Shown: positions 1 through 58,385 of the stretch, one piece after another
Layout of the letters: every line of letters begins with the position of its first letter
Position numbering within the stretch: the first letter of the stretch is position 1
NCBI GenBank assembly: GCA_964413725.1
Contig: CAYPUH010000001.1
Span: forward strand, 1 to 58,385
Length of the DNA: 58,385 nucleotides
Reading direction: 5' to 3'
Source: an uncultured Cytophagia bacterium
GTDB lineage: Bacteria; Zhuqueibacterota; Zhuqueibacteria; Residuimicrobiales; Oceaniaggregativiventaceae
Notes under the pieces: generated by a model
Databases searched by the model: none
What the model saw: only the letters and a program-made list of their open reading frames with translations
What the model was told of the DNA's origin: nothing
Position numbers and translations under genes: made by a program

Positions 1-54
1 TTAACAGAATCCAACAAAAACTATCGTTATGATTATGTTCTATTTAAAACAATC

Positions 55-83
55 GATATTTTCACCCAATTGGTGAAAATATC
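55..83. repeat. Perfect palindrome GATATTTTCACC-caatt-GGTGAAAATATC (operator-like site or hairpin)
   Basis: The 12-nt arms at 55-66 and 72-83 are exact reverse complements, read directly from the sequence. The site is AT-rich and intergenic. Confidence 0.5.
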
Positions 84-99
84 ATATTGATTATATTGG

Positions 100-124
100 G
101 GATTCGGTGCTTTGCACCGAATCC
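100..124. repeat. Hairpin GGATTCGGTGC-ttt-GCACCGAATCC (REP-like or terminator-like)
   Basis: The stem is 11 bp and perfect. The same GATTCGGT/ACCGAATC stem sequence recurs at 16844-16864. Confidence 0.5.
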
Positions 125-335
125 GGGAGGTAGTTGTGTTTGATCGTCCATGGGGGGCATGAAAACTCGAGGATATTGAATCGATGTCGCCCTTAACGGT
201 TTGGTTTCATATCCATGTCCTCCAAACGGTCGACTCTGCCTGTTGTTTTGGAGCAATGTTGTCATGATGTCCGGACGTAATCGACTATGCAACGGCCAAT
301 AGAGCCAGGACGATGACCATAAGCAGGAATATAAC

Positions 336-1250
336 GTGGACCTGAAAAAGGTAAAGTTTATTCAGAATCCCCGATCAGGGGTTTTAAACAGCCCGATTAT
401 TATACGCAGAATCATTGAACGAACGCTCGAATCCGCATCGTTTACCTATGATTTTGAGGAGACCACATACCGCGGACATGCAAAAATTATCGCCCAGAAC
501 TGTATCGAGGCAGGTTACGATGCGGTTGTCGCAGTAGGCGGTGATGGTACAGCAAATGAAGTCGCCTCCGCCCTGGTTCACTCTGGTGTCGCCATGGGAA
601 TCATACCCATCGGATCCGGTAACGGACTCGCCCGTGGTCTCGATATCCCTGTCTCGATAAGACGCTCAACCAACCTCTTGTTGCAGGGACGCGTCCGAAC
701 CATCGATGCCGGTAAGGTCAATAATCGCTACTATTTTGTCGTCGCGGGAGTGGGATTTGATGCTCTTGTGGGTAAGCTCTTTGACGATGTCAGTTTGCGC
801 GGACCGTTGCCCTACTTTACAATCGGATTCCGTGAATTCATTTCTTACAAGCCGGAAGTTTTTATCCTGAAATTCAATAATCGCCAAGTGGTGGCGCCGG
901 CGCTTTTGGTCGCTATTGCCAACACACGTCAGTGGGGAAACGGGGCCATCATCGCTCCTCATGCCCGAGTCGATGATGGATTGTTGGATATCTGCATCAT
1001 ACATCGAATTACGCTATGGTACGGCTTGTACCATCTCCCCAAATTGTTTACCGGAAAAATCGACAAGATTCGAAAATATGAGCGCTATCAGACCGATCAG
1101 CTGGAAATATTTCGCGAACATGCCGGTCCCTATCACGCAGATGGCGAACCCGGAGAAGGAGGTGATGTGATACGGTTCTCGGTCGATCACAACGCACTCG
1201 ATATCATTGTACCGGTAGAACAGGAGCCGGCCCCGGACGATGACCTATAG
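336..1250 (+). CDS. Diacylglycerol/lipid kinase family protein (YegS/BmrU-like)
   Basis: 304-aa ORF with a GTG start. It carries the DAGK catalytic-domain signature VAVGGDGTANEV and IPIGSGNGLAR, and its length is typical of the family. Confidence 0.85.
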   Translation: MDLKKVKFIQNPRSGVLNSPIIIRRIIERTLESASFTYDFEETTYRGHAKIIAQNCIEAGYDAVVAVGGDGTANEVASALVHSGVAMGIIPIGSGNGLARGLDIPVSIRRSTNLLLQGRVRTIDAGKVNNRYYFVVAGVGFDALVGKLFDDVSLRGPLPYFTIGFREFISYKPEVFILKFNNRQVVAPALLVAIANTRQWGNGAIIAPHARVDDGLLDICIIHRITLWYGLYHLPKLFTGKIDKIRKYERYQTDQLEIFREHAGPYHADGEPGEGGDVIRFSVDHNALDIIVPVEQEPAPDDDL

Positions 1251-1301
1251 ACATGAGGTGGCCATAAAACATATGGTCTTTATCCGATAAAGGACGAAAC
1301 A

Positions 1302-2012
1302 ATGAAATGGCTTAAACGGACGGGATGGGTCGTTTTGGTGTTGACCCTGTCCTCGATCATTTACTTTGTTGTCATGCCTCAGAACCGGTATTGCAATGAT
1401 CCCCTGACGAGTTCTTTGCGACAAATAGCAAACAACCTGATCGAAGCGGTTCCGGAAGGTCCTCAAAAGGAATCTTTGAGAACATTTTACGCCAACTTTT
1501 TATCCCGGGTGGACAAGAATCAGGTGAGCGAAGAGGAAATTAAACGAGTCGCTTCCATCACGATGAATTATTCTGTTCTTTACCCGGATTCTATTCCGGA
1601 TCCTGAATACATCTATGATCGGTTTGAACGAGAGCTCTCTGACCTGCCACCCTCTCCCCCCAAACTTCACAAAGAAAAACGAGAGGAATTGGCACGAAAA
1701 CTGATAGAGTTTAGAGTGTTCCAGGACCAGCTGGATAGCCTTTACAGTCCAACAGTTCGGAAGCAGATCGTCATAACACCAGAGTTTGAGAAAAAGATGG
1801 ATATCATGATGGATTCCAGTTTCATCGAACGAATCGAAGATATCAGAAAAAGGTGGTCTGCGGATACAAGGGTGCCCGATAGTCTATACCCTATTCATCA
1901 TGACAAAATTAGTTTTCGAATGGACAGTCTTTTAAAGGCCATGAAAGCTCTGGATCCTATTCCATTTGATTCTTTAGCTGTCCAAGCCCGAAATCCAGCA
2001 GAGTCACCCTAA
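1302..2012 (+). CDS. Hypothetical protein with an N-terminal membrane anchor
   Basis: 236-aa ORF. A hydrophobic N-terminal segment (WVVLVLTLSSIIYFVV) is followed by a charged helical region. I recognise no family. Confidence 0.5.
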   Translation: MKWLKRTGWVVLVLTLSSIIYFVVMPQNRYCNDPLTSSLRQIANNLIEAVPEGPQKESLRTFYANFLSRVDKNQVSEEEIKRVASITMNYSVLYPDSIPDPEYIYDRFERELSDLPPSPPKLHKEKREELARKLIEFRVFQDQLDSLYSPTVRKQIVITPEFEKKMDIMMDSSFIERIEDIRKRWSADTRVPDSLYPIHHDKISFRMDSLLKAMKALDPIPFDSLAVQARNPAESP

Positions 2013-5000
2013 AGGGGCTGAGCCAGGACCACGGTTTTGACACATTCCAGCGATCGTCTTGGTTGCACGGACCACGCTTCGACGTGGACGATATATATCC
2101 CCATCCGGCATCTCCTGCCATCGTCATCTTTACCATCCCATATTACCGTACGTTCGTGTCCAACAGGTTCATTGTTACATAAAAAGCGTACTCTTCTTCC
2201 CTTGACATCAAATACCTTGATATTGACTGCGGTCGGGCGCAGGGGAAGTTCGAGATGAATCGAGGTGTGATCACAGTGTCCATCACCGTTCGGCGTAAAG
2301 GGATTGGGTTGAACGGTGAGGTTGGGGGCTTTCGGTGCGGATTCAATGGCCACACTGTTTACTCTTCCTGCGGTGTGGCCCCGGGGATCAACACTCGCCG
2401 TCCAATTCCTTGCCGATGTTCCTTTGCTCTGCGGTGAAATGCGTTCCATGGATTTGCCTTTCAGTTCCGCTGAAATAATAACGCTGTCCAGAACGATGTC
2501 GTTGCAGTCCAGAATGACCAATGTATCCTCCAGATTCAGGGCCGGCAGAGAGCGTACGGAACAAAAGGTTGCAGTATCCGGAAGCCATTCGACGACAGTC
2601 GAATCGTCACCAAAGACCAAAAATGCTCCCGGAGCGATTGAGGGTGGTTTGATATTCAATGGAATCGAATCCTCTACTCTATTGTCGTGAAACCGCCATT
2701 GCCAGCTGTCAATGGGTTCTGTTGTAGTATTATAGAGCTCGATCCATTCCGGTTCTCCCACAGCAGGTCGGTTCATCACCTCATTGATGACCAGGGTACC
2801 GCGTGGATAACTTGCATAATATAATGTGTCCAGTCTGTTATTTATGGGATTTTGATCGTTCGGGCAGATCATCTCGGCTTCCAGTGTATAAAGGCCTGCG
2901 CACATCGGTGTCCATTGAAATTGAACTGGAGAGGTCTGAAACGGAGCCAGTGTAGGCACATCTTTTCGAGCGATGGATTCCCTGGTTGAGGAGTCCTGCC
3001 CCTTACACTGCCAGAGGCGAATTTCACACGAATTGAGGGGGTGACGACCGGCATTGAGTGCGATGGCTGTTAGAGTTACCGCTTGTCCGGTCTCATATGA
3101 ATTTGACTCTATCGTAAAGGGACCTGACCATCCGGCATCAACTTCTCTGGGACTGACACTGTTTAGAAAGCCCGGCGTGGATCCATACGCATTCCGGCAC
3201 TGCGTCCAGTTGTCCGGATCATTCGACGCCATTTCATATCGAATACGCTCAATCGACCGGTTCAGATCGGTCGGACCCACATAGTCGATGCTGTCGATAA
3301 GACTTTTTGTAGCGTCATACAGAGAGATGACATCTCCGGAATTGTTCAACGGAGGGAGAGACAGCTCGATGATCGGTGCGTCGACTCTCCGGACAAAACG
3401 AGACGTGTCTTCCACCAGTACCAGATACTCACCTGCCATAATTGATGACGTCTCTGCCAGCGAGACGCATCGATGGGCATCACACAAGGTCCAGCGCACG
3501 ATATCGACAGTCTGCTCGAGAGGGTTATAGAGTTCAATCCATTCACTTTGGCTGTTATCGGGATTGAATTGAATTTCATTGATGACAAGATCGTTATAAC
3601 GGTGTCCTATAGGTTGATTAAAACTCTGGCGATTGTTATTGGGATACGTGTCTGTCGCGGCATAAAGCGTCAGAATCACCGAATGCCACCCGGGTTTGGA
3701 TTCCAGTGGGCACCGGATGGTATCTCGCTGCATTGGGTACAAAGGACTGACCGGGTAATAGTGTGTCGATCCCATCGAGTGGGTTGACCCGCAAATCCTC
3801 TGTTCAATACCGATGGAATCGATAACCGCGGGTTGATTGCCCCAGTTTACAACCGGTATCGCAACCTGAATGGAATCGCCCCGTTTGGGGATATCTGTTT
3901 TTATATCAAGATTCGGGGGCTGGAGAGCGGGATCGGAAAAGTCGCTCATATGACTGTTGGGTTCCCCGGGTGTCGAGCCGAAGGGATGTCTGCACGCCAC
4001 CCAGGAGGCTTCAGATGATGGCACCCTCCGTTCCATAGAGCAGGTCCCGGATCTGTTGATCCGGACAGAGTCGATACGAGATCCCAGAGGAGAGGTCAAT
4101 ACGACCGAGGAGATAGGCTCTGTAAACGAATCGGGCACCTTTGAATACCATGGGGAGCGACAGCTCCATTGCAAGGAATCCTGCCAGATCCCGCTGCTTA
4201 ACAGATAAAATCCGTTTGGGGGGATCGCGGATTGTGTGTCGATTGCATGATTCATCCTGTCTTTGAGGGTTGACCATTCGATGACCCATCCGTATAGCGT
4301 CACATTGGATTGAGTATGGTTGTACAATTCGATCCAGTTTTGCTCAAGGCTAGAGTATTCATTGATGATAACGTCACCAGGACAATAATCGACGGTAAAG
4401 GATATCGTATCCGCCCAGGAGAACGAGTCCGTTGACACTGTAACCCTTCGGATATGACGATCGGGTTTAAGAGGGGGCAATCGAAACGTGACGGTCAGAC
4501 TGTCTGTTGGCTGTAGCAATGAATCGATTGGGATGGAGGCGATCCTTTTCTCATCTGTGGAATGCCACAACGAAACGACAAGATTTGTTAGTGTTTTGGT
4601 TCCTGTGTTCTGAATATGTGCATGAATAGAAACAGAGTCTTTTCGGGTCGATTGGAATGGAAAAGTACAATAAAGATACAGATCGTAGGGTGGTGGAGCG
4701 ATAGAGTTGTTTTTTCCGGGAGTCCCGTTTTGAATGTCAGAGGTCGCCCAATTTTCGTAGCTGTTGGGTTTTTTGAGATAACGCCGTTCTTTTGAAAACC
4801 CGTTGGCTACCGGTACCTTGTAGGTGTGTGAACTCGAGTCCCCGTTCGGGGAGAGAAGTGTAACACATTCGGAGCGGCTGTTTGCCAGACCCCGATGTCC
4901 CAGAGAGGCATCGTCTATCGTAATGAGCAGGGTAGAGTCCGGGATCCGGGTGTGATACACCCCCTCGTTTTCAAAATAACCGGGTACCAAAACCAAGCCG

Positions 5001-5260
5001 TACTGTCCCGGCATAAGAATCAGGGAACTGTCGACAGGTAAAAGATGGTCGCACTGATCTTCATCGCACAGGCGCCATCCGTCCAGATCGACAGGACGAT
5101 CAGAGTGATTGACAATCTCTACGAATTCATTGGTGCTTTCGTCTTCGATGGGATTGTAGAGAATTTCTGAAAGACGAACACAGGGCTCGCCGGCGAGGGC
5201 GGGACCGCCGGTGAAAAGAGCGAGGAAGCAAAGGAGTAGAACGGGCTGAATACCGTGCAC
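2009..5260 (-). CDS. Large secreted protein with four lamin-tail-domain (LTD) repeats and a FlgD-Ig/T9SS-like C-terminal domain
   Basis: 1083 aa with a signal peptide (LLLCFLALFTGGPALA). LTD signatures occur four times: SEILYNP..EFVEIVN..GWRL, INEYSS..WIELYN, INEIQFNP..EWIELYNP and INEVMNRP..EWIELYNT. The C-terminus NPFTPNGDG...IKVFDVKGRRVRFL...WDGKDDDGR..GIYIVHVEA matches the FlgD-Ig-like sorting-type domain. Confidence 0.8.
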   Translation of the reverse strand: MHGIQPVLLLCFLALFTGGPALAGEPCVRLSEILYNPIEDESTNEFVEIVNHSDRPVDLDGWRLCDEDQCDHLLPVDSSLILMPGQYGLVLVPGYFENEGVYHTRIPDSTLLITIDDASLGHRGLANSRSECVTLLSPNGDSSSHTYKVPVANGFSKERRYLKKPNSYENWATSDIQNGTPGKNNSIAPPPYDLYLYCTFPFQSTRKDSVSIHAHIQNTGTKTLTNLVVSLWHSTDEKRIASIPIDSLLQPTDSLTVTFRLPPLKPDRHIRRVTVSTDSFSWADTISFTVDYCPGDVIINEYSSLEQNWIELYNHTQSNVTLYGWVIEWSTLKDRMNHAIDTQSAIPPNGFYLLSSGIWQDSLQWSCRSPWYSKVPDSFTEPISSVVLTSPLGSRIDSVRINRSGTCSMERRVPSSEASWVACRHPFGSTPGEPNSHMSDFSDPALQPPNLDIKTDIPKRGDSIQVAIPVVNWGNQPAVIDSIGIEQRICGSTHSMGSTHYYPVSPLYPMQRDTIRCPLESKPGWHSVILTLYAATDTYPNNNRQSFNQPIGHRYNDLVINEIQFNPDNSQSEWIELYNPLEQTVDIVRWTLCDAHRCVSLAETSSIMAGEYLVLVEDTSRFVRRVDAPIIELSLPPLNNSGDVISLYDATKSLIDSIDYVGPTDLNRSIERIRYEMASNDPDNWTQCRNAYGSTPGFLNSVSPREVDAGWSGPFTIESNSYETGQAVTLTAIALNAGRHPLNSCEIRLWQCKGQDSSTRESIARKDVPTLAPFQTSPVQFQWTPMCAGLYTLEAEMICPNDQNPINNRLDTLYYASYPRGTLVINEVMNRPAVGEPEWIELYNTTTEPIDSWQWRFHDNRVEDSIPLNIKPPSIAPGAFLVFGDDSTVVEWLPDTATFCSVRSLPALNLEDTLVILDCNDIVLDSVIISAELKGKSMERISPQSKGTSARNWTASVDPRGHTAGRVNSVAIESAPKAPNLTVQPNPFTPNGDGHCDHTSIHLELPLRPTAVNIKVFDVKGRRVRFLCNNEPVGHERTVIWDGKDDDGRRCRMGIYIVHVEAWSVQPRRSLECVKTVVLAQPL

Positions 5261-5300
5261 AAGACCCCCTGATGCATTGGCAATGACCTGTCCCTTAGGC

Positions 5301-6680
5301 TTACGCGGAAGAGTCTTTTTGTTTATCTGTTACATTTTGGACCAGGTCATACAGGCTAGAGTCCCCCAGATAGGTTTTTTGTACGTTGAAAAGCCCGTTT
5401 TGTACCTCCTGGACCACTTTGCTGATCGCTTTTTGATGATGCTCATCCCTGGGGGATATACCCGTAGATCTGAATTTATCGATAATTGCGGCAAGTGAAA
5501 GAGAGTGTGTGGCCTGGTGTGGAATATATCCGTTTTGATCCTCATTGGTAACAAGTAGCAGTTTCATTTGCACACAGGAAGAGAGAACTGACTGTAAGAG
5601 CGGCTCGGGTTCTCGAAAGAGCTTGCTCATTTCATTTGCGGTGGGTGGATTGCCACCCTGTTCAAACCGAATGGCGGACAGGAGAATCACTTTGAGGGAG
5701 AGATTTTCAATATAGTGTTTGCTGTATTGATGAATATCCTTTTCCAGAGTGAGACGATCGAGGTTGTCATGCGTGAAGGAGATTTCCGCTCCCAGCAAAA
5801 CGATCGACCAGTTGATATACAGCCAGAACAGAAACAGGGGCAATGTTGCCAATCCAGCGTATATGGCGGCTTTGTAGCTATATTGATAGCTGGTTGCGAT
5901 AAAATTAGAAAACATCCCGTTAGAGAGTTGCCAGAGCGTACCTGCCAGAATCGCTCCGATCGATGCGGATATAAAAGAGACGTGTGTATTGGGGACAAAC
6001 GTAAGAATAAAATAAAAGGCGACCCAGGTGGCGACAATGGGTGTCCCTTTGTCGATGATCCAATTGAGCACGGGCAGACGCGTCAGTTGAAACAATCCGG
6101 TTTCCTCGAACGAGGCCACAACTCCGAGGACCAGGAACACCAATACCGGACCCAGAATCAGGATGCTGAGATAATCGGTGAGTTTTCTGGAAAAGGGACG
6201 GGTTTTTTTGACCTGCCAGATATCATTGAATGCACGTTCGATGTTGTTGATGATACTAAAGACAGAAAAGAGCAGAATCAGCATCCCCACGGCGCCAATG
6301 ACGCCGACGTTGACATTGTTGACGAAATTGAGAATGGTGGGGACGATTCGATTGACCGCTTCTTCGCCCAGCGGGTGTAAAAATTGTTCCAAAGCGGGCT
6401 CCAGTTTGTTGTGGAAGCCGAATGCCTTGAGCAATGAAAACATGAGGGCGAGAATGGGGACGATGGAGAGCAGGGTTGCATATACCAGTGCGGAGGCTCG
6501 TATGAGCAGGCGGTCTCTGAAAAAGGAACGAACAACAAAATAGACCAGCTGTATCTGGTAAATTGAAAACGCCCGGGCGCGTGAGAGTTGGACGTCCGGA
6601 CGCCAAAAGTCTGCACTTATCCATTCATATCGTTTGGACCAGATGTCTTTCAGTCGTTTGAGAAACCGATTCATAGACAT
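5301..6680 (-). CDS. YihY/BrkB-family inner-membrane protein with a C-terminal soluble extension of about 150 aa
   Basis: 459 aa. It has the multi-TM core and the family motif region (ERAFNDIWQVKKTRPF). YihY proteins are usually about 300 aa, so the tail from about residue 305 is extra. Confidence 0.8.
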   Translation of the reverse strand: MSMNRFLKRLKDIWSKRYEWISADFWRPDVQLSRARAFSIYQIQLVYFVVRSFFRDRLLIRASALVYATLLSIVPILALMFSLLKAFGFHNKLEPALEQFLHPLGEEAVNRIVPTILNFVNNVNVGVIGAVGMLILLFSVFSIINNIERAFNDIWQVKKTRPFSRKLTDYLSILILGPVLVFLVLGVVASFEETGLFQLTRLPVLNWIIDKGTPIVATWVAFYFILTFVPNTHVSFISASIGAILAGTLWQLSNGMFSNFIATSYQYSYKAAIYAGLATLPLFLFWLYINWSIVLLGAEISFTHDNLDRLTLEKDIHQYSKHYIENLSLKVILLSAIRFEQGGNPPTANEMSKLFREPEPLLQSVLSSCVQMKLLLVTNEDQNGYIPHQATHSLSLAAIIDKFRSTGISPRDEHHQKAISKVVQEVQNGLFNVQKTYLGDSSLYDLVQNVTDKQKDSSA

Positions 6681-6754
6681 CCCTTGCGTTAAAAAGGTTA
6701 TATAAATCGCAACTATGTGCGTCTAGTGTAGAATACAAAACCTGTGAGAGAAAA

Positions 6755-8062
<1,308 letters not shown>

Positions 8063-8113
8063 TTAGCCGTCAAGGGCCTTGTCCTCAAAAAGCGGACACG
8101 TCAACCCTGGCTG

Positions 8114-8150
8114 AAATAAAAAACTCCGAACAGACCAGGTTGCTCGGAGT
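8114..8150 (-). terminator. Rho-independent terminator after the STAS gene, ending the secD-secF-STAS unit
   Basis: The minus strand reads ACUCCGA..(14 nt)..UCGGAGU followed by UUUUUUAUUU. It lies 27 nt downstream of the STAS stop codon. Confidence 0.7.
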
Positions 8151-8176
8151 TTTAACAGTCTACTCACACGGGTTGA

Positions 8177-8518
8177 TCAGTGAAAACTCGCCTTGGCTTG
8201 TTCTACCGTGTCGTGAATATCAAAGACATTTGCCAGTTTTGTTATGGTGAGCAAACTTTTGATTCGGTCTGTCACCGCAGCCAATTTCAAGTCACCTCCG
8301 GCATTCCGGATCGTGGTCAACCCACTGATCAGAATGCCCAGGCCGGAACTGTTCATCCATTCCACTTGCGAAAGATCTGCTATGATGTGGATTTGACCCG
8401 ATTCGAGTAGCTCATGCAGCCGGTCATTCAGTTGAGCGGCATCGGGGCCACCCATTATTTTTCCGGACAATTCGATGACGGTGAGGCCGTCAGTTGGCCG
8501 ATCGGAAAATTGGATCAT
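8177..8518 (-). CDS. STAS-domain anti-sigma-factor antagonist (SpoIIAA-like)
   Basis: 113 aa. The motif region MNSSGLGILISG resembles the phospho-Ser loop DSSGLG of SpoIIAA/RsbV, and the size is typical. Confidence 0.85.
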   Translation of the reverse strand: MIQFSDRPTDGLTVIELSGKIMGGPDAAQLNDRLHELLESGQIHIIADLSQVEWMNSSGLGILISGLTTIRNAGGDLKLAAVTDRIKSLLTITKLANVFDIHDTVEQAKASFH

Positions 8519-8532
8519 CTGTCGCTCCCGTA

Positions 8533-9462
8533 TTATCGCGCTGAACGTGCGGCTTTGCGGGTTTTAGAATGTTCAAATTTGAGATACCATTCCAACACAA
8601 TAGGACTGGCAACGAAAACAGAGGAATAGGTACCGATCAATACTCCCAGGATCAAAGCCAGACTAAAGTTGTGAATAACAGATCCGCCGAACAAGAACAA
8701 TACCAGCACCACGATCAGAGTGGTCAAGGATGTGACGATGGTACGGGTCAGGGTTTGGTTGATGCTGATGTTGAGTATGTTCTGATATTTTTCTCTGCGA
8801 TAGGTTTTCAGATTTTCACGGATCCGATCATAGACCACGATGGTATCGTTCAAAGAGTAGCCCACGATGGTCAGAAATGCCGCCACGACCGCCAGTGAAA
8901 TTTCCAGATTCAGCAGCGAAAAGATACCGAGAGTAATCAGAACATCATGAAAGAGTGCGATAACGGCACCGACAGCGAATTTGAATTCGAATCGCCAGCT
9001 GACATAAATCAGGATTCCCAGCAGAGAAATCAAAACGGCTAGAATAGCAGCCTGACGCAGTTCGCTGCCGATTTTGGGTCCAATTTCCGTTACCGCCCGG
9101 ATATCGTAGGGATTGTCCGGAAAATCTTCGGTCAGTTTGGTTTCGATCATTTCGGATGTCTCTGCACCTTCACCAATTTGTTCAACACGAATGATAAATT
9201 CGTTATTGTTCTCCATCCCTATCTTTTTGATTTCTGCTTTGGAAAATCCGAGTTCACTGATAGAACCCCGGATATCCCCGGCATCGATAGGCTTTTCAAA
9301 GGCGATTTGAAGGGACGTTCCACCGGTAAAATCAATGCTATACTTGATGCCGCCATGGAAAATCAGGGAGATGAGACCGATGACAATGGCTGCCGCAGAA
9401 AGGATGTAGGCAATGCGCCGTTTTCCCAAAAAGTCGATTTTAGTTTCTCGAAAAATTTGCAT
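8533..9462 (-). CDS. secF: Protein translocase subunit SecF
   Basis: 309 aa. It has the N-terminal TM segment, a periplasmic loop and the C-terminal 5-TM RND-like bundle (NDTIVVYDRIRENL). Confidence 0.93.
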   Translation of the reverse strand: MQIFRETKIDFLGKRRIAYILSAAAIVIGLISLIFHGGIKYSIDFTGGTSLQIAFEKPIDAGDIRGSISELGFSKAEIKKIGMENNNEFIIRVEQIGEGAETSEMIETKLTEDFPDNPYDIRAVTEIGPKIGSELRQAAILAVLISLLGILIYVSWRFEFKFAVGAVIALFHDVLITLGIFSLLNLEISLAVVAAFLTIVGYSLNDTIVVYDRIRENLKTYRREKYQNILNISINQTLTRTIVTSLTTLIVVLVLFLFGGSVIHNFSLALILGVLIGTYSSVFVASPIVLEWYLKFEHSKTRKAARSAR

Positions 9463-9510
9463 GGTATAGGTTTTCTCCTCAACCGTTCCAGATTATCTAA
9501 TCTTTGCCCC

Positions 9511-9532
9511 GGATTCCGCTTGATCGGAATCC
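9511..9532. repeat. Hairpin GGATTCCG-cttgat-CGGAATCC in the secD-secF spacer
   Basis: The stem is 8 bp and perfect, read directly from the sequence. Confidence 0.5.
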
Positions 9533-9618
9533 AATATCCATTTTTATTCGCGTTACATTTTGTATCGAGCGGGTGACATTTCTTCCATTGGATCGATGGG
9601 ATGTGCATTCACCCGGAG

Positions 9619-9657
9619 GCTGCGGAACCGCATCGCGAAACACGATGCGGTTGCAGC
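9619..9657. repeat. Long hairpin in the secD-secF spacer
   Basis: GCTGC(GG)AACCGCATCG-cgaaaca-CGATGCGGTTGCAGC gives 15 bp with a 2-nt bulge. No U-tract follows on the mRNA (minus) strand. Confidence 0.5.
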
Positions 9658-9699
9658 CGTTCCCTTCCGGCCCCGAGAGCGCTCAGGGTCGGTCACGGA

Positions 9700-11754
9700 T
9701 TAATATTTGAACACTTTGTTCAGATCCATTTTGCCGGGAAGAAGTTCAAAGACCAGTCGTGTGACCACGATGGCAGTAAACATGCTGGCCAGGATGCCGA
9801 TGGACAGGGTCAGAGCGAATCCTTTAATCGGACCGGTACCAAAGCTGTACAGAACGATGGCGGTAATCAGTGTGGTCACGTTGGCATCCAGGATGGTGGT
9901 AAAGGCGCGACCGTATCCGTTATCGATAAACGCTCTCGGCGTCTTTCCGGAGGCACGTTCTTCCCGGATACGTTCAAAGATCAACACGTTCGCATCCACG
10001 GCCATACCGACGGTGAGAATAATGCCGGCAATGCCGGGCAGTGTCAGGGTCGCATGAAAGCTGGCCATGACCGCGAGGACAAAGATGATGTTGAGAATCA
10101 ATGCCAGATCCGCCACCATACCGGGTACGCGGTAGTATATCACCATAAAGATGATCACCAGCAAAAGACCGACCACTGCGGACAAGCTGCCTTTCTGGAT
10201 CGAGTCCTGCCCCAGGCTGGGTCCCACAGTGTTTTCGGTGATGATCTCCACCGGAGCGGGAAGGGCACCGGCACGGAGCACCAGCGCCAGATCCTGTGCT
10301 TCTGTCATGGTCCCGATGTTGTCGATGCGTGCGCTTCCTGACGGGATTTTTTCCCGAATGTTCGGCGCGGACTTTACTTTACCGTCCAGTATGATCGCCA
10401 GCTTTTTGCCGACATTCATCCCCGTGGCCCGGGCAAAATCCTTTGTGCCTTCGCTGTTGAGCTCCATATGAACTTCGGCAGAGCCGGCATTAAAATTCTG
10501 TGAGCCGGATCCGATCTGAACCTGGGCATTTGTAAGCATGGCACCGGTCAGTTCAGGCTCATCTTTGACCAGATATAGGGTGTGGTATTCCGTGTCGTTG
10601 AAATAGTAGGGGTCACTTCCCCACACAAACCGGGAATCACTGGGGATCACATTTTCTACTTCCTCACTCAAGAGCCATTTCTGTACCACCCTGACATTGG
10701 GTGCCGGCACGGAGATGATATCGGAGTACCGGCCGGAGGTGGCGCGGAGCATGGAGGTAAAGGGTTTTTCCTTAAAGGTCTTTTGATCGACGATGACAGA
10801 GGTGTCTCCCTCCATCTCCTCTACTTCCTGTTCGCCAAAGAGATCTTCCAGGCTCACTTCTTCTTCAGCGGCGACATCGCCTTCGTCGATTTCCGCGGTA
10901 TCTTCAGCCGCGGCGATGGCTTCGAGATCCTGTCCGCCCTGGAGTTTGGCGCGGACGACGCGGTCGATATCGTTGAGGACCGACCAGATCAGTTCCGAAT
11001 CGCGAACCAGATTGAACTCCAAAAGGGCGGTGGTACCGATCACTTCTTTGGCGCGCTGAATGTTGGTGATCCCTGCCAGCTCGATGATGATGCGGCGATC
11101 ACCCTGCTTGGTGATGCTCGGCTCGGAGACGCCGAATTCATCCACGCGGTTTCTCAAAACCTCCACCGTTCGGTCGATAGCATCCTTGGCTTCTGCTTTG
11201 AGATCGGAGATGATCTCGTCATCGGCCTGTCCCTTACGGCCAAAGTAGCGGTTCATCTGAACCGTGCGGTTGTCGAACTGTGTTTTCAGTGCAGTGAAAA
11301 AGTTGGCACCCTCTTCCTCCACCTGTTGTTCGGTCGCCGCGATGATATCCTCCAGACGCTGGTCCTTGTTTTTACCCAGATCGTCCAGCAACTGAGGCAG
11401 GTCCACTTCGTATACGAGATAGGTGCCGCCTTGGAGGTCCAATCCCCGTCGGATGGCACTTTCTTCAATGTCACTGATTTTTTTATTCAGATTGATAAGC
11501 CTGGAGGACAGTTCCACAGCACGGGCTTTATTCTCTTCACTGGCAGCATTACGGGCCGTGGCCTCCAGATCTCCTTGTGTAATACCGGCCGATATCGTGG
11601 CAGGGCTCAGATCCGTCAACTCTCCCAACTCGGAAATGAGATTGTTCTCCTTGTCCTGTAACCCCCCGAGTTGAAAGGTGGGGTACAGAGAATAGAGCGC
11701 AAAAACGACCAGCGCCAACACCAGAATCAGTTTGACCAATTGACTTCGTTGCAT
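9700..11754 (-). CDS. secD: Protein translocase subunit SecD (long form with an acidic periplasmic insertion)
   Basis: I chose the start at MQRSQLVKL (ATG 11754) because GGGAGGA lies about 8 nt upstream. The ORF itself is open back to 11808. The C-terminal 6-TM core (DANVLIFERIREE) is SecD-like. Confidence 0.9.
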   Translation of the reverse strand: MQRSQLVKLILVLALVVFALYSLYPTFQLGGLQDKENNLISELGELTDLSPATISAGITQGDLEATARNAASEENKARAVELSSRLINLNKKISDIEESAIRRGLDLQGGTYLVYEVDLPQLLDDLGKNKDQRLEDIIAATEQQVEEEGANFFTALKTQFDNRTVQMNRYFGRKGQADDEIISDLKAEAKDAIDRTVEVLRNRVDEFGVSEPSITKQGDRRIIIELAGITNIQRAKEVIGTTALLEFNLVRDSELIWSVLNDIDRVVRAKLQGGQDLEAIAAAEDTAEIDEGDVAAEEEVSLEDLFGEQEVEEMEGDTSVIVDQKTFKEKPFTSMLRATSGRYSDIISVPAPNVRVVQKWLLSEEVENVIPSDSRFVWGSDPYYFNDTEYHTLYLVKDEPELTGAMLTNAQVQIGSGSQNFNAGSAEVHMELNSEGTKDFARATGMNVGKKLAIILDGKVKSAPNIREKIPSGSARIDNIGTMTEAQDLALVLRAGALPAPVEIITENTVGPSLGQDSIQKGSLSAVVGLLLVIIFMVIYYRVPGMVADLALILNIIFVLAVMASFHATLTLPGIAGIILTVGMAVDANVLIFERIREERASGKTPRAFIDNGYGRAFTTILDANVTTLITAIVLYSFGTGPIKGFALTLSIGILASMFTAIVVTRLVFELLPGKMDLNKVFKY

Positions 11755-12093
11755 GTACTCACATCCTCCCTGGAGTAATGATGATTTTGGCATATCGCCG
11801 GAAGCCATATGCCGAGCCGATGCAGATTGTTTCCGGACATTCCCTGTGGCAATGCCTTGTCAGTACTGCGTCCTATAGCGGCTCTATGTCAATAACTATT
11901 TGCTATGGGTAAAACGAGAATGTGCCCATATAGGATGGGCACAATTATGTTGAGCAAAATCCAATAAATATATCGTTTTTTCCAGTAAATGTCAATTCAA
12001 AAGTGAGGACCCCATTCTTGTGAAACGTGATACGGGACCAGATGGCCATAACCCAACAGATCAAACAACGAGTCGTCTCAAAACTGCAAGAGC

Positions 12094-13647
12094 TCACTCT
12101 CTGGGGACCAATTGCTGCACCACATCGATGACACTGCCGTCGCGGAATTCGATGAGGGCGACGACCTTGTCGGTGAATTCGGGCTTTTCGGGTTCTCCCG
12201 TCATGTCGTGAGCGATCTTGTAGAGCTCTTCGATGGGTTTGATGGGCAGATCGCTGCCTTTGAGTCGATCGCAAAGATCCTGGCGTCGCGGATTGATAGC
12301 GATACCCCGTTCGGTGACCAGCACGTCGATCATCTCTCCGGGCGCGGTGACGGTGGTGACATCATCGACGACGATGGGCAGGCGGTTGCGTACCAGTGGC
12401 GCGGTGATGATGGTGACCTGCGCATCGGCAGCGTCCACAAAACCTCCGATACCGTGAAGCAACCAGCCGTCCGAGTGGGTGTTGACATTGACGTTAAAAT
12501 TCAGATCGATTTCCGTGGCTCCCAGGACAGACGCCTTGACCCGATTGGCAAAACAGCCTTTGGTGTGATAGTTGTACGAGACAAAGGGGTTGGTTGCGAT
12601 ATGTTTGGGATTGTCACGCAACGACCGCACGCCGTCCAGATCAAAGCTTTGTCCATCCAGGATGAATTTGGTTTGACCGTTCTTGAGCATGTCCACCATA
12701 TAGCGGGTCGATCCCCCGCGTACAAAGTCCGCGACCACATTGTGTTCCTCCATAAGCCGGCTCATATACTGGACAAAGGCCAGAGACACCCCTCCGGCGC
12801 CTGCCTGAAAGGAAAATTCGGGTTCCATCAGGATGCCGCTGTCCCGCACCAGCCGGGCCGCATAGTCGGCGATGAGAAGCCGCGTCGGGCTTTTGGTGAT
12901 CCGGGTGGTGCCGGAAATGATCTGGCTCGGATCGCCCAGAGAGTCCACTTCTACCACATAATCCACATGTCCGCCCTCGATGCTCCAGGGAAAGCAGGGA
13001 AACGGGACGAGATTGTCGGTCACGACCACCACGGTGTCTGCCCATAACGAGTCGGCCAAAGCAAACCCCAGGGGACCGCAGGCACTGGGTCCATAGAGCC
13101 CGTTGGCATTGCCATGGGTGTCGGCACAGGGTGCGGCAATAAAGGCCACGTCGATATGGAGGTCACCATCCTGAATCGCCCGGTAGCGACCACCGTGAGA
13201 TCGCAGAATGGCGGATCGTTGCATCTCTCCCAGCGAGCAGGCTCTTCCCACGGGACCGTTCATGGAGCCTTCCACGTGAGAGACCACCCCGGTTTTGATA
13301 TGATTGACCAGAGGTTCATGAACCGGAAAAAGAGCCGAGGGTGCCAGAACGAGATCCCTGAGATGGCGGCCGGCCAGCAGGTCGAGTACGGTATTGATCA
13401 GCCTGTCGCCATTGCGGAGGTGGTGATGAAAACTGATGGTCATGCCATCACGCAAATGACAGGCCTCGATGGCTTCATCCAGGGAGGACAGAAGCTTGTT
13501 TTGATATTGACTGGCTGCAGGTATCCTGGCACTGTATTGTTTGCCGCCACCGGTATCGGCACAAGCCCCGGCAAAGGGTCGGAGCGTGCGGCCGTCGAGT
13601 TCTTTGGGTATCCAGCGTCCGACGGCATTCTGAATCCTGTCCATCAT
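12094..13647 (-). CDS. citF: Citrate lyase alpha subunit / citrate CoA-transferase
   Basis: 517 aa, a typical CitF length. The sequence is CitF-like throughout by eye, and the gene lies 12 nt downstream of the citD-citE fusion. Confidence 0.88.
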   Translation of the reverse strand: MMDRIQNAVGRWIPKELDGRTLRPFAGACADTGGGKQYSARIPAASQYQNKLLSSLDEAIEACHLRDGMTISFHHHLRNGDRLINTVLDLLAGRHLRDLVLAPSALFPVHEPLVNHIKTGVVSHVEGSMNGPVGRACSLGEMQRSAILRSHGGRYRAIQDGDLHIDVAFIAAPCADTHGNANGLYGPSACGPLGFALADSLWADTVVVVTDNLVPFPCFPWSIEGGHVDYVVEVDSLGDPSQIISGTTRITKSPTRLLIADYAARLVRDSGILMEPEFSFQAGAGGVSLAFVQYMSRLMEEHNVVADFVRGGSTRYMVDMLKNGQTKFILDGQSFDLDGVRSLRDNPKHIATNPFVSYNYHTKGCFANRVKASVLGATEIDLNFNVNVNTHSDGWLLHGIGGFVDAADAQVTIITAPLVRNRLPIVVDDVTTVTAPGEMIDVLVTERGIAINPRRQDLCDRLKGSDLPIKPIEELYKIAHDMTGEPEKPEFTDKVVALIEFRDGSVIDVVQQLVPRE

Positions 13648-13659
13648 GTCCTCCTCGGG

Positions 13660-14856
13660 TTATTCCGGTATCTGCTTTGCCGCTCTGGCCATGGCGAGGA
13701 TTTTCTCAGCCCTGATGACCACGGGGCGATCGATCATTTTGTTTCCCAGCGACGCGACGCCGCTGCCGCGACGGTTGGCCTCTTCAACGGCCTGCACGAT
13801 GGCCTGTGCGGTTTCGATCTGGTCCTGTGTGGGCTGAAAAGCCCGGTGCACGGGATCGATCTGACCGGGGTGGATCACACCCCGGCCGTCGAAACCGAGC
13901 TGAATCGATTCCAGCGTGCTCTGATGCAATCCCTCCGTGTCCGCGACATCTGAATAGACCGTATCCAGGGCCTGGATTCCGGCGGCCCGGGCCGCCAGAA
14001 CGATTTGGTTGCGCGCATGGAAACTCTCACGGCCCTCGCGGGTGCGCTGGACTCCGATGTTGGCGGTAAAATCTTCCGCGCCAAAACACAGCGCCACCAC
14101 CCGGTCACTGGCGGTCGCAATATCTTCGGCGTGCAGCACACCGGCGGCGGATTCGATCAGGGGCATCAACAGGATTGGATGATCCAGCTGATGCATCGAT
14201 TCGAGCTCGCGCAGCTGTTGGTCGACAACAGCGATATCCTGTGCCGATTCACATTTTGGAATCAACAGCGTATCCGGGATCCCGTAGAGGATGGCATCCA
14301 GATCCCGTTTGCCGGTGTCTGTGGACAGGGGATTGATGCGAACGATGCGTTCACTGGTGCCAAAATCGACGGTCATCAGCGTGTTGCGCACCAGGAGTCG
14401 GGCCTGATCCTTGGCTTCCGGAGAAACGGAATCTTCGAGGTCGAGGATGATCGAGTCGGCACCGAACAATCCGGCATTCAGGGCCAGGTCGGGCTGGTTG
14501 CCCGGGAGATACAGCCGGCTTCTTCGCAGGCGATGGGGCTGAGGGGGAGCAGGGCGGTGTTTCATTTTGGGCAGGACACCCGGTTCTTTGACATCGAGGA
14601 CCTGTCGTACCGCGGCCTCGAGACGGGCCTGAAGGACATAGTCCAGCGCGCCGCGGTCGAAAAGCCGGATCGCGGCGTGCTCACAACCGAGCGCCTGAAC
14701 GGTTTCCCGGGTCAGTTGAATCAGGGTCCGGCCAAACAGGGCTTTGATCGAACTCTCCAGATCAATTTCAATCCCTCCCGTGGATCGGGGTTCGAGTTCG
14801 ACACAACAATCTCCCTTTTCAACCCGGCCCACACGAACACTCTCTTGAGGGGGCAT
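13660..14856 (-). CDS. citE: Fusion of a citrate-lyase acyl-carrier (CitD-like) domain to the citryl-CoA lyase beta subunit (CitE)
   Basis: The N-terminal part VGRVEKGDCCVEL..ESSIKALFG..DRGALDYVLQARLEAA aligns by eye with E. coli CitD (AGTLESGDVMIRI..NSSVEKQFG..DKGALDCILRARLEA). The rest is CitE/HpcH-like (RRSRLYLPGN..DLEDSV). I chose the start at ATG 14856 because AAGGAG lies 5 nt upstream. The ORF is open back to 14922. Confidence 0.85.
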   Translation of the reverse strand: MPPQESVRVGRVEKGDCCVELEPRSTGGIEIDLESSIKALFGRTLIQLTRETVQALGCEHAAIRLFDRGALDYVLQARLEAAVRQVLDVKEPGVLPKMKHRPAPPQPHRLRRSRLYLPGNQPDLALNAGLFGADSIILDLEDSVSPEAKDQARLLVRNTLMTVDFGTSERIVRINPLSTDTGKRDLDAILYGIPDTLLIPKCESAQDIAVVDQQLRELESMHQLDHPILLMPLIESAAGVLHAEDIATASDRVVALCFGAEDFTANIGVQRTREGRESFHARNQIVLAARAAGIQALDTVYSDVADTEGLHQSTLESIQLGFDGRGVIHPGQIDPVHRAFQPTQDQIETAQAIVQAVEEANRRGSGVASLGNKMIDRPVVIRAEKILAMARAAKQIPE

Positions 14857-15290
14857 GGGCACTCCTTGTATGGGTAATGATTCTGCTGAAGGATGCGGAT
14901 CGATCTCTCGGTCCGGTCGCATGTGTTTATTAAATGAATGACTGTTTTGAGTTTACTTAACTGTGCAGGCATTGTCAATAAAAAAATTGCGAGACAGAGG
15001 GAACGGGTCTCAAAAAGGGTTTACTTTATCCGGTGAATTTCATACCGTTATCAAAGGAGGGTCGATTTATGGTTTATAGTCACTGCACCATCAGAGCCCG
15101 CATGAAGAGAAGAATCACCAAACAGCCTCATGCAAAGCCGCCAGGAAAAGATAAAATTCGCAAAAGGAAGAGCCGGATTCCATGCGAAGCACCGAATCTC
15201 CAATACATGCAGGATAATATCGTCATTTGACGGGTCAAACCAACTCTTGATGCACATGACAGTATTCACCTTCAAATTCGGACTGAGCCC

Positions 15291-16712
15291 ATGTCTTCTC
15301 ATACTCGAAACGCCTCGCTGTTTGAATCGCTGATTCCGATCCTCGCATTGATTTTGTTTCTCGGTATCAATGTATTGGTCTTTGATGGCAGTCCGCATAT
15401 CCCTCTGATCTTTGGAACCGTGGTTGCGGTTCTGGTGGGCATGCGGCTGGGGTATCGCTGGCCGGATCTGGAGCAGGGAATTGTCCATGGTATCGTCATC
15501 GCGTTGCAGGCCTGTCTGATCCTGATGGTGATTGGCATGCTGATCGGCACCTGGATCGTCAGCGGTATCGTGCCGACCATGATTTATTACGGGCTGACCC
15601 TTTTATCGCCGTCGATATTTTTGGTGACCACTTGTATCATCTGCGCCCTGGTGTCGCTGGCCACCGGCAGCTCCTGGTCCACGGCGGGGACGGTGGGCGT
15701 GGCTCTGATGGGGGTGGGGCAGGGACTGGGCGTGCCCCTGCCCATGGTGGCCGGTGCGATCATCTCCGGCGCCTATCTCGGCGATAAAATGTCGCCGTTG
15801 TCGGACACCACCAATCTGGCGCCGGCGGTGGTGGGAACCGACATGTTCGGACACATCCGGCATATGGCGTATACGACGTTGCCGGCGTTTGCCATAGCCC
15901 TGGTATTGTATACGATACTGGGATTCTTTGTGGCCACCCAATCCGCTCAGATCACCTCCATCGATGCGATTTTGACCACCCTGCACACACAGTTTCAACT
16001 GGGATGGTATTACCTGATTCCACCGGCCCTGGTGATCGTGATGGTGGTACGCCGGATTCCGGCGTTACCGGCGCTGTTGGGCGGGGCGGTATTGGGGGGT
16101 ATCTTTGCCGTGGTCTTTCAGGGTGTTCCTGTGGCCCAGGTGCTGGACGTGGCGCAGAATGGCTATGTGGCCGACACCCGACTGGATTCGGTGAATGAAT
16201 TGCTGACGCGGGGCGGCATGGAGAGCATGCTCTCCACCGTGGCGTTGATCATCACCGCCCTTTCCTTTGGCGGGGCGATGGAAAAGACCGGAATGTTGCA
16301 GGTAATCGCCGGGGCCATCCTGACGCTGGCGAAAAATACCGCCGGACTGATTATCTCCACGCTGTTCACGTGTATCAGCATGAACATCATCGCTCCGGAT
16401 CAGTATCTCTCCATCGTGGTTCCCGGCCGGATGTACAAAGATGCCTATGCCCGCCGCGGACTGCACCCCAAAAACCTCTCCCGGGCGCTGGAGGACGGCG
16501 GTACGCTCAGCTCGTCTCTGGTCCCCTGGAACACCGGCGGTGCCTATATGTGGGCCACACTGGGTGTCTATCCCCTGGCCTACCTGCCGTTTGCGTTTGT
16601 CAACCTGATCACCCCCATGGTGTCGGCGTTTTACGGCGCCACCGGCTGGACGATACAACCGGCGGATGAGGAGGATGCGGAAGAGAGTGAGTTGAATGAC
16701 AAGGGAGGTTGA
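15291..16712 (+). CDS. nhaC: NhaC-family Na+/H+ (or organic-acid) antiporter
   Basis: 473 aa and polytopic. The NhaC-like segment is MVIGMLIGTWIVSGIVPTMIYYGL. The gene is divergent from the citrate-lyase genes. Confidence 0.88.
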   Translation: MSSHTRNASLFESLIPILALILFLGINVLVFDGSPHIPLIFGTVVAVLVGMRLGYRWPDLEQGIVHGIVIALQACLILMVIGMLIGTWIVSGIVPTMIYYGLTLLSPSIFLVTTCIICALVSLATGSSWSTAGTVGVALMGVGQGLGVPLPMVAGAIISGAYLGDKMSPLSDTTNLAPAVVGTDMFGHIRHMAYTTLPAFAIALVLYTILGFFVATQSAQITSIDAILTTLHTQFQLGWYYLIPPALVIVMVVRRIPALPALLGGAVLGGIFAVVFQGVPVAQVLDVAQNGYVADTRLDSVNELLTRGGMESMLSTVALIITALSFGGAMEKTGMLQVIAGAILTLAKNTAGLIISTLFTCISMNIIAPDQYLSIVVPGRMYKDAYARRGLHPKNLSRALEDGGTLSSSLVPWNTGGAYMWATLGVYPLAYLPFAFVNLITPMVSAFYGATGWTIQPADEEDAEESELNDKGG

Positions 16713-16786
16713 ATTGATCACAGGGTGGAAACGGACAGATTAAACGTCTCGCCCCCGGCGAGCTCTAAAAAGCACTTGCAAGAATA

Positions 16787-16816
16787 ACGCAGAGAACGCT
16801 GAGAAAAGAAAAAAAC
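16787..16816 (+). repeat. Degenerate member of the CACAGAG / AAAAGA repeat family
   Basis: ACGCAGAGAACGCTGAGAAAAGAAAAAAACC lies in the convergent intergenic region after nhaC. Confidence 0.4.
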
Positions 16817-16843
16817 CAAAAAAATCATCCCAGAGGATGCTCT

Positions 16844-16864
16844 GATTCGGTTCAGTACCGAATT
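16844..16864. repeat. Hairpin GATTCGGT-tcagt-ACCGAATT
   Basis: The stem is 7-8 bp and shares its sequence with the hairpin at 100-124. Confidence 0.45.
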
Positions 16865-17044
16865 GCTTAAAAATATGAAAATACTAAAATTAGGTAAAGT
16901 TTATTATGATTTAATCGCTAAGAATCAAAAAGTGGATTGTTGTTTATTCTATTGGCACAGAACCCAGATATTCCCTTCTTGAGGAAAAAAGTCACTAAAA
17001 TTTGTCGGGGTTGGTTTAAACCTCTTAGTCCCGATTTTCCTGAC

Positions 17045-19465
17045 TCAATACACAAATCGCAATCCGATGGTGGGTATGGGGGGCAGCCATTTGAACGGGT
17101 GTTTAACATAGTGGCCAAAGATATTTCCGTTATCGGTTTCATATGCAAGTTCACTGCGTTCATAATAGAGCGGATTTTTGCGGTTGTAGACATTGATCAC
17201 TGAAATATAGCCGGTTAAATGGCCACAGGACAGATACCACTCCCTCTCAACACTGATATCCAGACGATGATACCAGGGGTAACGAATTCTGCCCGGGGGT
17301 ACATCTGTTGGTATTAACCGATAACTTGTTGAGAGATTGGTTTTGTTATTGTTTTCAAAGTTGGTTGTCTTTAGGACTGTATAGTAGGTATCCGGATCGA
17401 ATGGATTCCCGCTGTGTAATGCCCACATCAGGTTCACGGTCCAGGCATCGCCAAAGGATTGTGAAAGATGCAGATCCAGCCCAAGACGCTGATCCCAGTT
17501 AAAATCAGTTTTTTCCCCTGATACCAGCCGATAACTACGGGCCAGTGTAAAGGCCAGCGTCTGTTCCCCGCCCCAGAGAGATGAGTTAAACAGGCATTCG
17601 CCTCCATATGACCTTGCCGGTGTCTGGATAAAAATGGGATCCGGGCCAGTGGCCTTTAGCCAGTCCTCATAGGATTTTAGATAGCCATTGACAGCGATTG
17701 AAAATGCGTCATCCGGATGTGTATATTCCAGTCCCACAACAACGTGGTCGGCGATTTCAGGCTTTAACGAATCCGAAAGGGGAAAATAGAGCCTTAAAAA
17801 ACCAATCACCCCCTCTTCCAGAGCAGTGGCAATACCCTGAGAGTGCCGTGACATGGCCAGCCGGAACGAGAAATCCGAGTGTTTATAGCACATGCTTATT
17901 CTGGGTTCCGGGACTGTGATATTATGCCAGTTGGAAATTCGGGCCCCAAACAAGCAGGAAAGGGTAGACAATGGCGACCATTCACCTTCGATAAACCCCG
18001 AAAAGGCCGGTACAGATTTTTTAAATTCAAATGCATCTATTGGTGCGTGATCAAAGTAGAGTTTAATATAATCATCGTAATCGAGAACCGGGGTCCCCGG
18101 CAGGTTTTGATTGGTCCATCCATAATCAAACTTATACCGAGTGGTGGTTATCCCTGTTCGGAGCGTGATCTCTGAGAAGGATTTTTTGAGCCGCAATCTG
18201 AGACTTTTATCCACTAGTGTATTGATGATTTCAGAGTTGTCTTGACGCAGACGAGAAGAAATCTCTTCCATCTCTGACTCATAGGACCGGGGAATATCTG
18301 AAAAATCGGCCTTTTCGGTATCCATGAACCGATTTTTTGCCTGACTCGTATAAATAAGCAGGTTTCCTTCTGTCCCAAAAGGCAGGCGTCGTTTCCAGGA
18401 AAAACCAAACAACCTGTTTCCCCACGAGTAATCTCGATTGTTATTTACCGTGTAGCTCAAACGGGTTTGTTGATTGTCGTCCAAAGAGATCCATGTTTGT
18501 TTTCGTTGTTGATCGCGAAACCGGTCTTGGAAGGAAAATAACATCAGGGAAAGGGAATTGTTGGGGTCTGGTGTGACGGTAAACCGGGAAAACATATCAT
18601 AAAACGCGTATGGAATACCACTGTCCGTTTTTTTGAACACAATATCATAAAAGCTTTTGCGAACCGAGAGAATACCATTCAAGCTGTTTTTCCATCGTCC
18701 ACCGAGTGTCATGTCGGCAGTCACCATCGAGACATCGGCAGACAATTCAAAATCTTTTTGCGGTATATGGCTTTGGATATCCAGAACCGCACCCAGTCGC
18801 CCTCCATACGCAGCGGAAAATCCACCCGGCGAAAATGTCACATGATCCAGCATATCAGGGTTGAACGCACTGGTCAGTCCAAAAACATGAAAGGGATAAT
18901 AGACCGGAACCCCGTCCAGCAGTACCAGGTTTTGATCCGGACTTCCCCCGCGGATGTTCAGTTCCGCAGTCAAGTCGTTGCTTGTGGTGACCCCGGGCAG
19001 GAATGTGAGAGTCCGATTGATATCAGGGGTCATAACATACGGGATTGAACGAAGCTGGCGAAAAGATAAATGCCTGGCTCCCGGAGAAAATTTTACAAGA
19101 CGACTGTCCGGATATCTTTCCGTTTGCACCGTAATCTCTTTCAGCGGCAATACCAGCGGTACCAAATCGATATGGATGGGATCTGTAGAACCAGGAGGCA
19201 GATGAATGTTTTGGGTTTCATAGCCCATATAGGAGACCACAAGAGTGTCCGGTAATTCACATTCTGTTTGAATTTCAAAGCGTCCGTATCGATTGGTGCT
19301 GCATCCGTCCTGACAGTGTTTTAGCACCACATTGGCGTCTTGCAACGAGTGTCGGGTGGAATAATCCCTCACAGTACCCTCTATGGTTGTCGTTGAGGAT
19401 GCTATGCAGAAAGGGGGTAATACTCGCAAAAGGGCAATAAAAGCAAGGGTGGGGATTACCTTCAC
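17045..19465 (-). CDS. TonB-dependent outer-membrane receptor with an N-terminal CarboxypepD_reg-like domain
   Basis: 806 aa with a signal peptide. It has the TIEGTVRD..ANVVL carboxypeptidase-regulatory-like fold signature, a plug region (RGGSPDQNLVLLDGVPVY) and a beta-barrel ending in an aromatic residue (GLRFVY). Confidence 0.85.
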   Translation of the reverse strand: MKVIPTLAFIALLRVLPPFCIASSTTTIEGTVRDYSTRHSLQDANVVLKHCQDGCSTNRYGRFEIQTECELPDTLVVSYMGYETQNIHLPPGSTDPIHIDLVPLVLPLKEITVQTERYPDSRLVKFSPGARHLSFRQLRSIPYVMTPDINRTLTFLPGVTTSNDLTAELNIRGGSPDQNLVLLDGVPVYYPFHVFGLTSAFNPDMLDHVTFSPGGFSAAYGGRLGAVLDIQSHIPQKDFELSADVSMVTADMTLGGRWKNSLNGILSVRKSFYDIVFKKTDSGIPYAFYDMFSRFTVTPDPNNSLSLMLFSFQDRFRDQQRKQTWISLDDNQQTRLSYTVNNNRDYSWGNRLFGFSWKRRLPFGTEGNLLIYTSQAKNRFMDTEKADFSDIPRSYESEMEEISSRLRQDNSEIINTLVDKSLRLRLKKSFSEITLRTGITTTRYKFDYGWTNQNLPGTPVLDYDDYIKLYFDHAPIDAFEFKKSVPAFSGFIEGEWSPLSTLSCLFGARISNWHNITVPEPRISMCYKHSDFSFRLAMSRHSQGIATALEEGVIGFLRLYFPLSDSLKPEIADHVVVGLEYTHPDDAFSIAVNGYLKSYEDWLKATGPDPIFIQTPARSYGGECLFNSSLWGGEQTLAFTLARSYRLVSGEKTDFNWDQRLGLDLHLSQSFGDAWTVNLMWALHSGNPFDPDTYYTVLKTTNFENNNKTNLSTSYRLIPTDVPPGRIRYPWYHRLDISVEREWYLSCGHLTGYISVINVYNRKNPLYYERSELAYETDNGNIFGHYVKHPFKWLPPIPTIGLRFVY

Positions 19466-19478
19466 TTTTTTTATCCTG

Positions 19479-20339
19479 TTAATTTTCTTTAATGATTTTA
19501 AAACACAGCGTGTCGGTGAACGTTTTTACCGCCGAGAAATAGCCCTGTCCGCCCGTAATATTATCATTTTGATAGGGATCCAGCTGTAAAGAATCAGCCA
19601 ACTGACGGGCTCTGTTTTGTTGATCGGGGGGGAAATCATCCCATGGCGGCAAAAAGGATGAATCCCTGGCTGTAATGGCAATCTCATAGGGGATGGTGAC
19701 AATCTGGTTTCCGTTGCTTCCAAAATCCCAGTGAGGCAGAAAACGTGGTGATATAACGGTATCCAGAGACGCGGTAAAAATGTCCGGGAAAGAGGGTTCA
19801 AGGGCGATAATTTTTAGTTCATAGCATAGTGCATTTTGACTCGAAGCCCAGGAGAGCTCGCCTCCTTTTGTTTGTACATAATTCGAGTAGGGCGATGGTT
19901 GGTGAAACCGGAACGAGAGGGTGTCGCTTCGGGATGTTGGATCCAGACAAAAATCCCCGGGTACTGTGATTGCCGCAGAGCAGAAAACAGATGACGGATC
20001 GGTTTGTACCCGGAGAGAGTAGTGTGTGGACGGAAGGATCGGAAAATGGTGTTGAGAGAGAGTATATACTCCGGGAATGGATTCGTCGAGTGTTGCAGAA
20101 GCCCCTTCATGGCTCAGAATGACGCGTGCCCCACTCACATCCTGTGGCATCGATTCGGGACGAGTCCATCCAACGACCACACTGATCATTGCGTAATCGG
20201 GAGAAATTTTGCTTTCAACATAGGGTACACGTAAAGAATCAGGATCCACAAGCACCGGGTCTGTGGTACAATTGAACACAGTGGATAGTAAAACTATAAC
20301 GGGTATTAGCTTTTTCAGGTTTGTTGATAATGTGTACAT
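19479..20339 (-). CDS. Lipoprotein, DUF4249-like (partner of the upstream TonB receptor)
   Basis: A lipobox (LLSTVFNC) follows the start at MYTLSTN (ATG 20339). The ORF is open back to 20372. The DUF4249 call rests on size, lipobox and position 13 nt downstream of a CarboxypepD_reg TonB receptor, not on a search. Confidence 0.55.
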   Translation of the reverse strand: MYTLSTNLKKLIPVIVLLSTVFNCTTDPVLVDPDSLRVPYVESKISPDYAMISVVVGWTRPESMPQDVSGARVILSHEGASATLDESIPGVYTLSQHHFPILPSTHYSLRVQTDPSSVFCSAAITVPGDFCLDPTSRSDTLSFRFHQPSPYSNYVQTKGGELSWASSQNALCYELKIIALEPSFPDIFTASLDTVISPRFLPHWDFGSNGNQIVTIPYEIAITARDSSFLPPWDDFPPDQQNRARQLADSLQLDPYQNDNITGGQGYFSAVKTFTDTLCFKIIKEN

Positions 20340-20362
20340 TTTACAGAATTCTGGATAAAAAA

Positions 20363-20376
20363 TTGTTCGCAAGGGG
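20363..20376. repeat. Left arm of the inverted repeat bracketing the lipoprotein gene (TTGTTCGCAAGGGG)
   Basis: It is the exact reverse complement of 21223-21236 and extends to 17 of 18 matches. It lies 8 nt beyond the stop codon of the 20385-21191 gene. Confidence 0.8.
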
Positions 20377-20384
20377 GCACATTA

Positions 20385-21191
20385 TTATGGAGTGGGAGTA
20401 AAAACTCGATAAAACATGTCAATAGAACTTAAACGGTTGTCCCAGCTGCCCAGATTTGAGCAATCGAGTGTATGACGAGGGCTATATGATGTGGGTTTGC
20501 CCGCTTCCCAGTCATTATCTTCACCACCCCTATTCGCATCTTCCCAGATCTTAAAATTCACTGGCCTTGCGATATATCCATAACCACTATAGTGAGATCG
20601 ATCGTCTGTCCAGCCAAATGAACTTGTCTGGTCATTAAAATTACCTAAATAATCAAAACCACAACAGGACTGCGAATTTGCACAATTCCATATTACTTTA
20701 TGAAACCAGCCGTAGTCAATGGCTGCCTGGGAAAAGGTAAAACTATCCCCAGTATAACCGGCTCCCTTGTAAATTTTGGCTAAATGCCAACATAAAGTAA
20801 CGGCTGTTTTATGCAATCGCCTAGATTGGAATTGTAGTTGGTTCACGGATTTGATTCTATTTTCTTTGGACAATACAACATTAAATGACTGGTCAGCAAA
20901 ACCGTTGTTGTTGAAATAGAGGATATTATAGGTAGGATTTCCTTTTGTTTCTACTTTTACAATTTTTATGTTGCTATAAAGATTCTTGCCAGCAATTTCA
21001 AGTGCTTTTTCATTTACAGCATTTGGTATGGAATCAGTCATTAAGAATTTTTGGTTCTCATAAAACAACTCTGATTGATTAGTATTTTCAAGATTTGTTG
21101 TAGGGTCGGAAATACTGTTTTCGTTTTCTTGCCCACATGCAAAAAGAAAGAAACTCGCCAATAAACCGATAACAGTCAATTTTTTTTTCAT
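20385..21191 (-). CDS. Lipoprotein with a C-terminal beta-gamma-crystallin-like double Greek-key region
   Basis: 268 aa with the lipobox LFAC. The C-terminal half has two segments ending in the crystallin-type motifs NDQTSSFGW and WDNRLSSIDMFY, each preceded by aromatic-Gly patterns (IYKGAGYTGDSFTF, FKIWEDANRGG). The gene is visibly AT-rich relative to its neighbours. Confidence 0.7.
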   Translation of the reverse strand: MKKKLTVIGLLASFFLFACGQENENSISDPTTNLENTNQSELFYENQKFLMTDSIPNAVNEKALEIAGKNLYSNIKIVKVETKGNPTYNILYFNNNGFADQSFNVVLSKENRIKSVNQLQFQSRRLHKTAVTLCWHLAKIYKGAGYTGDSFTFSQAAIDYGWFHKVIWNCANSQSCCGFDYLGNFNDQTSSFGWTDDRSHYSGYGYIARPVNFKIWEDANRGGEDNDWEAGKPTSYSPRHTLDCSNLGSWDNRLSSIDMFYRVFTPTP

Positions 21192-21222
21192 TTTAAAGCC
21201 CTTTCAAATTTTCGTTGTGAGT

Positions 21223-21236
21223 CCCCTTGCGAACAA
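21223..21236. repeat. Right arm of the inverted repeat bracketing the lipoprotein gene (CCCCTTGCGAACAA)
   Basis: It is the exact reverse complement of 20363-20376 and lies 31 nt upstream of the ATG at 21191. Confidence 0.8.
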
Positions 21237-21792
21237 ATTTAAATTCTTTCCGACCTATTATTGTGTACCAAGTGGATTCGTTTATTACAGGATAATAATA
21301 ACCATATAAAAGAGAAATGATTGTTTCTGAGCAATTGACGTACAATAGTACTATTATTAGAAATATTTAAAATAATAACGAATCGTTAATGATTGGAGAT
21401 GTTGATGAGTAAGATGGTGTGAATAAAAGAGGTGAAATCATGGAGGAAACAAAAACCAGTATATTACTTACAAGGGTTTAAATAAACAATATACTTGTTC
21501 CTGTTTATCCTCATTTACCCCATTTATTATAACAAATATATTTATTATGTTAAAAGCAAGTCTTTTTTTGCTTTTGCCCTAAAAATGGGTATATATCAAT
21601 GCGATTCAAGTCCTGTTGAGGTCTGAAATCATGTATCAATCGAATTCGAGTCTTTCCTGTCTATTGGTATTGTCGTATCGTATTAGAAATATTCTACTAT
21701 TCAGTTGTGTTCCAGTGTATGAACACGAAAAGCATCGCCGCAAGGCTTGGCTTGTTTGGCGGGGTAAATGGCAACCCTTATCAAAGGAGGAT

Positions 21793-22011
21793 ATGATGAA
21801 AATCAATGAAGGAACCACCGATCGATGGATTCGCGCGATTTTGGGGATTGTGTTGTTGATTGTGGGGATCGTTGCGCTGTCAGGGACCTGGGCCTGGATT
21901 CTGGGCATTGTGGGCGTTATCTTGTTGATCACGGCTGTGACCGGATTTTGCGGATTGTATGCGATATTGGGGACGCGTACCAACAAATCCAGGACCGAAC
22001 AGGGTGGATGA
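21793..22011 (+). CDS. DUF2892 (YgaP C-terminal-like) small membrane protein
   Basis: MMKINEGTTDRWIRAILG...ITAVTGFCGLYAILG shows the two TM helices and the TGxCxxYxxxG motif typical of DUF2892. AAGGAGG lies just upstream (21784-21790). The 5' part of the tracked ORF (21616-21792) has no coding character. Confidence 0.8.
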   Translation: MMKINEGTTDRWIRAILGIVLLIVGIVALSGTWAWILGIVGVILLITAVTGFCGLYAILGTRTNKSRTEQGG

Positions 22012-22043
22012 AAATTCTAATATAAAAGACGTATACATCAAAG

Positions 22044-22072
22044 GGGCTGCAGCATAAGCAGCCCTTTTTTTT
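22044..22072 (+). terminator. Rho-independent terminator (GGGCTGC-agcataa-GCAGCCC + T8)
   Basis: A 7-bp GC-rich stem is followed by TTTTTTTT. It lies between the convergent DUF2892 gene and uvrA. Confidence 0.85.
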
Positions 22073-24896
22073 ATACCTCGAGTTCGGGTTTTAAAAAGCG
22101 TCCGGTATAGGATTCCGGGATGTGGATGATCTCTTCGGGTGTGCCCTGGGCGACGATGTCCCCGCCGTCATCCCCGCCTTCCGGTCCCAGATCCACGATA
22201 TGATCCGCGGTTTTGATCACGTCCATATGATGTTCGATGACCACCACCGTGTTGCCGCGGTCCACCAGCCGGTTCAGCACATTCAGCAGCATTTTGATGT
22301 CCTCAAAGTGAAGACCTGTGGTCGGCTCGTCGAGGATATAGAGGGTTTTGCCGGTGCTGGTCCGGGAGAGTTCCGTGGCGAGTTTGACGCGCTGTGCCTC
22401 GCCACCCGACAGGGTTGTGGCCTGCTGACCCAGGCGAATGTACCCCAGTCCCACATCGTGCAGGGTCTGTAATTTGCGCTGGATTCGCGGAATGTTCTGA
22501 AAAAAGTCGAGAGCCTGGGAAACGGTCATGTCGAGCACGTCGGCAATGGTCTTGCCGCGGTAGCGTATCTCCAGGGTCTCGCGGTTATAGCGTTGTCCCT
22601 TGCAGTCCTGACAGGTGACATAGACATCCGGCAGGAAATGCATCTCGATTTTGATCAGACCATCGCCCTGACACGCTTCACAGCGTCCCCCCTTGACGTT
22701 GAAACTGAACCGTCCGGCTTTATAGCCGCGGATTTTGGATTCCGGCAGTTGAGCGAACAGATCGCGGATATAGGTAAAGAGACCGGTATAGGTGGCCGGA
22801 TTGGATCGGGGGGTTCTGCCGATGGGGGATTGATCGATATCGATCACCTTGTCGATGGCGTCCAGTCCCTCGATGGACGAGTAGGGCAGGGGGGAATCCT
22901 TGCTGTGATAAAAGCGCCGTCTGAGAATGCGATAGAGCGTTTCGTTGATCAGGCTGCTTTTGCCGCTTCCGGACACCCCGGTGACGCAGACAAACATCCC
23001 CAGGGGGAGTTTCAGGTCCACCTGTTTCAGATTGTTGCCGGTGGCGCCATGCACGATCAGATGATGACCGTTACCGGGCCTGCGGTTATCGGGGCACGGG
23101 ATGTGCCGCTGTCCCGCCAGATACTGACCGGTGATGGACATGTCGCACCGCGATACCGTGTCCGGGGATCCCTGAGCCACCACCTCGCCGCCGTGTTCAC
23201 CCGCGCCCGGACCCAGGTCGACCAGGTAATCGGCGGTTTCGATCGTTTCGCGATCGTGTTCCACCACGATCACCGTGTTGCCCAGATCCCGAAGGGTTTT
23301 CAGCGTGTCGATGAGTCGCTGGTTGTCGCGCTGATGCAAGCCGATAGAGGGTTCGTCCAGGATATAGAGGACGCCCACCAGCTGCGAGCCGATTTGCGTG
23401 GCCAGCCGAATGCGCTGGGCTTCTCCCCCGGACAGGGTTCCCGCATTCCGGTTCAGCGTCAGATAATCCAGTCCCACATTGCGCAGGAACGTCAGTCGTT
23501 CCCGGATCTCTTTGAGAATTTGGTGCGCCACGAGCTGCTGCCGGTCGCTGAGGCGTATGGTGTTGAAAAAATGATACGATTCCCTGATGGACAGACTGAC
23601 CACATCCTGAATGGGTTTTTCACCCACGGTCACCGCCCGGGCCTGGGGTTTGAGTCGGGATCCGCCGCAGTCCGGACAGGGAACCTGGTTCATATACCCC
23701 TCGATCCATTCGCGGATGGATTGAGAGTGGGTCTGGTGATAGCGTCGTTCCAGATTGCCGACGATGCCTTCAAACGCTTTGCGAAAGGTACCCTTGTGTC
23801 GGCCACTCTTGGATTCATAATTGAATTCGAGCTCCTCGTCGGTGCCGTAGAGCAGGTTGTGTTGGCATGGGGACGAGAGCTTTTCAAATGAGTGCTCCAG
23901 GGTGTATCCGCAGGACTCGACCACGGTTCTGGCCATGGCATCATACCAGCCGTCCTTGAGTTCACCCCAGGGTTCGATGGCTCCGGCTTTCAATGGGATG
24001 GTCTTGTCCGGGATCACCAGATCCGGATCGATTTTGAGTTGCGTACCCAGTCCGTTGCAGGTGGGACAGGCGCCATAGGGGGAGTTGAAGGAAAAGAGTC
24101 GGGGTTCCAGTTCTTCATACGAGATGCCACAGTCGATGCAGGCATAGTGTTCGCTGAAGATGAGTTCCTGCTTGCCGATCACATCCACCAACAGGATCCC
24201 GGATGCCAGTCCCAGGGCGGTTTCCACGGAATCGGTGAGACGGGTTCGTATCCCCGGCCGGATCACCAGACGATCGACAACGATCTCGATGTCGTGTTTT
24301 TTGTTTTTGTCCAGCTTGATCTCTGAATCCAGATCCAGGATCTCGCCGTCCACGCGCACCCGCACAAACCCGTCCCGTTTCGCTTCTGCGAATACATCCT
24401 TGTATTCGCCCTTGCGGCCGCGGACGATAGGACCGAGAATCTGGATCTTGCTTTTTTCGGGCAGAGCCAGCAACTGATCCACGATCTGTTGCACGGTTTG
24501 GCGTTCGACGATTTTGCCACAGTTGTAACAGTGGGGGATCCCGATCCGGCTGTAGAGCAGACGCAGATAGTCGTAAATCTCGGTTACCGTACCCACCGTC
24601 GACCGGGGATTCTTGCTCGTCGATTTCTGTTCGATAGAGATGGCCGGCGACAGACCCTCGATATAGTCCACATCCGGTTTTTCCATCAGCCCCAGGAATT
24701 GTCTGGCATAGGCGGAGAGGGATTCCACATAGCGGCGTTGTCCCTCGGCATAGATAGTATCGAACGCCAGAGAGGATTTACCCGACCCGGACAGTCCGGT
24801 GATGACGATCAGTTGATCGCGGGGCAGTTCGAGGTCGATATTTTTCAGATTGTGCTCTCGGGCACCGCGAATGATGATGCTATTGTGTTCTGACAT
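22071..24896 (-). CDS. uvrA: Excinuclease ABC subunit A
   Basis: 941 aa with [34 protein letters not shown], a second Walker A ([10 protein letters not shown]) and zinc-finger Cys clusters. Confidence 0.97.
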
Positions 24897-24902
24897 GAGA
24901 GG

Positions 24903-24945
24903 AAGCCATTGTATTCAAATTGAACAACAAGCCATTGTTTTCAAA
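24903..24945. promoter_or_regulatory. Two 17-bp direct repeats (AAGCCATTGTaTTCAAA / AAGCCATTGTtTTCAAA) immediately upstream of uvrA
   Basis: The copies at 24903-24919 and 24929-24945 differ at one position and are spaced 26 bp apart. They lie 7-49 nt upstream of the uvrA ATG. This is a candidate operator or promoter element with no known binder. Confidence 0.4.
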
Positions 24946-25037
24946 ACAGAGTATAAAAAGACCGGGGATTAAAAAGAACCTCACGCAAAGCCACCAAGAG
25001 CGCAACGAACGCAAAGAAAGATAATCTCGCACAAAGA

Positions 25038-25070
25038 CACAGAGACCACCAAGAAAAAAACAAAAAGATA
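25038..25070 (+). repeat. Degenerate member of the CACAGAG / AAAAGA repeat family
   Basis: CACAGAGACCACCAAGAAAAAAACAAAAAGATA lies in the uvrA-TPR intergenic region. Confidence 0.4.
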
Positions 25071-25289
25071 ATTAAAAAAGAAATAAAGCAAATCGTCAGA
25101 TATTCCCCTACATCTTTTTGAAAGACACACGGACAGCCCACTCCCTATAATTCCCGGCTCCCCCTTTGCCCCCTCCGGATGAGCTCTGGTGACGCACCCC
25201 GGATGCCTGCTCGCTGTCCCTGACACACCCCGGAGGAGAATAACATCCATATCATTCCAATCTACCCGGGGATTAAAAAAAGTGTCTCA

Positions 25290-25338
25290 CGCAACGTTAC
25301 TCTTTAATTTTACCCTGACAGAAGGGAGTAACGTTGCG
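25290..25338. repeat. 13-bp perfect hairpin (C)GCAACGTTACTC - 23 nt - GAGTAACGTTGC(G)
   Basis: Arms are at 25290-25302 and 25326-25338. CGCAACGTTG recurs at about 25568. Confidence 0.5.
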
Positions 25339-25853
25339 CTGGGCTCGGAGCCACACGCCGCCATCCTGCTCATCTGTCAGCATATCACTTTATGATAATC
25401 CAAAGAACTGTTCTAGTGACTATTTGTACATACGAGACGCAAAGAAAAAATGGAAAACAATGACAGCGGGATCGCAAAATGGAGCATACATTTCTTTGAT
25501 CAAAAAGACGATTGTTTCGATTTTATTCATAATGGCGCTATGCGATCCCGGTGGCTGTGCGTGAGGACGCAACGTTGAATATACAAAACCATTCGACAAC
25601 AGGGAAGCAAAAAAACAGAACCTGGAACGCACGGAAGAAGAATAATCGCTCTTGACGTTGGTACCGGGATGATCAGACAGTTCAAATAAATAATGGTTTC
25701 GAGGTTGGGCATCGCTGTGCTCCGGTATTCCGGGGTTGACATTCAGGGTGGAATGTGCTATGTTTAAAGATTGAATGACGTTCAGTTCAAAAACAAACCA
25801 TCGTGTTCAACGAGGCATCAGAGGTTATCCACTTAGCGAAAGGACAACATCCC

Positions 25854-26615
25854 ATGAACCGTATCGTTGGCTTGCTGTTGATTGTTTTGATGATGGCGGG
25901 ATGGAGTGTGGCACAGGAGGATGCGGCGACTCTTGTTGCGGCGGGAGATTCTGCGTATGCCAAATTCGATGACGCCACGGCATTGGCGCGGTATGAAGCG
26001 GTGCTCGACTCTGACAGTTCACATTGTGAAGCCCTGTGGAAGGCGGCGCGGTCTCGTGTCAATCTGGGAGAAGAGAGCGACGACCTGGCCGAGCAGCACT
26101 ATCCCGTGGCCGAGGAGTTGGCACGAAAGGCGGTGTCCGTGTGTCCGGAGAATGCCGATGCCAATCTGACCCTGGCCATTGCGGTGGGGCGGCTGGCGCT
26201 GCTCAGAGGCGGACGCACCAAGCTGGAATTGTCCAAGGATGTCAAAACATATGCTGTCAAAACCCTCGAACTGGATCCGTCCAAGGATATCGCCCACCAT
26301 GTGCTGGCGCGGTGGCACCGGGAAGTGACCGAGATCGGCGGGTTGAAAAAGATGGTGGTCAAGGTGATCTATGGCGGACTCCCGGATGCCAGCAAGGAAA
26401 AGGCGGTGGAGCATTTTCAAAAAGCCATCGAACTGGCGCCGGACTATATCAACCATCATCTCGAGCTGGGCATGACCTACGAGACCATGGACGAGTGGCA
26501 AAAAGCCAAAGAGGCCTATGAGACGGCGTTGAGTCTCTCTCCCCAGGCCCCCGAGGACTCGCGCTATATCCTGCAGGCGCGAAAGCGGTTGGACGAGGTG
26601 GAGAAAAAGTTATAG
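25854..26615 (+). CDS. Secreted tetratricopeptide-repeat (TPR) protein
   Basis: I chose the start at MNRIVGLLLIVLMMAGWSVAQ, which is a signal peptide. TPR-like A/Y/L periodicity runs through the protein (ALARYEAVL, AIELAPDY, AKEAYETAL). Confidence 0.8.
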   Translation: MNRIVGLLLIVLMMAGWSVAQEDAATLVAAGDSAYAKFDDATALARYEAVLDSDSSHCEALWKAARSRVNLGEESDDLAEQHYPVAEELARKAVSVCPENADANLTLAIAVGRLALLRGGRTKLELSKDVKTYAVKTLELDPSKDIAHHVLARWHREVTEIGGLKKMVVKVIYGGLPDASKEKAVEHFQKAIELAPDYINHHLELGMTYETMDEWQKAKEAYETALSLSPQAPEDSRYILQARKRLDEVEKKL

Positions 26616-26626
26616 CCTCTACACAC

Positions 26627-26664
26627 AAAACGTCCTGGTTTGAATGAGCCAGGACGTTTTTTTT
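26627..26664 (+). terminator. Rho-independent terminator of the TPR gene
   Basis: AAAACGTCCTGG-tttgaatgag-CCAGGACG is followed by T8. Confidence 0.9.
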
Positions 26665-26722
26665 GTTCCCGGCCAGTGGCTAGGAATGTCGTCCAGCGGG
26701 TCCTGCAAGCCTCTGAGGTACG

Positions 26723-26892
26723 GAGGGCACGGGGAGAGAGACTTGAAAAAACGATCTCTGTGGGCCCTGTGCCTCAGTGAGAGGAAAAGGAATAACAGGA
26801 TTCTCACAGAGGGCACGGAGGATCACAGAGGAAAAAAGAGAAAGAGATTGTCAAATGGAATTTGAATCGCTCATTCCATGAACAGGTGGGGA
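26723..26892 (+). repeat. Direct repeat copy 1 (170 bp) flanking vapBC
   Basis: It is identical to 27855-28010 over 156 bp, then has 2 mismatches in the last 14 bp. It contains CACAGAG motifs and the hairpin CTCAGTGAGA..TCTCACAGAG. Confidence 0.95.
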
Positions 26893-26925
26893 ATAGGGTG
26901 AGCCTTGACAATGCTGATCGACATG

Positions 26926-27330
26926 TTAAAACTCTTTCTGGTCTGCCAAGTGTATCGTGAATTTCGGAAAGGCGTTTAGGAGCTTTTTGTCGGTCGTGAT
27001 CAAGGGATGTGCGAGATCCCGTGCAAGCGCAATGTACTCGCAATCATAAGCACTGCATCCCGATTGTTCCGATAACTCGAGTACATCTTTTGATTGGACT
27101 CTATACTCCCCGTCACGCAGGATCAATTCAGCTTTTTCCATTAAAAAGAGTGCTTCAGCGAGATTCAGATGTTTATTTCTGATATAGGTAGCGAGCACAT
27201 TTTGAAATTCGCTTTTCCAAAGTTGTGGAGCACGCCAGTCAGGATCGTTTCGCAATAAATTTTGCGCCTGTTCGGTATAGGTCCCCCTGATGAGCATATA
27301 GGCAACAACATTGGTATCCACTATTTTCAT
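26926..27330 (-). CDS. vapC: PIN-domain toxin VapC
   Basis: 134 aa. The N-terminal MKIVDTNV carries the PIN Asp, later acidic residues are conserved, and there is a 4-nt ATGA overlap with the upstream antitoxin. Confidence 0.9.
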   Translation of the reverse strand: MKIVDTNVVAYMLIRGTYTEQAQNLLRNDPDWRAPQLWKSEFQNVLATYIRNKHLNLAEALFLMEKAELILRDGEYRVQSKDVLELSEQSGCSAYDCEYIALARDLAHPLITTDKKLLNAFPKFTIHLADQKEF

Positions 27331-27569
27331 TTTCGGCCAGCCTTTTTATACTCTGTGAGCATATCATCGTTCAAAGCAGGAATCTTTTTGTCCCGATAAA
27401 AAATATTGATTTGATCGATTATTTCATCAGGATCGATCTTTTTACTGTGAACGACTGTTTCGATACAATGAATGACCTGACTGTTGATACTTCGCCGATG
27501 AAGGTTTGCGCTTTCTTTTAGTTTTTGGTAAAGGTCATTGGGAATATTTTTTATGGTTATCGTTGCCAT
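27327..27569 (-). CDS. vapB: Ribbon-helix-helix antitoxin (VapB/FitA-like, Arc/MetJ family)
   Basis: MATITIKNIPNDLYQKLKESANLHRRSINSQV has the RHH pattern. AGGAGA lies upstream of ATG 27569. The longer tracked ORF (to 27656) is not needed. Confidence 0.85.
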   Translation of the reverse strand: MATITIKNIPNDLYQKLKESANLHRRSINSQVIHCIETVVHSKKIDPDEIIDQINIFYRDKKIPALNDDMLTEYKKAGRK

Positions 27570-27694
27570 GACGATTCTCCTGTTTTGTATTCCAGAATGA
27601 AACCATAATGCAATATACATTTCTCGGCTCGAAATGTCAATACATTGTTCAACCATGGCTTGAAACCCGTCTCTGCTGTCTGTCCTCCCGGATG

Positions 27695-27720
27695 ACCACA
27701 GAGAAGATAAAGAGAAAGAT
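27695..27720 (+). repeat. Short member of the CACAGAG / AAAGAGAAAGA repeat family
   Basis: ACCACAGAGAAGATAAAGAGAAAGAT lies upstream of vapB. Confidence 0.4.
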
Positions 27721-27854
27721 CGATGACAGGGATAGGTTCACTCTTGTCTACAATAGAGTCGTTGATCATTCTCACGCCAAGCTGCCAGGAATAGCTTTTA
27801 AGCGTAAAGCATTGTTGTTCACCATAGAGTCTTTCAGCCAAAGAATAATAACCA

Positions 27855-28024
27855 GAGGGCACGGGGAGAGAGACTTGAAAAAACGATCTCTGTGGGCCCT
27901 GTGCCTCAGTGAGAGGAAAAGGAATAACAGGATTCTCACAGAGGGCACGGAGGATCACAGAGGAAAAAAGAGAAAGAGATTGTCAAATGGAATTTGAATC
28001 GCTCATTCCACGAACGGGTGGGGA
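27855..28024 (+). repeat. Direct repeat copy 2 (170 bp) flanking vapBC
   Basis: Same sequence as 26723-26892, offset by exactly 1132 bp. Confidence 0.95.
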
Positions 28025-28146
28025 CTAAAAATGAGTCTGGGGTGGGAAATATCGGAGGTGGACAGTCGCTGTCAGTCAGTGCAGAGTCATCCGTACGGGA
28101 TATTACTTGACCTGATCGGAGGCAGAGCCTGTGAACCCGGGGATAT

Positions 28147-29313
28147 TTACAACCTGTTCAGATCATTTGATATAAAGTGCTCCAGTGAACAAACGTTTAT
28201 CGTCTTCCGGGCATTGTACCGTTCGCCTCTTGGTATGATCACATAATTTTTCTTTGTTTTCAGATCATCGATGGCGATTTGAAATCCCCGACTGATTTTT
28301 GGCGCAGCCGAGTATTTAACTTCTAAACACGATACCGGACGGCCTCCACGAGACAATACCAGATCACTCTCTGTGCCGGCATGAGTCCGGTAGTAATAGA
28401 GCGACAGATCATCCGGCAGGATCTGAATAATCTGTTCAATGACATAACCCTCCCAGGAACTCCCGATATTGACATATCCCTGCAGACTCTCGAAATCCCT
28501 GACACCGAGAAGGGAATGCAAGACTCCGCTGTCACGGATATAGATTTTTGGCGATTTTACCAGGCGTTTTTTGATATTGATGGAAAAAGGCTGAATTCTG
28601 CGTATCAAAAATGCCTCTTCCAAAAAGTCCACATACCGGTTCACGGTAGGGACGGTCACTCCCAACGCATTGGCGAAGGTACTGGCATTCCAGATTCCGC
28701 CATGATAGTGCGCCAGCATGGTCCACAATTTCTGGATCTGTGTCGGAGAGGCAGACAATCCAAGCAGTCGCAAATCCCGCTCTGTATAGGTCTTGATAAA
28801 ATGCTGCAGCCAAAGTTTGTAGGCCTTTTCGGATGGCGCCAAAAACGCTTCCGGGAATCCACCACGGAACCAATGTTGTTCCATCGTCCCTGTTGATTCA
28901 ATTTCTGTCAGATTAAAGGGTGTCAGTTCTTTATAGGCAATCCGTCCGGCAAGGGTTTCTGAACTGTTTTTTAACAATTCAGGTGAAGAGGATCCCAGAA
29001 TCAAAAATCGGCCCGGAACCCGCCTTTTATCGATCAATCCCCTGAACACGGGTAACAGGTCCGGAACATGATGAATCTCATCAATGATGATGCATCGATC
29101 CAAATGCTGTTCCAGATATAATTCCGGATTGTCCATCTTGACCCTGTCCTGTTGCAGCTCCATATCCAGATATTTACACTCTTTGTCCAGTTCAGACATC
29201 AGCTTTTTGGCCAGTGTTGTTTTACCGATCTGGCGCGGGCCAATAATCCCCACCATCGGAAAATAATGGAGCCATTCAAGGATACTCTCAGTCGCATATC
29301 GAGGAATATACAT
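28147..29313 (-). CDS. AAA_14 / DUF4143-type ATPase
   Basis: 388 aa with Walker A (GPRQIGKTT) and Walker B (CIIIDEIH). The C-terminal region is typical of the DUF4143 family. The gene is AT-rich. Confidence 0.85.
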   Translation of the reverse strand: MYIPRYATESILEWLHYFPMVGIIGPRQIGKTTLAKKLMSELDKECKYLDMELQQDRVKMDNPELYLEQHLDRCIIIDEIHHVPDLLPVFRGLIDKRRVPGRFLILGSSSPELLKNSSETLAGRIAYKELTPFNLTEIESTGTMEQHWFRGGFPEAFLAPSEKAYKLWLQHFIKTYTERDLRLLGLSASPTQIQKLWTMLAHYHGGIWNASTFANALGVTVPTVNRYVDFLEEAFLIRRIQPFSINIKKRLVKSPKIYIRDSGVLHSLLGVRDFESLQGYVNIGSSWEGYVIEQIIQILPDDLSLYYYRTHAGTESDLVLSRGGRPVSCLEVKYSAAPKISRGFQIAIDDLKTKKNYVIIPRGERYNARKTINVCSLEHFISNDLNRL

Positions 29314-29317
29314 GAAT

Positions 29318-29358
29318 TACCTTGAAAAATTTAAATTAAAATATGAATTTTCAAGGTA
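29318..29358. promoter_or_regulatory. Near-perfect palindrome TACCTTGAAAAATT / AATTTTCAAGGTA just upstream of the ATPase start
   Basis: The 13-bp arms at 29318-29331 and 29346-29358 pair with one bulged A. The site starts 5 nt upstream of the ATPase ATG (29313). Confidence 0.45.
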
Positions 29359-29382
29359 AATTGATGAAAAAGGGGGTCAAAG

Positions 29383-29613
29383 TCAAGGTGTTTTTTCAAA
29401 AATTGCACGATTTTCGATCTTTTCATTTTTATCATCTCCGGCCAGAGGCTCAAATGGCATTTGAATGTCCCCAAAAAATGGAATCGAAACGTCCCCACCC
29501 TCAAAAACCCTGTGCCATTCCTCATAAAGCGAGGCAATTCTTTTAAACGTTCTCGACAAAAAACTTGATTTTGTAAATAAAAATTCGTTATTATACTTAG
29601 GAAATAAATACAA
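29383..29613 (-). CDS. Hypothetical small protein (possibly a gene remnant) upstream of the AAA ATPase
   Basis: 76-aa ORF. The segment RIASLYEEWHRVFEGGDVSIPFFGDIQMPFEPL looks protein-like, but I recognise no family and see no clear RBS. Confidence 0.3.
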   Translation of the reverse strand: MYLFPKYNNEFLFTKSSFLSRTFKRIASLYEEWHRVFEGGDVSIPFFGDIQMPFEPLAGDDKNEKIENRAIFEKTP

Positions 29614-29875
29614 TTGATTTGAATGGCTTAATTAATATCTTTAACACCCAGGGGAGTATGGTGATTCGAGGCCGTTGTGACATCTGGTGTTCCTTGCGAA
29701 CGTTGACCTGCGAACGCGGGGTTGGGGGGTATCCGTGGTGGCGACGGTGGATGCCGAGGCGACGATCGGGCTCGAATGTCATGCTCGTCCTGGTTCTGAT
29801 CTGATCCTGCCCGTTTATTACCCCAAACTCGACCATAACAACACGATGAATGACCTCATGGACTGAGAGGACCCC

Positions 29876-32800
29876 ATGTCTATTACACATAACAGTTCTA
29901 TACCCGGCCGTCCCCCCCGTCTGGGTCTTTACCATCCGGACTTTGAGCACGATGCCTGTGGTATCGGCTTTGTCGCCGACATCAAACAGGGGGCCTCGCA
30001 TGAGATGTTAGACCGGGCTGTGGACATTCTCGACCATCTCAAGCATCGCGGCGCGGTGGGCGGCGATACCGCTACCGGCGATGGCGCCGGTCTGATGATG
30101 CAGATCCCGGATGCCTTTTTCCGGTCTACTCTGGGAGCCGAGATGACGCTTCCTCCTGAGGGCCACTATGCGGTGGGGATGGTCTTCCTGCCCCAAGATG
30201 CCGAGCAGCGTCGGCGATGCCGTCAGCGCTGCGAAGAGGCCGTTACGGCTCAGGGCGGCGTGATCCTGGGATGGCGCCCGGTGCCGGTGCAGTCCGCCTG
30301 CCTGGGCGAGCTGGCTCGCTCCACCGAGCCGGTGATCGAACAACTGTTCATCGGTCGCGGCGAGATTCCAGCCCTTCGCCTGGAAAGCCGGCTCCTGGTG
30401 ATGCGTCGATGGATGGAAAAAGAGATCCGTGCTGAAGAGGATCCACAGGGCTATTTCTATGTCGCCAGTCTCTCCAGCCACAAGATCGTCTATAAAGGCC
30501 TGATGACCGGCGATCAGATCGCTACCTATTACCCGGATCTGAAACAACCCGAGTGTGCCAGTGCGTATGTGATGGTGCACCAGCGCTACAGCACCAACAC
30601 CTGGCCCACCTGGCCGCTGGCGCAGCCGTTCCGTTTTCTCGCCCATAACGGCGAGATCAACACCTTGCGCGCCAATATCAACCGGATGAAGTCCAGAGAA
30701 CCGCTGATGCAGTCCGACGTCTTTGACACGGACATGGAGACACTGCGTCCTATCATCCAGGAGGGCACCAGCGATTCTTCGGTTTTTGACAACGTCCTGG
30801 AGTTGCTGGTTCTCTCCGGACGCTCGTTGCCGCACGCGATGATGATGATGATCCCCGAGGCGCACGGTCCGCGCATTCCCATGAGTGCGGACAAGCGCGC
30901 CTTTTATGAATACCACTCGGCGTTGATGGAACCCTGGGACGGTCCGGCGGCGGTGACGTTTTGCGATGGCCGCTATATCGGTGCCACCCTGGACCGCAAC
31001 GGTCTGCGTCCGGCCCGCTATACCCTGACGCGCGACGGGTTGATCGTGCTGGCATCCGAGAGCGGTGTTCTCGATATCCCGGCAGACCGGATTCTCCGGC
31101 GGGGACGGTTGCAACCCGGAAAGATGTTTCTGGTGGATCTGGTGCAGCGGCGTGTGGTGCCGGATCAGGAGATAAAGTCGCGCATTGCCCGCCAGCGTCC
31201 CTACCGGCGCTGGATCCGGGAGAACCGCATCGAACTGAGGGGCCTGTTCGCCCCGTCCAAGAATCCGGCCTGTGACGAATCCGTGTTGATTCGTCTGCAG
31301 CATGTGTTTGGATACACGCGCGAAGAGATCCGCATGCTCATCACGCCCATGGCCTCACATGGCCAGGAGCCGGTGGGGTCCATGGGCAATGATGCCGCCC
31401 TGGCCGTGCTTTCTGATCGTCCACAACTTCTCTTTTCCTATTTCAAGCAGCGATTTGCCCAGGTGACCAATCCCCCCATCGATCCGTTGCGGGAAGAGCT
31501 GGTGATGTCTCTGGAGAGCTTTGTGGGCACCGAACAGAACATCCTTCGCGAAGACCCCGAATATTATCGCGGGCTCAAGCTGTCTCATCCCATCCTCACC
31601 CCGGCGGATATGGGACGGATTCGCGAGGCCGATCATCCCGAGATCATCACCCGAGATATCGACATGTTGTTTGCCGTTGAGGAGAACGGACGGAGCATCA
31701 AAGACGATTTACATCGTCTGTTCGAGCAGGCCGAAGCGGCCATAGATGAAGGCGTTACCATGGTGATTCTCAGTGATCAGAATCTGAACCGCAACCAGGC
31801 TCCCCTGCCGGTGCTCCTGGCCGCCTCGGGGTTGCATCAACATCTCATCCGTCGCGGCAAGCGAAACCGGGCCGGCATTATCGTCGAGACCGGTGAAGCC
31901 CGCGAGGTGATTCATTTTGCCCTGTTGATCGCCTATGGTGTGGATGCAATTTCTCCCTATCTTGCTTTTCATACCATCCACCATCTGGCCGAAACGGGCA
32001 TGCTCGCGCATCAGAACTCTCCTCATGTGGCGATGGACGCCTATATCACAGCCATCAAGAAAGGCGTCCTCAAAACCATGAGCCGGATGGGAATTTCCAC
32101 TCTGCACGGATTTTTCGGATCCCAGATTTTTGAAGCGGTGGGTGTCAATGAAGAGGTGGTAGAGACCTATTTTACCGGTACGCCCTCCCGTATCGGTGGC
32201 ATCGGTCTGGAAGAGATGGCTCGCGACGTGAGCCGGCGTCATCTGAACGGATTTCCCGATATGGGGTCACCGGATCCCTTGCTCGAGGCGGGGGGTGTGT
32301 ATCACATCCGTCGTGGCGGGGAGCATCACATGTGGACCACCGAGGCGATCCATCAGCTACAGACGGCGACGCGTCGTCAGGATTATGCCCAGTTCAAATC
32401 CTTTACCGCGCATATGAACGAGCACTCGACGTCACAGGCCACGCTGCGAGGGCTGATGCGAATCCGGGAGCGTCCGTCGATTCCTCTTGAGCGGGTGGAA
32501 CCGGAGGAGGTGATCACCTGCCGGTTTGTGACCGCCGCCATGTCGTTCGGCTCCATCAGCAAGGAGGCGCATGAGGCTCTGGCCATTGCCCTGAACCGGG
32601 TGGGGGGACGCAGCAATTCCGGTGAGGGAGGCGAAGATCCGGTGCGCTATCAGTCGTTGCCCAATGGCGACAGCAAGCGATCGCGCATCAAACAGATCGC
32701 CTCCGGCCGTTTTGGTGTGACCACAGAGTATCTCATGAACGCCGATGAGGTGCAGATCAAGATGGCACAGGGTGCCAAGCCCGGGGAGGGGGGACAGCTG

Positions 32801-34444
32801 CCGGGACACAAGGTGACGGCCGAGATCGCCCGGGTGCGCTATACCACGCCGGGGGTGACTCTGATCTCGCCGCCACCGCATCACGATATCTATTCCATCG
32901 AAGATCTGGCTCAGCTCATCTATGATCTCAAACAGGTCAATCCACGGGTCAACGTTTCGGTGAAACTGGTTTCCGAAGTGGGTGTGGGGACCATCGCCGC
33001 GGGCGTGGCCAAGGCCAATGCCGATCTGGTGTTGATCTCGGGTCACGATGGCGGCACCGGTGCCGCACCGTTGACATCAATCAAATATGCCGGATTGCCC
33101 TGGGAGCTGGGTCTGGCCGAAACACAGCAGACGTTGATTGCCAATCAGCTGCGGTCCCGGATCCGGGTGCAGGTAGACGGGCAGTTGAAAACCGGTCGCG
33201 ATCTGATCGTGGGCGCTTTGCTCGGGGCCGAGGAATTCGGGTTCGGCACCGCGGCTTTGGTCACGCTGGGATGTGTGATGATGCGCAAGTGTCATCTGAA
33301 CACCTGTCCGGTGGGTGTCGCCACGCAGGATGAACGACTGCGACGGCGTTTTTCCGGAACGCCAGAATATGTGGAATGCTATCTGCGATTTTTGGCCCGG
33401 GAGGTCCGGGAATGGCTGGCCGTGCTGGGCTTTGAACGTCTGGATGACCTCATCGGACGCACCGATCTGTTGGACATGTCGCCGGCGATTTCAGAGTGGA
33501 AAGACCGGCATCTCGATCTGCACCGAATCCTGGACGTCCCGGTGCCGGATGAGTCCCGCTACCGGCATCAGACCACCGAGGCGGTGGGGCATGATGTTGA
33601 TGCCCTGGATCATCATCTGATCGAACGATCCGCAGCGGCCCTGAACACAGGATTGCGCACCGAGATACAGATTCCCATTCGCAATGTGCACCGCACGGTG
33701 GGTGCCACACTGAGCGGTCAGTGGATCGAGCGGCACGGGGCCAACGGTCTGCCGGAGGATACGCTTACCGTCCGTTTCACGGGTTCGGCCGGTCAGAGCT
33801 TCGGGGCGTTTCTGGCGCGTGGCATGACCTTTCGATTGTCCGGCGACGCCAACGACACCGTGGGAAAAGGTCTGACCGGAGGGAAGCTGATCGTGGTTCC
33901 GCCCGAGAACGCCCGCTTTGATCCACAGGACAATGTGATCATCGGCAATGTGGCGCTCTATGGTGCCACCTCGGGAGAGCTCTATGTCAATGGTCTGGCT
34001 GGAGAACGGTTTGCGGTGCGAAACAGTGGTGCCCGGGCTGTAGTCGAGGGGGTGGGAGACCATGGCTGTGAATATATGACGGGCGGTGTGGTGGTGGTGC
34101 TGGGACCCACCGGAAATAACTTTGCCGCCGGTATGAGTGGCGGGATCGCTTATGTCTTTGATGAAACGGAACTCTTTGACACGCGATGCAATCTGGATAT
34201 GGTGGATCTGGAATTGGTCTGGAATGCGGAAGATCAGAAAGAGCTCAGGACATTGCTTCAGACCCATTGGGAATTAACCCACAGTCCGCGTGCCCGGATG
34301 ATACTGGATCGCTGGGAGGAGCTGTTGCCGCTGTTTGTCAAAGTGATGCCCATCGATTATCGTCGTTCGCTGGAACGTATGCGGCTGGAAGCGGAAGCGG
34401 ATCTGGAAACCGTCGCCGCCACCGAGGAGGTGTATCATGGCTAG
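29876..34444 (+). CDS. gltB: Glutamate synthase large subunit
   Basis: 1522 aa. It has the Ntn-amidotransferase start (HDACGIGFVA), the FMN/Fe-S central domain and the C-terminal GXGXG domain. Confidence 0.97.
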   Translation: MSITHNSSIPGRPPRLGLYHPDFEHDACGIGFVADIKQGASHEMLDRAVDILDHLKHRGAVGGDTATGDGAGLMMQIPDAFFRSTLGAEMTLPPEGHYAVGMVFLPQDAEQRRRCRQRCEEAVTAQGGVILGWRPVPVQSACLGELARSTEPVIEQLFIGRGEIPALRLESRLLVMRRWMEKEIRAEEDPQGYFYVASLSSHKIVYKGLMTGDQIATYYPDLKQPECASAYVMVHQRYSTNTWPTWPLAQPFRFLAHNGEINTLRANINRMKSREPLMQSDVFDTDMETLRPIIQEGTSDSSVFDNVLELLVLSGRSLPHAMMMMIPEAHGPRIPMSADKRAFYEYHSALMEPWDGPAAVTFCDGRYIGATLDRNGLRPARYTLTRDGLIVLASESGVLDIPADRILRRGRLQPGKMFLVDLVQRRVVPDQEIKSRIARQRPYRRWIRENRIELRGLFAPSKNPACDESVLIRLQHVFGYTREEIRMLITPMASHGQEPVGSMGNDAALAVLSDRPQLLFSYFKQRFAQVTNPPIDPLREELVMSLESFVGTEQNILREDPEYYRGLKLSHPILTPADMGRIREADHPEIITRDIDMLFAVEENGRSIKDDLHRLFEQAEAAIDEGVTMVILSDQNLNRNQAPLPVLLAASGLHQHLIRRGKRNRAGIIVETGEAREVIHFALLIAYGVDAISPYLAFHTIHHLAETGMLAHQNSPHVAMDAYITAIKKGVLKTMSRMGISTLHGFFGSQIFEAVGVNEEVVETYFTGTPSRIGGIGLEEMARDVSRRHLNGFPDMGSPDPLLEAGGVYHIRRGGEHHMWTTEAIHQLQTATRRQDYAQFKSFTAHMNEHSTSQATLRGLMRIRERPSIPLERVEPEEVITCRFVTAAMSFGSISKEAHEALAIALNRVGGRSNSGEGGEDPVRYQSLPNGDSKRSRIKQIASGRFGVTTEYLMNADEVQIKMAQGAKPGEGGQLPGHKVTAEIARVRYTTPGVTLISPPPHHDIYSIEDLAQLIYDLKQVNPRVNVSVKLVSEVGVGTIAAGVAKANADLVLISGHDGGTGAAPLTSIKYAGLPWELGLAETQQTLIANQLRSRIRVQVDGQLKTGRDLIVGALLGAEEFGFGTAALVTLGCVMMRKCHLNTCPVGVATQDERLRRRFSGTPEYVECYLRFLAREVREWLAVLGFERLDDLIGRTDLLDMSPAISEWKDRHLDLHRILDVPVPDESRYRHQTTEAVGHDVDALDHHLIERSAAALNTGLRTEIQIPIRNVHRTVGATLSGQWIERHGANGLPEDTLTVRFTGSAGQSFGAFLARGMTFRLSGDANDTVGKGLTGGKLIVVPPENARFDPQDNVIIGNVALYGATSGELYVNGLAGERFAVRNSGARAVVEGVGDHGCEYMTGGVVVVLGPTGNNFAAGMSGGIAYVFDETELFDTRCNLDMVDLELVWNAEDQKELRTLLQTHWELTHSPRARMILDRWEELLPLFVKVMPIDYRRSLERMRLEAEADLETVAATEEVYHG

Positions 34445-35912
34445 TATATCCGGATTTTTAAACTTCAAGAGAGAGAATACCCTCAAACGACCTGTGTCCG
34501 AGCGAATCCGGGACTTTGGGGAACTGGAGCGGCCGCAACCCGAAGCCGGTCTCAGGCATCAGGCAGAACGGTGCATGGATTGCGGTGTGCCCCATTGTCA
34601 TTCCATGGGATGTCCGCTTTACAATGCCATTCCCGAGTGGAATGAGCTGGTGCATCAGGGACGCTGGCGGGAGGCTCTGGCGGTGATGGATACCAGCAAC
34701 AATTTTCCGGAGTTTACCGGTCGGTTGTGTCCCGCCCCCTGCGAAGACGCCTGTACGCTGACACTGGACGATGCGCCCGTGACCATCCGGCAGATCGAGT
34801 GGGAGATTGCCGAACAGGGATGGCGAAACGGCTGGATCGAGACCCGAACGGCGTCTGTTCGCAGCGGACATCGTGTGGCCATCGTGGGATCCGGACCGGC
34901 GGGTCTGGCCGCGGCTCAGCAACTGGTCCGACGCGGTCATGAGGTGGTGGTCTTTGAGCGATCGGATCGGGCCGGAGGACTGCTTCGGTACGGGATTCCG
35001 GATTTCAAGCTGGAAAAACATATTGTCGATCGTCGTCTGGCTCAGATGAAGACCGAAGGCGTCGTTTTTGAAACCGGAGTCGAAGCCGGCCGGGATATCT
35101 CGTTAAAGTATCTCCGGCGTCAGTTCGATGCGGTGGTGCTGGCGATCGGGTCCACCATTCCCCGCACCCTGACCTGCGACGGCGCCTCACTCGAGGGGGT
35201 ACATACCGCAATGGCTTTCCTGACGCAGCAGAACAGACGGCTGGCGGGTGAACGCATACCCGCACCTCAGGACATCGATGCCCACGGCAGGGATGTGGTG
35301 GTCATTGGCGGCGGAGATACCGGCTCCGATTGCGTGGGCACGGCGATCCGGCAGGGTGCTTGCTCTGTCCGCCAGATCGAGATCCTGCCGCAACCGGTGT
35401 CTTCCATGCCCGGTGCCGGGGCATGGCCGTATCGGGCCCGGATGTTGCGAACCAGCAGTTCACAGGAGGAGGGATGTGACCGAAACTGGAGTCTGCAAAC
35501 CCGACGGCTAAAGGGAGAGAACGGGCATGTTCGGTGCGTGGAGGCCGTGGAGATTGAATGGTCGGAACCGGATTTCCGGGGGCGACAGACGATCAAGGAA
35601 CGTCCCGGCAGTGCACGAGAGTTTCCCGCAGATCTGGTGTTGGTCGCCATGGGATTTCTCCACCCCGATCCCGGCATGTTGCTTTCCGACGTTTCCATTG
35701 AATGCGGTACAAACGGGACCCTGCAGGTCGATACCGCCATGAAAACCACCCTGCCCGATGTGTTTGCGGCAGGCGATTGCGTGATGGGAGCCTCTTTGGT
35801 GGTCCATGCCATTGCCCAGGGACGACGGGTGGCGGCGCACGTGGAAGGATATTTGTATAAAAAAAGCGATCAAGACAGAGGAATTATGGAGGAACATGAG
35901 AAGTACAGGTGA
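34437..35912 (+). CDS. gltD: Glutamate synthase small subunit (NAD(P)H-dependent)
   Basis: 491 aa with Cys clusters (CMDCGVPHC, CPAPCEDAC) and a dinucleotide fold (VAIVGSGPAGLAAA). It overlaps gltB by 8 nt. Confidence 0.95.
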   Translation: MASISGFLNFKRENTLKRPVSERIRDFGELERPQPEAGLRHQAERCMDCGVPHCHSMGCPLYNAIPEWNELVHQGRWREALAVMDTSNNFPEFTGRLCPAPCEDACTLTLDDAPVTIRQIEWEIAEQGWRNGWIETRTASVRSGHRVAIVGSGPAGLAAAQQLVRRGHEVVVFERSDRAGGLLRYGIPDFKLEKHIVDRRLAQMKTEGVVFETGVEAGRDISLKYLRRQFDAVVLAIGSTIPRTLTCDGASLEGVHTAMAFLTQQNRRLAGERIPAPQDIDAHGRDVVVIGGGDTGSDCVGTAIRQGACSVRQIEILPQPVSSMPGAGAWPYRARMLRTSSSQEEGCDRNWSLQTRRLKGENGHVRCVEAVEIEWSEPDFRGRQTIKERPGSAREFPADLVLVAMGFLHPDPGMLLSDVSIECGTNGTLQVDTAMKTTLPDVFAAGDCVMGASLVVHAIAQGRRVAAHVEGYLYKKSDQDRGIMEEHEKYR

Positions 35913-36469
35913 GACAATCGACATGAGAACAGAGTGATAGCCCGGGAAGCCATCCCCAGGCCCTGCCTCCCATGCGTTCTGAGGTCAGATGAAAACATAT
36001 TTCACCATACGACGGTATACATCTCTGGATTGGAGCCGTTTGCCCTGTTGATTGATGACACCCGGGGTCCCCTGTAAACGCGTAAACTTTTGCTTCTGCA
36101 CTTTTAGTAACGTGTGATCTTTTGGTGACCGAGGATATGAATCATTCTCAAATAATCGATACCCTCACGATCGTCAACCCGTTTCAGCAGAATTTGATTG
36201 ACAAACCGGACACAACCGAACCGACTTGATTTTTGACCTCCTCATCTGACGCCTTTGACTTTTTCAGTTTCTGCCATACTGTGCTGCTCTTTTCTCAAAC
36301 CCCATTTGATTTTTTGTTAGAAAAATCTTACCTTTAATGACAGAGTCGACCGGGCAGGAGCTTTGGTTCCGGTTTGCTGAAACTTTGAGTTCTTTTATCG
36401 TATACAAGTCAATAATCGGATTGTGAATTGTAATTCGATCCAACATGAACCAGAAGAGGAGAGATAGAT

Positions 36470-37267
36470 ATGTCACTCTCATTTGACCGTATGACCGTGC
36501 TCAATGAGGGCAAAACCAAAATTATCTATGCCCATCCCGACGATCCGAAAACGGTGTATATGCGTTTCAAGGACGACATCACAGCCGGTGATGGCGTCAA
36601 GCACGACGTGATCGAGGGCAAGGCGCTGGTGGACTGGAAAACAAACCGGGATATCTTTGACTATCTCAACCGCGCTGGGGTTCGCACACACTATGTGGAT
36701 ACTCCTGAAGAAAAGGTTGCTTTGGTCAAGAAGCTGGATCGCAAGATCGATCTGGAAGTGGTGACCCGACGCGTAGCGGCCGGTTCGATTCTCAAATGGG
36801 GGGATGTGGAGGAAGGTGACCGGTTCGATCCGTTGATCACACAGTTTCATTACAAAGACGATTCCCTGCACGATCCCATGCTCGATGACGGGTATATCGA
36901 TTTTCTCATTCAGAAAAAAGGGTCTGATGAGTTCCGTGCCATGTTTGAGATGAATGACGAGATTTTCAAGATTCTGGAACAGGCCTTTGCCCATTTTAAG
37001 GTGCAGCTGATCGATATGAAGCTCGAATACGGTCTCGTTGAGGGAGAGGTAACCCTGATCGACGAGATCACGGGAGGCTCTTTCCGCCTCTGGCCGTATG
37101 GCAAGGATGTTCCCAACCTGGATCAGGAGAATGTTCTCTCCGAGCTCGATCCGCGGGGACGGCTGGACAAAGATACGTACCGTATGGGTGAACAGGGTAA
37201 GAATGTTTTGTCAAAGTTTGAACAGATTGCGACGATTACCTCTCATTTTAAGGATCTGGATGTCTAG
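36470..37267 (+). CDS. purC: Phosphoribosylaminoimidazole-succinocarboxamide (SAICAR) synthase
   Basis: 265 aa with the NEGKTKIIY motif and an overall PurC-like sequence. GAGGAG lies upstream. Confidence 0.92.
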   Translation: MSLSFDRMTVLNEGKTKIIYAHPDDPKTVYMRFKDDITAGDGVKHDVIEGKALVDWKTNRDIFDYLNRAGVRTHYVDTPEEKVALVKKLDRKIDLEVVTRRVAAGSILKWGDVEEGDRFDPLITQFHYKDDSLHDPMLDDGYIDFLIQKKGSDEFRAMFEMNDEIFKILEQAFAHFKVQLIDMKLEYGLVEGEVTLIDEITGGSFRLWPYGKDVPNLDQENVLSELDPRGRLDKDTYRMGEQGKNVLSKFEQIATITSHFKDLDV

Positions 37268-37379
37268 GTTGATTTTTGATTCGGAAAACAGAGAGGTAGA
37301 GCGCTCCTAAAGACGATCCCGTGCGGGATCGTCTTTATCATGTAGGCCTAAATATCATTGAATCATGAAAGGAACAAGA

Positions 37380-40187
37380 ATGAAACGCTTGATGGTACTT
37401 TTTTTGTGTATTGGATGGGTGGTTTCTGGATGGGCGGCGGATAAAAAGCCTTTGGATCACAGCGTCTATGATATGTGGGAGACGGCAGAGGGAGAACAGA
37501 TTGCCACAGATGGCGATTGGGTCCTTTATTCCGTAGAGCCTCAGGAAGGTGACGCGACATTTGTTATCCGGAGCCTGGAAACCGACAGTGAGTTCGAGGT
37601 TCCCCGGGGTGACAATGGCAAATTTACCTATGACGGCCGGTTTGCCGTATGCACAATCAAACCTTTTTTTGAAGAGACACGCCAGGCCAAAATCGATGAC
37701 AAAAAAGCGGACGAGATGCCCAAGGATTCCCTGGCCATTGTCAATCTGGCGACCCTGAACCTGACCAAAATTCCCCGGGTCAAGAGTTTCAAGGTACCTG
37801 AAGAGGGCGGCAGCTGGCTGGCGTATATGATGGAGCCCGCTCCGGAGGAACCGGATACTACAACGACAGAATCCGAAGAGGATGAAGAAGACGACGAGGA
37901 TCAGGACGAAGAGAAAAGCGACAAGGATCAATTGGTGATCCGGAATCTTGCCACCGGGGATGAATGGATGTATCCTGGGGTGTCGAGTTATGTCTTTAAC
38001 AAACCGGGAACCGGGCTGTTATTCAGTGTCAAGGGAGATAGCACTCTGCCCACAGGTCTTTATCATTTTGACATTAATGAAACCCGTATCGATACCTTGC
38101 TGAATGGTGAGGGAGAGTATAAACAGCTGACCTGGGATGAGGATGGTGAACAGGTCGCGTTTGTGGCGCACCAGGACACCTCTGACATCGAACCCAAGGT
38201 GTTTTCGCTCTATTACTGGGAACCCGGTGAGGACACGGCGGAACTGTTGGTGGATACCCTGACCACGGGACTGAAAGCCAACTGGGCGGTGAGTGAGCAT
38301 GGCAATCTGAATTTTTCCGAAAGCGGCGAGAGACTTTATCTGGGTACGGCCCCCATTCCGGAACCGGAAGACACCACCATCGTCGACTTTGAGGTGGCGA
38401 CGCTGGATGTCTGGAGCTGGACCGATCCGTATCTGCAACCGCATCAGCTGAAAGAAAAGGAAAAGGAAATCAATCGAACCTTTCGTGCGGTCGTCGATTT
38501 GGATGATAACCGTTTTGTGCAGCTGGCGGATTCGACTCTTCCGTCTGTCCGGTGGGGCCGGGAAGGGGATGCCGATGTGGCACTGGGATTCGATCATCTT
38601 CCCTATCGACAACTGGTGTCATGGGAAGGTGCCACCTACCGGGATGTTTATGTGGTGGATGTCGAAAGCGGGGACCGCACTCTGGTGGAAAGAAAACAAC
38701 GGGGCAGAATTCAGCTGTCGCCGGATGCACAATACATTCTCTGGTACAGCGAACCGGATTCCAACTGGTTCTGTTACGACATCGATCGAAAAAGCCGTGT
38801 CAATCTGACCCGGGATCTTTCGGTTGCCTTTTGGCAGGAAACGCGTTACATCCCGGATTATCCGGGTGCCTACGGTCCGATGGGATGGAGCAAGGATGAC
38901 GAGGATCTTTTCCTTTATGATCGATATGATATCTGGAGATTCGACCCCAACGGCGATACCGGGCCGGTCAATGTCACTCAGGGCGCGGGTCGGGAAAACA
39001 AACTCGAATTTCGTTACCATCGTCTGGACCGCGACGAACGCTTTTTCACGCCTGGACAAGAGTGGTTGTTTCGGACGTTTGACCACACGGACATGTCTGC
39101 CGGCTTTTATCGCAAGACCTTTGGCGACGACCAAGCACCTGAAAAGCTGATCAAAAGCGATCATCGATACGAAGGTTTAAAAAAAGCCGACGAGGCAGAT
39201 GTCTATATCTTTACGCGGGAATCCTCCCGGCAATCCCCGGATGTCTGGGTGAGCGATCCCGATTTTGAGGACATGCAGCAACAGAGTCATATCAATCCGC
39301 AGCAGGACGAGTATTACTGGCCCACTGTGGAGCTGGTGCACTGGACGTCGGCGGATGGCAGACCCCTCAAGGGATTGCTGTACAAGCCGGAAAACTTTGA
39401 TCCCGACAAGAAATATCCCATGATGGTCTATTTTTACGAACGGACCTCGTTCATCAAAAACTGGTACCAGCCGCCGCGGCCCAGTCCGTCCACCGTCCGC
39501 TCTTCTTTTTATGGCAGCCGGGATTATGTCTTTTTTATTCCGGATATCGTCTATGGAGAGGGGTATCCCGGACGAGACGCCATGGATTGTGTGGTGTCTG
39601 GAACACTGGACATGATCGATCGCGGCTTTGTGGACAAGGATCGCATTGCCATCCAGGGACAGAGCTGGGGTGGATATCAGGTGGCGTATCTGGTGACCAA
39701 GACCAATCTCTATGCTGCCGCCATGGCCGGCGCACCGGTTTCCAACATGACCAGTGCCTATGGTGGCATTCGCTGGGGCAGTGGCAAGAGCCGTATGTTT
39801 CAATACGAACATACCCAGAGTCGTATTGGTGGCACGCTATGGGAAAAACCCCTGCATTATCTGGAAAATTCTCCGGTTTTTACGGCACCGGACATTGAAA
39901 CGCCGCTTCTGATCATGCACAATGACAATGACGGTGCTGTGCCGTGGTATCAGGGTATCGAACTGTTTGTGGCCATGCGGCGATTGCAAAAGCCGGCATG
40001 GATGCTGGTTTACAACGACGAGTCTCACAACCTGAGCAAACGTCGGAACCGCAAGGATCTTTCCATTCGCATGCAGCAGTTTTTCGATCACTATCTTAAA
40101 GATGCTCCCAAACCCGTATGGATGGAGCATGGCGTTCCAGCGACGAAAAAGGGCAAGACGTGGGGATATGAATTGATTGGAGAGTAA
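37380..40187 (+). CDS. S9-family (prolyl oligopeptidase / dipeptidyl-peptidase-like) serine peptidase
   Basis: A signal peptide follows MKRLMVLFLCIGW. An N-terminal beta-propeller-like region precedes the C-terminal alpha/beta hydrolase with the nucleophile elbow GQSWGGY. There is a low-complexity acidic insert (ESEEDEEDDEDQDEE). The ORF is open from 37365. Confidence 0.88.
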   Translation: MKRLMVLFLCIGWVVSGWAADKKPLDHSVYDMWETAEGEQIATDGDWVLYSVEPQEGDATFVIRSLETDSEFEVPRGDNGKFTYDGRFAVCTIKPFFEETRQAKIDDKKADEMPKDSLAIVNLATLNLTKIPRVKSFKVPEEGGSWLAYMMEPAPEEPDTTTTESEEDEEDDEDQDEEKSDKDQLVIRNLATGDEWMYPGVSSYVFNKPGTGLLFSVKGDSTLPTGLYHFDINETRIDTLLNGEGEYKQLTWDEDGEQVAFVAHQDTSDIEPKVFSLYYWEPGEDTAELLVDTLTTGLKANWAVSEHGNLNFSESGERLYLGTAPIPEPEDTTIVDFEVATLDVWSWTDPYLQPHQLKEKEKEINRTFRAVVDLDDNRFVQLADSTLPSVRWGREGDADVALGFDHLPYRQLVSWEGATYRDVYVVDVESGDRTLVERKQRGRIQLSPDAQYILWYSEPDSNWFCYDIDRKSRVNLTRDLSVAFWQETRYIPDYPGAYGPMGWSKDDEDLFLYDRYDIWRFDPNGDTGPVNVTQGAGRENKLEFRYHRLDRDERFFTPGQEWLFRTFDHTDMSAGFYRKTFGDDQAPEKLIKSDHRYEGLKKADEADVYIFTRESSRQSPDVWVSDPDFEDMQQQSHINPQQDEYYWPTVELVHWTSADGRPLKGLLYKPENFDPDKKYPMMVYFYERTSFIKNWYQPPRPSPSTVRSSFYGSRDYVFFIPDIVYGEGYPGRDAMDCVVSGTLDMIDRGFVDKDRIAIQGQSWGGYQVAYLVTKTNLYAAAMAGAPVSNMTSAYGGIRWGSGKSRMFQYEHTQSRIGGTLWEKPLHYLENSPVFTAPDIETPLLIMHNDNDGAVPWYQGIELFVAMRRLQKPAWMLVYNDESHNLSKRRNRKDLSIRMQQFFDHYLKDAPKPVWMEHGVPATKKGKTWGYELIGE

Positions 40188-40195
40188 ACAACAGG

Positions 40196-40226
40196 CCGGG
40201 CGTTCAAGAGCGTCCGGCTTTGTTGC
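40196..40226 (+). terminator. Rho-independent terminator of the S9 peptidase gene
   Basis: GCCGGGCG-ttcaagag-CGTCCGGC forms 8 bp (one G-U) and is followed by TTTGTTG. Confidence 0.75.
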
Positions 40227-40486
40227 TTATAGCTGACGGCTTAAGCGCACGGTACGGCTGCGCCGATATGATGACCACATTCGTCAAACGCGTTTATGCT
40301 GTGCCGCCACCGGGTGTTGGATTGCAGGATTGGGCGCTGAGGGAAATACCGAACCGATCCCGTCTCCGATGAGACTGACCAGGGGCAGGATGGGGGTGCA
40401 CGGGATCGGTATGGATACTCGGTCGCACGTGCAGCCTGATACCGAAACATGACAAATCTTGTTATGGATTTCGGAAAGGAGTCAAT

Positions 40487-41755
40487 ATGCTCGCCGGATT
40501 TTCTCACCAAGACATTTCGCCTCCCGTCGGTATGGCTATGGAAGGCCTGAGTCAGAGCGGTGGCATAGAAGCGATACACGATCCCCTGAAGGTTCGCGCC
40601 CTGTGGGTGTCTCACGAGGATACCGATGTATTGATCCTGGGTTATGATGTGTTGTTTTTTGAGCGGCAAACGGTTTTTCGATTCAAGAACAAACTGCGGG
40701 AGCGCTTTGGATTGCAACCGGAGCAGATTTTGATCAACACCTCACATACCCATGCGGGACCTCGTCTCACCACCTGGCATTACAATGGCATTCCGGACGT
40801 CGCTTATATGGAACATATTCTCGATGCGACTCTGACAAGCACCGCCAGGGCGCGGGATTCGATGCGGGAGGTCACGATAAGAGCGGGTATGACAGAAACC
40901 GGGTTGCCGGTGAGCCGGCGGCAACCCGATGGCCGTGGGGGTGTGGTCTGGGCACCCTGGCCGGACGCAGAGGTGTGTCGGGCCCTGCCGGTGGTGGCCT
41001 TTACCGATGACAATGATGACATTGTATCTGTGTTGTTTTCCGTATCCTGTCATCCCTCGATGATTTTTTTAAACAGCGTGTCTGCCGATTATCCCGGAGT
41101 TGCGATGCGTCAACTGAACAAAGCACTCAAAACAGAGGGAGCTCTTTTTCTTCAGGGTTGTGGAGGAGATGCCAAACCCGCTCCCATTGCAGAGGGTACG
41201 CATCGATGGAGGCAGGGGACCTGGGAGGATGTGGAGACAGCCGGCAGGATGGTCGCTGACGAGGTGTTGAACGCTGTGAAATCCGGACTGACGCTCATCG
41301 AACCAACGCTCGGAGGGGAGATTAAGAGCCTCTCCTGTCCGTTGCAATCCCTTCCCTCATTCGATTTTTATCAGCACTATATCGATGATCCTGGTCCCAA
41401 AGGTGGACGAGATCAATGGGCTCGCGAGAAAATGGAGATTTTGATGCGAGGCGGATCGTTGCCGGAGAGTCTGGATGTGGATGTGCATTTCCTGTGGCTG
41501 GGCCCCGAGTTGAAGATTGTGGCACTGGAAGCCGAAGCGGTGGGCGAGCTGGGGAATGTGATCGATGCAAACGGGGGACCCGGAATCACGCTGCCTCTTG
41601 CCTATAGCAATGGTGCCCGTGCCTATTTGCCCACGAGTCATATGGTCCGCGAAGGGGGCTATGAAGTGGATAGCTACTGGGAATACCATCTGCCGGCACC
41701 GCTGGCAGAGGGGATTGAAGATAAGCTGGCAGAGCTGATGAATATAATGATGTGA
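40487..41755 (+). CDS. Neutral/alkaline ceramidase-like N-terminal domain protein
   Basis: 422 aa. The N-terminus MLAGFSHQDISPPVGMAMEG...IHDPLKVRALWV matches the typical D(I/V)(T/S)PPxGxxxxG...HDPLxxRAL pattern of this family. The call is by recollection only. Confidence 0.65.
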   Translation: MLAGFSHQDISPPVGMAMEGLSQSGGIEAIHDPLKVRALWVSHEDTDVLILGYDVLFFERQTVFRFKNKLRERFGLQPEQILINTSHTHAGPRLTTWHYNGIPDVAYMEHILDATLTSTARARDSMREVTIRAGMTETGLPVSRRQPDGRGGVVWAPWPDAEVCRALPVVAFTDDNDDIVSVLFSVSCHPSMIFLNSVSADYPGVAMRQLNKALKTEGALFLQGCGGDAKPAPIAEGTHRWRQGTWEDVETAGRMVADEVLNAVKSGLTLIEPTLGGEIKSLSCPLQSLPSFDFYQHYIDDPGPKGGRDQWAREKMEILMRGGSLPESLDVDVHFLWLGPELKIVALEAEAVGELGNVIDANGGPGITLPLAYSNGARAYLPTSHMVREGGYEVDSYWEYHLPAPLAEGIEDKLAELMNIMM

Positions 41756-41758
41756 TCT

Positions 41759-41790
41759 CTGGTGTCCGGTTACCGGACACCAGTGTATTT
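41759..41790 (+). terminator. Rho-independent terminator (CTGGTGTCCGG-tta-CCGGACACCAG)
   Basis: An 11-bp perfect stem lies 4 nt after the stop codon and is followed by TGTATTTAACTTTA. Confidence 0.75.
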
Positions 41791-42112
41791 AACTTTATAA
41801 TAAAACCAATGATTTCGCAAGGTTTGATTCAAATCGATTCTGTTTTTCGACTAACATAATAAAATGATTTTAATGGAATTGTGGTGGTGTGTCCGGTCGT
41901 TCGACCGGATACTCGTGTGATGTGATATAAAAATGATGGTTTTGATTGGTTTTTATGGCAGTGATTTTTTATCATAAAGGATGCACAGGGCTGTTCTGAA
42001 TTTCGAGGCTCGATATATTTTTTTATGTGTATCAATACACCCCCTTCCTCTCTTTTTTTTCTTCCTGCAATTGGTTTCAAATAGACTCCATGACCTTGAT
42101 TGTTTTCCAGTT

Positions 42113-42144
42113 CGTGATATAACAATACGACATAGTTATATCAC
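42113..42144. repeat. 11-bp perfect inverted repeat CGTGATATAAC-10 nt-GTTATATCACG in the ORF-free leader
   Basis: Read directly from the sequence. ATTTTCAAT follows it. Confidence 0.5.
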
Positions 42145-42879
42145 GATTTTCAATCCTATATACAGATCAAACCGTATATATACTCAAGGATTTGTTCTAA
42201 TCTGTGCAGTTTTAGGTGCTTATTTTACGGGAGATAACCCTGATGTTCGAGTCACCAAACGAAGCTCGTAATATTTCCTCTCTTTTTATGGAAAGGGGCA
42301 TAATAATTGCTTATAAGTTTAGGTGATCGGTATCCAAAAGGTCACTTGGGTTAGGAATGAATGCATCATCGATTTAATTCTCAATTTTACCATGTTTTTC
42401 AAGTGTCTCGATATTTTGACCGTACTTGGTATTTTTGAGTTTAAGGCAATTGTACAGTCTTGATATTTTTAAAAGCAGAGAATTTATTGTCAGAGGGGAT
42501 AATATTGATACTATTCCACAGAAAGTAATAATTCAAAGATGCTTTACAAGGATGATAAGCGCCATTATTTCGTGATAGCGTCACTGTTTTATTACAAGAG
42601 TACTATCCCAAGGGGACTGCCTGCTGCGGTTATGTTCAACTATTTATTTCGGTGAGGTAAAAAGAATCGGTTTGGACACAATGCCCGAAAAACACTTGAA
42701 CTTTTAGGAACGTTAGATGGGATGGTTTCAGTAAACAAACACCAGAGAGGTATTGCCTGTATTTTAAGAATGATCTCTTTTAGCTGCTCATCCGTAATTA
42801 ACAGGTTATCGATTTTCTGAGGCTATCTGTTGTCTTGAAGCTCGGATATTCTGAACCCGTTAAAACAAACATGTGAGGA

Positions 42880-44124
42880 ATGAAGATGAAAAAGATCAAG
42901 GTTGTTTTGTGTGTTTTGTTTATGCTGAGTATACAGAGTTATGCTCAGCTGCTTGTTAAGGGTCATTTAGAGAGTACCGTGATGCGGGTGACGTCGTCTG
43001 GTGACGTTGGAATTGCTATCGGGGATGCCACTCCTGCTGCGACATTGGATATAGGCGGGGATTTACGAATTGGCACCGTGAGCGATGAAGGGAACAGTGA
43101 TGACATTTCGGTATTGGTTCTGGATGGTGGCATTGTGAAAAAACGAACCCTCACCGCCGACATCTGGGACGGCGATGCCACCGGTTCCGGGGCAGATGGT
43201 GTGGTCACCAGTGCCAATTTTTCCGGTAGCGCCAGCAAAACCCTGACGCTTGGCCGCAGCAATGGCTTGTCCGATCTGACAGCCTCTTTTAGCGATCGCT
43301 TTGAAGCCAACACTGACAATCAAAACCTCAGCTATACCAATCTCAATGCGCCCACCGGGCACTATACAACACACCGGGTGGATATCACCGGCGGCACGAA
43401 TGCCACCATCAGGGATTATTATGATCCCAATACCGACAATCAGAATCTCTATAATGTACTGGGTTATGATGGAGGGGATGCTGGTGGACGTAGTGCTGTC
43501 AATGTGGGTTCTCTAGCTATAGGTGCTGACGACGCCAATGGGGCAACTCTTCGGGCCGTGGGATTTGTGAATGTTGAGGGAAGTCAGCATATTCATAACA
43601 ACCTGACCGTTGCCTGGTCTGGCGACCCTGCTTCTGCTGCCTATATCGGTACCAATGCCCAGCCGACGAATCCTTCAGGAAACTACAAATTGGTGGTCAA
43701 TGGACCTCTCTATGTCCATGGCGGCGCTCGTATGTGTTTCGATGGAGGCAGTAAACTGGGTATTGGAGTTCCCAATCCTACTTCATCTCTGGCTATTGCC
43801 AATCTGCCCTCCGGCTCCGAAATGAATATCACGGCAGATAATACCGGTAATCTCTATCGGGACACTTCTTCCAGACGATATAAAGAGAATATCCAACCCC
43901 TGGACGATGATTTTGCAAAAATTCTACAACTCGCCCCTCGTTCTTTTATATATAAAGACAGTCAACTCGAATCTTTTGGATATATAGCAGAGGAACTGGA
44001 TGATCTCGGCCTGGATAACCTTGTCATTTACAATGAAGAGGGCGATCCGGAATCGATTCGGTATGACAAGTTATCCGTTTATTTAATCGAGATTGTTAAA
44101 GATCTGTATTCTCGAGTGAATTAA
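42880..44124 (+). CDS. Secreted tail-fibre-like protein with a C-terminal intramolecular-chaperone (peptidase S74) domain
   Basis: It has a signal peptide and the motif VGIAIGDATPAATLDIGGDLRIG, typical of tail-fibre-like proteins. NTDNQNL is duplicated. The C-terminal DTSSRRYKENIQPL...GYIAEEL...IRYDKL matches the S74 autoproteolytic chaperone signature (S..R.K.NI). The real start may be the second ATG (42886), 6 nt after GAGGA. Confidence 0.8.
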   Translation: MKMKKIKVVLCVLFMLSIQSYAQLLVKGHLESTVMRVTSSGDVGIAIGDATPAATLDIGGDLRIGTVSDEGNSDDISVLVLDGGIVKKRTLTADIWDGDATGSGADGVVTSANFSGSASKTLTLGRSNGLSDLTASFSDRFEANTDNQNLSYTNLNAPTGHYTTHRVDITGGTNATIRDYYDPNTDNQNLYNVLGYDGGDAGGRSAVNVGSLAIGADDANGATLRAVGFVNVEGSQHIHNNLTVAWSGDPASAAYIGTNAQPTNPSGNYKLVVNGPLYVHGGARMCFDGGSKLGIGVPNPTSSLAIANLPSGSEMNITADNTGNLYRDTSSRRYKENIQPLDDDFAKILQLAPRSFIYKDSQLESFGYIAEELDDLGLDNLVIYNEEGDPESIRYDKLSVYLIEIVKDLYSRVN

Positions 44125-44256
44125 GCTGATCTCAATTAATCGTCATTCCTGTACTGTGTGTTGCTCAGGCATGTTCTGATCAACCGTTTTTAAAATAATG
44201 TCCGCATACATTCTTGTCCAAAATAGATTTTTGCAACCAAAAGATGATAACAAGAG

Positions 44257-44294
44257 CTCACAGAGAACCGCAGAGGAAAAAGAGAGAAAGATAA
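44257..44294 (+). repeat. Member of the CACAGAG / AAAGAGAAAGA repeat family
   Basis: CTCACAGAGAACCGCAGAGGAAAAAGAGAGAAAGATA resembles positions 26803-26850 of the 170-bp repeat. Confidence 0.6.
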
Positions 44295-44435
44295 AGGGTA
44301 TAGATGGTTTGAAACTGTAAAATCATTGTTTAAGAGGTTCTTGTTAAGCAAGTTAAAATCAATGAAATGAACTGATTTAACAGCAATGTTTTTGAAACGA
44401 GAGAAATCCTGTTGAATCAACTTTTTTTTAAATTG

Positions 44436-44487
44436 TTTTTTCTCTCTGTGGTCTCACTTTTTGTTCTCTGAAAAACTCTGTTTTTTT
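44436..44487 (-). repeat. Member of the CACAGAG repeat family in inverted orientation
   Basis: The plus strand reads TTTTTTCTCTCTGTGGTCTCACTTTTTGTTCTCTGAAAAACTCTG. Its reverse complement contains GTGAGACCACAGAGAGAAAAA. Confidence 0.55.
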
Positions 44488-44926
44488 GTCGTCCTGTTTT
44501 AACCGTTTGGCTCAAAAAATGTATAAATGTCATATTTTCAGATGATAAATATGATACTTTTGCTTGTTTCGGACAGCAATGGTCCGAATAGAGATATCGT
44601 TCTGTTTTTGAGAAGGAATGAATATTTGAATATAGATAGAGGAATTATGGTACATTTTTAGGCATGATGGTTGCAATTTTTTGCTCAAAGGTTAGACGAC
44701 TTTGGATAATCTTTGTAAAGCATTGATATTAATCGTTCTTTTCCGTGGTCTCTGACTCTTTGGCCTTTCTTCTGTCACTGAATGATGTTAGTGTGACACA
44801 ATATTGTGACGTTTTCGATTGCAATCGATGAATAGGGACGGTTGATTTTAGCTCTGATCATTGAAAAAATTTTGCCAACGCAGGATGCAAAATTTTGTTA
44901 ATTCAGCATACTATAGGGAGAAAAGC

Positions 44927-45997
44927 ATGAAACAGTTAATTTTTGTTCTTGCTCTTTGTGCCGCCCATGTGTGTTCCGCTCAATTGATCGTAAAAAACAA
45001 TACCGGCATATTGATGCATGTAGACACGGATGGGATGGTGGGATTTCGAACCACAGAGAAAAAAGGATTGGTTAACATCGATTCCCTTGGGCATCCCTAT
45101 TCTTTTCATAATGCAGCTGGTAACAACACTATTGGCAAGTCTTGTCTGTTTATCGATGCAAAGGATAATCTGGATTATTCTCAGGCTGTTAAGCAGATGG
45201 CCATCCACGCCTTTGCTCATGCAGATGCGACACCCTCCACATCGACGGAAGCCAGACAGAACATTGCTATCAGTGCCCATCTTTACAATGGTGATCGAAC
45301 CAAAACCATCGGTGTCGCCAATCTCGGAGAAAACTGGTCACTCGGTCCGCAGGATCCGACTCGACGGGATATTACCATCGTAAAAGGTTCTTTACAAAAT
45401 CCGGATGAGGTGATGGATGCCCCGAGCGCAATCCGAAGAATCAGCGCGGTTGAGGGGTCGGTTCGATCTGATCGCAACACAATTGCTCCCGATAAAGTCT
45501 ATGCCGGCTATTTTTCGGGTGCGAAAACGTTTGTCGCTGAACCCCTTTATGTTGGTCGGAATGATCAAATCGGCGGAGAAATCGGAGAACCTCACTTGTC
45601 GGTTTATTCGACAACTGAAAATCCTTCTGCCAAATTGAGACTGCGCGGCAGCGGAGATGGTATCCGCTATGCAAACATTCAATTGGCGCGTACCCAAGAT
45701 GAAAAAAAATGGATTCTCAATTACCGGCAACCGGAAAGCGGCGATTTTGAACGTGATCTCCTCTTTACCTATTACAACGAAAATACCAGCGACCCCGATA
45801 ATGGCTATGATGCCGTGATGGCTTTGGAACACGATACTCATTATTTAAATCTGCATCAGGGGGGTCTTTTGATCAATGAGACGGCAACGCCCAATCCCAA
45901 TACCATTCCAAATGGTCATGTTTTGATCTATGTCGCCGGCGGAGATCTAAAGGCGATGGACAGTTCCGGAAACATTGTCAATGTGGCCACCTTTTGA
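44927..45997 (+). CDS. Secreted hypothetical protein, N-terminally related to the tail-fibre-like protein
   Basis: I chose the start at MKQLIFVLALCAAHVCSA because GGGAG lies 6 nt upstream. The mature N-terminus AQLIVKNNTGILMHVDTDGMVGF parallels AQLLVKGHLESTVMRVTSSGDVGI of the 42880 gene. I recognise no family for the remainder. Confidence 0.7.
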   Translation: MKQLIFVLALCAAHVCSAQLIVKNNTGILMHVDTDGMVGFRTTEKKGLVNIDSLGHPYSFHNAAGNNTIGKSCLFIDAKDNLDYSQAVKQMAIHAFAHADATPSTSTEARQNIAISAHLYNGDRTKTIGVANLGENWSLGPQDPTRRDITIVKGSLQNPDEVMDAPSAIRRISAVEGSVRSDRNTIAPDKVYAGYFSGAKTFVAEPLYVGRNDQIGGEIGEPHLSVYSTTENPSAKLRLRGSGDGIRYANIQLARTQDEKKWILNYRQPESGDFERDLLFTYYNENTSDPDNGYDAVMALEHDTHYLNLHQGGLLINETATPNPNTIPNGHVLIYVAGGDLKAMDSSGNIVNVATF

Positions 45998-46041
45998 GCT
46001 GCTGTAATCCTGATTTCCTCACTATGTTGAATGTCATCGTT

Positions 46042-46084
46042 CTGTTCACGTTGAATCCCGATGGTCATCGTTCAACGTGAACAG
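46042..46084 (+). terminator. 14-bp perfect hairpin after the 44927 gene (terminator-like, no U-tract)
   Basis: CTGTTCACGTTGAA-15 nt-TTCAACGTGAACAG. Confidence 0.45.
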
Positions 46085-46167
46085 GACTTGCGCATGTTCT
46101 GCAGGTCCTCCTTGTCCTCGATTTTTTAACTTGGACAAATCCCTCTGGTTTTGTTTATTACATCATC

Positions 46168-46659
46168 ATGTCCACCCGAACCGACATTCTCTATCATCCC
46201 ATCGGTGTGATCCGCACACCATGGACCTCTGTGGAAAATGCACCGATCCAGCCGGCCGGTGCACGAGATATTGAGGGAACAATCGAGATCAAAGAGATCT
46301 ATCTCGAAGGTCTGCGCGATCTTGACGGATTTTCGCATATTCTGTTGGTGTATCATTTGCATCAAGCGGGAGAAGCGCTGTTGACCGTTACACCGTTTCT
46401 GGACACCCGACCGCATGGGTTGTTCGCCACCCGGGCGCCGCGACGACCCAACCCCATCGGTATCTCGGTGGTGCGTTTGAGTCATATCGAGGGAGTGACG
46501 CTGAACATTCTGGATGTGGATATGCTGGATGGTACTCCCTTGCTGGACATCAAACCCGTGACAAGAGAGTTCGATGGCATACCCACAGCCCGTGATGGCT
46601 GGCTTTCTGAAACTCAAAATCAGGTTTCCCGTATTCGCTCCGACAACCGGTTTCAATAA
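46168..46659 (+). CDS. trmO: tRNA (t6A37-N6)-methyltransferase TrmO (TsaA/YaeB family)
   Basis: IGVIRTPW...GFSHILLVYHLH...GLFATRAPRRPNPIGISVV...LDGTPLLDIKP aligns by eye with E. coli YaeB. Confidence 0.88.
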   Translation: MSTRTDILYHPIGVIRTPWTSVENAPIQPAGARDIEGTIEIKEIYLEGLRDLDGFSHILLVYHLHQAGEALLTVTPFLDTRPHGLFATRAPRRPNPIGISVVRLSHIEGVTLNILDVDMLDGTPLLDIKPVTREFDGIPTARDGWLSETQNQVSRIRSDNRFQ

Positions 46660-46683
46660 AAAGTTTTTATCCGATCTCATGAT

Positions 46684-47229
46684 ATGACCCATTCAACCCC
46701 CATTTTATTTGTATCGCCACTGGTGATTCTGGTGACAGGTCTGCCGGCCTCCGGTAAAACCACCGTGGCCCGTCAGGTGGCCCGACACCTCGGCTTGCCG
46801 GTTTTTGGTAAGGATGACTTTAAGGAGGTTCTCTTTGACACCCTCGGCTGGAAAGACCTCGAGTGGTCCCGACAGTTGAGCCAGAGCTGTCATGGATTGT
46901 TGCAATGTGTTGTCGAAACAAAAGTGACCAATGCCGATCTGGAGCCCGAGTCCTGGATCCGGGACTCGCGACCGACCGAAGAGATCCGAAAGGAGCTGTT
47001 ACAGATTACGGGCGTGGGTCCGTATGCTGCCGCGTCTATACTGATGCTATTGGGACGGTATGATGAAATCGCCGTCGATACTGTATTTCGGGCTTTTGTC
47101 ACAACAACATACTTTGATGACAGGGTTCCATCGGCCAAACAAGTCAAAGCTGTATACGACCGATGGGGGCAGTGGCGTTTTTTGGCCTACTGGTTTGATA
47201 GGTGGCCGGGAATGGATACCGTATTGTAA
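46684..47229 (+). CDS. Chimeric ORF: truncated P-loop kinase N-terminus fused to a truncated HhH-GPD (AlkA-like glycosylase) C-terminus; possible pseudogene
   Basis: Residues about 14-45 (LVTGLPASGKTTVARQVARHLGLPVFGKDDFK) are a Walker-A/AAA_33-type kinase start. Residues about 100-181 (LLQITGVGPYAAASILMLLGRYDEIAVDTVFRAF...WGQWRFLAYWFDRW) match the helix-hairpin-helix and C-terminal part of AlkA-type glycosylases. Both halves are far shorter than complete domains. Confidence 0.55.
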   Translation: MTHSTPILFVSPLVILVTGLPASGKTTVARQVARHLGLPVFGKDDFKEVLFDTLGWKDLEWSRQLSQSCHGLLQCVVETKVTNADLEPESWIRDSRPTEEIRKELLQITGVGPYAAASILMLLGRYDEIAVDTVFRAFVTTTYFDDRVPSAKQVKAVYDRWGQWRFLAYWFDRWPGMDTVL

Positions 47230-47239
47230 ATGAGAGGAT

Positions 47240-48166
47240 ATGATGAGACAAGGATTTTTTGTTTTTCGGTTTGAGCCATATGTGCTGTTGGTGATGGCAT
47301 TGGTGTTCGGTCTTGCCTGTACAGAATCCGATCCGGAGACCTATCAGGCATCGATCGATGCCTGGCATGAGGAGCGTATTGCATCTCTGCAGGAGCCTGA
47401 AGGATGGCTGAGTCTGGCGGGTCTGTATTGGTTGCATGACGGTGACAATACATTTGGATCCGCGCCGGAAAATGATATTGTCTTCCCGTATGATGATGCG
47501 CCGGCACAGATGGGGACGTTGGTGGTCGAGCATGGAACCGTAGAACTCCGGGTCCATCCGGGCGTCGACATTTATTCGGACGGTCAATCTGCTGAATCTT
47601 TTATATTAAAGAGTGATGCCGGTGGCACACCGACGAGACTGGAGTGGGGGTCTCTGGTGTGGTATGTCATCGAACGAGGCGGTCAATTGGGTGTCCGGCT
47701 GAAAGATCGGAAACACCCGCGTCTGGAGGCGTTTAAAGGCATTCCCCGCTTTCCGGTAGATCCGGACTGGCGACTGGAGGCCGAATTTGAACCGTACGAT
47801 TCGATCAAAACGATACCCATTCCCACGGTGCTGGGGACGGAATCGGGGCAGAGGTGTCCGGGAGAGCTGATCTTTACCTATCGGGATCACACCTATAGAC
47901 TGGAACCTCTGGCGGCCTCGGTCCGGGAACCGTTTTTTCTTATCTTTGCCGACGCTACCAATGGTGAATCTACTTATCCTCCCGGCCGATTTGTGCTTGT
48001 GGATCCTCCGGATGACGATGGGACGACGATTATTGATTTTAACAAAGCGTATAATCCACCCTGTGCCTTTTCACCCTATGCGACCTGTCCGCTGCCACCA
48101 CCTCAGAACAGATTGCCGTTTGCCGTCACAGCCGGAGAACAATTTAGGGGAAACGTATCGCACTGA
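47240..48166 (+). CDS. DUF1684 domain protein
   Basis: The characteristic C-terminal motif DFNKAYNPPCAFSPYATCPLPPPQNRL is present, together with an N-terminal hydrophobic or lipoprotein-like segment. Confidence 0.85.
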   Translation: MMRQGFFVFRFEPYVLLVMALVFGLACTESDPETYQASIDAWHEERIASLQEPEGWLSLAGLYWLHDGDNTFGSAPENDIVFPYDDAPAQMGTLVVEHGTVELRVHPGVDIYSDGQSAESFILKSDAGGTPTRLEWGSLVWYVIERGGQLGVRLKDRKHPRLEAFKGIPRFPVDPDWRLEAEFEPYDSIKTIPIPTVLGTESGQRCPGELIFTYRDHTYRLEPLAASVREPFFLIFADATNGESTYPPGRFVLVDPPDDDGTTIIDFNKAYNPPCAFSPYATCPLPPPQNRLPFAVTAGEQFRGNVSH

Positions 48167-48537
48167 TCGCCTGGTAAGGGTTCAGGATGGTTTGCGAAAG
48201 GATCGGAGCTGTGCTGTTGTTAAACAAATAACAGTCAGTGTGCAATCAATAGTATCAGGGAGAATTTTAAATCCGGTATGTTCGTGTATTGTGATACACA
48301 GAGGGGGGCAATATGCTGGGAGCCCTCGCCGCTTGTTGTATATTATCGATCGATTTTGTGACGTGTTTTCATGCGGTGCCCAGGACTAGGCCAGACTCGC
48401 AACAGAGATAGAGGATGCAGAGTCTGGTGACCCCATCTCTCCGGTCGGTTGAAACCGGTATCGAACAGTGTCTGTCGTTTCACTGCTCTGGTTCCGGGGA
48501 CATCTTCTCACTTACCACCAATAATGGAGTCAAACCG

Positions 48538-49551
48538 ATGAGTAGATTGGTTTTCTCGGGTTTGTTGTTGGTTATCGTCATCTCCCTTGGCTTGGGGTGC
48601 CGCACGCAACAGGCTGAAGATCGCTTTCCCGATTTTGAACACCGGGGAGTTATTTTACATCCGGATTCACTAGAGTACAATCCATGTGATGATGTGATTT
48701 TTCCGTCGGTGGTTCGGGCGGATTTGATTTTTACTAATCCACTGGGGAAATATTATCTCTACTATGCACCACACAACGCACCGGGAGGGATTTGTCTGGC
48801 CTATTCCGATTCGTTAACCGGGGGCTGGACGGAATATCATACGAATCCTTTGATCCGCAATATATGGGAGCCGCATTATCGGGTTTCACATATTTCCAGT
48901 CCGCACGCGATCTGGAATCCGGAAGAGGAGAGCCTGTTCCTCTACTACCACGGGGAGAACAGCCACACGCGATTGGCATCGAGTGTAAACGGTGTCGAAT
49001 TTGAATATGAAGGTGTGGCGATGGATACCCGTCAATATGCCGGAGAAAAAGCGGTGAGTTACGCCCGGGTCTTTCGCTACAGTCTGCCTGCAAAAGACAA
49101 TCGTTGGATCATGTTGTGGTCGGGTATGAAGGCGGATTCGTTGCGAATTTATCTGGCCTGGTCGAAAGACGGCCGCGACTGGACAGCTCAGGATGAGCCG
49201 TTGATCTCACCCCCTTCATTGGAGCACATCCATCATTTGTGTTCGCCCTTTTATTTCCCTCACCAGGGAAAACACTATGTGCTCTACCATGCCGATTTTT
49301 TTCCCCCGGATGTCGATGGAATGTTGACCGATGTTCTGGCCACAGAAGTGGGAGCTGCATTTGATCGGCAGCGGTTCGCCGGCACGGTTTATCGACATAC
49401 CGCGGTTTCCGAGAGCAATTACCGGGAAAGCGATCCCTTTTTGGTGCGGGAAGGCAATCGGTGGTATCTGTTCACCTCGATTGGCAAACGATTGAATCAG
49501 TCCCTTGCCGTGGCCACAGCGCCGGTCCGCGATGAACCTCTGAACCCGTAA
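48538..49551 (+). CDS. Lipoprotein, possibly a beta-propeller glycoside-hydrolase-like protein
   Basis: I chose the start at MSRLVFSGLLLVIVISLGLGC, which contains a lipobox. Segments such as YYLYYAPHNAPGGICLAYSDSLTGGWTEY and LFLYYHGE resemble GH43/GH130-type propeller blades. The family call is weak. Confidence 0.5.
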   Translation: MSRLVFSGLLLVIVISLGLGCRTQQAEDRFPDFEHRGVILHPDSLEYNPCDDVIFPSVVRADLIFTNPLGKYYLYYAPHNAPGGICLAYSDSLTGGWTEYHTNPLIRNIWEPHYRVSHISSPHAIWNPEEESLFLYYHGENSHTRLASSVNGVEFEYEGVAMDTRQYAGEKAVSYARVFRYSLPAKDNRWIMLWSGMKADSLRIYLAWSKDGRDWTAQDEPLISPPSLEHIHHLCSPFYFPHQGKHYVLYHADFFPPDVDGMLTDVLATEVGAAFDRQRFAGTVYRHTAVSESNYRESDPFLVREGNRWYLFTSIGKRLNQSLAVATAPVRDEPLNP

Positions 49552-49568
49552 TAAGATCCTGTACGGCT

Positions 49569-49850
49569 TTAGGACCGCTTTTGTCGATCCAGAATATCCG
49601 AGACGATCTGCGTGATGGTGACCACCTTGTGTTGCGAGGGGGTTTCCAGGCGTTGAAGCATCTCTTCACCATGCTGGCTTTTGATAAACTCTTGAATGGG
49701 CAGGCGTTCGTGCCAGCAGTCGAGAATTTTTTTACACGGTGTGTTACCATGCGTCGACCGGCAGTACGAGAACGGGATTTGATGACCCAGCATGGGACAG
49801 CGTCTTTCCTGGTGATCAAACTGTTCAGGTGTCATCTTTTGGTTATCCAT
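49569..49850 (-). CDS. Small Cys/His-rich hypothetical protein
   Basis: 93-aa ORF with the pattern C-x4-H...YC...H...PC...DCWH. It lies downstream of trpB2, beyond a strong hairpin. I recognise no family. Confidence 0.45.
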   Translation of the reverse strand: MDNQKMTPEQFDHQERRCPMLGHQIPFSYCRSTHGNTPCKKILDCWHERLPIQEFIKSQHGEEMLQRLETPSQHKVVTITQIVSDILDRQKRS

Positions 49851-49933
49851 TCTGTATCCTGTGGTTCGGTTCAGAAATTATGGGTATTTTTGCTGTCAGA
49901 CATTCTTTCCCTCAACCATATAAGGGGAAGAAT

Positions 49934-49960
49934 CGGGAGATCCGGAATCCGGATCTCCCG
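49934..49960 (-). terminator. 12-bp perfect hairpin after trpB2 (CGGGAGATCCGG-aat-CCGGATCTCCCG)
   Basis: It lies 27 nt downstream of the trpB2 stop. The trailing sequence on the minus strand (AUUCUUCCCCUUA) is only moderately U-rich. Confidence 0.55.
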
Positions 49961-49986
49961 TGACAAACGTTATAGGGCTATTGGGT

Positions 49987-51357
49987 CTATTCCGGTTTGG
50001 GAAGTGAATCCATAACAGCCAGAGAGCGTTTGATCTCATCCTCCGGAAGCGGATAATTGTCCAGTTTTCCCTGAAAATAGGCATCGTATCCGGTGAGGTC
50101 CATGAGACCGTGGCCGCTCCAGTTAAAGATGATGACTTTTTCTTTGCCTTCCTCTTTGGCTTTGTTGGCCTCATCGATGGTTGCGGCAATGGCATGGCTG
50201 GTTTCCGGTGCCGGGATAAACCCTTCGGTGCGGGCCCAAAGGACAGCGGCACTGTAACAATCCAATTGATCATAGGCTCTGGGCGCCATAAGACCTTCCC
50301 GAACGGCATGGCTGACAAGAGGAGACATGCCGTGATACCTCAGACCGCCTGCATGGATCGGTGGGGGAACAAACTTGTGTCCGAGTGAATACATGGGCAT
50401 TAGAGGGGTGGTCTCGGCGTTGTCACCAAAATCATAGGCAAAGGGAGCCCGTGTCAGGGTGGGACAGGCCGACGGTTCGGCGGGAATGATTTCGATGGCG
50501 TCTCCGTGAATTTTGTCGCGAACAAACGGGAACGCCAGCCCGGCAAAGTTGCTTCCTCCTCCGGCGCATCCGATCACCACATCTGCCTGTTTTTCACCGG
50601 CCACTTTGAGTTGTTCCTGAGCTTCCTGACCGATGACCGTCTGATGCAGCATCACATGATTGAGCACGCTGCCGAGAGAATAGCGTGTTTTTCCGCTTGA
50701 ATCTCCCACCGCAGCTTCTATAGCCTCACTGATGGCGATACCGAGGCTGCCGGGCGTTTCGGGTGATTCCTTGAGAATAGCACGCCCCACCTCGGTATCT
50801 TCACTGGGACTGGGTACGCATTTTCCACCCCAGGTTTCCATCATGAGTCGACGAAACGGTTTCTGGTCGAAACTGATTCGAACCATGTAGACTTTACACT
50901 CCAACCCCAGCAGCGCGCAGGCAAAACTGAGAGCGCTGCCCCACTGACCGGCGCCTGTCTCAGTGGTGATCCGTTCAATTCCGAATTCCTTATTGTAATA
51001 GGCTTGTGCCACAGCGGTATTGGGTTTGTGGCTGCCCGGAGGACTCACCCCCTCATTTTTATAATAGATACGGGCCGGTGTTCCCAGCGCCTCCTCCAGT
51101 CGGTGAGCCCGATACAGGGGAGACGGTCGCCAGAGGCTGTAGATTTCCAGAATTTTTTCCGGTATCTGAATCCATCTCTCGGTACTGACTTCCTGTTCGA
51201 TGAGATTCATGGGGAAAACCGGGGCCAGCATGTCCGGTGAGACAGGCTGGCCATCCGGCCCCAGAGGGGGAAGAGGTGGCGTCGGTAGATCTGCTGCCAG
51301 ATTGTACCATTGTTTGGGAATAGAGTTTTCATCCAGTGTAATTTTGGTCGGTTCCAT
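49987..51357 (-). CDS. trpB: TrpB2-type (long form) tryptophan synthase beta-like PLP enzyme
   Basis: I chose the start at [19 protein letters not shown] because GGAGGA lies upstream. It has the PLP-lysine region GSHKPNTA and the N-terminal extension and length typical of TrpB2 rather than TrpB1. No other trp genes are in the window. Confidence 0.9.
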
Positions 51358-51380
51358 GACGCATCCTCCGTTGTTAGAGT

Positions 51381-51417
51381 AAAAAAAAAGCCCGCCACGA
51401 GAAATCACGTAGCGGGC
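51381..51417 (-). terminator. Attenuator terminator in the trpB2 leader
   Basis: The minus strand reads GCCCGC-U-ACG-ugauuucu-CGU-G-GCGGGC followed by nine U. It ends 23 nt before the trpB2 ATG. Confidence 0.85.
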
Positions 51418-51452
51418 AGTATTGGTTTCATACTATCAATGGCGGTTAAGCC

Positions 51453-51548
51453 TTATGGCACTCCACTCCCACTACGTCGGGACACAGTCCACCACCAGCC
51501 CCACCAGAGGGTCCAGAGAAGGTTCGACATTGTGGTCAGAGTACGCAT
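51453..51548 (-). CDS. trpL: Trp-rich leader peptide (31 aa) of the trpB2 attenuator
   Basis: I translated it codon by codon: MRTLTTMSNLLWTLWWGWWWTVSRRSGSGVP*. It has six TGG codons, including WW-G-WWW. It is too short for the supplied ORF track. Confidence 0.75.
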   Translation of the reverse strand: MRTLTTMSNLLWTLWWGWWWTVSRRSGSGVP

Positions 51549-51619
51549 TTTTAATTCTGTCCCTTAATCGTTAAGAAAAGAAACCGTTTGTTCCAAAGAA
51601 AAAATCTTGTGGCCATTGA

Positions 51620-51648
51620 AATATATAAAAAATTCAACAGGCTGTCAA
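51620..51648 (-). promoter_or_regulatory. Sigma-70-like promoter TTGACA-17 nt-TATATT for the trpB2 leader
   Basis: On the minus strand the -35 TTGACA lies at 51648-51643 and the -10 TATATT at 51625-51620, with an exact 17-nt spacer. This is about 70 nt upstream of the leader-peptide ATG. Confidence 0.65.
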
Positions 51649-51882
51649 GTGATTTGATAAAAAAAAGGGAATCCACTCTTGTCGAAAATACCTTTTTGCA
51701 CCAACAATGCCGAGACCGATTATATGTTCGGCGAACCCGTCACGGTATGGGATGAATGTAGCCAGGAGGCCCATTATCGGTACCACCCGGATCCGAAGCA
51801 AAGCCATTCGATATGGCTACAAGGAGAGTCCGGAACGCGAGGTGATCATTACCGTGCCGTCCTGAACCGGAATCCATTGGCC

Positions 51883-52497
51883 TCAAAAGGATGACCCTGT
51901 GTTGATTCGGGGAGGGTGATTGTCTTCCCAGGTTTTGATATCCTCCATGTATTCCAGTAAACACCCCAAGGGATCCAGTCCTTTGATCAGGCACCTTTTG
52001 TTAAACGGATCGATATCAAAGGAGACAGATCGATCTGTTCTCCAGGATAGGGTCTGAGCCTGCACATCCACATGCCATGGAGAGTCGGGGGCGTTCTGGA
52101 TTGTGGACAGCAAATCCTGATGGACATCTGCGGGAACGACGATGGGAAGAAGACCGTTTTTCAGAGAATTGTTATTAAAGATATCGGCAAAGCTTGTGCT
52201 CACGATGACGCGAAAGCCATAGGCCAGGAGGGCCCAGGGGGCATGTTCCCGGCTGGATCCACAGCCAAAGTTGTCGCCGGCCAGAAGAAACGTTGCATCT
52301 CGGCTTTCCGGCCGATTGAGAATGAAATCGGATCGTTGTTCGCCCGCCTCGTTGGTGCGCCAGTCGTAAAACAAACCGTCGCGCAGTCCGTGTTTGTCGG
52401 TCACCTTTAGAAACCGGGCGGGTATGATCTGATCGGTATCGATATCATTCACCGGCAATGCCACGGCGATTCCTGTTAGATGTTGTAATGGCTCCAT
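51883..52497 (-). CDS. leuD: 3-isopropylmalate dehydratase small subunit
   Basis: I chose the start at MEPLQHLTG. The motifs DTDQIIPARFL and GDNFGCGSSREHAPWAL are present. Confidence 0.93.
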   Translation of the reverse strand: MEPLQHLTGIAVALPVNDIDTDQIIPARFLKVTDKHGLRDGLFYDWRTNEAGEQRSDFILNRPESRDATFLLAGDNFGCGSSREHAPWALLAYGFRVIVSTSFADIFNNNSLKNGLLPIVVPADVHQDLLSTIQNAPDSPWHVDVQAQTLSWRTDRSVSFDIDPFNKRCLIKGLDPLGCLLEYMEDIKTWEDNHPPRINTGSSF

Positions 52498-52540
52498 AAA
52501 GACCTCTTTTTTGATAAGACACTTGGTTCGGATGGACTCT

Positions 52541-53974
52541 TTAGATCGCAGTGGTTTTGGCCAGGTGGGGCCAGGTACGAACATCGGTTATTTTTCCGGT
52601 CAGGGCCGTGGCGGCTGCTGTCAGTGGACTGGCGAGAATGGTTCTACTTCCTTTGCCCTGTCTGCCTTCAAAATTGCGATTGCTGGTGCTCACGGCCAGC
52701 TGTCCGCGTTCCAGCTGATCTCCGTTCATGGCGATACACATGCTGCATCCCGATTCTCTCCAGTCGGCCCCTGCTTTTTTGAAAATCCGATCGAGGCCTT
52801 CGGTCTCTGCCTGTTTTTTGACGGTTTGTGAGCCGGGCACGACCAGAACCCGGGTTTGGGGTGAGATCTGTTGCCCCTTGAGGATGTGTGCGGCTTCCCG
52901 GAGGTCGGAAAGACGTCCGTTGGTGCAGCTGCCGATAAAGACCACATCCACAGGGTGGCCCAAAAGCCGGCTATTGGGCTGGAGGTCCATATAGTCGAGT
53001 GCTTTTTGCAGTGCTGCCTTTCGGGTGATGTCGGATTCCCGGGCGGGATCGGGAATACTGCCATCGATGGGGATACCCATTCCGGGATGGGTGCCAAAGG
53101 TGATCATCGGGGCGAGCTGGGCGGCATTGAGGGATACGGTCCGATCAAACGAGGCGTCGGGGTCTGATGGCAGGGATCGCCACATGTCCACGGCATAGTC
53201 CCACTGTTCACCGCGGGGTGCATGGGGACGTCCGGCCAGGTACTCGAAGGTGGTGTCATCCGGCGCGACCATGCCGGCGCGGGCACCGGCTTCGATGCTC
53301 ATATTACAGATGGTCATGCGTTCTTCCATGGACAGTGCCTGAATCGTCGAACCGGCATATTCGATCACATGACCGGTTCCGCCACCGACTCCGATTTTGG
53401 CGATCAATGCCAGGATCACGTCTTTGGCGGTGACACCGGGGGGGAGCAAACCGCCGATGTTGACCTTCATGGTTTTGGGTTTGACTTGAAGCAGTGTCTG
53501 GGTTGCCAGAACGTGCCCCACCTCGCTGGTTCCGATCCCAAACGCCAGGGCTCCAAATGCGCCGTGGGTGCTGGTATGGCTATCGCCGCAGACGATGGTC
53601 ATACCCGGCTGAGTGAGGGCCTGTTCCGGTCCGATGACGTGAACGATGCCCCGGGTGTCCGATTCCATGTCGTGTAACGGAATCTGAAAGTCTTTGCAGT
53701 TTTGCTTCAGTGATTCGATTTGCGCGGCTGCCTGGCGATCTGCCCAGGTTTTATAGACGTCCCGGGTTGGCACGGAATGATCCATCGTCGCTATCGTTTG
53801 GTGGGGACGATGTACGGACAATCCCCGGTCTCTGAGCATCTGAAAGGCCTGCGGGGAAGTGACCTCGTGGATCAATTGAAGGTCAATATAGAGAATAGAG
53901 GGGGCATTGGTCTGATGGCGGACCACATGATGATCCCAGATTTTTTCGAAACAGGTTTTTGCGGGTACTTTCAT
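52541..53974 (-). CDS. leuC: 3-isopropylmalate dehydratase large subunit
   Basis: 477 aa of the aconitase family, with Fe-S ligand regions ([30 protein letters not shown]). Confidence 0.95.
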
Positions 53975-54022
53975 ATATACTCCTTGAATGTCATTTTACA
54001 ACTGTCAGGACAACCCCGATGC

Positions 54023-55735
54023 CTACACATCAAACCGATCCGGATCGAGCCGCTCGAGAATCATCTCACTGACAGCTGCACCGGCGGGCACCATGGGAAA
54101 GACCATCTCTTCCTTTACCGTAACGAATTCCAGGACCACCGGCCGGTCATCGACGGACATCATCCAGTTCAGGGCCGCGTCAATCTCTGCGGGATCGGTA
54201 ACTCTGCGACCCTCGCATTTCATCCCTTTTGCCACCTGAATGAAATCCGGATTGCTGGGTGACAGGTCGGTGAACGAGAACCGTGAGGAATGGAACAGTT
54301 CCTGCCATTGCCGGACCATACCGAGATAACTGTTGTTAAAGATGATAAATTTTACAGGCATCTTGTAATAGGCCGCGGTCACCAGTTCCTGGATATTCAT
54401 CTGAAAACCACCGTCTCCGGAGATCGAGATCACGGGCAGATCTTTTCGTCCAAAGGCCGCACCGATGGCGGCGGGAAGTGAAAATCCCATCGTGCCCAGT
54501 CCACCGGATGTGATATGGGTACGCGGTCGGGTAAATTTAAAATATTGCGCTACCCACATTTGATTCTGTCCCACGTCGGTGGTTACCACCGCCTTGCCAC
54601 CGGTGATCTCCGAGAGACGTTTTAGTACCGGTTGGGGTCTCAGGTGTTTTGGATCTTCCGGATAGGTGAGGGGACATTGTTGTCGCCAGCCTTTGATCTT
54701 TTCCCACCAGGTGGCGAGATCCATTGGTTGATCGAATTGTTGATTTAACCGATTCAAAATTGCACGCACGTCACCGACGATGGGGAAATCCACTTTAATG
54801 TTTTTGTTGATCGACGCCGGATCGATGTCGATATGGAGCTTTACGGCATGCGGGGCGAATTCACTGATTTTGCCGGTAACACGATCATCGAAACGGGCTC
54901 CTATCGCGATAAGATAATCGCACTCATTTACGGCCTGGTTGGCGGTAAAGGTGCCGTGCATCCCGAGCATCCCCAGGAAGTGCGGATGGGTTCCGGGAAA
55001 GGCACCCAGGCCGTGCAGTGTGAGGGTCACTGGAATGCCGGTGCTTTTTGACAATTTTGTCAATTCTTCGGAGGCATCTGAAAGAATAGCGCCACCGCCG
55101 GCATAGATCAGCGGTTGTTTGGCTTGGCGAATGGCCTTGGCCGCGTTGTGGATCATGGGTAGATGGCCTTCAATGCGGGGATTGTATCCTTTGATCTGGA
55201 TGTTTTCCGGCCAGTTGAACTCTCCCTCCGCCAGAATGACATCTTTGCAGATATCGACCACCACCGGACCGGGCCGGCCTGTCGTGGCGACATGAAAGGC
55301 CTTCCGAATGCTGGGAGCCAGATCCTGCACAGTGCGAACCAGTACGCTCCACTTTGTAATCGACCGGGTGATGCCTGTGGTATCGGCCTCCTGAAAGGCA
55401 TCGTTGCCGATCAACTGGCTGGGAACCTGTCCGGTAAAGACCACGATGGGGATGGAATCCATATAGGCGTCGGCGATTCCGGTGACCGTATTGGTGGCAC
55501 CGGGGCCGGAGGTGACCAGCACCACACCGGGTTTTCCCGTCGCTTTGGCGTATCCCTCTGCCATGTGGGTGGCTCCCTGTTCGTGGCGAACGAGGATATG
55601 TTTCAAAAAGTCGACATCATAGAGTTTATCATAAAGGTGAAGTACGGCTCCACCCGGGTATCCAAAGATGGTATCCACCCGTTCCCGTTTGAGACATTCA
55701 AAGAAAATGTCTGCGCCCGTCATTTTGGTTTTCAT
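54023..55735 (-). CDS. ilvB: Acetolactate synthase large (catalytic) subunit
   Basis: 570 aa with a ThDP enzyme signature (ISGDGGFQMNIQEL) and the N-terminal GYPGGAVL. Confidence 0.95.
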   Translation of the reverse strand: MKTKMTGADIFFECLKRERVDTIFGYPGGAVLHLYDKLYDVDFLKHILVRHEQGATHMAEGYAKATGKPGVVLVTSGPGATNTVTGIADAYMDSIPIVVFTGQVPSQLIGNDAFQEADTTGITRSITKWSVLVRTVQDLAPSIRKAFHVATTGRPGPVVVDICKDVILAEGEFNWPENIQIKGYNPRIEGHLPMIHNAAKAIRQAKQPLIYAGGGAILSDASEELTKLSKSTGIPVTLTLHGLGAFPGTHPHFLGMLGMHGTFTANQAVNECDYLIAIGARFDDRVTGKISEFAPHAVKLHIDIDPASINKNIKVDFPIVGDVRAILNRLNQQFDQPMDLATWWEKIKGWRQQCPLTYPEDPKHLRPQPVLKRLSEITGGKAVVTTDVGQNQMWVAQYFKFTRPRTHITSGGLGTMGFSLPAAIGAAFGRKDLPVISISGDGGFQMNIQELVTAAYYKMPVKFIIFNNSYLGMVRQWQELFHSSRFSFTDLSPSNPDFIQVAKGMKCEGRRVTDPAEIDAALNWMMSVDDRPVVLEFVTVKEEMVFPMVPAGAAVSEMILERLDPDRFDV

Positions 55736-55738
55736 AGA

Positions 55739-57433
55739 TTACTCCGAATCCGTCCAGGGGTTTTGCAACACGGCGCCGGTGTTGGCCGACGTCACATATG
55801 TGACGTATCGTGCCAGCCACCCGCGTTTGATTTTAGCTTGAAACGGTGGCAGAGAGTCGAGTCTGGCTTTCATCTCCTCTTTGGAGAGCCGGACATTCAG
55901 AGTACGGTTCTCCAGGTCGATCTCGATCCGGTCGCCTTCTTTGAGGGCGGCGATGGGACCCCGTGCGGCTGCTTCCGGACTGATGTGGCCGATACATGCA
56001 CCCCGGGTTCCTCCGGAAAAACGACCGTCGGTGATCAGAGCGACCTGATCGCCGAGGCCCAGTCCCATGATGGCGGATGTGGGGGCCAGCATCTCGGGCA
56101 TTCCGGGTCCACCTTTTGGCCCTTCGTAGCGGATGACCACCACGTCGCCGGGCTGGATTTCCTTTCGGTCGATGCCTTGCAGACAGTCTGCCTCGCTGTT
56201 GTAGATCCGTGCCGGTCCTGCGTGCTGTCGCATCGAATCGGACACTGCACCGGTTTTGACCACCGCTCCCTCGGGAGCCAGGTTGCCGAACAGCACCGCG
56301 AGGCCGCCCGTCGTGCTATAAGGGCGGTCCAGTGGACGGATCACTTTGTCATCCCGGGGGGGGCGGTTTTCGATGACCTCCCCCAGAGTTCCTCCGGCCA
56401 CTGTGGGACGATTCACGTCGAGGAGTCCGGGAATCTGGCTCAAACGGTGAAGAATGGCGGAAATGCCACCGGCGCGGTCTACATCTTCGATATGGACATC
56501 CTTTGAGGCCGGAGACACTTTGCAGAGATAGGGAACCCGGTCTGCGAGAGTGTTGAGATCTGCCAGATCCAGCTCGATACCCGCCTCATGGGCAATGGCA
56601 AAACTGTGGAGTATGGTATTGGTCGATCCTCCCATGGCGAGGTCGAGAGCAAATGCATTCATGAATGAATCCCGGTTCATAATATCGCGGGGTTTGATAT
56701 CCTGTTTTACCAGGTCCAGAATCCGTTCACCGACCTGGTCGATCAGTTGCGTGCGCTGCGGATCCACGGCCAATACCGTACCATTTCCGGGCAGAGCAAT
56801 ACCGAGTGCCTCGCATAAACAGTTCATACTGTTGGCGGTAAACATTCCGGAACAGCTGCCACACGTGGGGCAACCGTGGTCCTCCAGTTCCTTGAGACGA
56901 TTTTCATCGATACGGCCAGCTTTGATCTGCCCCACGCCCTCAAAGACAGAGATCAGATCGACTTTTTCTCCGGAATCCAGACGACCGGCTTTCATGGGTC
57001 CGCCCGAGATAAAGATGACCGGAATGTTGAGTCGCATCGCTGCAATCAGCATTCCGGGGACAATCTTGTCGCAGTTGGGAATACACACCAGACCATCCAG
57101 ACAGTGAGCCGCGGCAACGGTTTCAACCGAGTCGGCAATCAACTCCCGCGAGGGAAGACTGTAGTTCATACCCTTGTGGCCCATGGCAATACCATCATCG
57201 ACACCGATGGTATTGAATTCAAAGGGCACTCCCCCCGCTCGTTTTACCGATTGTTTGACCCGTCTACCGAATGACTGAAGATGAACATGTCCCGGGATCA
57301 GATCGATGTATGAATTGCAGATGCCGATAAAAGGCTTTTTAAAATCGTCATCTTTGATGCCAGTGGCTTTTAATAAACTGCGATGTGGAGCTTTGTCGAT
57401 TCCTTTTTTTACAGTATCTGATCTCATGATCAT
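55739..57433 (-). CDS. ilvD: Dihydroxy-acid dehydratase
   Basis: 564 aa with [16 protein letters not shown] and TDGRFSGGT motifs. Confidence 0.96.
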
Positions 57434-57489
57434 GACCTCGTTTCATAGTACTGCAAGTATGTTGTAATGGATTTGTCAGAAAGGAAAGC

Positions 57490-57533
57490 GCCGGTTCGAT
57501 TTACGATCGTCTTATCGTAGGACCGGCAATCGA
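57490..57533 (-). promoter_or_regulatory. Interleaved complementary hexamers in the ilvD 5' leader (mutually exclusive helices)
   Basis: The plus strand reads GCCGGT TCGATT TACGAT cgtctt ATCGTA gg ACCGGC AATCGA. A pairs with A', C pairs with C', and B pairs with B', where B:B' crosses A:A'. The element lies 57-100 nt upstream of the ilvD ATG. Confidence 0.35.
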
Positions 57534-57898
57534 AGGAGCCACCATTGCGAGGACACAAGGATCCAATTCCCGTGGAGGGTTCGGATTGGGATAAAGGGGG
57601 CTGTGAATACTCTTGTGTTCATCATGATTTGTGGCAAAAGTGACAGGTTATGGAATAAAGTTAAACAAACGGGTGTAGAGAATATTCCCGGCCGTGTAAA
57701 AAAAATGTCCCTGGTGTGGCCGAATACAGAACCACCCGGTTTCCATTCATCTGCTATATTAAAAATATAAAGGTTTTTGAAAAAGTAAAGAAATTTTTTA
57801 AGTTATATGACTCGTTCTGCTGAAACCTTTGAGACTCTGATCTGCACGAATCGAAAAACAGCTGATTTTTCTTATCATTATCATACAAGGAGACGATT

Positions 57899-58385
57899 AT
57901 GGAGCATCCTTTTTCACTGGAAACCCTGGCGGTGCATGCGGGACAGTCTGTGGATCCGGAAACGATGGCCCGTGGTGTCCCGGTCCACCGAACGGCTGCC
58001 TATCTCTTTCGCGACACCGAACATGCTGCCAATCTGTTTTCGTTGCAGGAATTGGGAAACATCTATACTCGCCTGGGAAATCCGACACAGGCCGTACTGG
58101 AAGCGCGTATGGCCGCGCTGGAAGGAGGCGCTGCCGCTCTTGCTACGGCTTCCGGAACGTCATCGATTTTTTACAGTATCATCAATATCTGTTCGGCCGG
58201 AGATGAAATTGTGTCGGCCAACAATCTGTATGGTGGGACGTATACGATGTTTGATTCCATTCTGCCCCGGTTTGGCATCCACTGTCGGTTTGCGGATGCC
58301 GGCAACGCGGACCAATTTGATGCGGCGGTAACGGAAAACACCCGCGCCATCTTCGCTGACACATTGATTGAGGATGCCGATTTGT
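57899..58385 (+). CDS. metY: O-acetylhomoserine (thiol)-lyase / Cys-Met-metabolism PLP enzyme, 5' partial (runs off the window)
   Basis: This frame is absent from the ORF track because it has no stop. It reads MEHPFSLETLAVHAGQSVDPETMARGVPVHRTAAYLFRDTEHAANLF..GNIYTRLGNPTQAVLEARMAALEGG... AAGGAG lies 6 nt upstream of the ATG. Confidence 0.9.
   Translation, partial: MEHPFSLETLAVHAGQSVDPETMARGVPVHRTAAYLFRDTEHAANLFSLQELGNIYTRLGNPTQAVLEARMAALEGGAAALATASGTSSIFYSIINICSAGDEIVSANNLYGGTYTMFDSILPRFGIHCRFADAGNADQFDAAVTENTRAIFADTLIEDADL

Follow-up and report, generated by a model that had tools for sequence, protein, structure and literature searches.

The citrate lyase genes lie on the (-) strand of the window, the whole stretch of 58,385 nucleotides that was analysed. 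The fusion gene (13660..14856) encodes 398 amino acids plus a stop codon and joins a CitD-like carrier domain, through a linker, to a CitE (citryl-thioester lyase) domain. The same 398-residue open reading frame was called in an independent NCBI assembly (L084), and an AGGAG ribosome-binding site read from the sequence (14862..14866, (-)) lies 5 nt 5' of the ATG at 14856; this start was therefore favoured over the ATG at 14922. A promoter-like site further 5' (TTGACA, 17 nt, TAAACT; 14950..14978, (-)) was recognised by consensus match only, such sites numbering 5 against 2.3 expected in shuffles. The fusion gene ends with TAA at 13662-13660, and citF starts with ATG at 13647 after a spacer of 12 nt (13648..13659, (-)) that holds its ribosome-binding site, GAGGAG. 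Read at this junction, the lyase gene with its fused CitD-like domain is translationally coupled to citF. The citF gene (12094..13647, (-)) encodes the alpha subunit, a citrate:acetyl-thioester transferase of 517 residues, which matched PF04223 in the Pfam profile search (E 9e-155), scored 570.6 bits against the NCBIfam equivalog TIGR01584, over the cutoff of 501.45, and shares 45% of its residues with E. coli CitF. About 150 nt 3' of citF, a GC-rich hairpin of 9 bp (11921..11943, strand unassigned) was found by pattern match only and may be a terminator readable on both strands. The Pfam and NCBIfam matches and the junction sequence agree with the first-pass annotation, which had described a CitD-CitE fusion at this place with citF 12 nt downstream.

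The CitE domain (residues 109-398; 13663..14532, (-)) matched PF03328 (HpcH_HpaI) in Pfam with E 1.5e-61. Its best lyase match among the NCBIfam equivalogs was citE, TIGR01588, at 305.9 bits, which is under the cutoff of 443.4, and its identity to E. coli CitE is 40%. The CitE-like lyase motifs DLEDS, E235, E261-D262 and K373-M-I-D376 are kept; DLEDS, E235, E261-D262 and M-I-D376 are invariant and represent metal-binding and catalytic motifs of the superfamily, including the C-terminal catalytic Asp. The nearest solved folds are free-CoA lyases, for example malyl-CoA lyase and CLYBL, with Foldseek E values of 1e-26 to 5ugr and 6e-25 to 5vxc. Given the equivalog score of CitF and the motifs kept in the CitE domain, the catalytic parts look intact.

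The carrier-like domain of CitD/MdcC type (residues 5-88; 14593..14844, (-)) was recognised by PF06857, the ACP of citrate lyase and malonate decarboxylase (E 4e-20), and by NCBIfam citD, TIGR01608 (72.6 bits, over the cutoff of 63.5). It is 31% identical to E. coli CitD, and its best fold match in the PDB was MdcC (5vit_C, TM 0.72 normalised to target). Ser14 of E. coli CitD is the serine that anchors the prosthetic group. In a MAFFT alignment with the database sequence of E. coli CitD, Lys14 (codon AAG, 14815..14817, (-)) sits under this serine, in the loop that joins strands 7-10 and 17-23. The alignment was repeated with an HMM built from 39 Ser-type CitDs and E. coli CitD; residues 5-88 aligned without a gap and with top posterior probability, placing Lys14 on the invariant serine (consensus aGtLESsDvlv against vGRVEKGDCCV in the window protein). 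Serine is absent from the attachment motif, and the loop of the window protein holds neither Ser nor Thr; the only Ser upstream of the motif, S6, is in the unconserved N-terminus. The HMM alignment thus upholds the claim, made first by eye, that a lysine stands at the Ser14 position and that the motif has no serine. Judged from the sequence, the canonical prosthetic group cannot be tethered at the canonical site of the fusion. The linker (residues 89-108; 14533..14592, (-)) belongs to a stretch rich in Pro and Arg (residues 89-112), as had been described, and carries a semi-conserved EPGxLP motif. It was modelled with a pLDDT of ~85-92, and the AlphaFold2 model of the whole fusion reached pLDDT 93.1 and pTM 0.90.

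The canonical accessory genes are citC for the ligase, citX for the holo-ACP synthase and citG for the cofactor precursor synthase, and the E. coli operon, used as a control, reads citCDEFXG. No Pfam match to CitC, CitX or CitG was obtained among 33 ORFs with 150 aa or more, a set that takes in the long ORFs of the window that do not overlap, and none of the three was detected by tblastn or phmmer with E. coli and Bacillota queries in the six-frame translation of the 58 kb, in accordance with the initial reading of the window. The search by Pfam on called genes, tblastn and phmmer was likewise negative for all three in ~86 independent Lys/Arg-type loci (~1.3 Mb). With the Bacillota queries, the E. 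coli genes are found at E values of 1e-20 to 1e-61. An unfused Lys-type citD-citE-citF operon of Zixibacteria is also free of accessory genes.

The residue at the Ser14 column was tabulated over 201 related fusions from more than 10 phyla, a survey which the first-pass annotation had proposed. The column holds Lys in 129, Arg in 69 and Ser in 1, so that a basic residue is present in 198 of the 201. All 120 members of the window's own clade have Lys, and in a neighbour-joining tree of 150 representatives the clade of 90 members that includes the window contains no Ser at this column. Several non-Ser CitDs that are unfused and seem to be independent also have a basic residue there. The residues G10, D16, S35, D67, G69, R78 and E80 are each at least 97% conserved among 199 fusions. 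S35 is the only other invariant Ser and is conserved to an equal degree in canonical CitDs. Column 15 is Ser in two thirds of the Lys/Arg family and Gly in the window and 60 other members, and it varies in canonical CitDs (Gly, Ser, Asn); where present, this Ser could in principle serve as an attachment site through a register shift of one residue. Lys and Arg also interchange inside one operon type, L023 having KSD in an otherwise Arg-type operon, which argues for an electrostatic role of the residue and against a covalent modification specific to Lys. The retention of Lys or Arg in nearly all fusions indicates a charge-dependent role. The domain had earlier been read as a structural relic; since it is conserved and the position is basic, it is not decaying. 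The change of Ser to Lys or Arg at the CitD site has apparently not been reported before, the fusion itself having been noted in 2012.

A separate family of CitD-CitE fusions in Bacillota and Desulfovibrio retains the serine, which is present in 17 of 18 members within the motif AGTLES[SC]D. Like the module of the window, the Bacillota operons (L096 and L097) have the same domain fusion with citF directly after it. Unlike it, they belong to a family that is ~45-50% identical internally and closer to canonical CitE, and they have citC on one side and a citX-citG fusion on the other, in the order citC, citDE, citF, citXG, which accounts for two of the three Ser-type fusion loci. The third, from Desulfovibrio (L095), has no linked accessory genes within 10 kb, so linkage is not absolute even among Ser types. 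Linked accessory genes were thus found at 3 of 4 Ser-type loci, E. coli included, versus 0 of ~86 Lys/Arg-type loci. Absence of the linked cofactor-loading genes thus tracks the loss of the serine and not the fusion.

The divergent gene next to the module (15291..16712, (+)) encodes an NhaC-family antiporter, which passes the NhaC Na+/H+ antiporter equivalog cutoff (TIGR00931, 508 bits against 370). It had been suggested as the associated carboxylate transporter. NhaC stands beside the module in this species only; it is absent from 82 other loci and from L092 and L093, the closest syntenic relatives. With no conserved adjacency and the NhaC equivalog passed, the suggestion was not supported, and the antiporter was judged not to be part of the citrate lyase module.

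The ATP-independent citrate lyase CitDEF of Klebsiella pneumoniae and E. coli (EC 4.1.3.6) is built from the same three protein modules, and both CitF and the CitD part of the window pass the respective NCBIfam equivalog cutoffs. The window differs from it in the fusion of CitD to CitE, in the change of Ser14 to Lys and in having citC, citX and citG unlinked. The CitE-like lyases that use free CoA esters (malyl-CoA lyase, human CLYBL, M. tuberculosis CitE and citramalyl-CoA lyase), together with the citryl-CoA lyase of Hydrogenobacter, resemble the module in the fold of the CitE domain and in the free acyl-CoA substrate proposed here, and differ in having no carrier domain or CitF partner. Hydrogenobacter forms citryl-CoA by an ATP-dependent synthetase and not by CoA transfer. 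Malonate decarboxylase (MdcA/MdcC/MdcD/MdcE, PDB 5VIT) is alike in that the carrier-like domain has the MdcC fold and MdcA is a homologue of CitF; it is unlike the window in that MdcC still has Ser25 and depends on MdcB and MdcG, and in that the second reaction is a decarboxylation instead of a lyase step. Apo-MdcC still assembles, touching both MdcA and MdcE, Ser25 lies at the tip of a loop that is directed into the MdcA site, at ~10 A from the ribose 2'-OH of a modelled CoA, and free malonyl-CoA is accepted by MdcD-MdcE (PMC5534430). The same two-gene architecture as in the window was described in Ignavibacterium album, where IALB_1146 is CitF and IALB_1147 a CitE-CitD fusion; Liu et al. 2012 proposed the pair as an ATP-independent citrate lyase, possibly for the reverse TCA cycle, and made no mention of the missing serine or accessory genes (PMC3362086). 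The I. album pair probably belongs to the same family, because the Ignavibacteria MAG loci L010, L036, L041 and L056 do; unlike the window, the Ignavibacteria members surveyed are Arg-type and lie in a larger operon.

With the tether serine replaced and the linked loading genes missing, the enzyme probably uses coenzyme A in its free form. Action of CitF and CitE on free CoA thioesters, as first proposed for the pair, fits both observations. Our main reading, to which we give a probability of about 60%, is that the two genes form a self-contained, prosthetic-group-independent citrate lyase with free CoA esters and a domain that clamps CoA and docks the subunits. CitF would move the CoA of free acetyl-CoA onto citrate, with citryl-CoA and acetate as products, and the CitE domain would split citryl-CoA into oxaloacetate and acetyl-CoA. 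Catalytic free acetyl-CoA would replace the covalently tethered 2'-(5''-phosphoribosyl)-3'-dephospho-CoA, so that CitX, CitG and CitC would be unneeded. Dimroth and Eggerer are reported to have found in 1975 that alpha and beta subunits isolated from citrate lyase are active with acetyl-CoA and citryl-CoA. The carrier-like domain would dock CitE onto CitF, as apo-MdcC bridges the subunits of malonate decarboxylase, and residue 14 of the loop would point at the entrance of the CitF active site. There Lys or Arg may grip the free CoA ester by one of its phosphates. The most plausible one is the 3'-phosphate, which is absent from the tethered cofactor, and the cofactor would thereby be bound non-covalently between the CitF and CitE active sites. 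We infer this docking geometry and the Lys14-phosphate salt bridge. Citrate is the presumed substrate and cleavage the presumed physiological direction, with a net reaction that is probably the same as that of CitDEF; a PEP carboxykinase directly 3' of citF in L094 fits oxaloacetate as product. The citrate-forming direction, also raised earlier, is unsupported and, for oxaloacetate, thermodynamically doubtful. The earlier interpretation is supported in part: indirectly for the absence of a canonical tether and of linked citC, citX and citG, the latter also at the ~86 loci, but not for the relic or the link to NhaC.

The apo-MdcC precedent also serves an unlikely alternative, that of a free-CoA enzyme in which the carrier-like domain is a scaffold only and residue 14 contacts an acidic patch of CitF or fills the loop without touching the cofactor. 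Apo-MdcC is needed for stable assembly of malonate decarboxylase without the prosthetic group (PMC5534430), the AlphaFold2 model gives domain and linker one confident arrangement (pTM 0.90), and CitF and CitE of the Lys/Arg type depart from the canonical ones at many charged positions. However, a generic interface would not call for so specific a feature as a basic residue kept exactly at the attachment position, and the equivalent position of the homologue is turned to the entrance of the active site instead of the subunit interface (PMC5534430). That Lys14 bears a different covalent cofactor, for example by an amide or phosphoramidate link, as a new swinging arm, is the least credible of the alternatives; the position is solvent-exposed at the loop tip and Lys is constant in the window's clade, but about one family member in three has Arg, which cannot form such links, Lys and Arg alternate inside a single operon type, and no candidate ligase is conserved beside the Lys-type module. 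A conventional holo-enzyme, with the group put on another residue or on a separate Ser-type CitD by unlinked CitX and CitG, and with CitC unlinked too, is very unlikely. In its favour, the accessory-gene searches covered only the loci and the window, the Ser-type locus L095 also has no linked accessory genes, and citXG is unlinked from the lyase genes in Geobacter sulfurreducens (PMC2996986). Against it are the loop without Ser or Thr, the equal conservation of S35 in canonical CitDs, the difference in linkage between Ser-type and Lys/Arg-type loci, and the choice of a basic residue, odd if CitX still had to recognise the loop.

The same chemistry could also act on another substrate, the thioester of a 2-hydroxy-tricarboxylate or dicarboxylate (citramalate, homocitrate or 2-methylcitrate) being cleaved or formed, which we consider improbable for the window. 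The CitE domain scores under its equivalog cutoff, and citramalate lyase is a known sister enzyme of the same build. The operons of Arg-type members include a protein over the cutoff of the homoaconitase equivalog (765-855 bits, cutoff 530), and also a homoisocitrate/isocitrate-DH-like enzyme and a PrpD-like dehydratase, and this content suggests that the substrate of the wider family may not be citrate. On the other side are the CitF score over the citF cutoff and the identities of CitF and the CitE domain to their E. coli counterparts, and the homoaconitase-type operon is absent from the Lys-type clade containing the window. A broader and tentative proposal is that a large cross-phylum family of citrate-lyase-type enzymes turned a covalent carrier into a clamp, in which Lys or Arg takes the place of the serine with its phosphodiester and keeps ordinary acetyl-CoA or citryl-CoA in a salt bridge on the way between CitF and CitE, yielding a two-protein lyase free of ATP, cofactor loading and CitC, with the Arg-type as entry or exit of an undescribed tricarboxylate pathway. 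This putative five-gene pathway would comprise an HDIG protein, the PrpD-like dehydratase, the homoaconitase-type hydratase, the homoisocitrate-DH-like dehydrogenase and the lyase.

Reconstructions of metabolism from the genomes of uncultured phyla score citrate lyase as present or incomplete from matches to citD, citE and citF, and such calls are often used in arguments on the reverse TCA cycle or citrate fermentation. The phyla concerned include KSB1, Calditrichota, Ignavibacteria, Acidobacteriota, Gemmatimonadota, Planctomycetota, Cloacimonadota and Bacteroidales. As the Lys/Arg family cannot work as the textbook enzyme, its citrate lyase calls need another biochemical basis. The contrast between the Ser-type with citC and citXG and the Lys/Arg-type without them is clean enough for two recombinant proteins to put the question to a direct test. 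If the free-CoA mechanism is true, the module would be a minimal two-gene citrate lyase, expressible in other hosts without CitC, CitX and CitG, and the family would provide a natural case of a carrier protein that has lost its covalent cofactor yet still has a role.

The module lies on the minus strand, where the 398-aa CitDE fusion gene (13660-14856; PF06857, then PF03328 of the HpcH/HpaI, CitE fold) is followed by citF (12094-13647). A sigma-70-like site (14978-14950) was located upstream of the fusion gene, the ribosome-binding site AGGAG stands 5' of its ATG at 14856, its TAA stop occupies 13662-13660, a 12-nt spacer with GAGGAG leads to the citF ATG, and a hairpin (11943-11921) lies downstream of citF. 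In an independent NCBI assembly the protein is identical and starts at the same site. Given the spacer, the ribosome-binding sites and the start shared with the second assembly, the two genes appear to form a translationally coupled operon. The NCBIfam equivalogs were passed for citD (72.6 bits against a cutoff of 63.5) and citF (570.6 against 501), while citE was the top lyase model for the fusion yet remained under its cutoff (305.9 against 443 bits). Identity to the E. coli proteins is 45% for CitF and 40% for CitE. The CitE-domain motifs DLEDS, E235, E261-D262 and M-I-D376 are invariant, the nearest solved folds of this domain are lyases working on free CoA esters, and the catalytic parts of the module look intact. 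The full-length AlphaFold2 model of the fusion was confident, linker included (pLDDT 93, pTM 0.90). The 434-nt intergenic stretch between the divergent genes gave no Rfam match, and a riboswitch there was for that reason rejected.

The residue at the attachment position was analysed against CitD translated from the E. coli citCDEFXG region. The MAFFT alignment placed Lys14 of the fusion under Ser14 of E. coli CitD. An HMM was built from E. coli CitD and 39 Ser-type CitDs retrieved from 1.84 billion representative proteins; it aligned residues 5-88 of the fusion gap-free and with the highest posterior probability, its loop aGtLESsDvlv facing vGRVEKGDCCV, with no Ser or Thr in the window loop around residue 14. 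Both alignments bear out the lysine that the first-pass annotation had read by eye in place of Ser14. In the AlphaFold2 model of the carrier-like domain residue 14 lies in the loop joining two antiparallel strands, and the malonate decarboxylase subunit MdcC (5vit_C) is the sole significant PDB fold match; there the corresponding loop bears the attachment serine at its tip (PMC5534430). A PDB sequence search gave no CitD or MdcC relative. Residue 14 cannot take the canonical tether. A sequencing error in the codon of residue 14 was rejected, as this codon, AAG, would need at least two changes to become a Ser codon and the two assemblies agree. Cys17/Cys18 as a protein thiol carrier was also rejected, the column being Leu, Ile or Val in most members.

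The substitution is widespread. Of the database relatives, the 120 best come from KSB1, Calditrichota, Krumholzibacteriota, Eisenbacteria and similar MAGs; each is a fusion of 393-443 aa with Lys at the Ser14 column (120/120). One genome per GTDB species was scanned with the full-length fusion alignment, and the best 80 of at least 600 matches came from Calditrichota, Ignavibacteria, Bacteroidales, Acidobacteriota, Gemmatimonadota, Planctomycetota, Cloacimonadota, WOR-3, Anaerolineales and others. The survey of CitD-CitE fusions that had been suggested alongside the lysine reading gave, over 201 fusions, Lys in 129, Arg in 69 and His, Ser and Asn in one each at this column. The next column holds Ser (134), Gly (61), Asn (5) or Cys (1), and the one after it Asp in 200/201. 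Canonical CitDs have Ser, then Gly/Ser/Asn, then Asp, so the departure of the Lys/Arg-type fusions is specifically at the attachment position. The neighbour-joining tree of 150 representatives put all 42 Ser-type proteins in one clade, and the window's clade of 90 members is without any Ser.

Several other variants were observed. The sole Ser fusion within an otherwise Arg-type clade (motif SSD; L028:830-2044, a 3.5-kb contig of a Desulfuromusa MAG) may represent a reversion or a variant, or stem from an assembly error. In Zixibacteria (L088:10001-12726, also L089 and L090) an unfused 94-aa Lys-type citD with the motif EEKGD occurs in the order citD(Lys)-citE-citF as separate genes, and neither citC, citX nor citG lies within 10 kb. 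Several short CitDs encoded on their own, within the canonical clade or close to it, carry Lys, Thr, Asp, Ala, Glu or Arg for serine (e.g. P0164, P0227, P0234, P0128, P0194), a homologue search with the unfused Lys-type P0233 returned 3 proteins only, and a Thr-type fusion (P0255) was also found. The contigs of P0233, P0255 and the Ser-type P0151 are too short for a useful reading.

The genes for loading the prosthetic group were then considered. CitC, CitX and CitG had no Pfam match in the 33 non-overlapping window ORFs of at least 150 aa, and none was found by tblastn or phmmer against six-frame translations of the window, which upholds their absence from the window as first noted; with the column alignment, that observation is therefore confirmed in full. 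Precomputed Pfam matches on called genes, tblastn, and phmmer with E. coli and Bacillota queries likewise revealed none at about 86 independent Lys/Arg-type loci, together about 1.3 Mb. The Bacillota queries find the E. coli genes with phmmer at E values of 1e-20 to 1e-61, so the cross-phylum sensitivity is adequate. A second, separate CitD-CitE fusion family from Bacillota and Desulfovibrio keeps AGTLES[SC]D, with Ser in 17/18. Three of its loci were readable; two have the order citC, citDE, citF, citX-citG, and the third (L095, Desulfovibrio) has no loading genes within 10 kb. Counting E. coli, loading genes are adjacent at 3/4 Ser-type loci against 0 of about 86 Lys/Arg-type loci, a contrast with a hypergeometric probability of about 3e-5, uncorrected for relatedness of the loci. 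Loss of the linked loading genes thus tracks loss of the serine and not the fusion. The two Bacillota operons (L096:8884-14193 and L097:8887-14181, citX-citG fused) are followed by 2-hydroxyacid dehydrogenase, PrpD and fumarase genes and have a sigma-54 PrpR-type regulator upstream.

The only mention found of the fusion with CitF is for Ignavibacterium album, in 2012 (PMC3362086); it goes undiscussed in the papers on the Caldithrix and Melioribacter genomes. No report was found in the literature of the Ser-to-Lys/Arg change or of a cofactor-free citrate lyase, nor of the absent loading genes or the breadth of the fusion family.

The carrier-like domain had been suggested to be a structural relic, a view that did not hold. 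Among 199 fusions, G10, D16, S35, D67, G69, R78 and E80 are at least 97% conserved; averaged over columns, conservation reaches 0.53 in this domain, 0.38 in the linker and 0.70 in the CitE domain. Lys and Arg swap even within one operon type (L023). A position that is always basic, with either residue serving, indicates an electrostatic function and speaks against drift and against a Lys-specific covalent modification. A column screen against only four canonical sequences, without a structure and thus a sample too small for a conclusion, gave 39 CitF and 19 CitE columns that are at least 90% conserved in the Lys/Arg-type and unlike all four, many involving charge. The Lys/Arg-type CitE has acquired R114 and R157 and has lost an Arg (column 198) and an Arg/Lys (column 268); CitF has acquired H76, H391, H398, R256 and R447 and has lost Arg from columns 130 and 255 as well as Lys from column 468. 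These differences could reflect an altered cofactor-binding mode.

The isolated alpha and beta subunits of citrate lyase were reportedly found active on acetyl-CoA and citryl-CoA by Dimroth and Eggerer in 1975. Malonate decarboxylase offers a likeness, since the carrier-like domain has the fold of MdcC and CitF is homologous to MdcA. In that enzyme apo-MdcC still assembles and touches both MdcA and MdcE, Ser25 of MdcC is directed into the site of MdcA, where the 2'-OH of the ribose in modelled CoA is about 10 A away, and MdcD-MdcE accepts free malonyl-CoA (PMC5534430). Taking the missing canonical tether, the intact-looking catalytic parts and the MdcC precedents together, the best explanation is that catalysis would cycle through acetyl-CoA and citryl-CoA in free form. 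The carrier-like domain would serve for docking, and Lys/Arg at residue 14 would plausibly bind the 3'-phosphate of ordinary CoA, which is absent from the tethered cofactor.

The NhaC-family gene (15291-16712, divergent to the fusion gene) was proposed in the first-pass annotation as possibly the associated carboxylate transporter. It adjoins the module in this species only; in close relatives the synteny of fusion, CitF, SecD, SecF, STAS and PurA is shared and NhaC is absent. The protein passes the Na+/H+ antiporter equivalog, and a dedicated transporter was rejected because the adjacency is not conserved. Elsewhere in the window, glutamate synthase large and small subunits occupy 29876-35912, and low-G+C stretches occur at 20001-22000 (0.39) and 42001-46000 (0.41-0.43) against 0.50-0.60 around them. 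The second contains an ORF (42880-44124) with a Peptidase_S74 domain (endosialidase, tail-fibre chaperone), which suggests a phage-derived or horizontally acquired segment.

From the free energy of the citrate synthase reaction and that of acetyl-CoA hydrolysis, citrate cleavage is estimated to be near equilibrium at 1 M and strongly favoured at physiological concentrations; thus cleavage to oxaloacetate and acetate is more likely than synthesis. At one Lys-type locus (L094:11257-14828) an ATP-dependent PEP carboxykinase gene directly follows citF on the same strand, with pyruvate kinase 4 kb upstream, which hints that the oxaloacetate is fed into PEP.

The Arg-type relatives revealed a conserved co-directional operon in several phyla (e.g. 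L011:3833-12458; also L008, L010, L020, L024, L026, L044, L045, L050, L056, L057, L064, L066, L070-L075, L078, L080 and others). It comprises an HDIG protein (~180 aa), a PrpD-like dehydratase, a fused LeuC/LeuD-type hydratase, a homoisocitrate/isocitrate-DH-like dehydrogenase, the CitDE fusion and CitF. In a comparison of 83 sources, 44 had the dehydrogenase, 41 HDIG, 39 the hydratase and 25 PrpD. The hydratase scores 765-855 bits with the homoaconitase equivalog TIGR00139, over its cutoff of 530. The window has a branched-chain amino-acid cluster (51883-57433: leuD, leuC, an acetolactate-synthase-type TPP enzyme and dihydroxy-acid dehydratase), whose leuCD are only ~29-32% identical to these homoaconitase-type genes and are probably unrelated to the lyase. 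Because the Arg-type relatives sit in homoaconitase-type operons, the substrate of the wider family may not be citrate, and the Arg-type operon may represent an undescribed tricarboxylate (citrate or homocitrate) pathway.

Follow-up and report, generated by a model that had tools for sequence, protein, structure and literature searches.

Several described systems resemble in part a locus of an uncultured sediment bacterium, probably a member of candidate division KSB1, in which a vapBC toxin-antitoxin (TA) module lies between two direct repeats (R1 and R2, collectively R) in a 58,385-nucleotide stretch of DNA, referred to as the window. Restriction-modification modules inserted with a long target duplication are selfish two-gene units that carry neither a transposase nor an integrase, are flanked by direct repeats of about 100 bp or more and have a low GC content relative to the host, all of which also applies to the R locus. 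On the other hand, no single-repeat empty site was found for the R locus, R is a modular hairpin with partial relatives, and its copies show gene conversion.

Mosaic repeats of the REP/BIME type are imperfect palindromes composed of reusable sub-modules, which follow the 3' ends of genes, are restricted to particular lineages and serve as substrates of recombination, as is also the case for R. However, R is much longer than REP, occurs at full length only twice (as judged by depth) and is not accompanied by a RAYT transposase gene in the window; when dispersed copies were sought in the window and in the loose ends of unitigs, only sub-modules of R recurred. Integron TA cassettes are likewise small TA units bounded by similar, structured direct repeats of ~100-170 bp, and the idea that TA modules stabilise repeat arrays could be applied to both. 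The integron attC assignment was nevertheless rejected, as the core sites R'' (RYYYAAC) and R' (GTTRRRY) were found on neither strand of R1 or R2 with 30 nt on either side, no integrase is encoded in the ~38 open reading frames (ORFs), only two repeats are present and their structure is unlike attC.

Direct repeats of more than 150 bp separated by 1 kb are a standard substrate for deletion and duplication by homologous recombination. R1 and R2 have these dimensions, which they share with the substrates of RecA-dependent pop-out (IS26-type translocatable units and Campbell excision), whereas the R locus contains no IS, and neither a circular form nor a 1132-bp deletion was observed in the unitig graphs. 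Finally, the cargo agrees with other type II VapBC modules in that the antitoxin gene precedes the toxin gene and overlaps it by 4 nt (ATGA), the toxin has a PIN domain with its acidic residues, and the antitoxin is a ribbon-helix-helix (RHH) protein; the predicted strong promoter contains an inverted repeat that may be suited to autoregulation. The genes themselves are nothing unusual.

The vapBC module and its setting

The initial annotation described vapC (PIN) and vapB (RHH), with an ATGA overlap, as the only genes between the repeats, which was confirmed by Pfam and gene positions (Table 1). The acidic residues D5, E41, D96 and D114 of VapC are present (by eye in the translation), and the protein could be aligned with PDB entry 2fe1 (PAE0151) over residues 3-124 (E 3e-6); among solved structures, the nearest is that of an archaeal PIN protein, with low similarity. 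Both the gene call and an exact look-up place the true start of vapB at 27569 rather than 27572, an AGGAG ribosome-binding site can be read ahead of its ATG, and its stop codon overlaps the vapC start (TCAT on the plus strand, 27327-27330). Between the hexamers of the predicted promoter, a 7-bp inverted repeat, ACATTTC/GAAATGT (27617-27637), was recognised by eye, which is likely the VapB operator. No NCBIfam equivalog match was obtained for the two proteins, and the long ORFs in the remaining cargo (27573-27854) gave no Pfam match that would indicate a coding remnant. Judging from its sequence, vapBC appears to be an intact, self-contained type II TA module with its own sigma-70 promoter.

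Table 1. Features of the R locus, with positions in the window (a dot marks features without strand)
Feature	Position	Strand	Basis and context
Terminator hairpin of the TPR gene	26627-26660	+	Terminator scan; A and T runs on its sides, possibly bidirectional; left limit of conserved DNA
Hypervariable segment	26675-28120	.	Unrelated DNA here in relatives L019, L021 and L022 (~91% nucleotide identity)
R1, left copy of the 173-nt direct repeat	26723-26895	.	33 nt downstream of the vapC stop, minus strand; also in contig L001 of the second MAG
Imperfect hairpin of the R core (CCTCTGTG...CACAGAG type)	26756-26831	-	Folding, -31.7 kcal/mol, z -4.1; R2 equivalent at 27888-27963
vapC, PIN-domain toxin, 134 aa	26926-27330	-	Pfam PF01850, E 1.6e-7, 32.4 bits vs cut-off 23.6
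vapB, FitA-like ribbon-helix-helix antitoxin, 80 aa	27327-27569	-	Pfam PF22513 (FitA-like_RHH), E 2.1e-9, 37.6 bits vs cut-off 27
Predicted vapBC promoter, TTGACA-17-TATATT	27612-27640	-	Consensus promoter scan, 11/12 matches
R-like 31-nt fragment in the cargo	27689-27719	.	26/31 identical to R positions 94-122
Tail between the R-like fragment and R2	27720-27854	.	Non-coding by Pfam; variant junction just right of the fragment
R2, right copy of the 173-nt direct repeat	27855-28027	.	120 nt downstream of the AAA_14 stop, minus strand
AAA_14/DUF4143 ATPase gene	28147-29313	-	Pfam

The structure had also been placed just past the terminator of the TPR gene, at the edge of an AT-rich islet holding the AAA_14/DUF4143 gene, and both the terminator and the base composition agree with this: the cargo has a GC content of 0.42 and the islet (26616-29875) one of 0.45, compared with 0.51 for the window as a whole and 0.55-0.62 for the genes on either side. 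Homology to the relative L019 stops at 26674, and the points of divergence in the relatives at 91% identity are exactly 26674 and 28121, with other genes inside. AAA_14 adjoins gltB in these relatives and is absent from the distant relative L004, and is therefore regarded as an older layer of the islet; in the distant relative, TPR lies beside gltB. The orthologous locus of L019, L021 and L022, where an empty site with one repeat might have been expected, contains neither vapBC nor any R. Nothing shows that the vapBC pair is a self-mobile cassette; it is probably an ordinary TA module, acquired horizontally, in a recombination-prone, repeat-rich hotspot.

A modular hairpin repeat in two copies

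Direct comparison bore out the earlier description of ~170-bp direct repeats lying 1132 bp apart, with the first 156 positions identical and the mismatches near the 3' end. R1 and R2 are 98% identical overall, and no further pair of this kind was detected by a repeat search of the 58-kb window. The 156 identical bases correspond to 26723-26878 of R1, followed by mismatches at 26879 (T/C), 26884 (A/G) and 26893 (A/C), and similarity ends from 26896/28028; the left edge is sharp, five of the six preceding bases being different. As judged from the sequence, an exact repeat of 156 nt within 58 kb cannot be a matter of chance. The duplication is also the source, as had been proposed, of an identical spurious peptide (GHGERDLKK...LSNGI) in the ORFs 26644-26865 and 27608-27997, both of which should be treated in annotation as artefacts of R. 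A DGR template/variable repeat pair was considered and rejected: no reverse transcriptase was found, the mismatches are of the types T/C, A/G and A/C, and neither repeat is located within a gene.

The R core folds into a hairpin with a loop of 19 nt. On the minus strand, the stem is followed after 4 nt by U6 (the A-run 26746-26751 on the plus strand), a terminator-like arrangement, although it was not among the terminators predicted by the consensus scan, and Rfam returned no match at the gathering score and none at E <= 1 for 26500-28200. On the minus strand, R comes after AAA_14 and vapC, and its long hairpin and U-run may, speculatively, serve as a terminator or insulator. Other parts of the window, and the DNA of unrelated bacteria, also contain hairpins of the CACAGAG type. 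Moreover, unitig graphs and alignment revealed another locus in which R positions 137-173 reappear with the beginning of the right flank but without the R core; a module consisting of the 3' end of R2 and ~27 nt at the beginning of the right flank has a paralogue elsewhere, and beyond R position 173 no significant similarity was detected between the two right flanks. R is an intergenic repeat that forms hairpins, is built of modules and is specific to its lineage.

The initial annotation had suggested that R could be a dispersed landing pad in the genome. Depth corresponds to two full-length copies and only short sub-motifs recur elsewhere, which speaks against this view. No further full-length R was found in the window, related loci, GTDB genomes, JGI metagenomes, viral contigs, plasmids or phages. 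A 21-mer of R had 0 matches in GTDB, a 19-mer matched a single unrelated soil contig in the JGI metagenomes that shares just the generic 29-nt CACAGAGG hairpin arm, and a protein search for other contexts of R with the ORF that spans it returned only the ORF of the second metagenome-assembled genome (MAG). Several mobility signatures were also examined. No recombinase was found among the ~38 ORFs scanned in the window, in line with what had been stated before. A MITE or IS was rejected, with a best terminal inverted-repeat alignment score of 6, unrelated flanking 12-mers without a target-site duplication, and no transposase; so were a tRNA/tmRNA attachment site (none in the window) and a plasmid, phage or viral source of the unit or of R (no matches).

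Assembly, gene conversion and structural variation

The same R-cargo-R layout is present in contig L001 of the second MAG (99.9% identical). In the unitig graphs of five runs, the R node has ~2x the depth of the flanks and the cargo (8.79 vs 4.3-5.4 in run X2 and 7.26 vs 3.1-4.2 in run X3), cargo and flanks have a depth ratio of ~1 in runs from two studies, and all four junctions (L-R, R-cargo, cargo-R and R-F) appear as unitigs in several runs of the two studies. A collapsed or misjoined repeat, against which the earlier reading had warned, is thus contradicted by the agreement of two independent assemblies and by the doubled depth of R. As the unitig graph is identical for L-R-cargo-R-F and for L-R-F plus a circle, the preference for the integrated form comes only from the depth ratios and the read-pair resolution of two assemblers. 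Four raw-read runs of 2026 with the same label (X12-X15) contained no read from the locus, and no RNA run containing it was found. For MAG assembly in general, such loci bracketed by repeats call for caution.

Two haplotypes could be distinguished. In the window, both R copies have G at 26784 and CA at 26805, and L001 and runs X1, X2 and X5 carry A at 26784 and a 2-nt deletion at 26805, again in both. The two haplotypes differ at two R sites, and both copies have the same state in each strain; therefore, the R copies undergo gene conversion. In run X2 a single R node of double depth was observed, and in run X5 a unitig passing from the cargo into R2 carries the variant state. Copy-specific single-nucleotide differences between R1 and R2 were found at 26857, 26879 and 26884; the first of these is A in R1 only (runs X1, X2, X4 and X5), on both haplotype backgrounds, as expected for patchy conversion. 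MAG assemblers can assign one sequence to both copies of a collapsed repeat, which partly weakens the evidence for concerted evolution, and the unitig evidence for concerted change (X2, X3 and X5) is better than that of the MAGs but has a depth of only 3-9x. Within these limits, a weak contribution of the MAGs and shallow unitigs, the data show that the 156-nt identity is maintained by intrachromosomal gene conversion.

The locus is also structurally polymorphic among natural populations. In runs X6 and X8, a junction 26845 -> 27731 (26845/TTGATGACAT/27731) skips 885 bp including vapBC, which was the only alternative junction found in the unitig graphs. It leads from R1 position 123 to a point just past the 31-nt R-like fragment in the cargo, not to R2. 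The alignment score of this fragment is 35, compared with 20 +/- 2.7 for shuffled sequences (0/300 as high), and an extension of the cargo homology to R positions 19-53 was not significant. In run X6 neither vapC nor vapB was detected, and the flanks match the window at 100% identity; part of the tail (27731-27783) is common to the variant haplotype, and the rest of the variant (tail') has diverged. Three valid readings of the X6 graph exist, one of which includes a true single-R empty site and another of which lacks vapBC and has two R copies separated by 131 nt. Exact-protein look-ups with TPR, VapB and VapC for an assembled variant haplotype yielded nothing beyond the second MAG and unitigs from run X1.

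Explanations of the layout and their implications

The best explanation, to which we give about an even chance, is a vapBC module situated between two gene-converting hairpin repeats in a hypervariable gap, between TPR and AAA_14-gltB, of a sediment bacterium. R1 and R2 would be neighbouring copies of a modular hairpin repeat whose identity is kept by gene conversion, and the layout would not be the scar of a dedicated mobility mechanism. Homologous recombination of the host on R-family sequence would generate presence/absence and length variants of the intervening DNA, and the addiction function of vapBC would penalise cells that lose the segment. The earlier proposal of repeat-mediated recombination stands in part: R1 and R2 do recombine, as indicated by the concerted changes across strains, and the locus is polymorphic, while no dispersed landing pad was found and the only alternative junction seen is not the 1132-bp one it had envisaged. 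In its Campbell-type form, a small circle carrying one R and vapBC would have recombined into a chromosomal R, so that the 1132-bp unit could pop out and re-integrate via RecA. Such an event gives exactly the same sequence pattern as the layout described above. It fits the repeat-cargo-repeat order with a sharp left edge, the low GC of the cargo and the lack of vapBC in one population with identical flanks (where one X6 reading is L-R-F with the rest elsewhere), and it draws on copies that demonstrably recombine with no need for a recombinase. However, no second full-length R target turned up in any search, a 1.1-kb circle would have no replication function, the depth of R is ~2x that of the flanks (X2 and X3) with the cargo at ~1:1 and not in excess, and the sole alternative junction skips 885 bp and uses the internal R-like fragment rather than R2, so this origin is considered unlikely. 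A bolder version, in which R-family hairpins act as a recombinase-free cassette site and addiction modules are swapped in, out and between loci by host recombination through a transient 1132-bp circle, would make one of the X6 readings a true empty site with relocated cassette-derived sequence, and is a long shot.

Insertion that duplicates a long target, as known for restriction-modification modules, would have brought vapBC into a single-R site and duplicated ~170 bp of target. An addiction module with no mobility gene and flanking direct repeats >30 bp fits a class in PMC2853133, and the paralogue of the R2/right-flank continuity suggests that R2 is the original copy. Nevertheless, no related genome with a single repeat at an empty site was found, which is the test that defines this class, the relatives at 91% identity (L019, L021 and L022) lack R, the variant haplotype can be read as retaining both R copies but not vapBC, and the mismatches gather at one edge; such an insertion seems distinctly improbable. 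Only slightly more doubtful is a chance arrangement, which is the third class in PMC2853133: vapBC landed between two pre-existing members of the repeat family that had no part in its arrival or loss. The modularity of R, the related motifs scattered through intergenic DNA and the X6 reading with two R copies 131 nt apart and no vapBC agree with this account, which overlaps largely with the best explanation; yet conversion or a recent copy would still be needed for the 156-nt perfect identity, and the variant junction at the R-like fragment implicates R-family sequence in rearrangement. Very improbable, finally, is an artefact, in which short-read assembly of a MAG mis-joined sequence or collapsed the repeat, or a new duplication that placed 1132-bp units head to tail. 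Both MAGs are indeed short-read metagenome assemblies and the 170-nt repeat exceeds the k-mers used, but the two independent assemblies agree, the four junctions appear as unitigs and R has ~2x depth. The simple recent tandem duplication that had been offered as an alternative does not fit either, as only 1.15 units are present instead of two, copy-specific differences exist at 26857, 26879 and 26884, and a separate paralogue exists for the 3' end of R with the right flank.

Current views of TA biology are unchanged by this locus. What has been documented, in a poorly known sediment lineage, is a repeat specific to that lineage, the conversion of its two copies by one another and strain-level structural variation at a TA hotspot. 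If the repeats mediate gain and loss of vapBC, the locus would be a clean natural case of addiction modules moving within a population by means of host recombination and short structured repeats, and the TA pair could protect a segment that is prone to deletion.

The repeat pair and the vapBC module

A repeat search over the 58 kb of the window and direct comparison of the copies identified one sole long direct repeat, the hairpin-forming element R, whose left (R1) and right (R2) copies start 1132 bp apart and match perfectly over the initial 156 bases, as the initial annotation had described. The mismatches are 26879 T/C, 26884 A/G and 26893 A/C; similarity ends at 26896/28028, and the left edge is abrupt. 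Pfam searches and translation also bore out a vapC and an RHH vapB with an ATGA overlap between the copies, with the start of vapB, previously placed 3 nt too far upstream, at 27569. Two ORFs with the common peptide GHGERDLKK..., neither of which has a Pfam match, are a by-product of the repeat, as had been suspected. The vapBC genes themselves are ordinary. On the basis of the near-consensus promoter, the inverted repeat, an AGGAG ribosome-binding site read ahead of the vapB start codon, and a VapC that aligns to the PIN protein PAE0151 with its acidic residues retained, the module is predicted to be self-contained.

Features of the repeat-vapBC locus and related sequence blocks
Feature	Position	Strand	Description	Source
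R1	26723-26895		direct repeat, left copy	repeat search and direct comparison
R2	27855-28027		direct repeat, right copy	repeat search and direct comparison
vapC	26926-27330	minus	PIN	Pfam
vapB	27327-27569	minus	FitA-like RHH	
vapBC promoter	27640-27612	minus	TTGACA-17-TATATT, near-consensus	promoter scan
Inverted repeat	27617-27637		7 bp, ACATTTC/GAAATGT, between promoter hexamers	read from sequence
CACAGAG-type blocks	44253-44291 and 44436-44485			sequence search
CACAGAG-type blocks	24975-25060			read from sequence

Folding of R gives a long, imperfect CCTCTGTG...CACAGAG-type hairpin (minus strand, -31.7 kcal/mol, z -4.1), with U6 4 nt later. The minus-strand order is the AAA_14 gene, R2, the tail (27720-27854), an R-like fragment, the vapBC promoter, vapB, vapC, R1 and the TPR terminator; thus, each full R stands after a gene's 3' end. 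A predicted role as terminator or insulator is plausible from this arrangement; a consensus scan did not call R as a terminator. No Rfam family was matched, even at E <= 1, and no tRNA gene was found close to R. An integron attC site was rejected because R has no attC core boxes, and a MITE/IS-type element because it has neither terminal inverted repeats nor a flanking target duplication. Approximately 38 window ORFs were scanned, comprising housekeeping genes (purA, secDF, citrate lyase, uvrA, gltBD, purC, aconitase-type, ilvB/D-type), and no integrase, transposase or resolvase was found among them, in agreement with the earlier observation.

Distribution and composition of R

The proposal that R is a dispersed genomic landing pad was not upheld. 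No third full-length copy was present in the window and none in the relatives' loci; GTDB species genomes and viral contigs had no exact match, plasmids and phages yielded nothing, and a single JGI metagenome match had only a generic 29-nt hairpin arm in common. Unitig depth indicates two copies per genome. On the other hand, parts of R recur. Within the cargo (the DNA between R1 and R2), 27689-27719 resembles R positions 94-122 (26/31 identity; score 35 vs 20 +/- 2.7 for shuffles, 0/300 as high). In six runs, R positions 137-173 are found again at a second locus, along with the initial ~27 nt of the right flank and with unrelated DNA ahead (22/26 identity to 28028-28054), and further unitigs join or exit R at positions 86, 115 and 123. 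An unrelated soil contig has CACAGAG-type blocks as well. Being built of recurring sub-modules, R is best described, from its sequence, as a BIME-style mosaic intergenic repeat specific to its lineage.

Several other repeats and patches were observed in the window. The downstream CACAGAG-type motifs lie as an inverted pair, spaced by ~150 nt, in the stretch that follows a gene at 42880-44124, and the first of them is 82% like R positions 86-123; that gene, whose surroundings are otherwise chromosomal, encodes a protein of 414 aa whose C-terminal domain is Peptidase_S74, an endosialidase chaperone typically found in phage tail fibres. A stretch of ~900 nt ahead of the TPR gene (24900-25800), without a convincing gene, contains the purine-rich CGCAAAG/CACAGAG blocks and a high-copy dispersed repeat (25150-25300), with unitig depth up to 84 vs ~7 for neighbours in run X1, ~50 in X10, and many different continuations. 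The palindrome TGGTGTCCGGTTACCGGACACCA (41760-41782), also found at both ends of a unitig from the relative L019 (1-25, 2132-2156), is probably one of a dispersed set of palindromic repeats at which assemblies break off. A 53-nt inverted repeat (74-126/15173-15225; 77% complementary, 15 kb apart) has a GGATTCGGTGC...GCACCGAATCC palindrome in each arm. A strongly AT-rich block (20600-21800, GC 0.29-0.36), which overlaps an ORF without Pfam match (20385-21191) and lies next to a gene for a YgaP-like membrane protein, is possibly a further acquired patch.

Layout, gene conversion and population variants

Assembly error as the source of the duplication is countered by three observations. The R-cargo-R order is retained in a second MAG (GCA_054922275.1; 99.9% identity across 8.9 kb), the four junctions between left flank, R, cargo and right flank were each found in Logan unitigs from several runs of two studies, and the R node has ~2x the depth of all other segments (X2: 8.79 vs 4.32 left, 4.9-5.4 cargo and 5.1 right; X3: 7.26 vs 3.1-4.2 elsewhere). 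The unitig graph alone looks alike for the integrated form and for an empty site plus free circle; the integrated form is favoured by the 1:1 cargo/flank depth in every cargo-carrying sample (ratio 0.6-1.6) and by read-pair resolution by two assemblers.

Two places in R distinguish the window from the second MAG, 26784 (G/A) and 26805 (CA indel), and within each genome the two R copies agree at both sites. This is not merely an assembler effect, since the A/deletion form is one node at double depth in X2 and is borne by a unitig from cargo (27799) into R2 in X5, and the G/CA form is one node at double depth in X3 and is borne by a unitig from R1 into vapC in X4. A third site is mosaic, 26857 being A in R1 only on both backgrounds (X1, X2, X4, X5). 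Derived states common to both copies, together with this site, demonstrate gene conversion between R1 and R2; the perfect 156-nt tract therefore reflects maintained identity and not necessarily a very recent event.

Natural variants were also detected. In X6, which comes from one study with X3 and X7, and in X8, from another marine-sediment study, a unitig connects R position 123 (26845) to 27731 by the ten letters TTGATGACAT and leaves out 885 bp with vapC, vapB and their promoter. The right breakpoint lies directly past the 31-nt R-like fragment, so the rearrangement is bounded by R-family sequence, not by R2. X8 contains both this junction and vapBC. In X6, the flanks (25200-26751 and 27948-30000) have 100% identity to the window, the depth is zero over 26912-27535 and at the cargo-R2 junction of window type, and a diverged tail replaces the window-type tail; another entry into R ('...CAATAACAACAGAGACATG|GAGGGC') and an orphan unitig matching 27542-27760 identically were also present. 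The X6 graph is consistent with a single R between the flanks plus a short tandem array elsewhere, with R positions 1-123, 131 nt and a full R (two repeats without vapBC), and with a different, unrelated cargo between repeats. Four raw-read runs with the same label contained none of the organism. Natural populations can safely be said to vary in the DNA that lies between the repeats and around them, and vapBC is not fixed.

Relatives and the origin of the arrangement

Named homologues of the TPR protein belong mostly to candidate division KSB1. In a distant relative (TPR 47%, GltB 63% identical), gltB directly follows the TPR gene, which marks the whole islet 26616-29875 as an addition. In the proposed comparison with relatives without vapBC, at ~91% nucleotide identity, left homology ends at 26674, just past the TPR terminator (L019), and right homology at 28121, 26 nt beyond the AAA_14 stop (L021 and L022). 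Downstream of AAA_14, in place of R-vapBC-R, L022 has two unrelated genes (2828-4384), encoding a 189-aa Cys-rich protein of fn3/Ig-like type and one of 293 aa that has no Pfam match. These breaks and genes establish 26675-28120 as a hotspot whose cargo differs between close relatives; R plus vapBC is specific to the window's species. The AAA_14/DUF4143 ATPase (28147-29313) is kept beside gltB in the 91%-identity relatives and absent from the distant one, implying a layered islet in which the ATPase insertion is older than the R/vapBC segment. Ahead of the TPR gene, where repeats alone are present in the window, L019 has a higA-like HTH_3 gene and a remnant resembling higB (200-733); this makes a second point of TA-type insertion in the neighbourhood.

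The best explanation, held with about even confidence, is that gene conversion has homogenised two adjacent modular hairpin repeats in a recombination-prone hotspot, and that a vapBC module, probably of horizontal origin, lies between them. A Campbell-type circle carrying vapBC and integrated at R would leave an identical sequence pattern; it is rather unlikely, having neither a second landing site, nor an excess of cargo depth, nor an observed junction in unitigs, which look alike for both forms. The closest phenomenon described is insertion with long target duplication, which restriction-modification addiction modules are known to show (PMC3874152, PMC2853133); no empty site with a single copy of the repeat, the feature that defines it, was found, and it appears quite unlikely. 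Chance insertion between pre-existing repeats overlaps the best explanation and was considered very unlikely as a separate account, and an artefact or simple tandem duplication is highly unlikely.

Under the preferred explanation of converted repeats in a hotspot, host homologous recombination on R-family sequence would generate the length and presence/absence variants. In toxin-antitoxin systems, the toxin is stable and the antitoxin labile. Loss of the segment would thus free the PIN toxin from its antitoxin, and vapBC may thereby slow its own deletion. R is a new, lineage-restricted repeat; the arrangement is of a known kind, an addiction module between long direct repeats at a variable chromosomal site.

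Follow-up and report, generated by a model that had tools for sequence, protein, structure and literature searches.

A stand-alone trpB2 gene is probably controlled by a classical four-segment, ribosome-mediated transcription attenuator that lies directly 5' of it and senses charged tRNA-Trp. We put the probability of this reading at roughly 85%, on the basis of comparative sequence data and modeled folds. The gene lies in the window, by which we mean the whole 58,385-nt stretch of DNA that was analyzed. The initial annotation had proposed a ribosome-mediated Trp attenuator on stand-alone trpB2, and the proposal is borne out by conservation of the leader ORF, by covarying helices and by a predicted fold that depends on the ribosome. 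The predicted features are as follows.

51620-51648, minus strand: sigma-70-type promoter, TTGACA (51648-51643), 17 nt, TATATT (51625-51620)
51453-51548, minus strand: leader ORF, 31 codons plus stop, encoding MRTLTTMSNLLWTLWWGWWWTVSRRSGSGVP
51525-51542, minus strand: segment 1, putative anti-antiterminator ACUCUGACCACAAUGUCG (ORF nt 7-24), pairs with segment 2
51489-51515, minus strand: putative regulatory Trp codons (codons 12, 15, 16, 18, 19 and 20)
51468-51477, minus strand: segment 2, antiterminator 5' strand ACGUAGUGGG (leader codons 24-27)
51381-51417, minus strand: intrinsic terminator, made of segment 3, an 8-nt loop, segment 4 and U9 (51389-51381)
51408-51417, minus strand: segment 3, the terminator 5' arm GCCCGCUACG
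51390-51399, minus strand: segment 4, the terminator 3' arm CGUGGCGGGC
49987-51357, minus strand: trpB2, 456 aa, TrpB-like PLP-dependent enzyme, SD GGAGGA at 51369-51364, ATG at 51357
49934-49960, minus strand: perfect 12-bp stem-loop with no U tract, just past the trpB2 stop
49569-49850, minus strand: small Cys-rich ORF, 93 aa, unannotated, motif CPMLGH..F.YCR...C.KI.DCW

In the proposed mechanism, transcription would start at the strong dedicated promoter and a ribosome would translate the 31-codon leader. When Trp is scarce, the ribosome would stall on the WWGWWW codons with its leading edge just short of segment 2 (ACGUAGUGGG), which is 12 nt past the last Trp codon; sitting inside hairpin 1:2, it would block that hairpin, and the free segment 2 would pair with the terminator 5' arm as the arm emerges. 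The terminator would then not form, and RNA polymerase would enter trpB2 and probably the small Cys-rich ORF too. When Trp is plentiful, the ribosome would reach the stop codon, 12 nt past segment 2, and cover the GGG end of segment 2. Segment 1 could re-pair with segment 2 behind the ribosome, the terminator hairpin with its U9 would form, and the transcript would end at about 51381. From the sequence, we infer translation of the leader ORF as well as Trp-responsive termination in vivo.

To follow the element in other genomes, 14 relatives were picked by TrpB2 similarity only (78-97% identity), giving 15 loci with the window. This close clade was reached by protein search and contig look-ups; a metagenome scan with TrpB2 returned mostly distant lineages, the best match (L083) being from a high-GC organism and without the leader. 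The nearest genomes are FCB-superphylum MAGs labeled KSB1 and similar, in keeping with the earlier remark that the genome looked non-proteobacterial. It had been suggested that a W-rich mini-ORF plus terminator be sought upstream of trpB2 in relatives, together with covariation. In each of the 14 relatives the promoter recurs, as do a Trp-rich mini-ORF (3-6 Trp, core WWGWWW), the block CGUAGUGGG and the terminator, and both helices covary.

The TTGACA-17-TATATT promoter of the initial annotation is present on the minus strand where it had been placed. It matches 11 of 12 consensus positions, is the top-scoring site of the 7 kb scanned and predicts a transcription start at about 51613 on the minus strand. 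At 15/15 aligned loci the -35 and -10 hexamers are close to consensus and 16-17 nt apart, TTGACA and TATATT being the usual forms. The leader ORF is preceded by a weak SD, AAGGGA at 51565-51560, 11 nt from the AUG. Five of its six TGG codons fall within codons 15-20, the main run WWGWWW being at 51506-51489, and six TGG in nine codons make the densest TGG cluster of the 58-kb window. By chance about 0.04 stretches with at least five TGG were expected, and six TGG were reached in 0 of 100 shuffles. The ORF with six TGG codons is as first described, and a W-rich ORF is conserved in 14/14 relatives, so that an ORF stands at the same place and in the same frame in all 15 loci, with 3-6 TGG in each. 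TGGTGGGGCTGGTGGTGG is almost invariant across the alignment. The leader peptide is conserved neither in sequence nor in length beyond the W run and the RSG-coding block.

The terminator, which had been read as an intrinsic terminator followed by nine U and was confirmed at 51417-51381, has a 10-bp stem with 8 GC pairs and is the strongest terminator-like site of the 7 kb scanned. Over 15 sequences its helix is 91% paired, with five pairs changed on both sides, and its covariation score was reached by 0 of 500 shuffles. The candidate antiterminator, formed by segment 2 and its complement CCCGCUACGU (51416-51407; 10 bp, one G-U), was likewise upheld: it is 94% paired over the 15 sequences, four pairs are changed on both sides, and 0 of 500 shuffles reach its covariation score. 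Registers slid from the true one are 27-57% paired for the antiterminator, and no more than 57% paired for the terminator. A compensatory example is the relative L170, in which CACAGUGGG stands against CCCGCUGUG. The 15 sequences represent about 10 lineages, all within one clade, so few independent events underlie these covariation counts. In the conserved block, the first codon changes from R to H or S with pairing retained, which argues that selection acts on the RNA and not on the peptide. A further pairing that had been put forward, UGGUGG of the Trp codons with CCGCCA, fared less well: it is seen in the window's own fold, with CCGCCA at 51445-51440 rather than 51442-51437, but it is not conserved: in L163, a relative with 97% identity, CCUCCA stands in place of CCGCCA, and the pairing is unconserved elsewhere too.

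These observations bear on the possibility that a functional Trp-rich peptide is the product of the mini-ORF, or that the terminated leader is a trans-acting sRNA, with the terminator not controlling trpB2. Trans functions of leader transcripts and peptides have been documented for rnTrpL and peTrpL in Sinorhizobium (PMC7298713, PMC7968998). Here the strong promoter would make the short transcript abundant, and a hydrophobic W-rich peptide could enter the membrane. We nevertheless regard this explanation as very unlikely, since the peptide is unconserved beyond the W run and the RSG-coding block and that block is constrained as RNA, covarying with the terminator arm. Moreover, the 23 nt that separate the U tract from the start codon of trpB2 yielded no second promoter, and the element always stands immediately 5' of trpB2 despite its changing neighbors. 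A trans role may exist on top of cis attenuation.

A putative anti-antiterminator, located toward the 5' end of the ORF, was absent from the first reading. With this additional strand, segment 1, the element would be a full four-segment attenuator. When the pre-terminator transcript is folded, segments 1 and 2 pair in the MFE structure for 14 of 15 leaders, and the 1:2 duplex beats the dinucleotide-shuffle mean in 15/15, with individual p values of 0.002-0.28. For the window, the calculated energies are -19.6 kcal/mol for the terminator hairpin versus -18.6 for the antiterminator duplex, and -13.2 for 1:2. Equilibrium folding of the full-length RNA, with or without masked ribosome footprints, gave the terminator in every condition, the one exception being the relative L166, which folded into the antiterminator. 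Because the terminator wins at equilibrium on the full-length RNA, the switch would have to be kinetic and co-transcriptional. The full-length equilibrium fold did not discriminate and was therefore replaced by a co-transcriptional model, in which the transcript was truncated before the terminator 3' arm and the ribosome position was varied. For the window, the antiterminator probability in this model was 0.93-1.0 with the ribosome on the Trp codons and 0.03 with the ribosome at the stop codon. With a stalled disome, 15/15 leaders had an antiterminator probability of 0.75 or higher; with the ribosome placed at the stop codon, it was 0.25 or less in 11/15. The stop codon of 4/15 relatives is 18-24 nt past segment 2, so that a terminating ribosome would not cover segment 2 there. 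The truncated window transcript without a ribosome still favors the antiterminator (probability 0.93), which indicates that segment 1 is thermodynamically weak in the window (-13.2 vs -18.6 kcal/mol); in these models, the role of segment 1 is less certain than the roles of segments 2 to 4. A constrained folding check had been proposed earlier, with a non-competitive antiterminator counted as evidence against attenuation. The terminator does win at full-length equilibrium, but on the truncated transcript the antiterminator competes with it and depends on ribosome position, and attenuation is not refuted by the outcome.

The geometry of the leader also speaks to a TnaC-like arrangement, in which arrest of the nascent peptide would sense free Trp and induce at high Trp, and TrpB2 would have a degradative or other role. 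The window leader contains Trp and ends Pro-stop like TnaC. The Pro-stop end is unconserved, however, relatives ending in MR, CA, LD, KY, MF and others, and the 3-6 Trp codons lie at a near-constant distance from the strand that covaries with the terminator, the spacing between segment 2 and the last Trp codon being 12 nt in 11/15 loci; this is the signature of hungry codons. Further, TnaC control acts through Rho and not through an intrinsic terminator/antiterminator pair, such as is found here. We consider a TnaC-like mechanism highly improbable.

Just as improbable is a ligand- or protein-binding RNA (a riboswitch, T-box, TRAP-like RNA or the Rfam trpB motif) in which the Trp codons would be incidental. 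What can be said for it is a weak cmscan match to RF04312, at 25.2 bits and E 0.31. This match is far under the gathering score of 59 and covers mostly the terminator. Neither the T-box nor any other family was found at gathering thresholds, and no T-box was among the seven matches at E<=10. The spacer between leader ORF and terminator is, in the alignment, neither conserved nor structured, so that an aptamer would have no space there. The presence in 15/15 loci of an AUG with an in-frame W run and the occurrence of W-rich mini-ORFs in 33/146 regions upstream of trpB2, versus 1-3/146 controls, likewise argue that the Trp codons are not incidental.

The upstream neighbor of the leader-trpB2 unit varies: it is leuD in the window, relatives have either trpB1 or a divergent HAD hydrolase there, and the leader is kept directly 5' of trpB2 although these neighbors differ. 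That a chance ORF merely lies beside the ordinary terminator of an upstream ilvD-ilvB-leuCD operon has a negligible probability: the leuD stop is indeed only about 235 nt 5' of the leader promoter with no minus-strand terminator detected in between, but the whole leader is retained in relatives with a divergent or different upstream gene, the promoter is conserved, the TGG cluster is beyond chance, and leuD read-through, which may add transcripts, leaves the element unexplained, so that on the comparative data a chance ORF is excluded as sole explanation. The HAD hydrolase beside trpB2 in relatives gave no more than a generic HAD-IA match and received no phosphoserine-phosphatase assignment.

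Leader-peptide attenuation is textbook knowledge for Proteobacteria, and predictions of it exist for Actinobacteria and Bacteroidetes. The attenuator proposed here resembles enterobacterial trpL (RF00513, Trp_leader) in its short ORF in which Trp codons cluster, its predicted helices 1:2, 2:3 and 3:4 that exclude one another, its intrinsic U-tract terminator, and a choice that would be decided kinetically by ribosome position, the terminator being the stabler fold. It differs in that there are five to six Trp codons, against two in trpL, and in that these codons occupy the loop of hairpin 1:2 and are not part of segment 1; segment 2 is inside the ORF, 5' of the stop codon, so that a terminating ribosome would mask it from the 3' side. 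The target is also different, a stand-alone trpB2 versus trpEDCBA, and the host is an FCB-group MAG. The two show no similarity in sequence or by covariance model: RF00513 gave no gathering-score match in the window and was not among the seven matches at E<=10 in 51300-51900.

Actinobacterial trp attenuators have predicted leader peptides with UGG runs and GC-rich U-tract terminators; an example from C. diphtheriae stands before an operon that bears the name trpB2A (Seliverstov et al. 2005, PMC1262725). Like the window leader, in which the blocks are CGUAGUGGG, CCCGCUACG and CGYAGCGGG, these attenuators have a conserved triple of complementary blocks in which antiterminator and terminator share (PMC1262725). 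They belong to another phylum and have other sequences, and their "trpB2" is a second trpB copy linked to trpA, not the stand-alone NF009057 type. RF01692 (Bacteroid-trp) and RF04312 (trpB motif) are terminator-bearing cis-regulatory RNAs of tryptophan genes (PMC2864571, PMC11109978), and the window leader is like them a terminator-bearing cis element at a tryptophan gene. RF01692 matched neither the window nor any of 20 related loci, Bacteroidales among them, and did not turn up in a permissive scan of a Bacteroides-type leader. RF04312, a Firmicutes/Fusobacteria riboswitch candidate sometimes upstream of trpB (PMC11109978), was rejected as an assignment for the window; the P1 stem of the weak match contains non-canonical pairs. 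No Rfam family reached its gathering score in the window or in the 20 related loci. T-box leaders are analogs that likewise read tRNA-Trp charging by a different mechanism; T-box (RF00230) had no match in the window or in the permissive leader scan. A literature search for a published leader on stand-alone trpB2 gave nothing specific. The present element adds a well-resolved, covariation-supported probable attenuator in an uncultivated FCB-group lineage, with an unusually heavy Trp run and a slightly different geometry.

Trp-linked control of trpB2 extends to other phyla. In Bacteroidota, orthologous stand-alone trpB2 genes are preceded by a different W leader (WRWRWW...(N/D)ASW) of like design: Trp codons, an in-ORF strand AUGCUUCGUG complementary to the terminator 5' arm CACGGGGCAU, and a hairpin plus U8. 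These leaders differ in sequence from that of the window. A covariance model of the KSB1-type leader, run on the window and 156 other loci, scored the window at 109 bits and the Bacteroidota leaders at 15-21 bits; it found no second copy in the window. The KSB1-type and Bacteroidota-type leaders could be either homologous or convergent. At 27 loci examined, a TrpR-family gene lies directly 5' of trpB2. The TrpR repressor is a functional analog of the leader with a different mechanism, and leader and TrpR-like gene occurred together at 0 of 37 and 27 loci. There is no TrpR-like gene in the window.

The gene product is of the TrpB2 type, distinct from canonical TrpB1, by its profile scores: 725 bits for NF009057 (cut-off 366) and 637 bits for TIGR01415 (cut-off 519), with 154 bits for the canonical trpB model TIGR00263, under its cut-off of 392. 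The physiological role of TrpB2 has been debated for two decades, the candidates being indole salvage, O-phosphoserine-dependent Trp synthesis, or other functions, and a leader on trpB2 bears on this long-argued question. Wiring of transcription to falling tRNA-Trp charging would imply that TrpB2 is used to make tryptophan. The earlier suggestion that TrpB2 is a Trp-supply enzyme here is independently supported by the other Trp leaders and the TrpR-family gene in other phyla. Canonical trpB1 is also present in one member of the clade; 5' of canonical trpB1 in the relative L171, no Trp leader was found. Taken together, the leaders, the TrpR-family neighbors and the co-presence of trpB1 suggest that TrpB2 serves as a regulated back-up or salvage route. 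For experiments, the leader offers a simple experimental handle on TrpB2.

The regulated unit had been described as a single gene. Control of trpB2 stands, but trpB2 is probably not alone in the unit, because a conserved small Cys-rich ORF lies directly 3' of it on the same strand at 63/172 loci in many phyla and, judged from its position, is probably co-transcribed with trpB2. The small Cys-rich family comprises 440 cluster representatives. Neither a Pfam nor an NCBIfam model was found for the protein, and a predicted model (pLDDT 76) gave no PDB fold match. No small Cys-rich ORF was detected 3' of the Bacteroidota-type trpB2 loci. A tentative, rather doubtful extension is that trpB2 and the ~90-aa Cys-rich protein form a two-gene, Trp-starvation-induced module under at least three independent Trp-linked controls (KSB1-type leaders, short WWW-type leaders or an adjacent TrpR-family gene), with the small protein a functional partner of TrpB2. 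If so, the small protein, hitherto unrecognized in this role, might be a metal-binding subunit, or a substrate-delivery or regulatory factor taking the place of TrpA, and the module would be a dedicated starvation-induced Trp route through indole salvage or O-phosphoserine-dependent synthesis. The protein is a concrete new candidate for biochemistry with TrpB2. The stem-loop just past the trpB2 stop has a z-score of -4.5 for a 151-nt stretch and could be a stabilizer, a processing site or a weak terminator.

The stand-alone trpB2 of the window is preceded on the minus strand by a promoter, a Trp-rich ORF and an intrinsic terminator, and these elements, together with the SD and ATG of trpB2, were all as the initial annotation had described them:

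51648-51643 and 51625-51620, minus: promoter, TTGACA, 17 nt, TATATT (11/12 consensus positions)
after the promoter, minus: A/U-rich leader stretch of ~70 nt
51565-51560, minus: weak SD-like AAGGGA
51548-51453, minus: ATG leader ORF, product MRTLTTMSNLLWTLWWGWWWTVSRRSGSGVP
between leader ORF and terminator, minus: 35-nt spacer
51417-51381, minus: terminator, GCCCGCUACG, 8-nt loop, CGUGGCGGGC, nine U
51369-51364, minus: trpB2 SD, GGAGGA
51357-49987, minus: trpB2 ORF, 456 aa, ATG start

Consensus scans ranked the promoter and the terminator (10 pairs, 8 GC) each first of its kind in a 7-kb stretch. The leader's six TGG in nine codons form the densest such cluster on either strand of the 58-kb window; about 0.04 windows with at least five TGG are expected by chance, and six were reached in 0 of 100 shuffles. 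Five TGG in nine codons recur only at ~34077-34220 (plus), in one reading frame and inside a 1522-aa ORF (29876-34444). One position needed correction: CCGCCA, noted as able to pair with the Trp codons, lies at 51445-51440 rather than ~51442-51437. By profile score the downstream gene product is a TrpB2-type enzyme, with 725 bits for NF009057 and 637 bits for TIGR01415, each above cut-off, versus 154 bits, under cut-off, for the canonical trpB model TIGR00263. A contig of GCA_054922275.1 and one Logan contig carry genes for an identical protein. MAGs under the labels candidate division KSB1 and Calditrichaeota, plus a few inconsistent ones, encode the nearest TrpB2 proteins (80-97% identity), which argues that the host is, as had been supposed, non-proteobacterial, and a member of the FCB superphylum. 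Upstream of the leader on the same strand lie ilvD, ilvB, leuC and leuD; trpB2 is followed by a 93-aa ORF and then convergent genes. No trpB1, TrpR-like gene or any other trp gene was detected in the window. The stretch from the leuD stop to the leader promoter (51650-51883, minus) has no recognisable terminator, so read-through from ilvD-ilvB-leuCD into the trpB2 leader is possible.

Relatives were picked on TrpB2 similarity alone, four (L001, L002, L003 and L006; L numbers denote related trpB2 loci) from a reference-genome scan and ten (L163-L172) by tracing the top protein matches to their contigs. The same architecture lies directly upstream of trpB2 in 14/14, with the W-rich mini-ORF and terminator whose conservation the attenuator reading had led one to expect. 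The relatives' promoters have near-consensus hexamers, mostly TTGACA and TATATT, spaced by 16-17 nt; every relative has an ATG mini-ORF with WWGWWW or a near variant (three to six Trp); and the terminators read (G/A)CCCGCU(A/G)CG, loop, CG(Y)AGCGGG(C/U), followed by a run of four to nine U. Among the 15 leaders (window plus relatives; the KSB1 type), the block CGUAGUGGG is nearly invariant at the nucleotide level and begins 12 nt past the last Trp codon in 11, and 15-18 nt past it in the remainder. Not conserved in the 15-sequence alignment are the remaining peptide sequence, the peptide length and the spacer from stop codon to terminator. The upstream neighbour is leuD in the window and L163, canonical trpB1 in L171, and a divergent HAD-IA hydrolase in most other relatives; since neighbours vary while leader and trpB2 stay, the pair travels as its own unit. 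The KSB1-type clade thus has at least one member, L171, with a canonical trpB1; this gene and the adjoining hydrolase gene are transcribed divergently from leader-trpB2 from their own TTGACA-17-TATATT promoter, and no Trp leader was found at the L171 trpB1.

Helix statistics were computed on the 15-sequence alignment, A2. The terminator helix is paired in 91.3% of cells, with both sides changed in 5/10 pairs. The antiterminator proposed in the initial annotation, 51477-51468 (segment 2) with 51416-51407, is 94.0% paired, with four pairs changed on both sides, and pairing falls to 27-57% when the register is slid by 1-3 columns. Both helices covary, their scores being reached by 0/500 column shuffles in each case. 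In L170, CACAGUGGG stands against CCCGCUGUG against CACAGCGGG; in L002 a C-G is replaced by A-U; and in L165, L168 and L172 an A-to-G change in the arm preserves pairing to segment 2 as a U-G wobble and adds a G-C or G-U terminator pair. The block's first codon changes from Arg to His or Ser with pairing maintained, which places the constraint on the RNA and not the peptide. That the leader makes only a functional peptide or small RNA, with no attenuation of trpB2, conflicts with these comparative data and is very unlikely. The abundant terminated leader may have a trans role on top of attenuation, by analogy with rnTrpL and peTrpL (PMC7968998, PMC7298713).

In the minimum free energy fold of the pre-terminator transcript, segment 2 pairs with the beginning of the mini-ORF in 14/15 leaders. 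This segment 1 spans ORF nt ~6-27 across leaders (ACUCUGACCACAAUGUCG, 51542-51525, in the window), and helix 1:2 is an extended hairpin that carries the Trp codons near its apex. In each of the 15 leaders the duplex is more stable than dinucleotide-shuffled versions of that upstream stretch are on average (individual p values 0.002-0.28; Fisher's combined p 4e-9, the sequences not being independent). Segment 1 is thus a predicted anti-antiterminator, giving the leader all four segments of the classical attenuator model.

At equilibrium, full-length RNA folds predominantly into the local terminator hairpin, whichever footprint is masked (in the window, -19.6 kcal/mol versus -18.6 for the antiterminator duplex). 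The E. coli trpL terminator likewise dominates at equilibrium, the decision being kinetic, so this dominance is not the objection that the initial annotation had foreseen in a non-competitive antiterminator. The state folded was therefore the transcript just before the terminator 3' arm emerges. For the window, the probability of the antiterminator in this state was 0.93-1.00 when the A site was occupied by a Trp codon, whichever of the six, and 0.03 with a ribosome at the stop codon. With a stalled ribosome and a second queued behind it, the probability was at least 0.75 in 15/15 leaders; with a ribosome at the stop codon, it was at most 0.25 in 11/15. The spacing is consistent with such a switch. 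Toeprinting places the leading edge of a ribosome ~+15 from the P site's first base; when the A site is at Trp codon 20, that edge falls near ORF nt 70, just short of segment 2, whose first nucleotide is nt 72. In 11/15 leaders the distance from segment 2 to the stop codon is 6-15 nt, so a terminating ribosome is close enough to cover the GGG end. Two observations weigh against the scheme. In four relatives the stop codon is too distant for the ribosome to mask segment 2, so that helix 1:2 would have to form first. In the window, the truncated transcript favours the antiterminator even when no ribosome is present (P 0.93).

Conservation, covariation and position-dependent predicted folds thus support a ribosome-mediated transcription attenuator sensing charged tRNA-Trp, a reading to which we assign a probability of about 85%. 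Stalling at the Trp codons would allow helix 2:3 and read-through into trpB2; unimpeded translation would allow the 3:4 terminator and a transcript end at ~51381. A TnaC-like sensor of free Trp is at odds with the comparative data and highly improbable, and the same data make a riboswitch, T-box or protein-binding RNA equally hard to credit. A chance ORF beside a leuD terminator, in conflict with the same comparisons, can practically be dismissed.

The proposed attenuator shares its working principle with E. coli trpL, and its logic with predicted actinobacterial trp attenuators, in which three complementary blocks are conserved (PMC1262725). By database comparison the leader is outside every curated RNA family: no Rfam family matched the window at gathering score, and when the leader region was scanned at E up to 10, RF00513, T-box and Bacteroid-trp were absent from the seven matches. 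The sole suggestive match, RF04312 (trpB motif), was rejected at 25 bits versus a threshold of 59; it is a riboswitch candidate of Firmicutes and Fusobacteria. R1, a covariance model of the conserved leader core, scored a single site in the window, at 109 bits, and matched leaders of other lineages only weakly (15-21 bits).

The mechanism is already known and would not surprise a specialist; value is added by the evidence on TrpB2's role, the recurrent independent Trp-linked controls and an unannotated candidate partner protein. A calibrated scan covered the 146 trpB2 loci flanked by 400 nt or more on each side; it found a sense-strand Trp-rich mini-ORF upstream of trpB2 in 33, and in three control regions of the same loci 1-3 each. 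Two further leader types accompany the KSB1 type: a Bacteroidota type, WRWRWW...(N/D)ASW, and a short WWW type. Loci with these other types are L013, L015, L030, L032, L054, L092, L094, L098 and L103 (~100-200 nt upstream of trpB2), L023, L074, L099 and L124, and L078, L137 and L147. The Bacteroidota type matches the KSB1 design, with an in-ORF strand AUGCUUCGUG complementary to the terminator arm CACGGGGCAU, then a hairpin and U8; its terminator reads CACGGGGCAUG...CCCCGU8. Rfam Bacteroid-trp matches none of these other-type trpB2 leaders, which look like undescribed attenuator families. In 27 other loci trpB2 is immediately preceded, in the same orientation, by a TrpR-family gene of ~88 aa, PF01371 (1160-1426 in L173, 1217-1426 in L174; ~40-300 nt upstream in L019, L020, L021, L022, L025, L028, L031, L037, L044, L045, L048 and others), in hosts from Spirochaetota, Planctomycetota, Acidobacteriota, Calditrichota, Verrucomicrobiota and others. 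Leader and TrpR-family gene co-occur in none of the 37 leader and 27 TrpR loci. Judged from gene context, stand-alone trpB2 is repeatedly placed under tryptophan-linked control, which supports the earlier suggestion that TrpB2 serves Trp supply. Such a role fits the proposed indole-salvage or O-phosphoserine-dependent activity (cited in PMC11917138).

Two features follow trpB2:

49960-49934, minus: perfect 12-bp GC-rich stem-loop, CGGGAGAUCCGG AUU CCGGAUCUCCCG
49850-49569, minus: small Cys-rich ORF, 93 aa, directly after trpB2

In 63/172 loci, spread over many phyla, the small ORF (L163 4009-4311, L167 3952-4218, L173 3001-3285 and others) comes immediately behind trpB2 in the same orientation, and its conserved adjacency suggests co-transcription with trpB2. 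The ~90-aa protein has the motif RCPxLGHxIPFSYCR...PCxKILDCW, with Cys18, His23, Cys30, Cys39 and Cys45 invariant. An exhaustive search gave 440 representative clusters; Pfam and NCBIfam hold no model for the family, and the predicted structure (pLDDT 76) had no fold match in the PDB. A reverse look-up from a 40%-identical member returned a TrpR-like gene, trpB2 and the small ORF in that order. The protein may be an unrecognised partner of TrpB2. The stem-loop lies 27 nt past the trpB2 stop and lacks a U tract; the surrounding 151 nt have a folding z-score of -4.5.

A HAD-IA hydrolase of ~255-275 aa is the conserved divergent neighbour in most KSB1-type loci. TrpB2 enzymes reportedly accept O-phosphoserine, which could make a neighbouring phosphatase relevant. 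Coordinates of these neighbours, and of trpB1 and the hydrolase in L171, are:

L171 799-2001, minus: canonical trpB1 (TIGR00263, 537 bits)
L171 1-740, minus: HAD-type hydrolase, following trpB1
L164 891-1715, minus: HAD-IA hydrolase
L166 1277-2047, minus: HAD-IA hydrolase
L167 815-1609, minus: HAD-IA hydrolase
L168 1365-2126, minus: HAD-IA hydrolase
L169 1151-1918, minus: HAD-IA hydrolase
L170 1252-2013, minus: HAD-IA hydrolase
L172 1367-2128, minus: HAD-IA hydrolase
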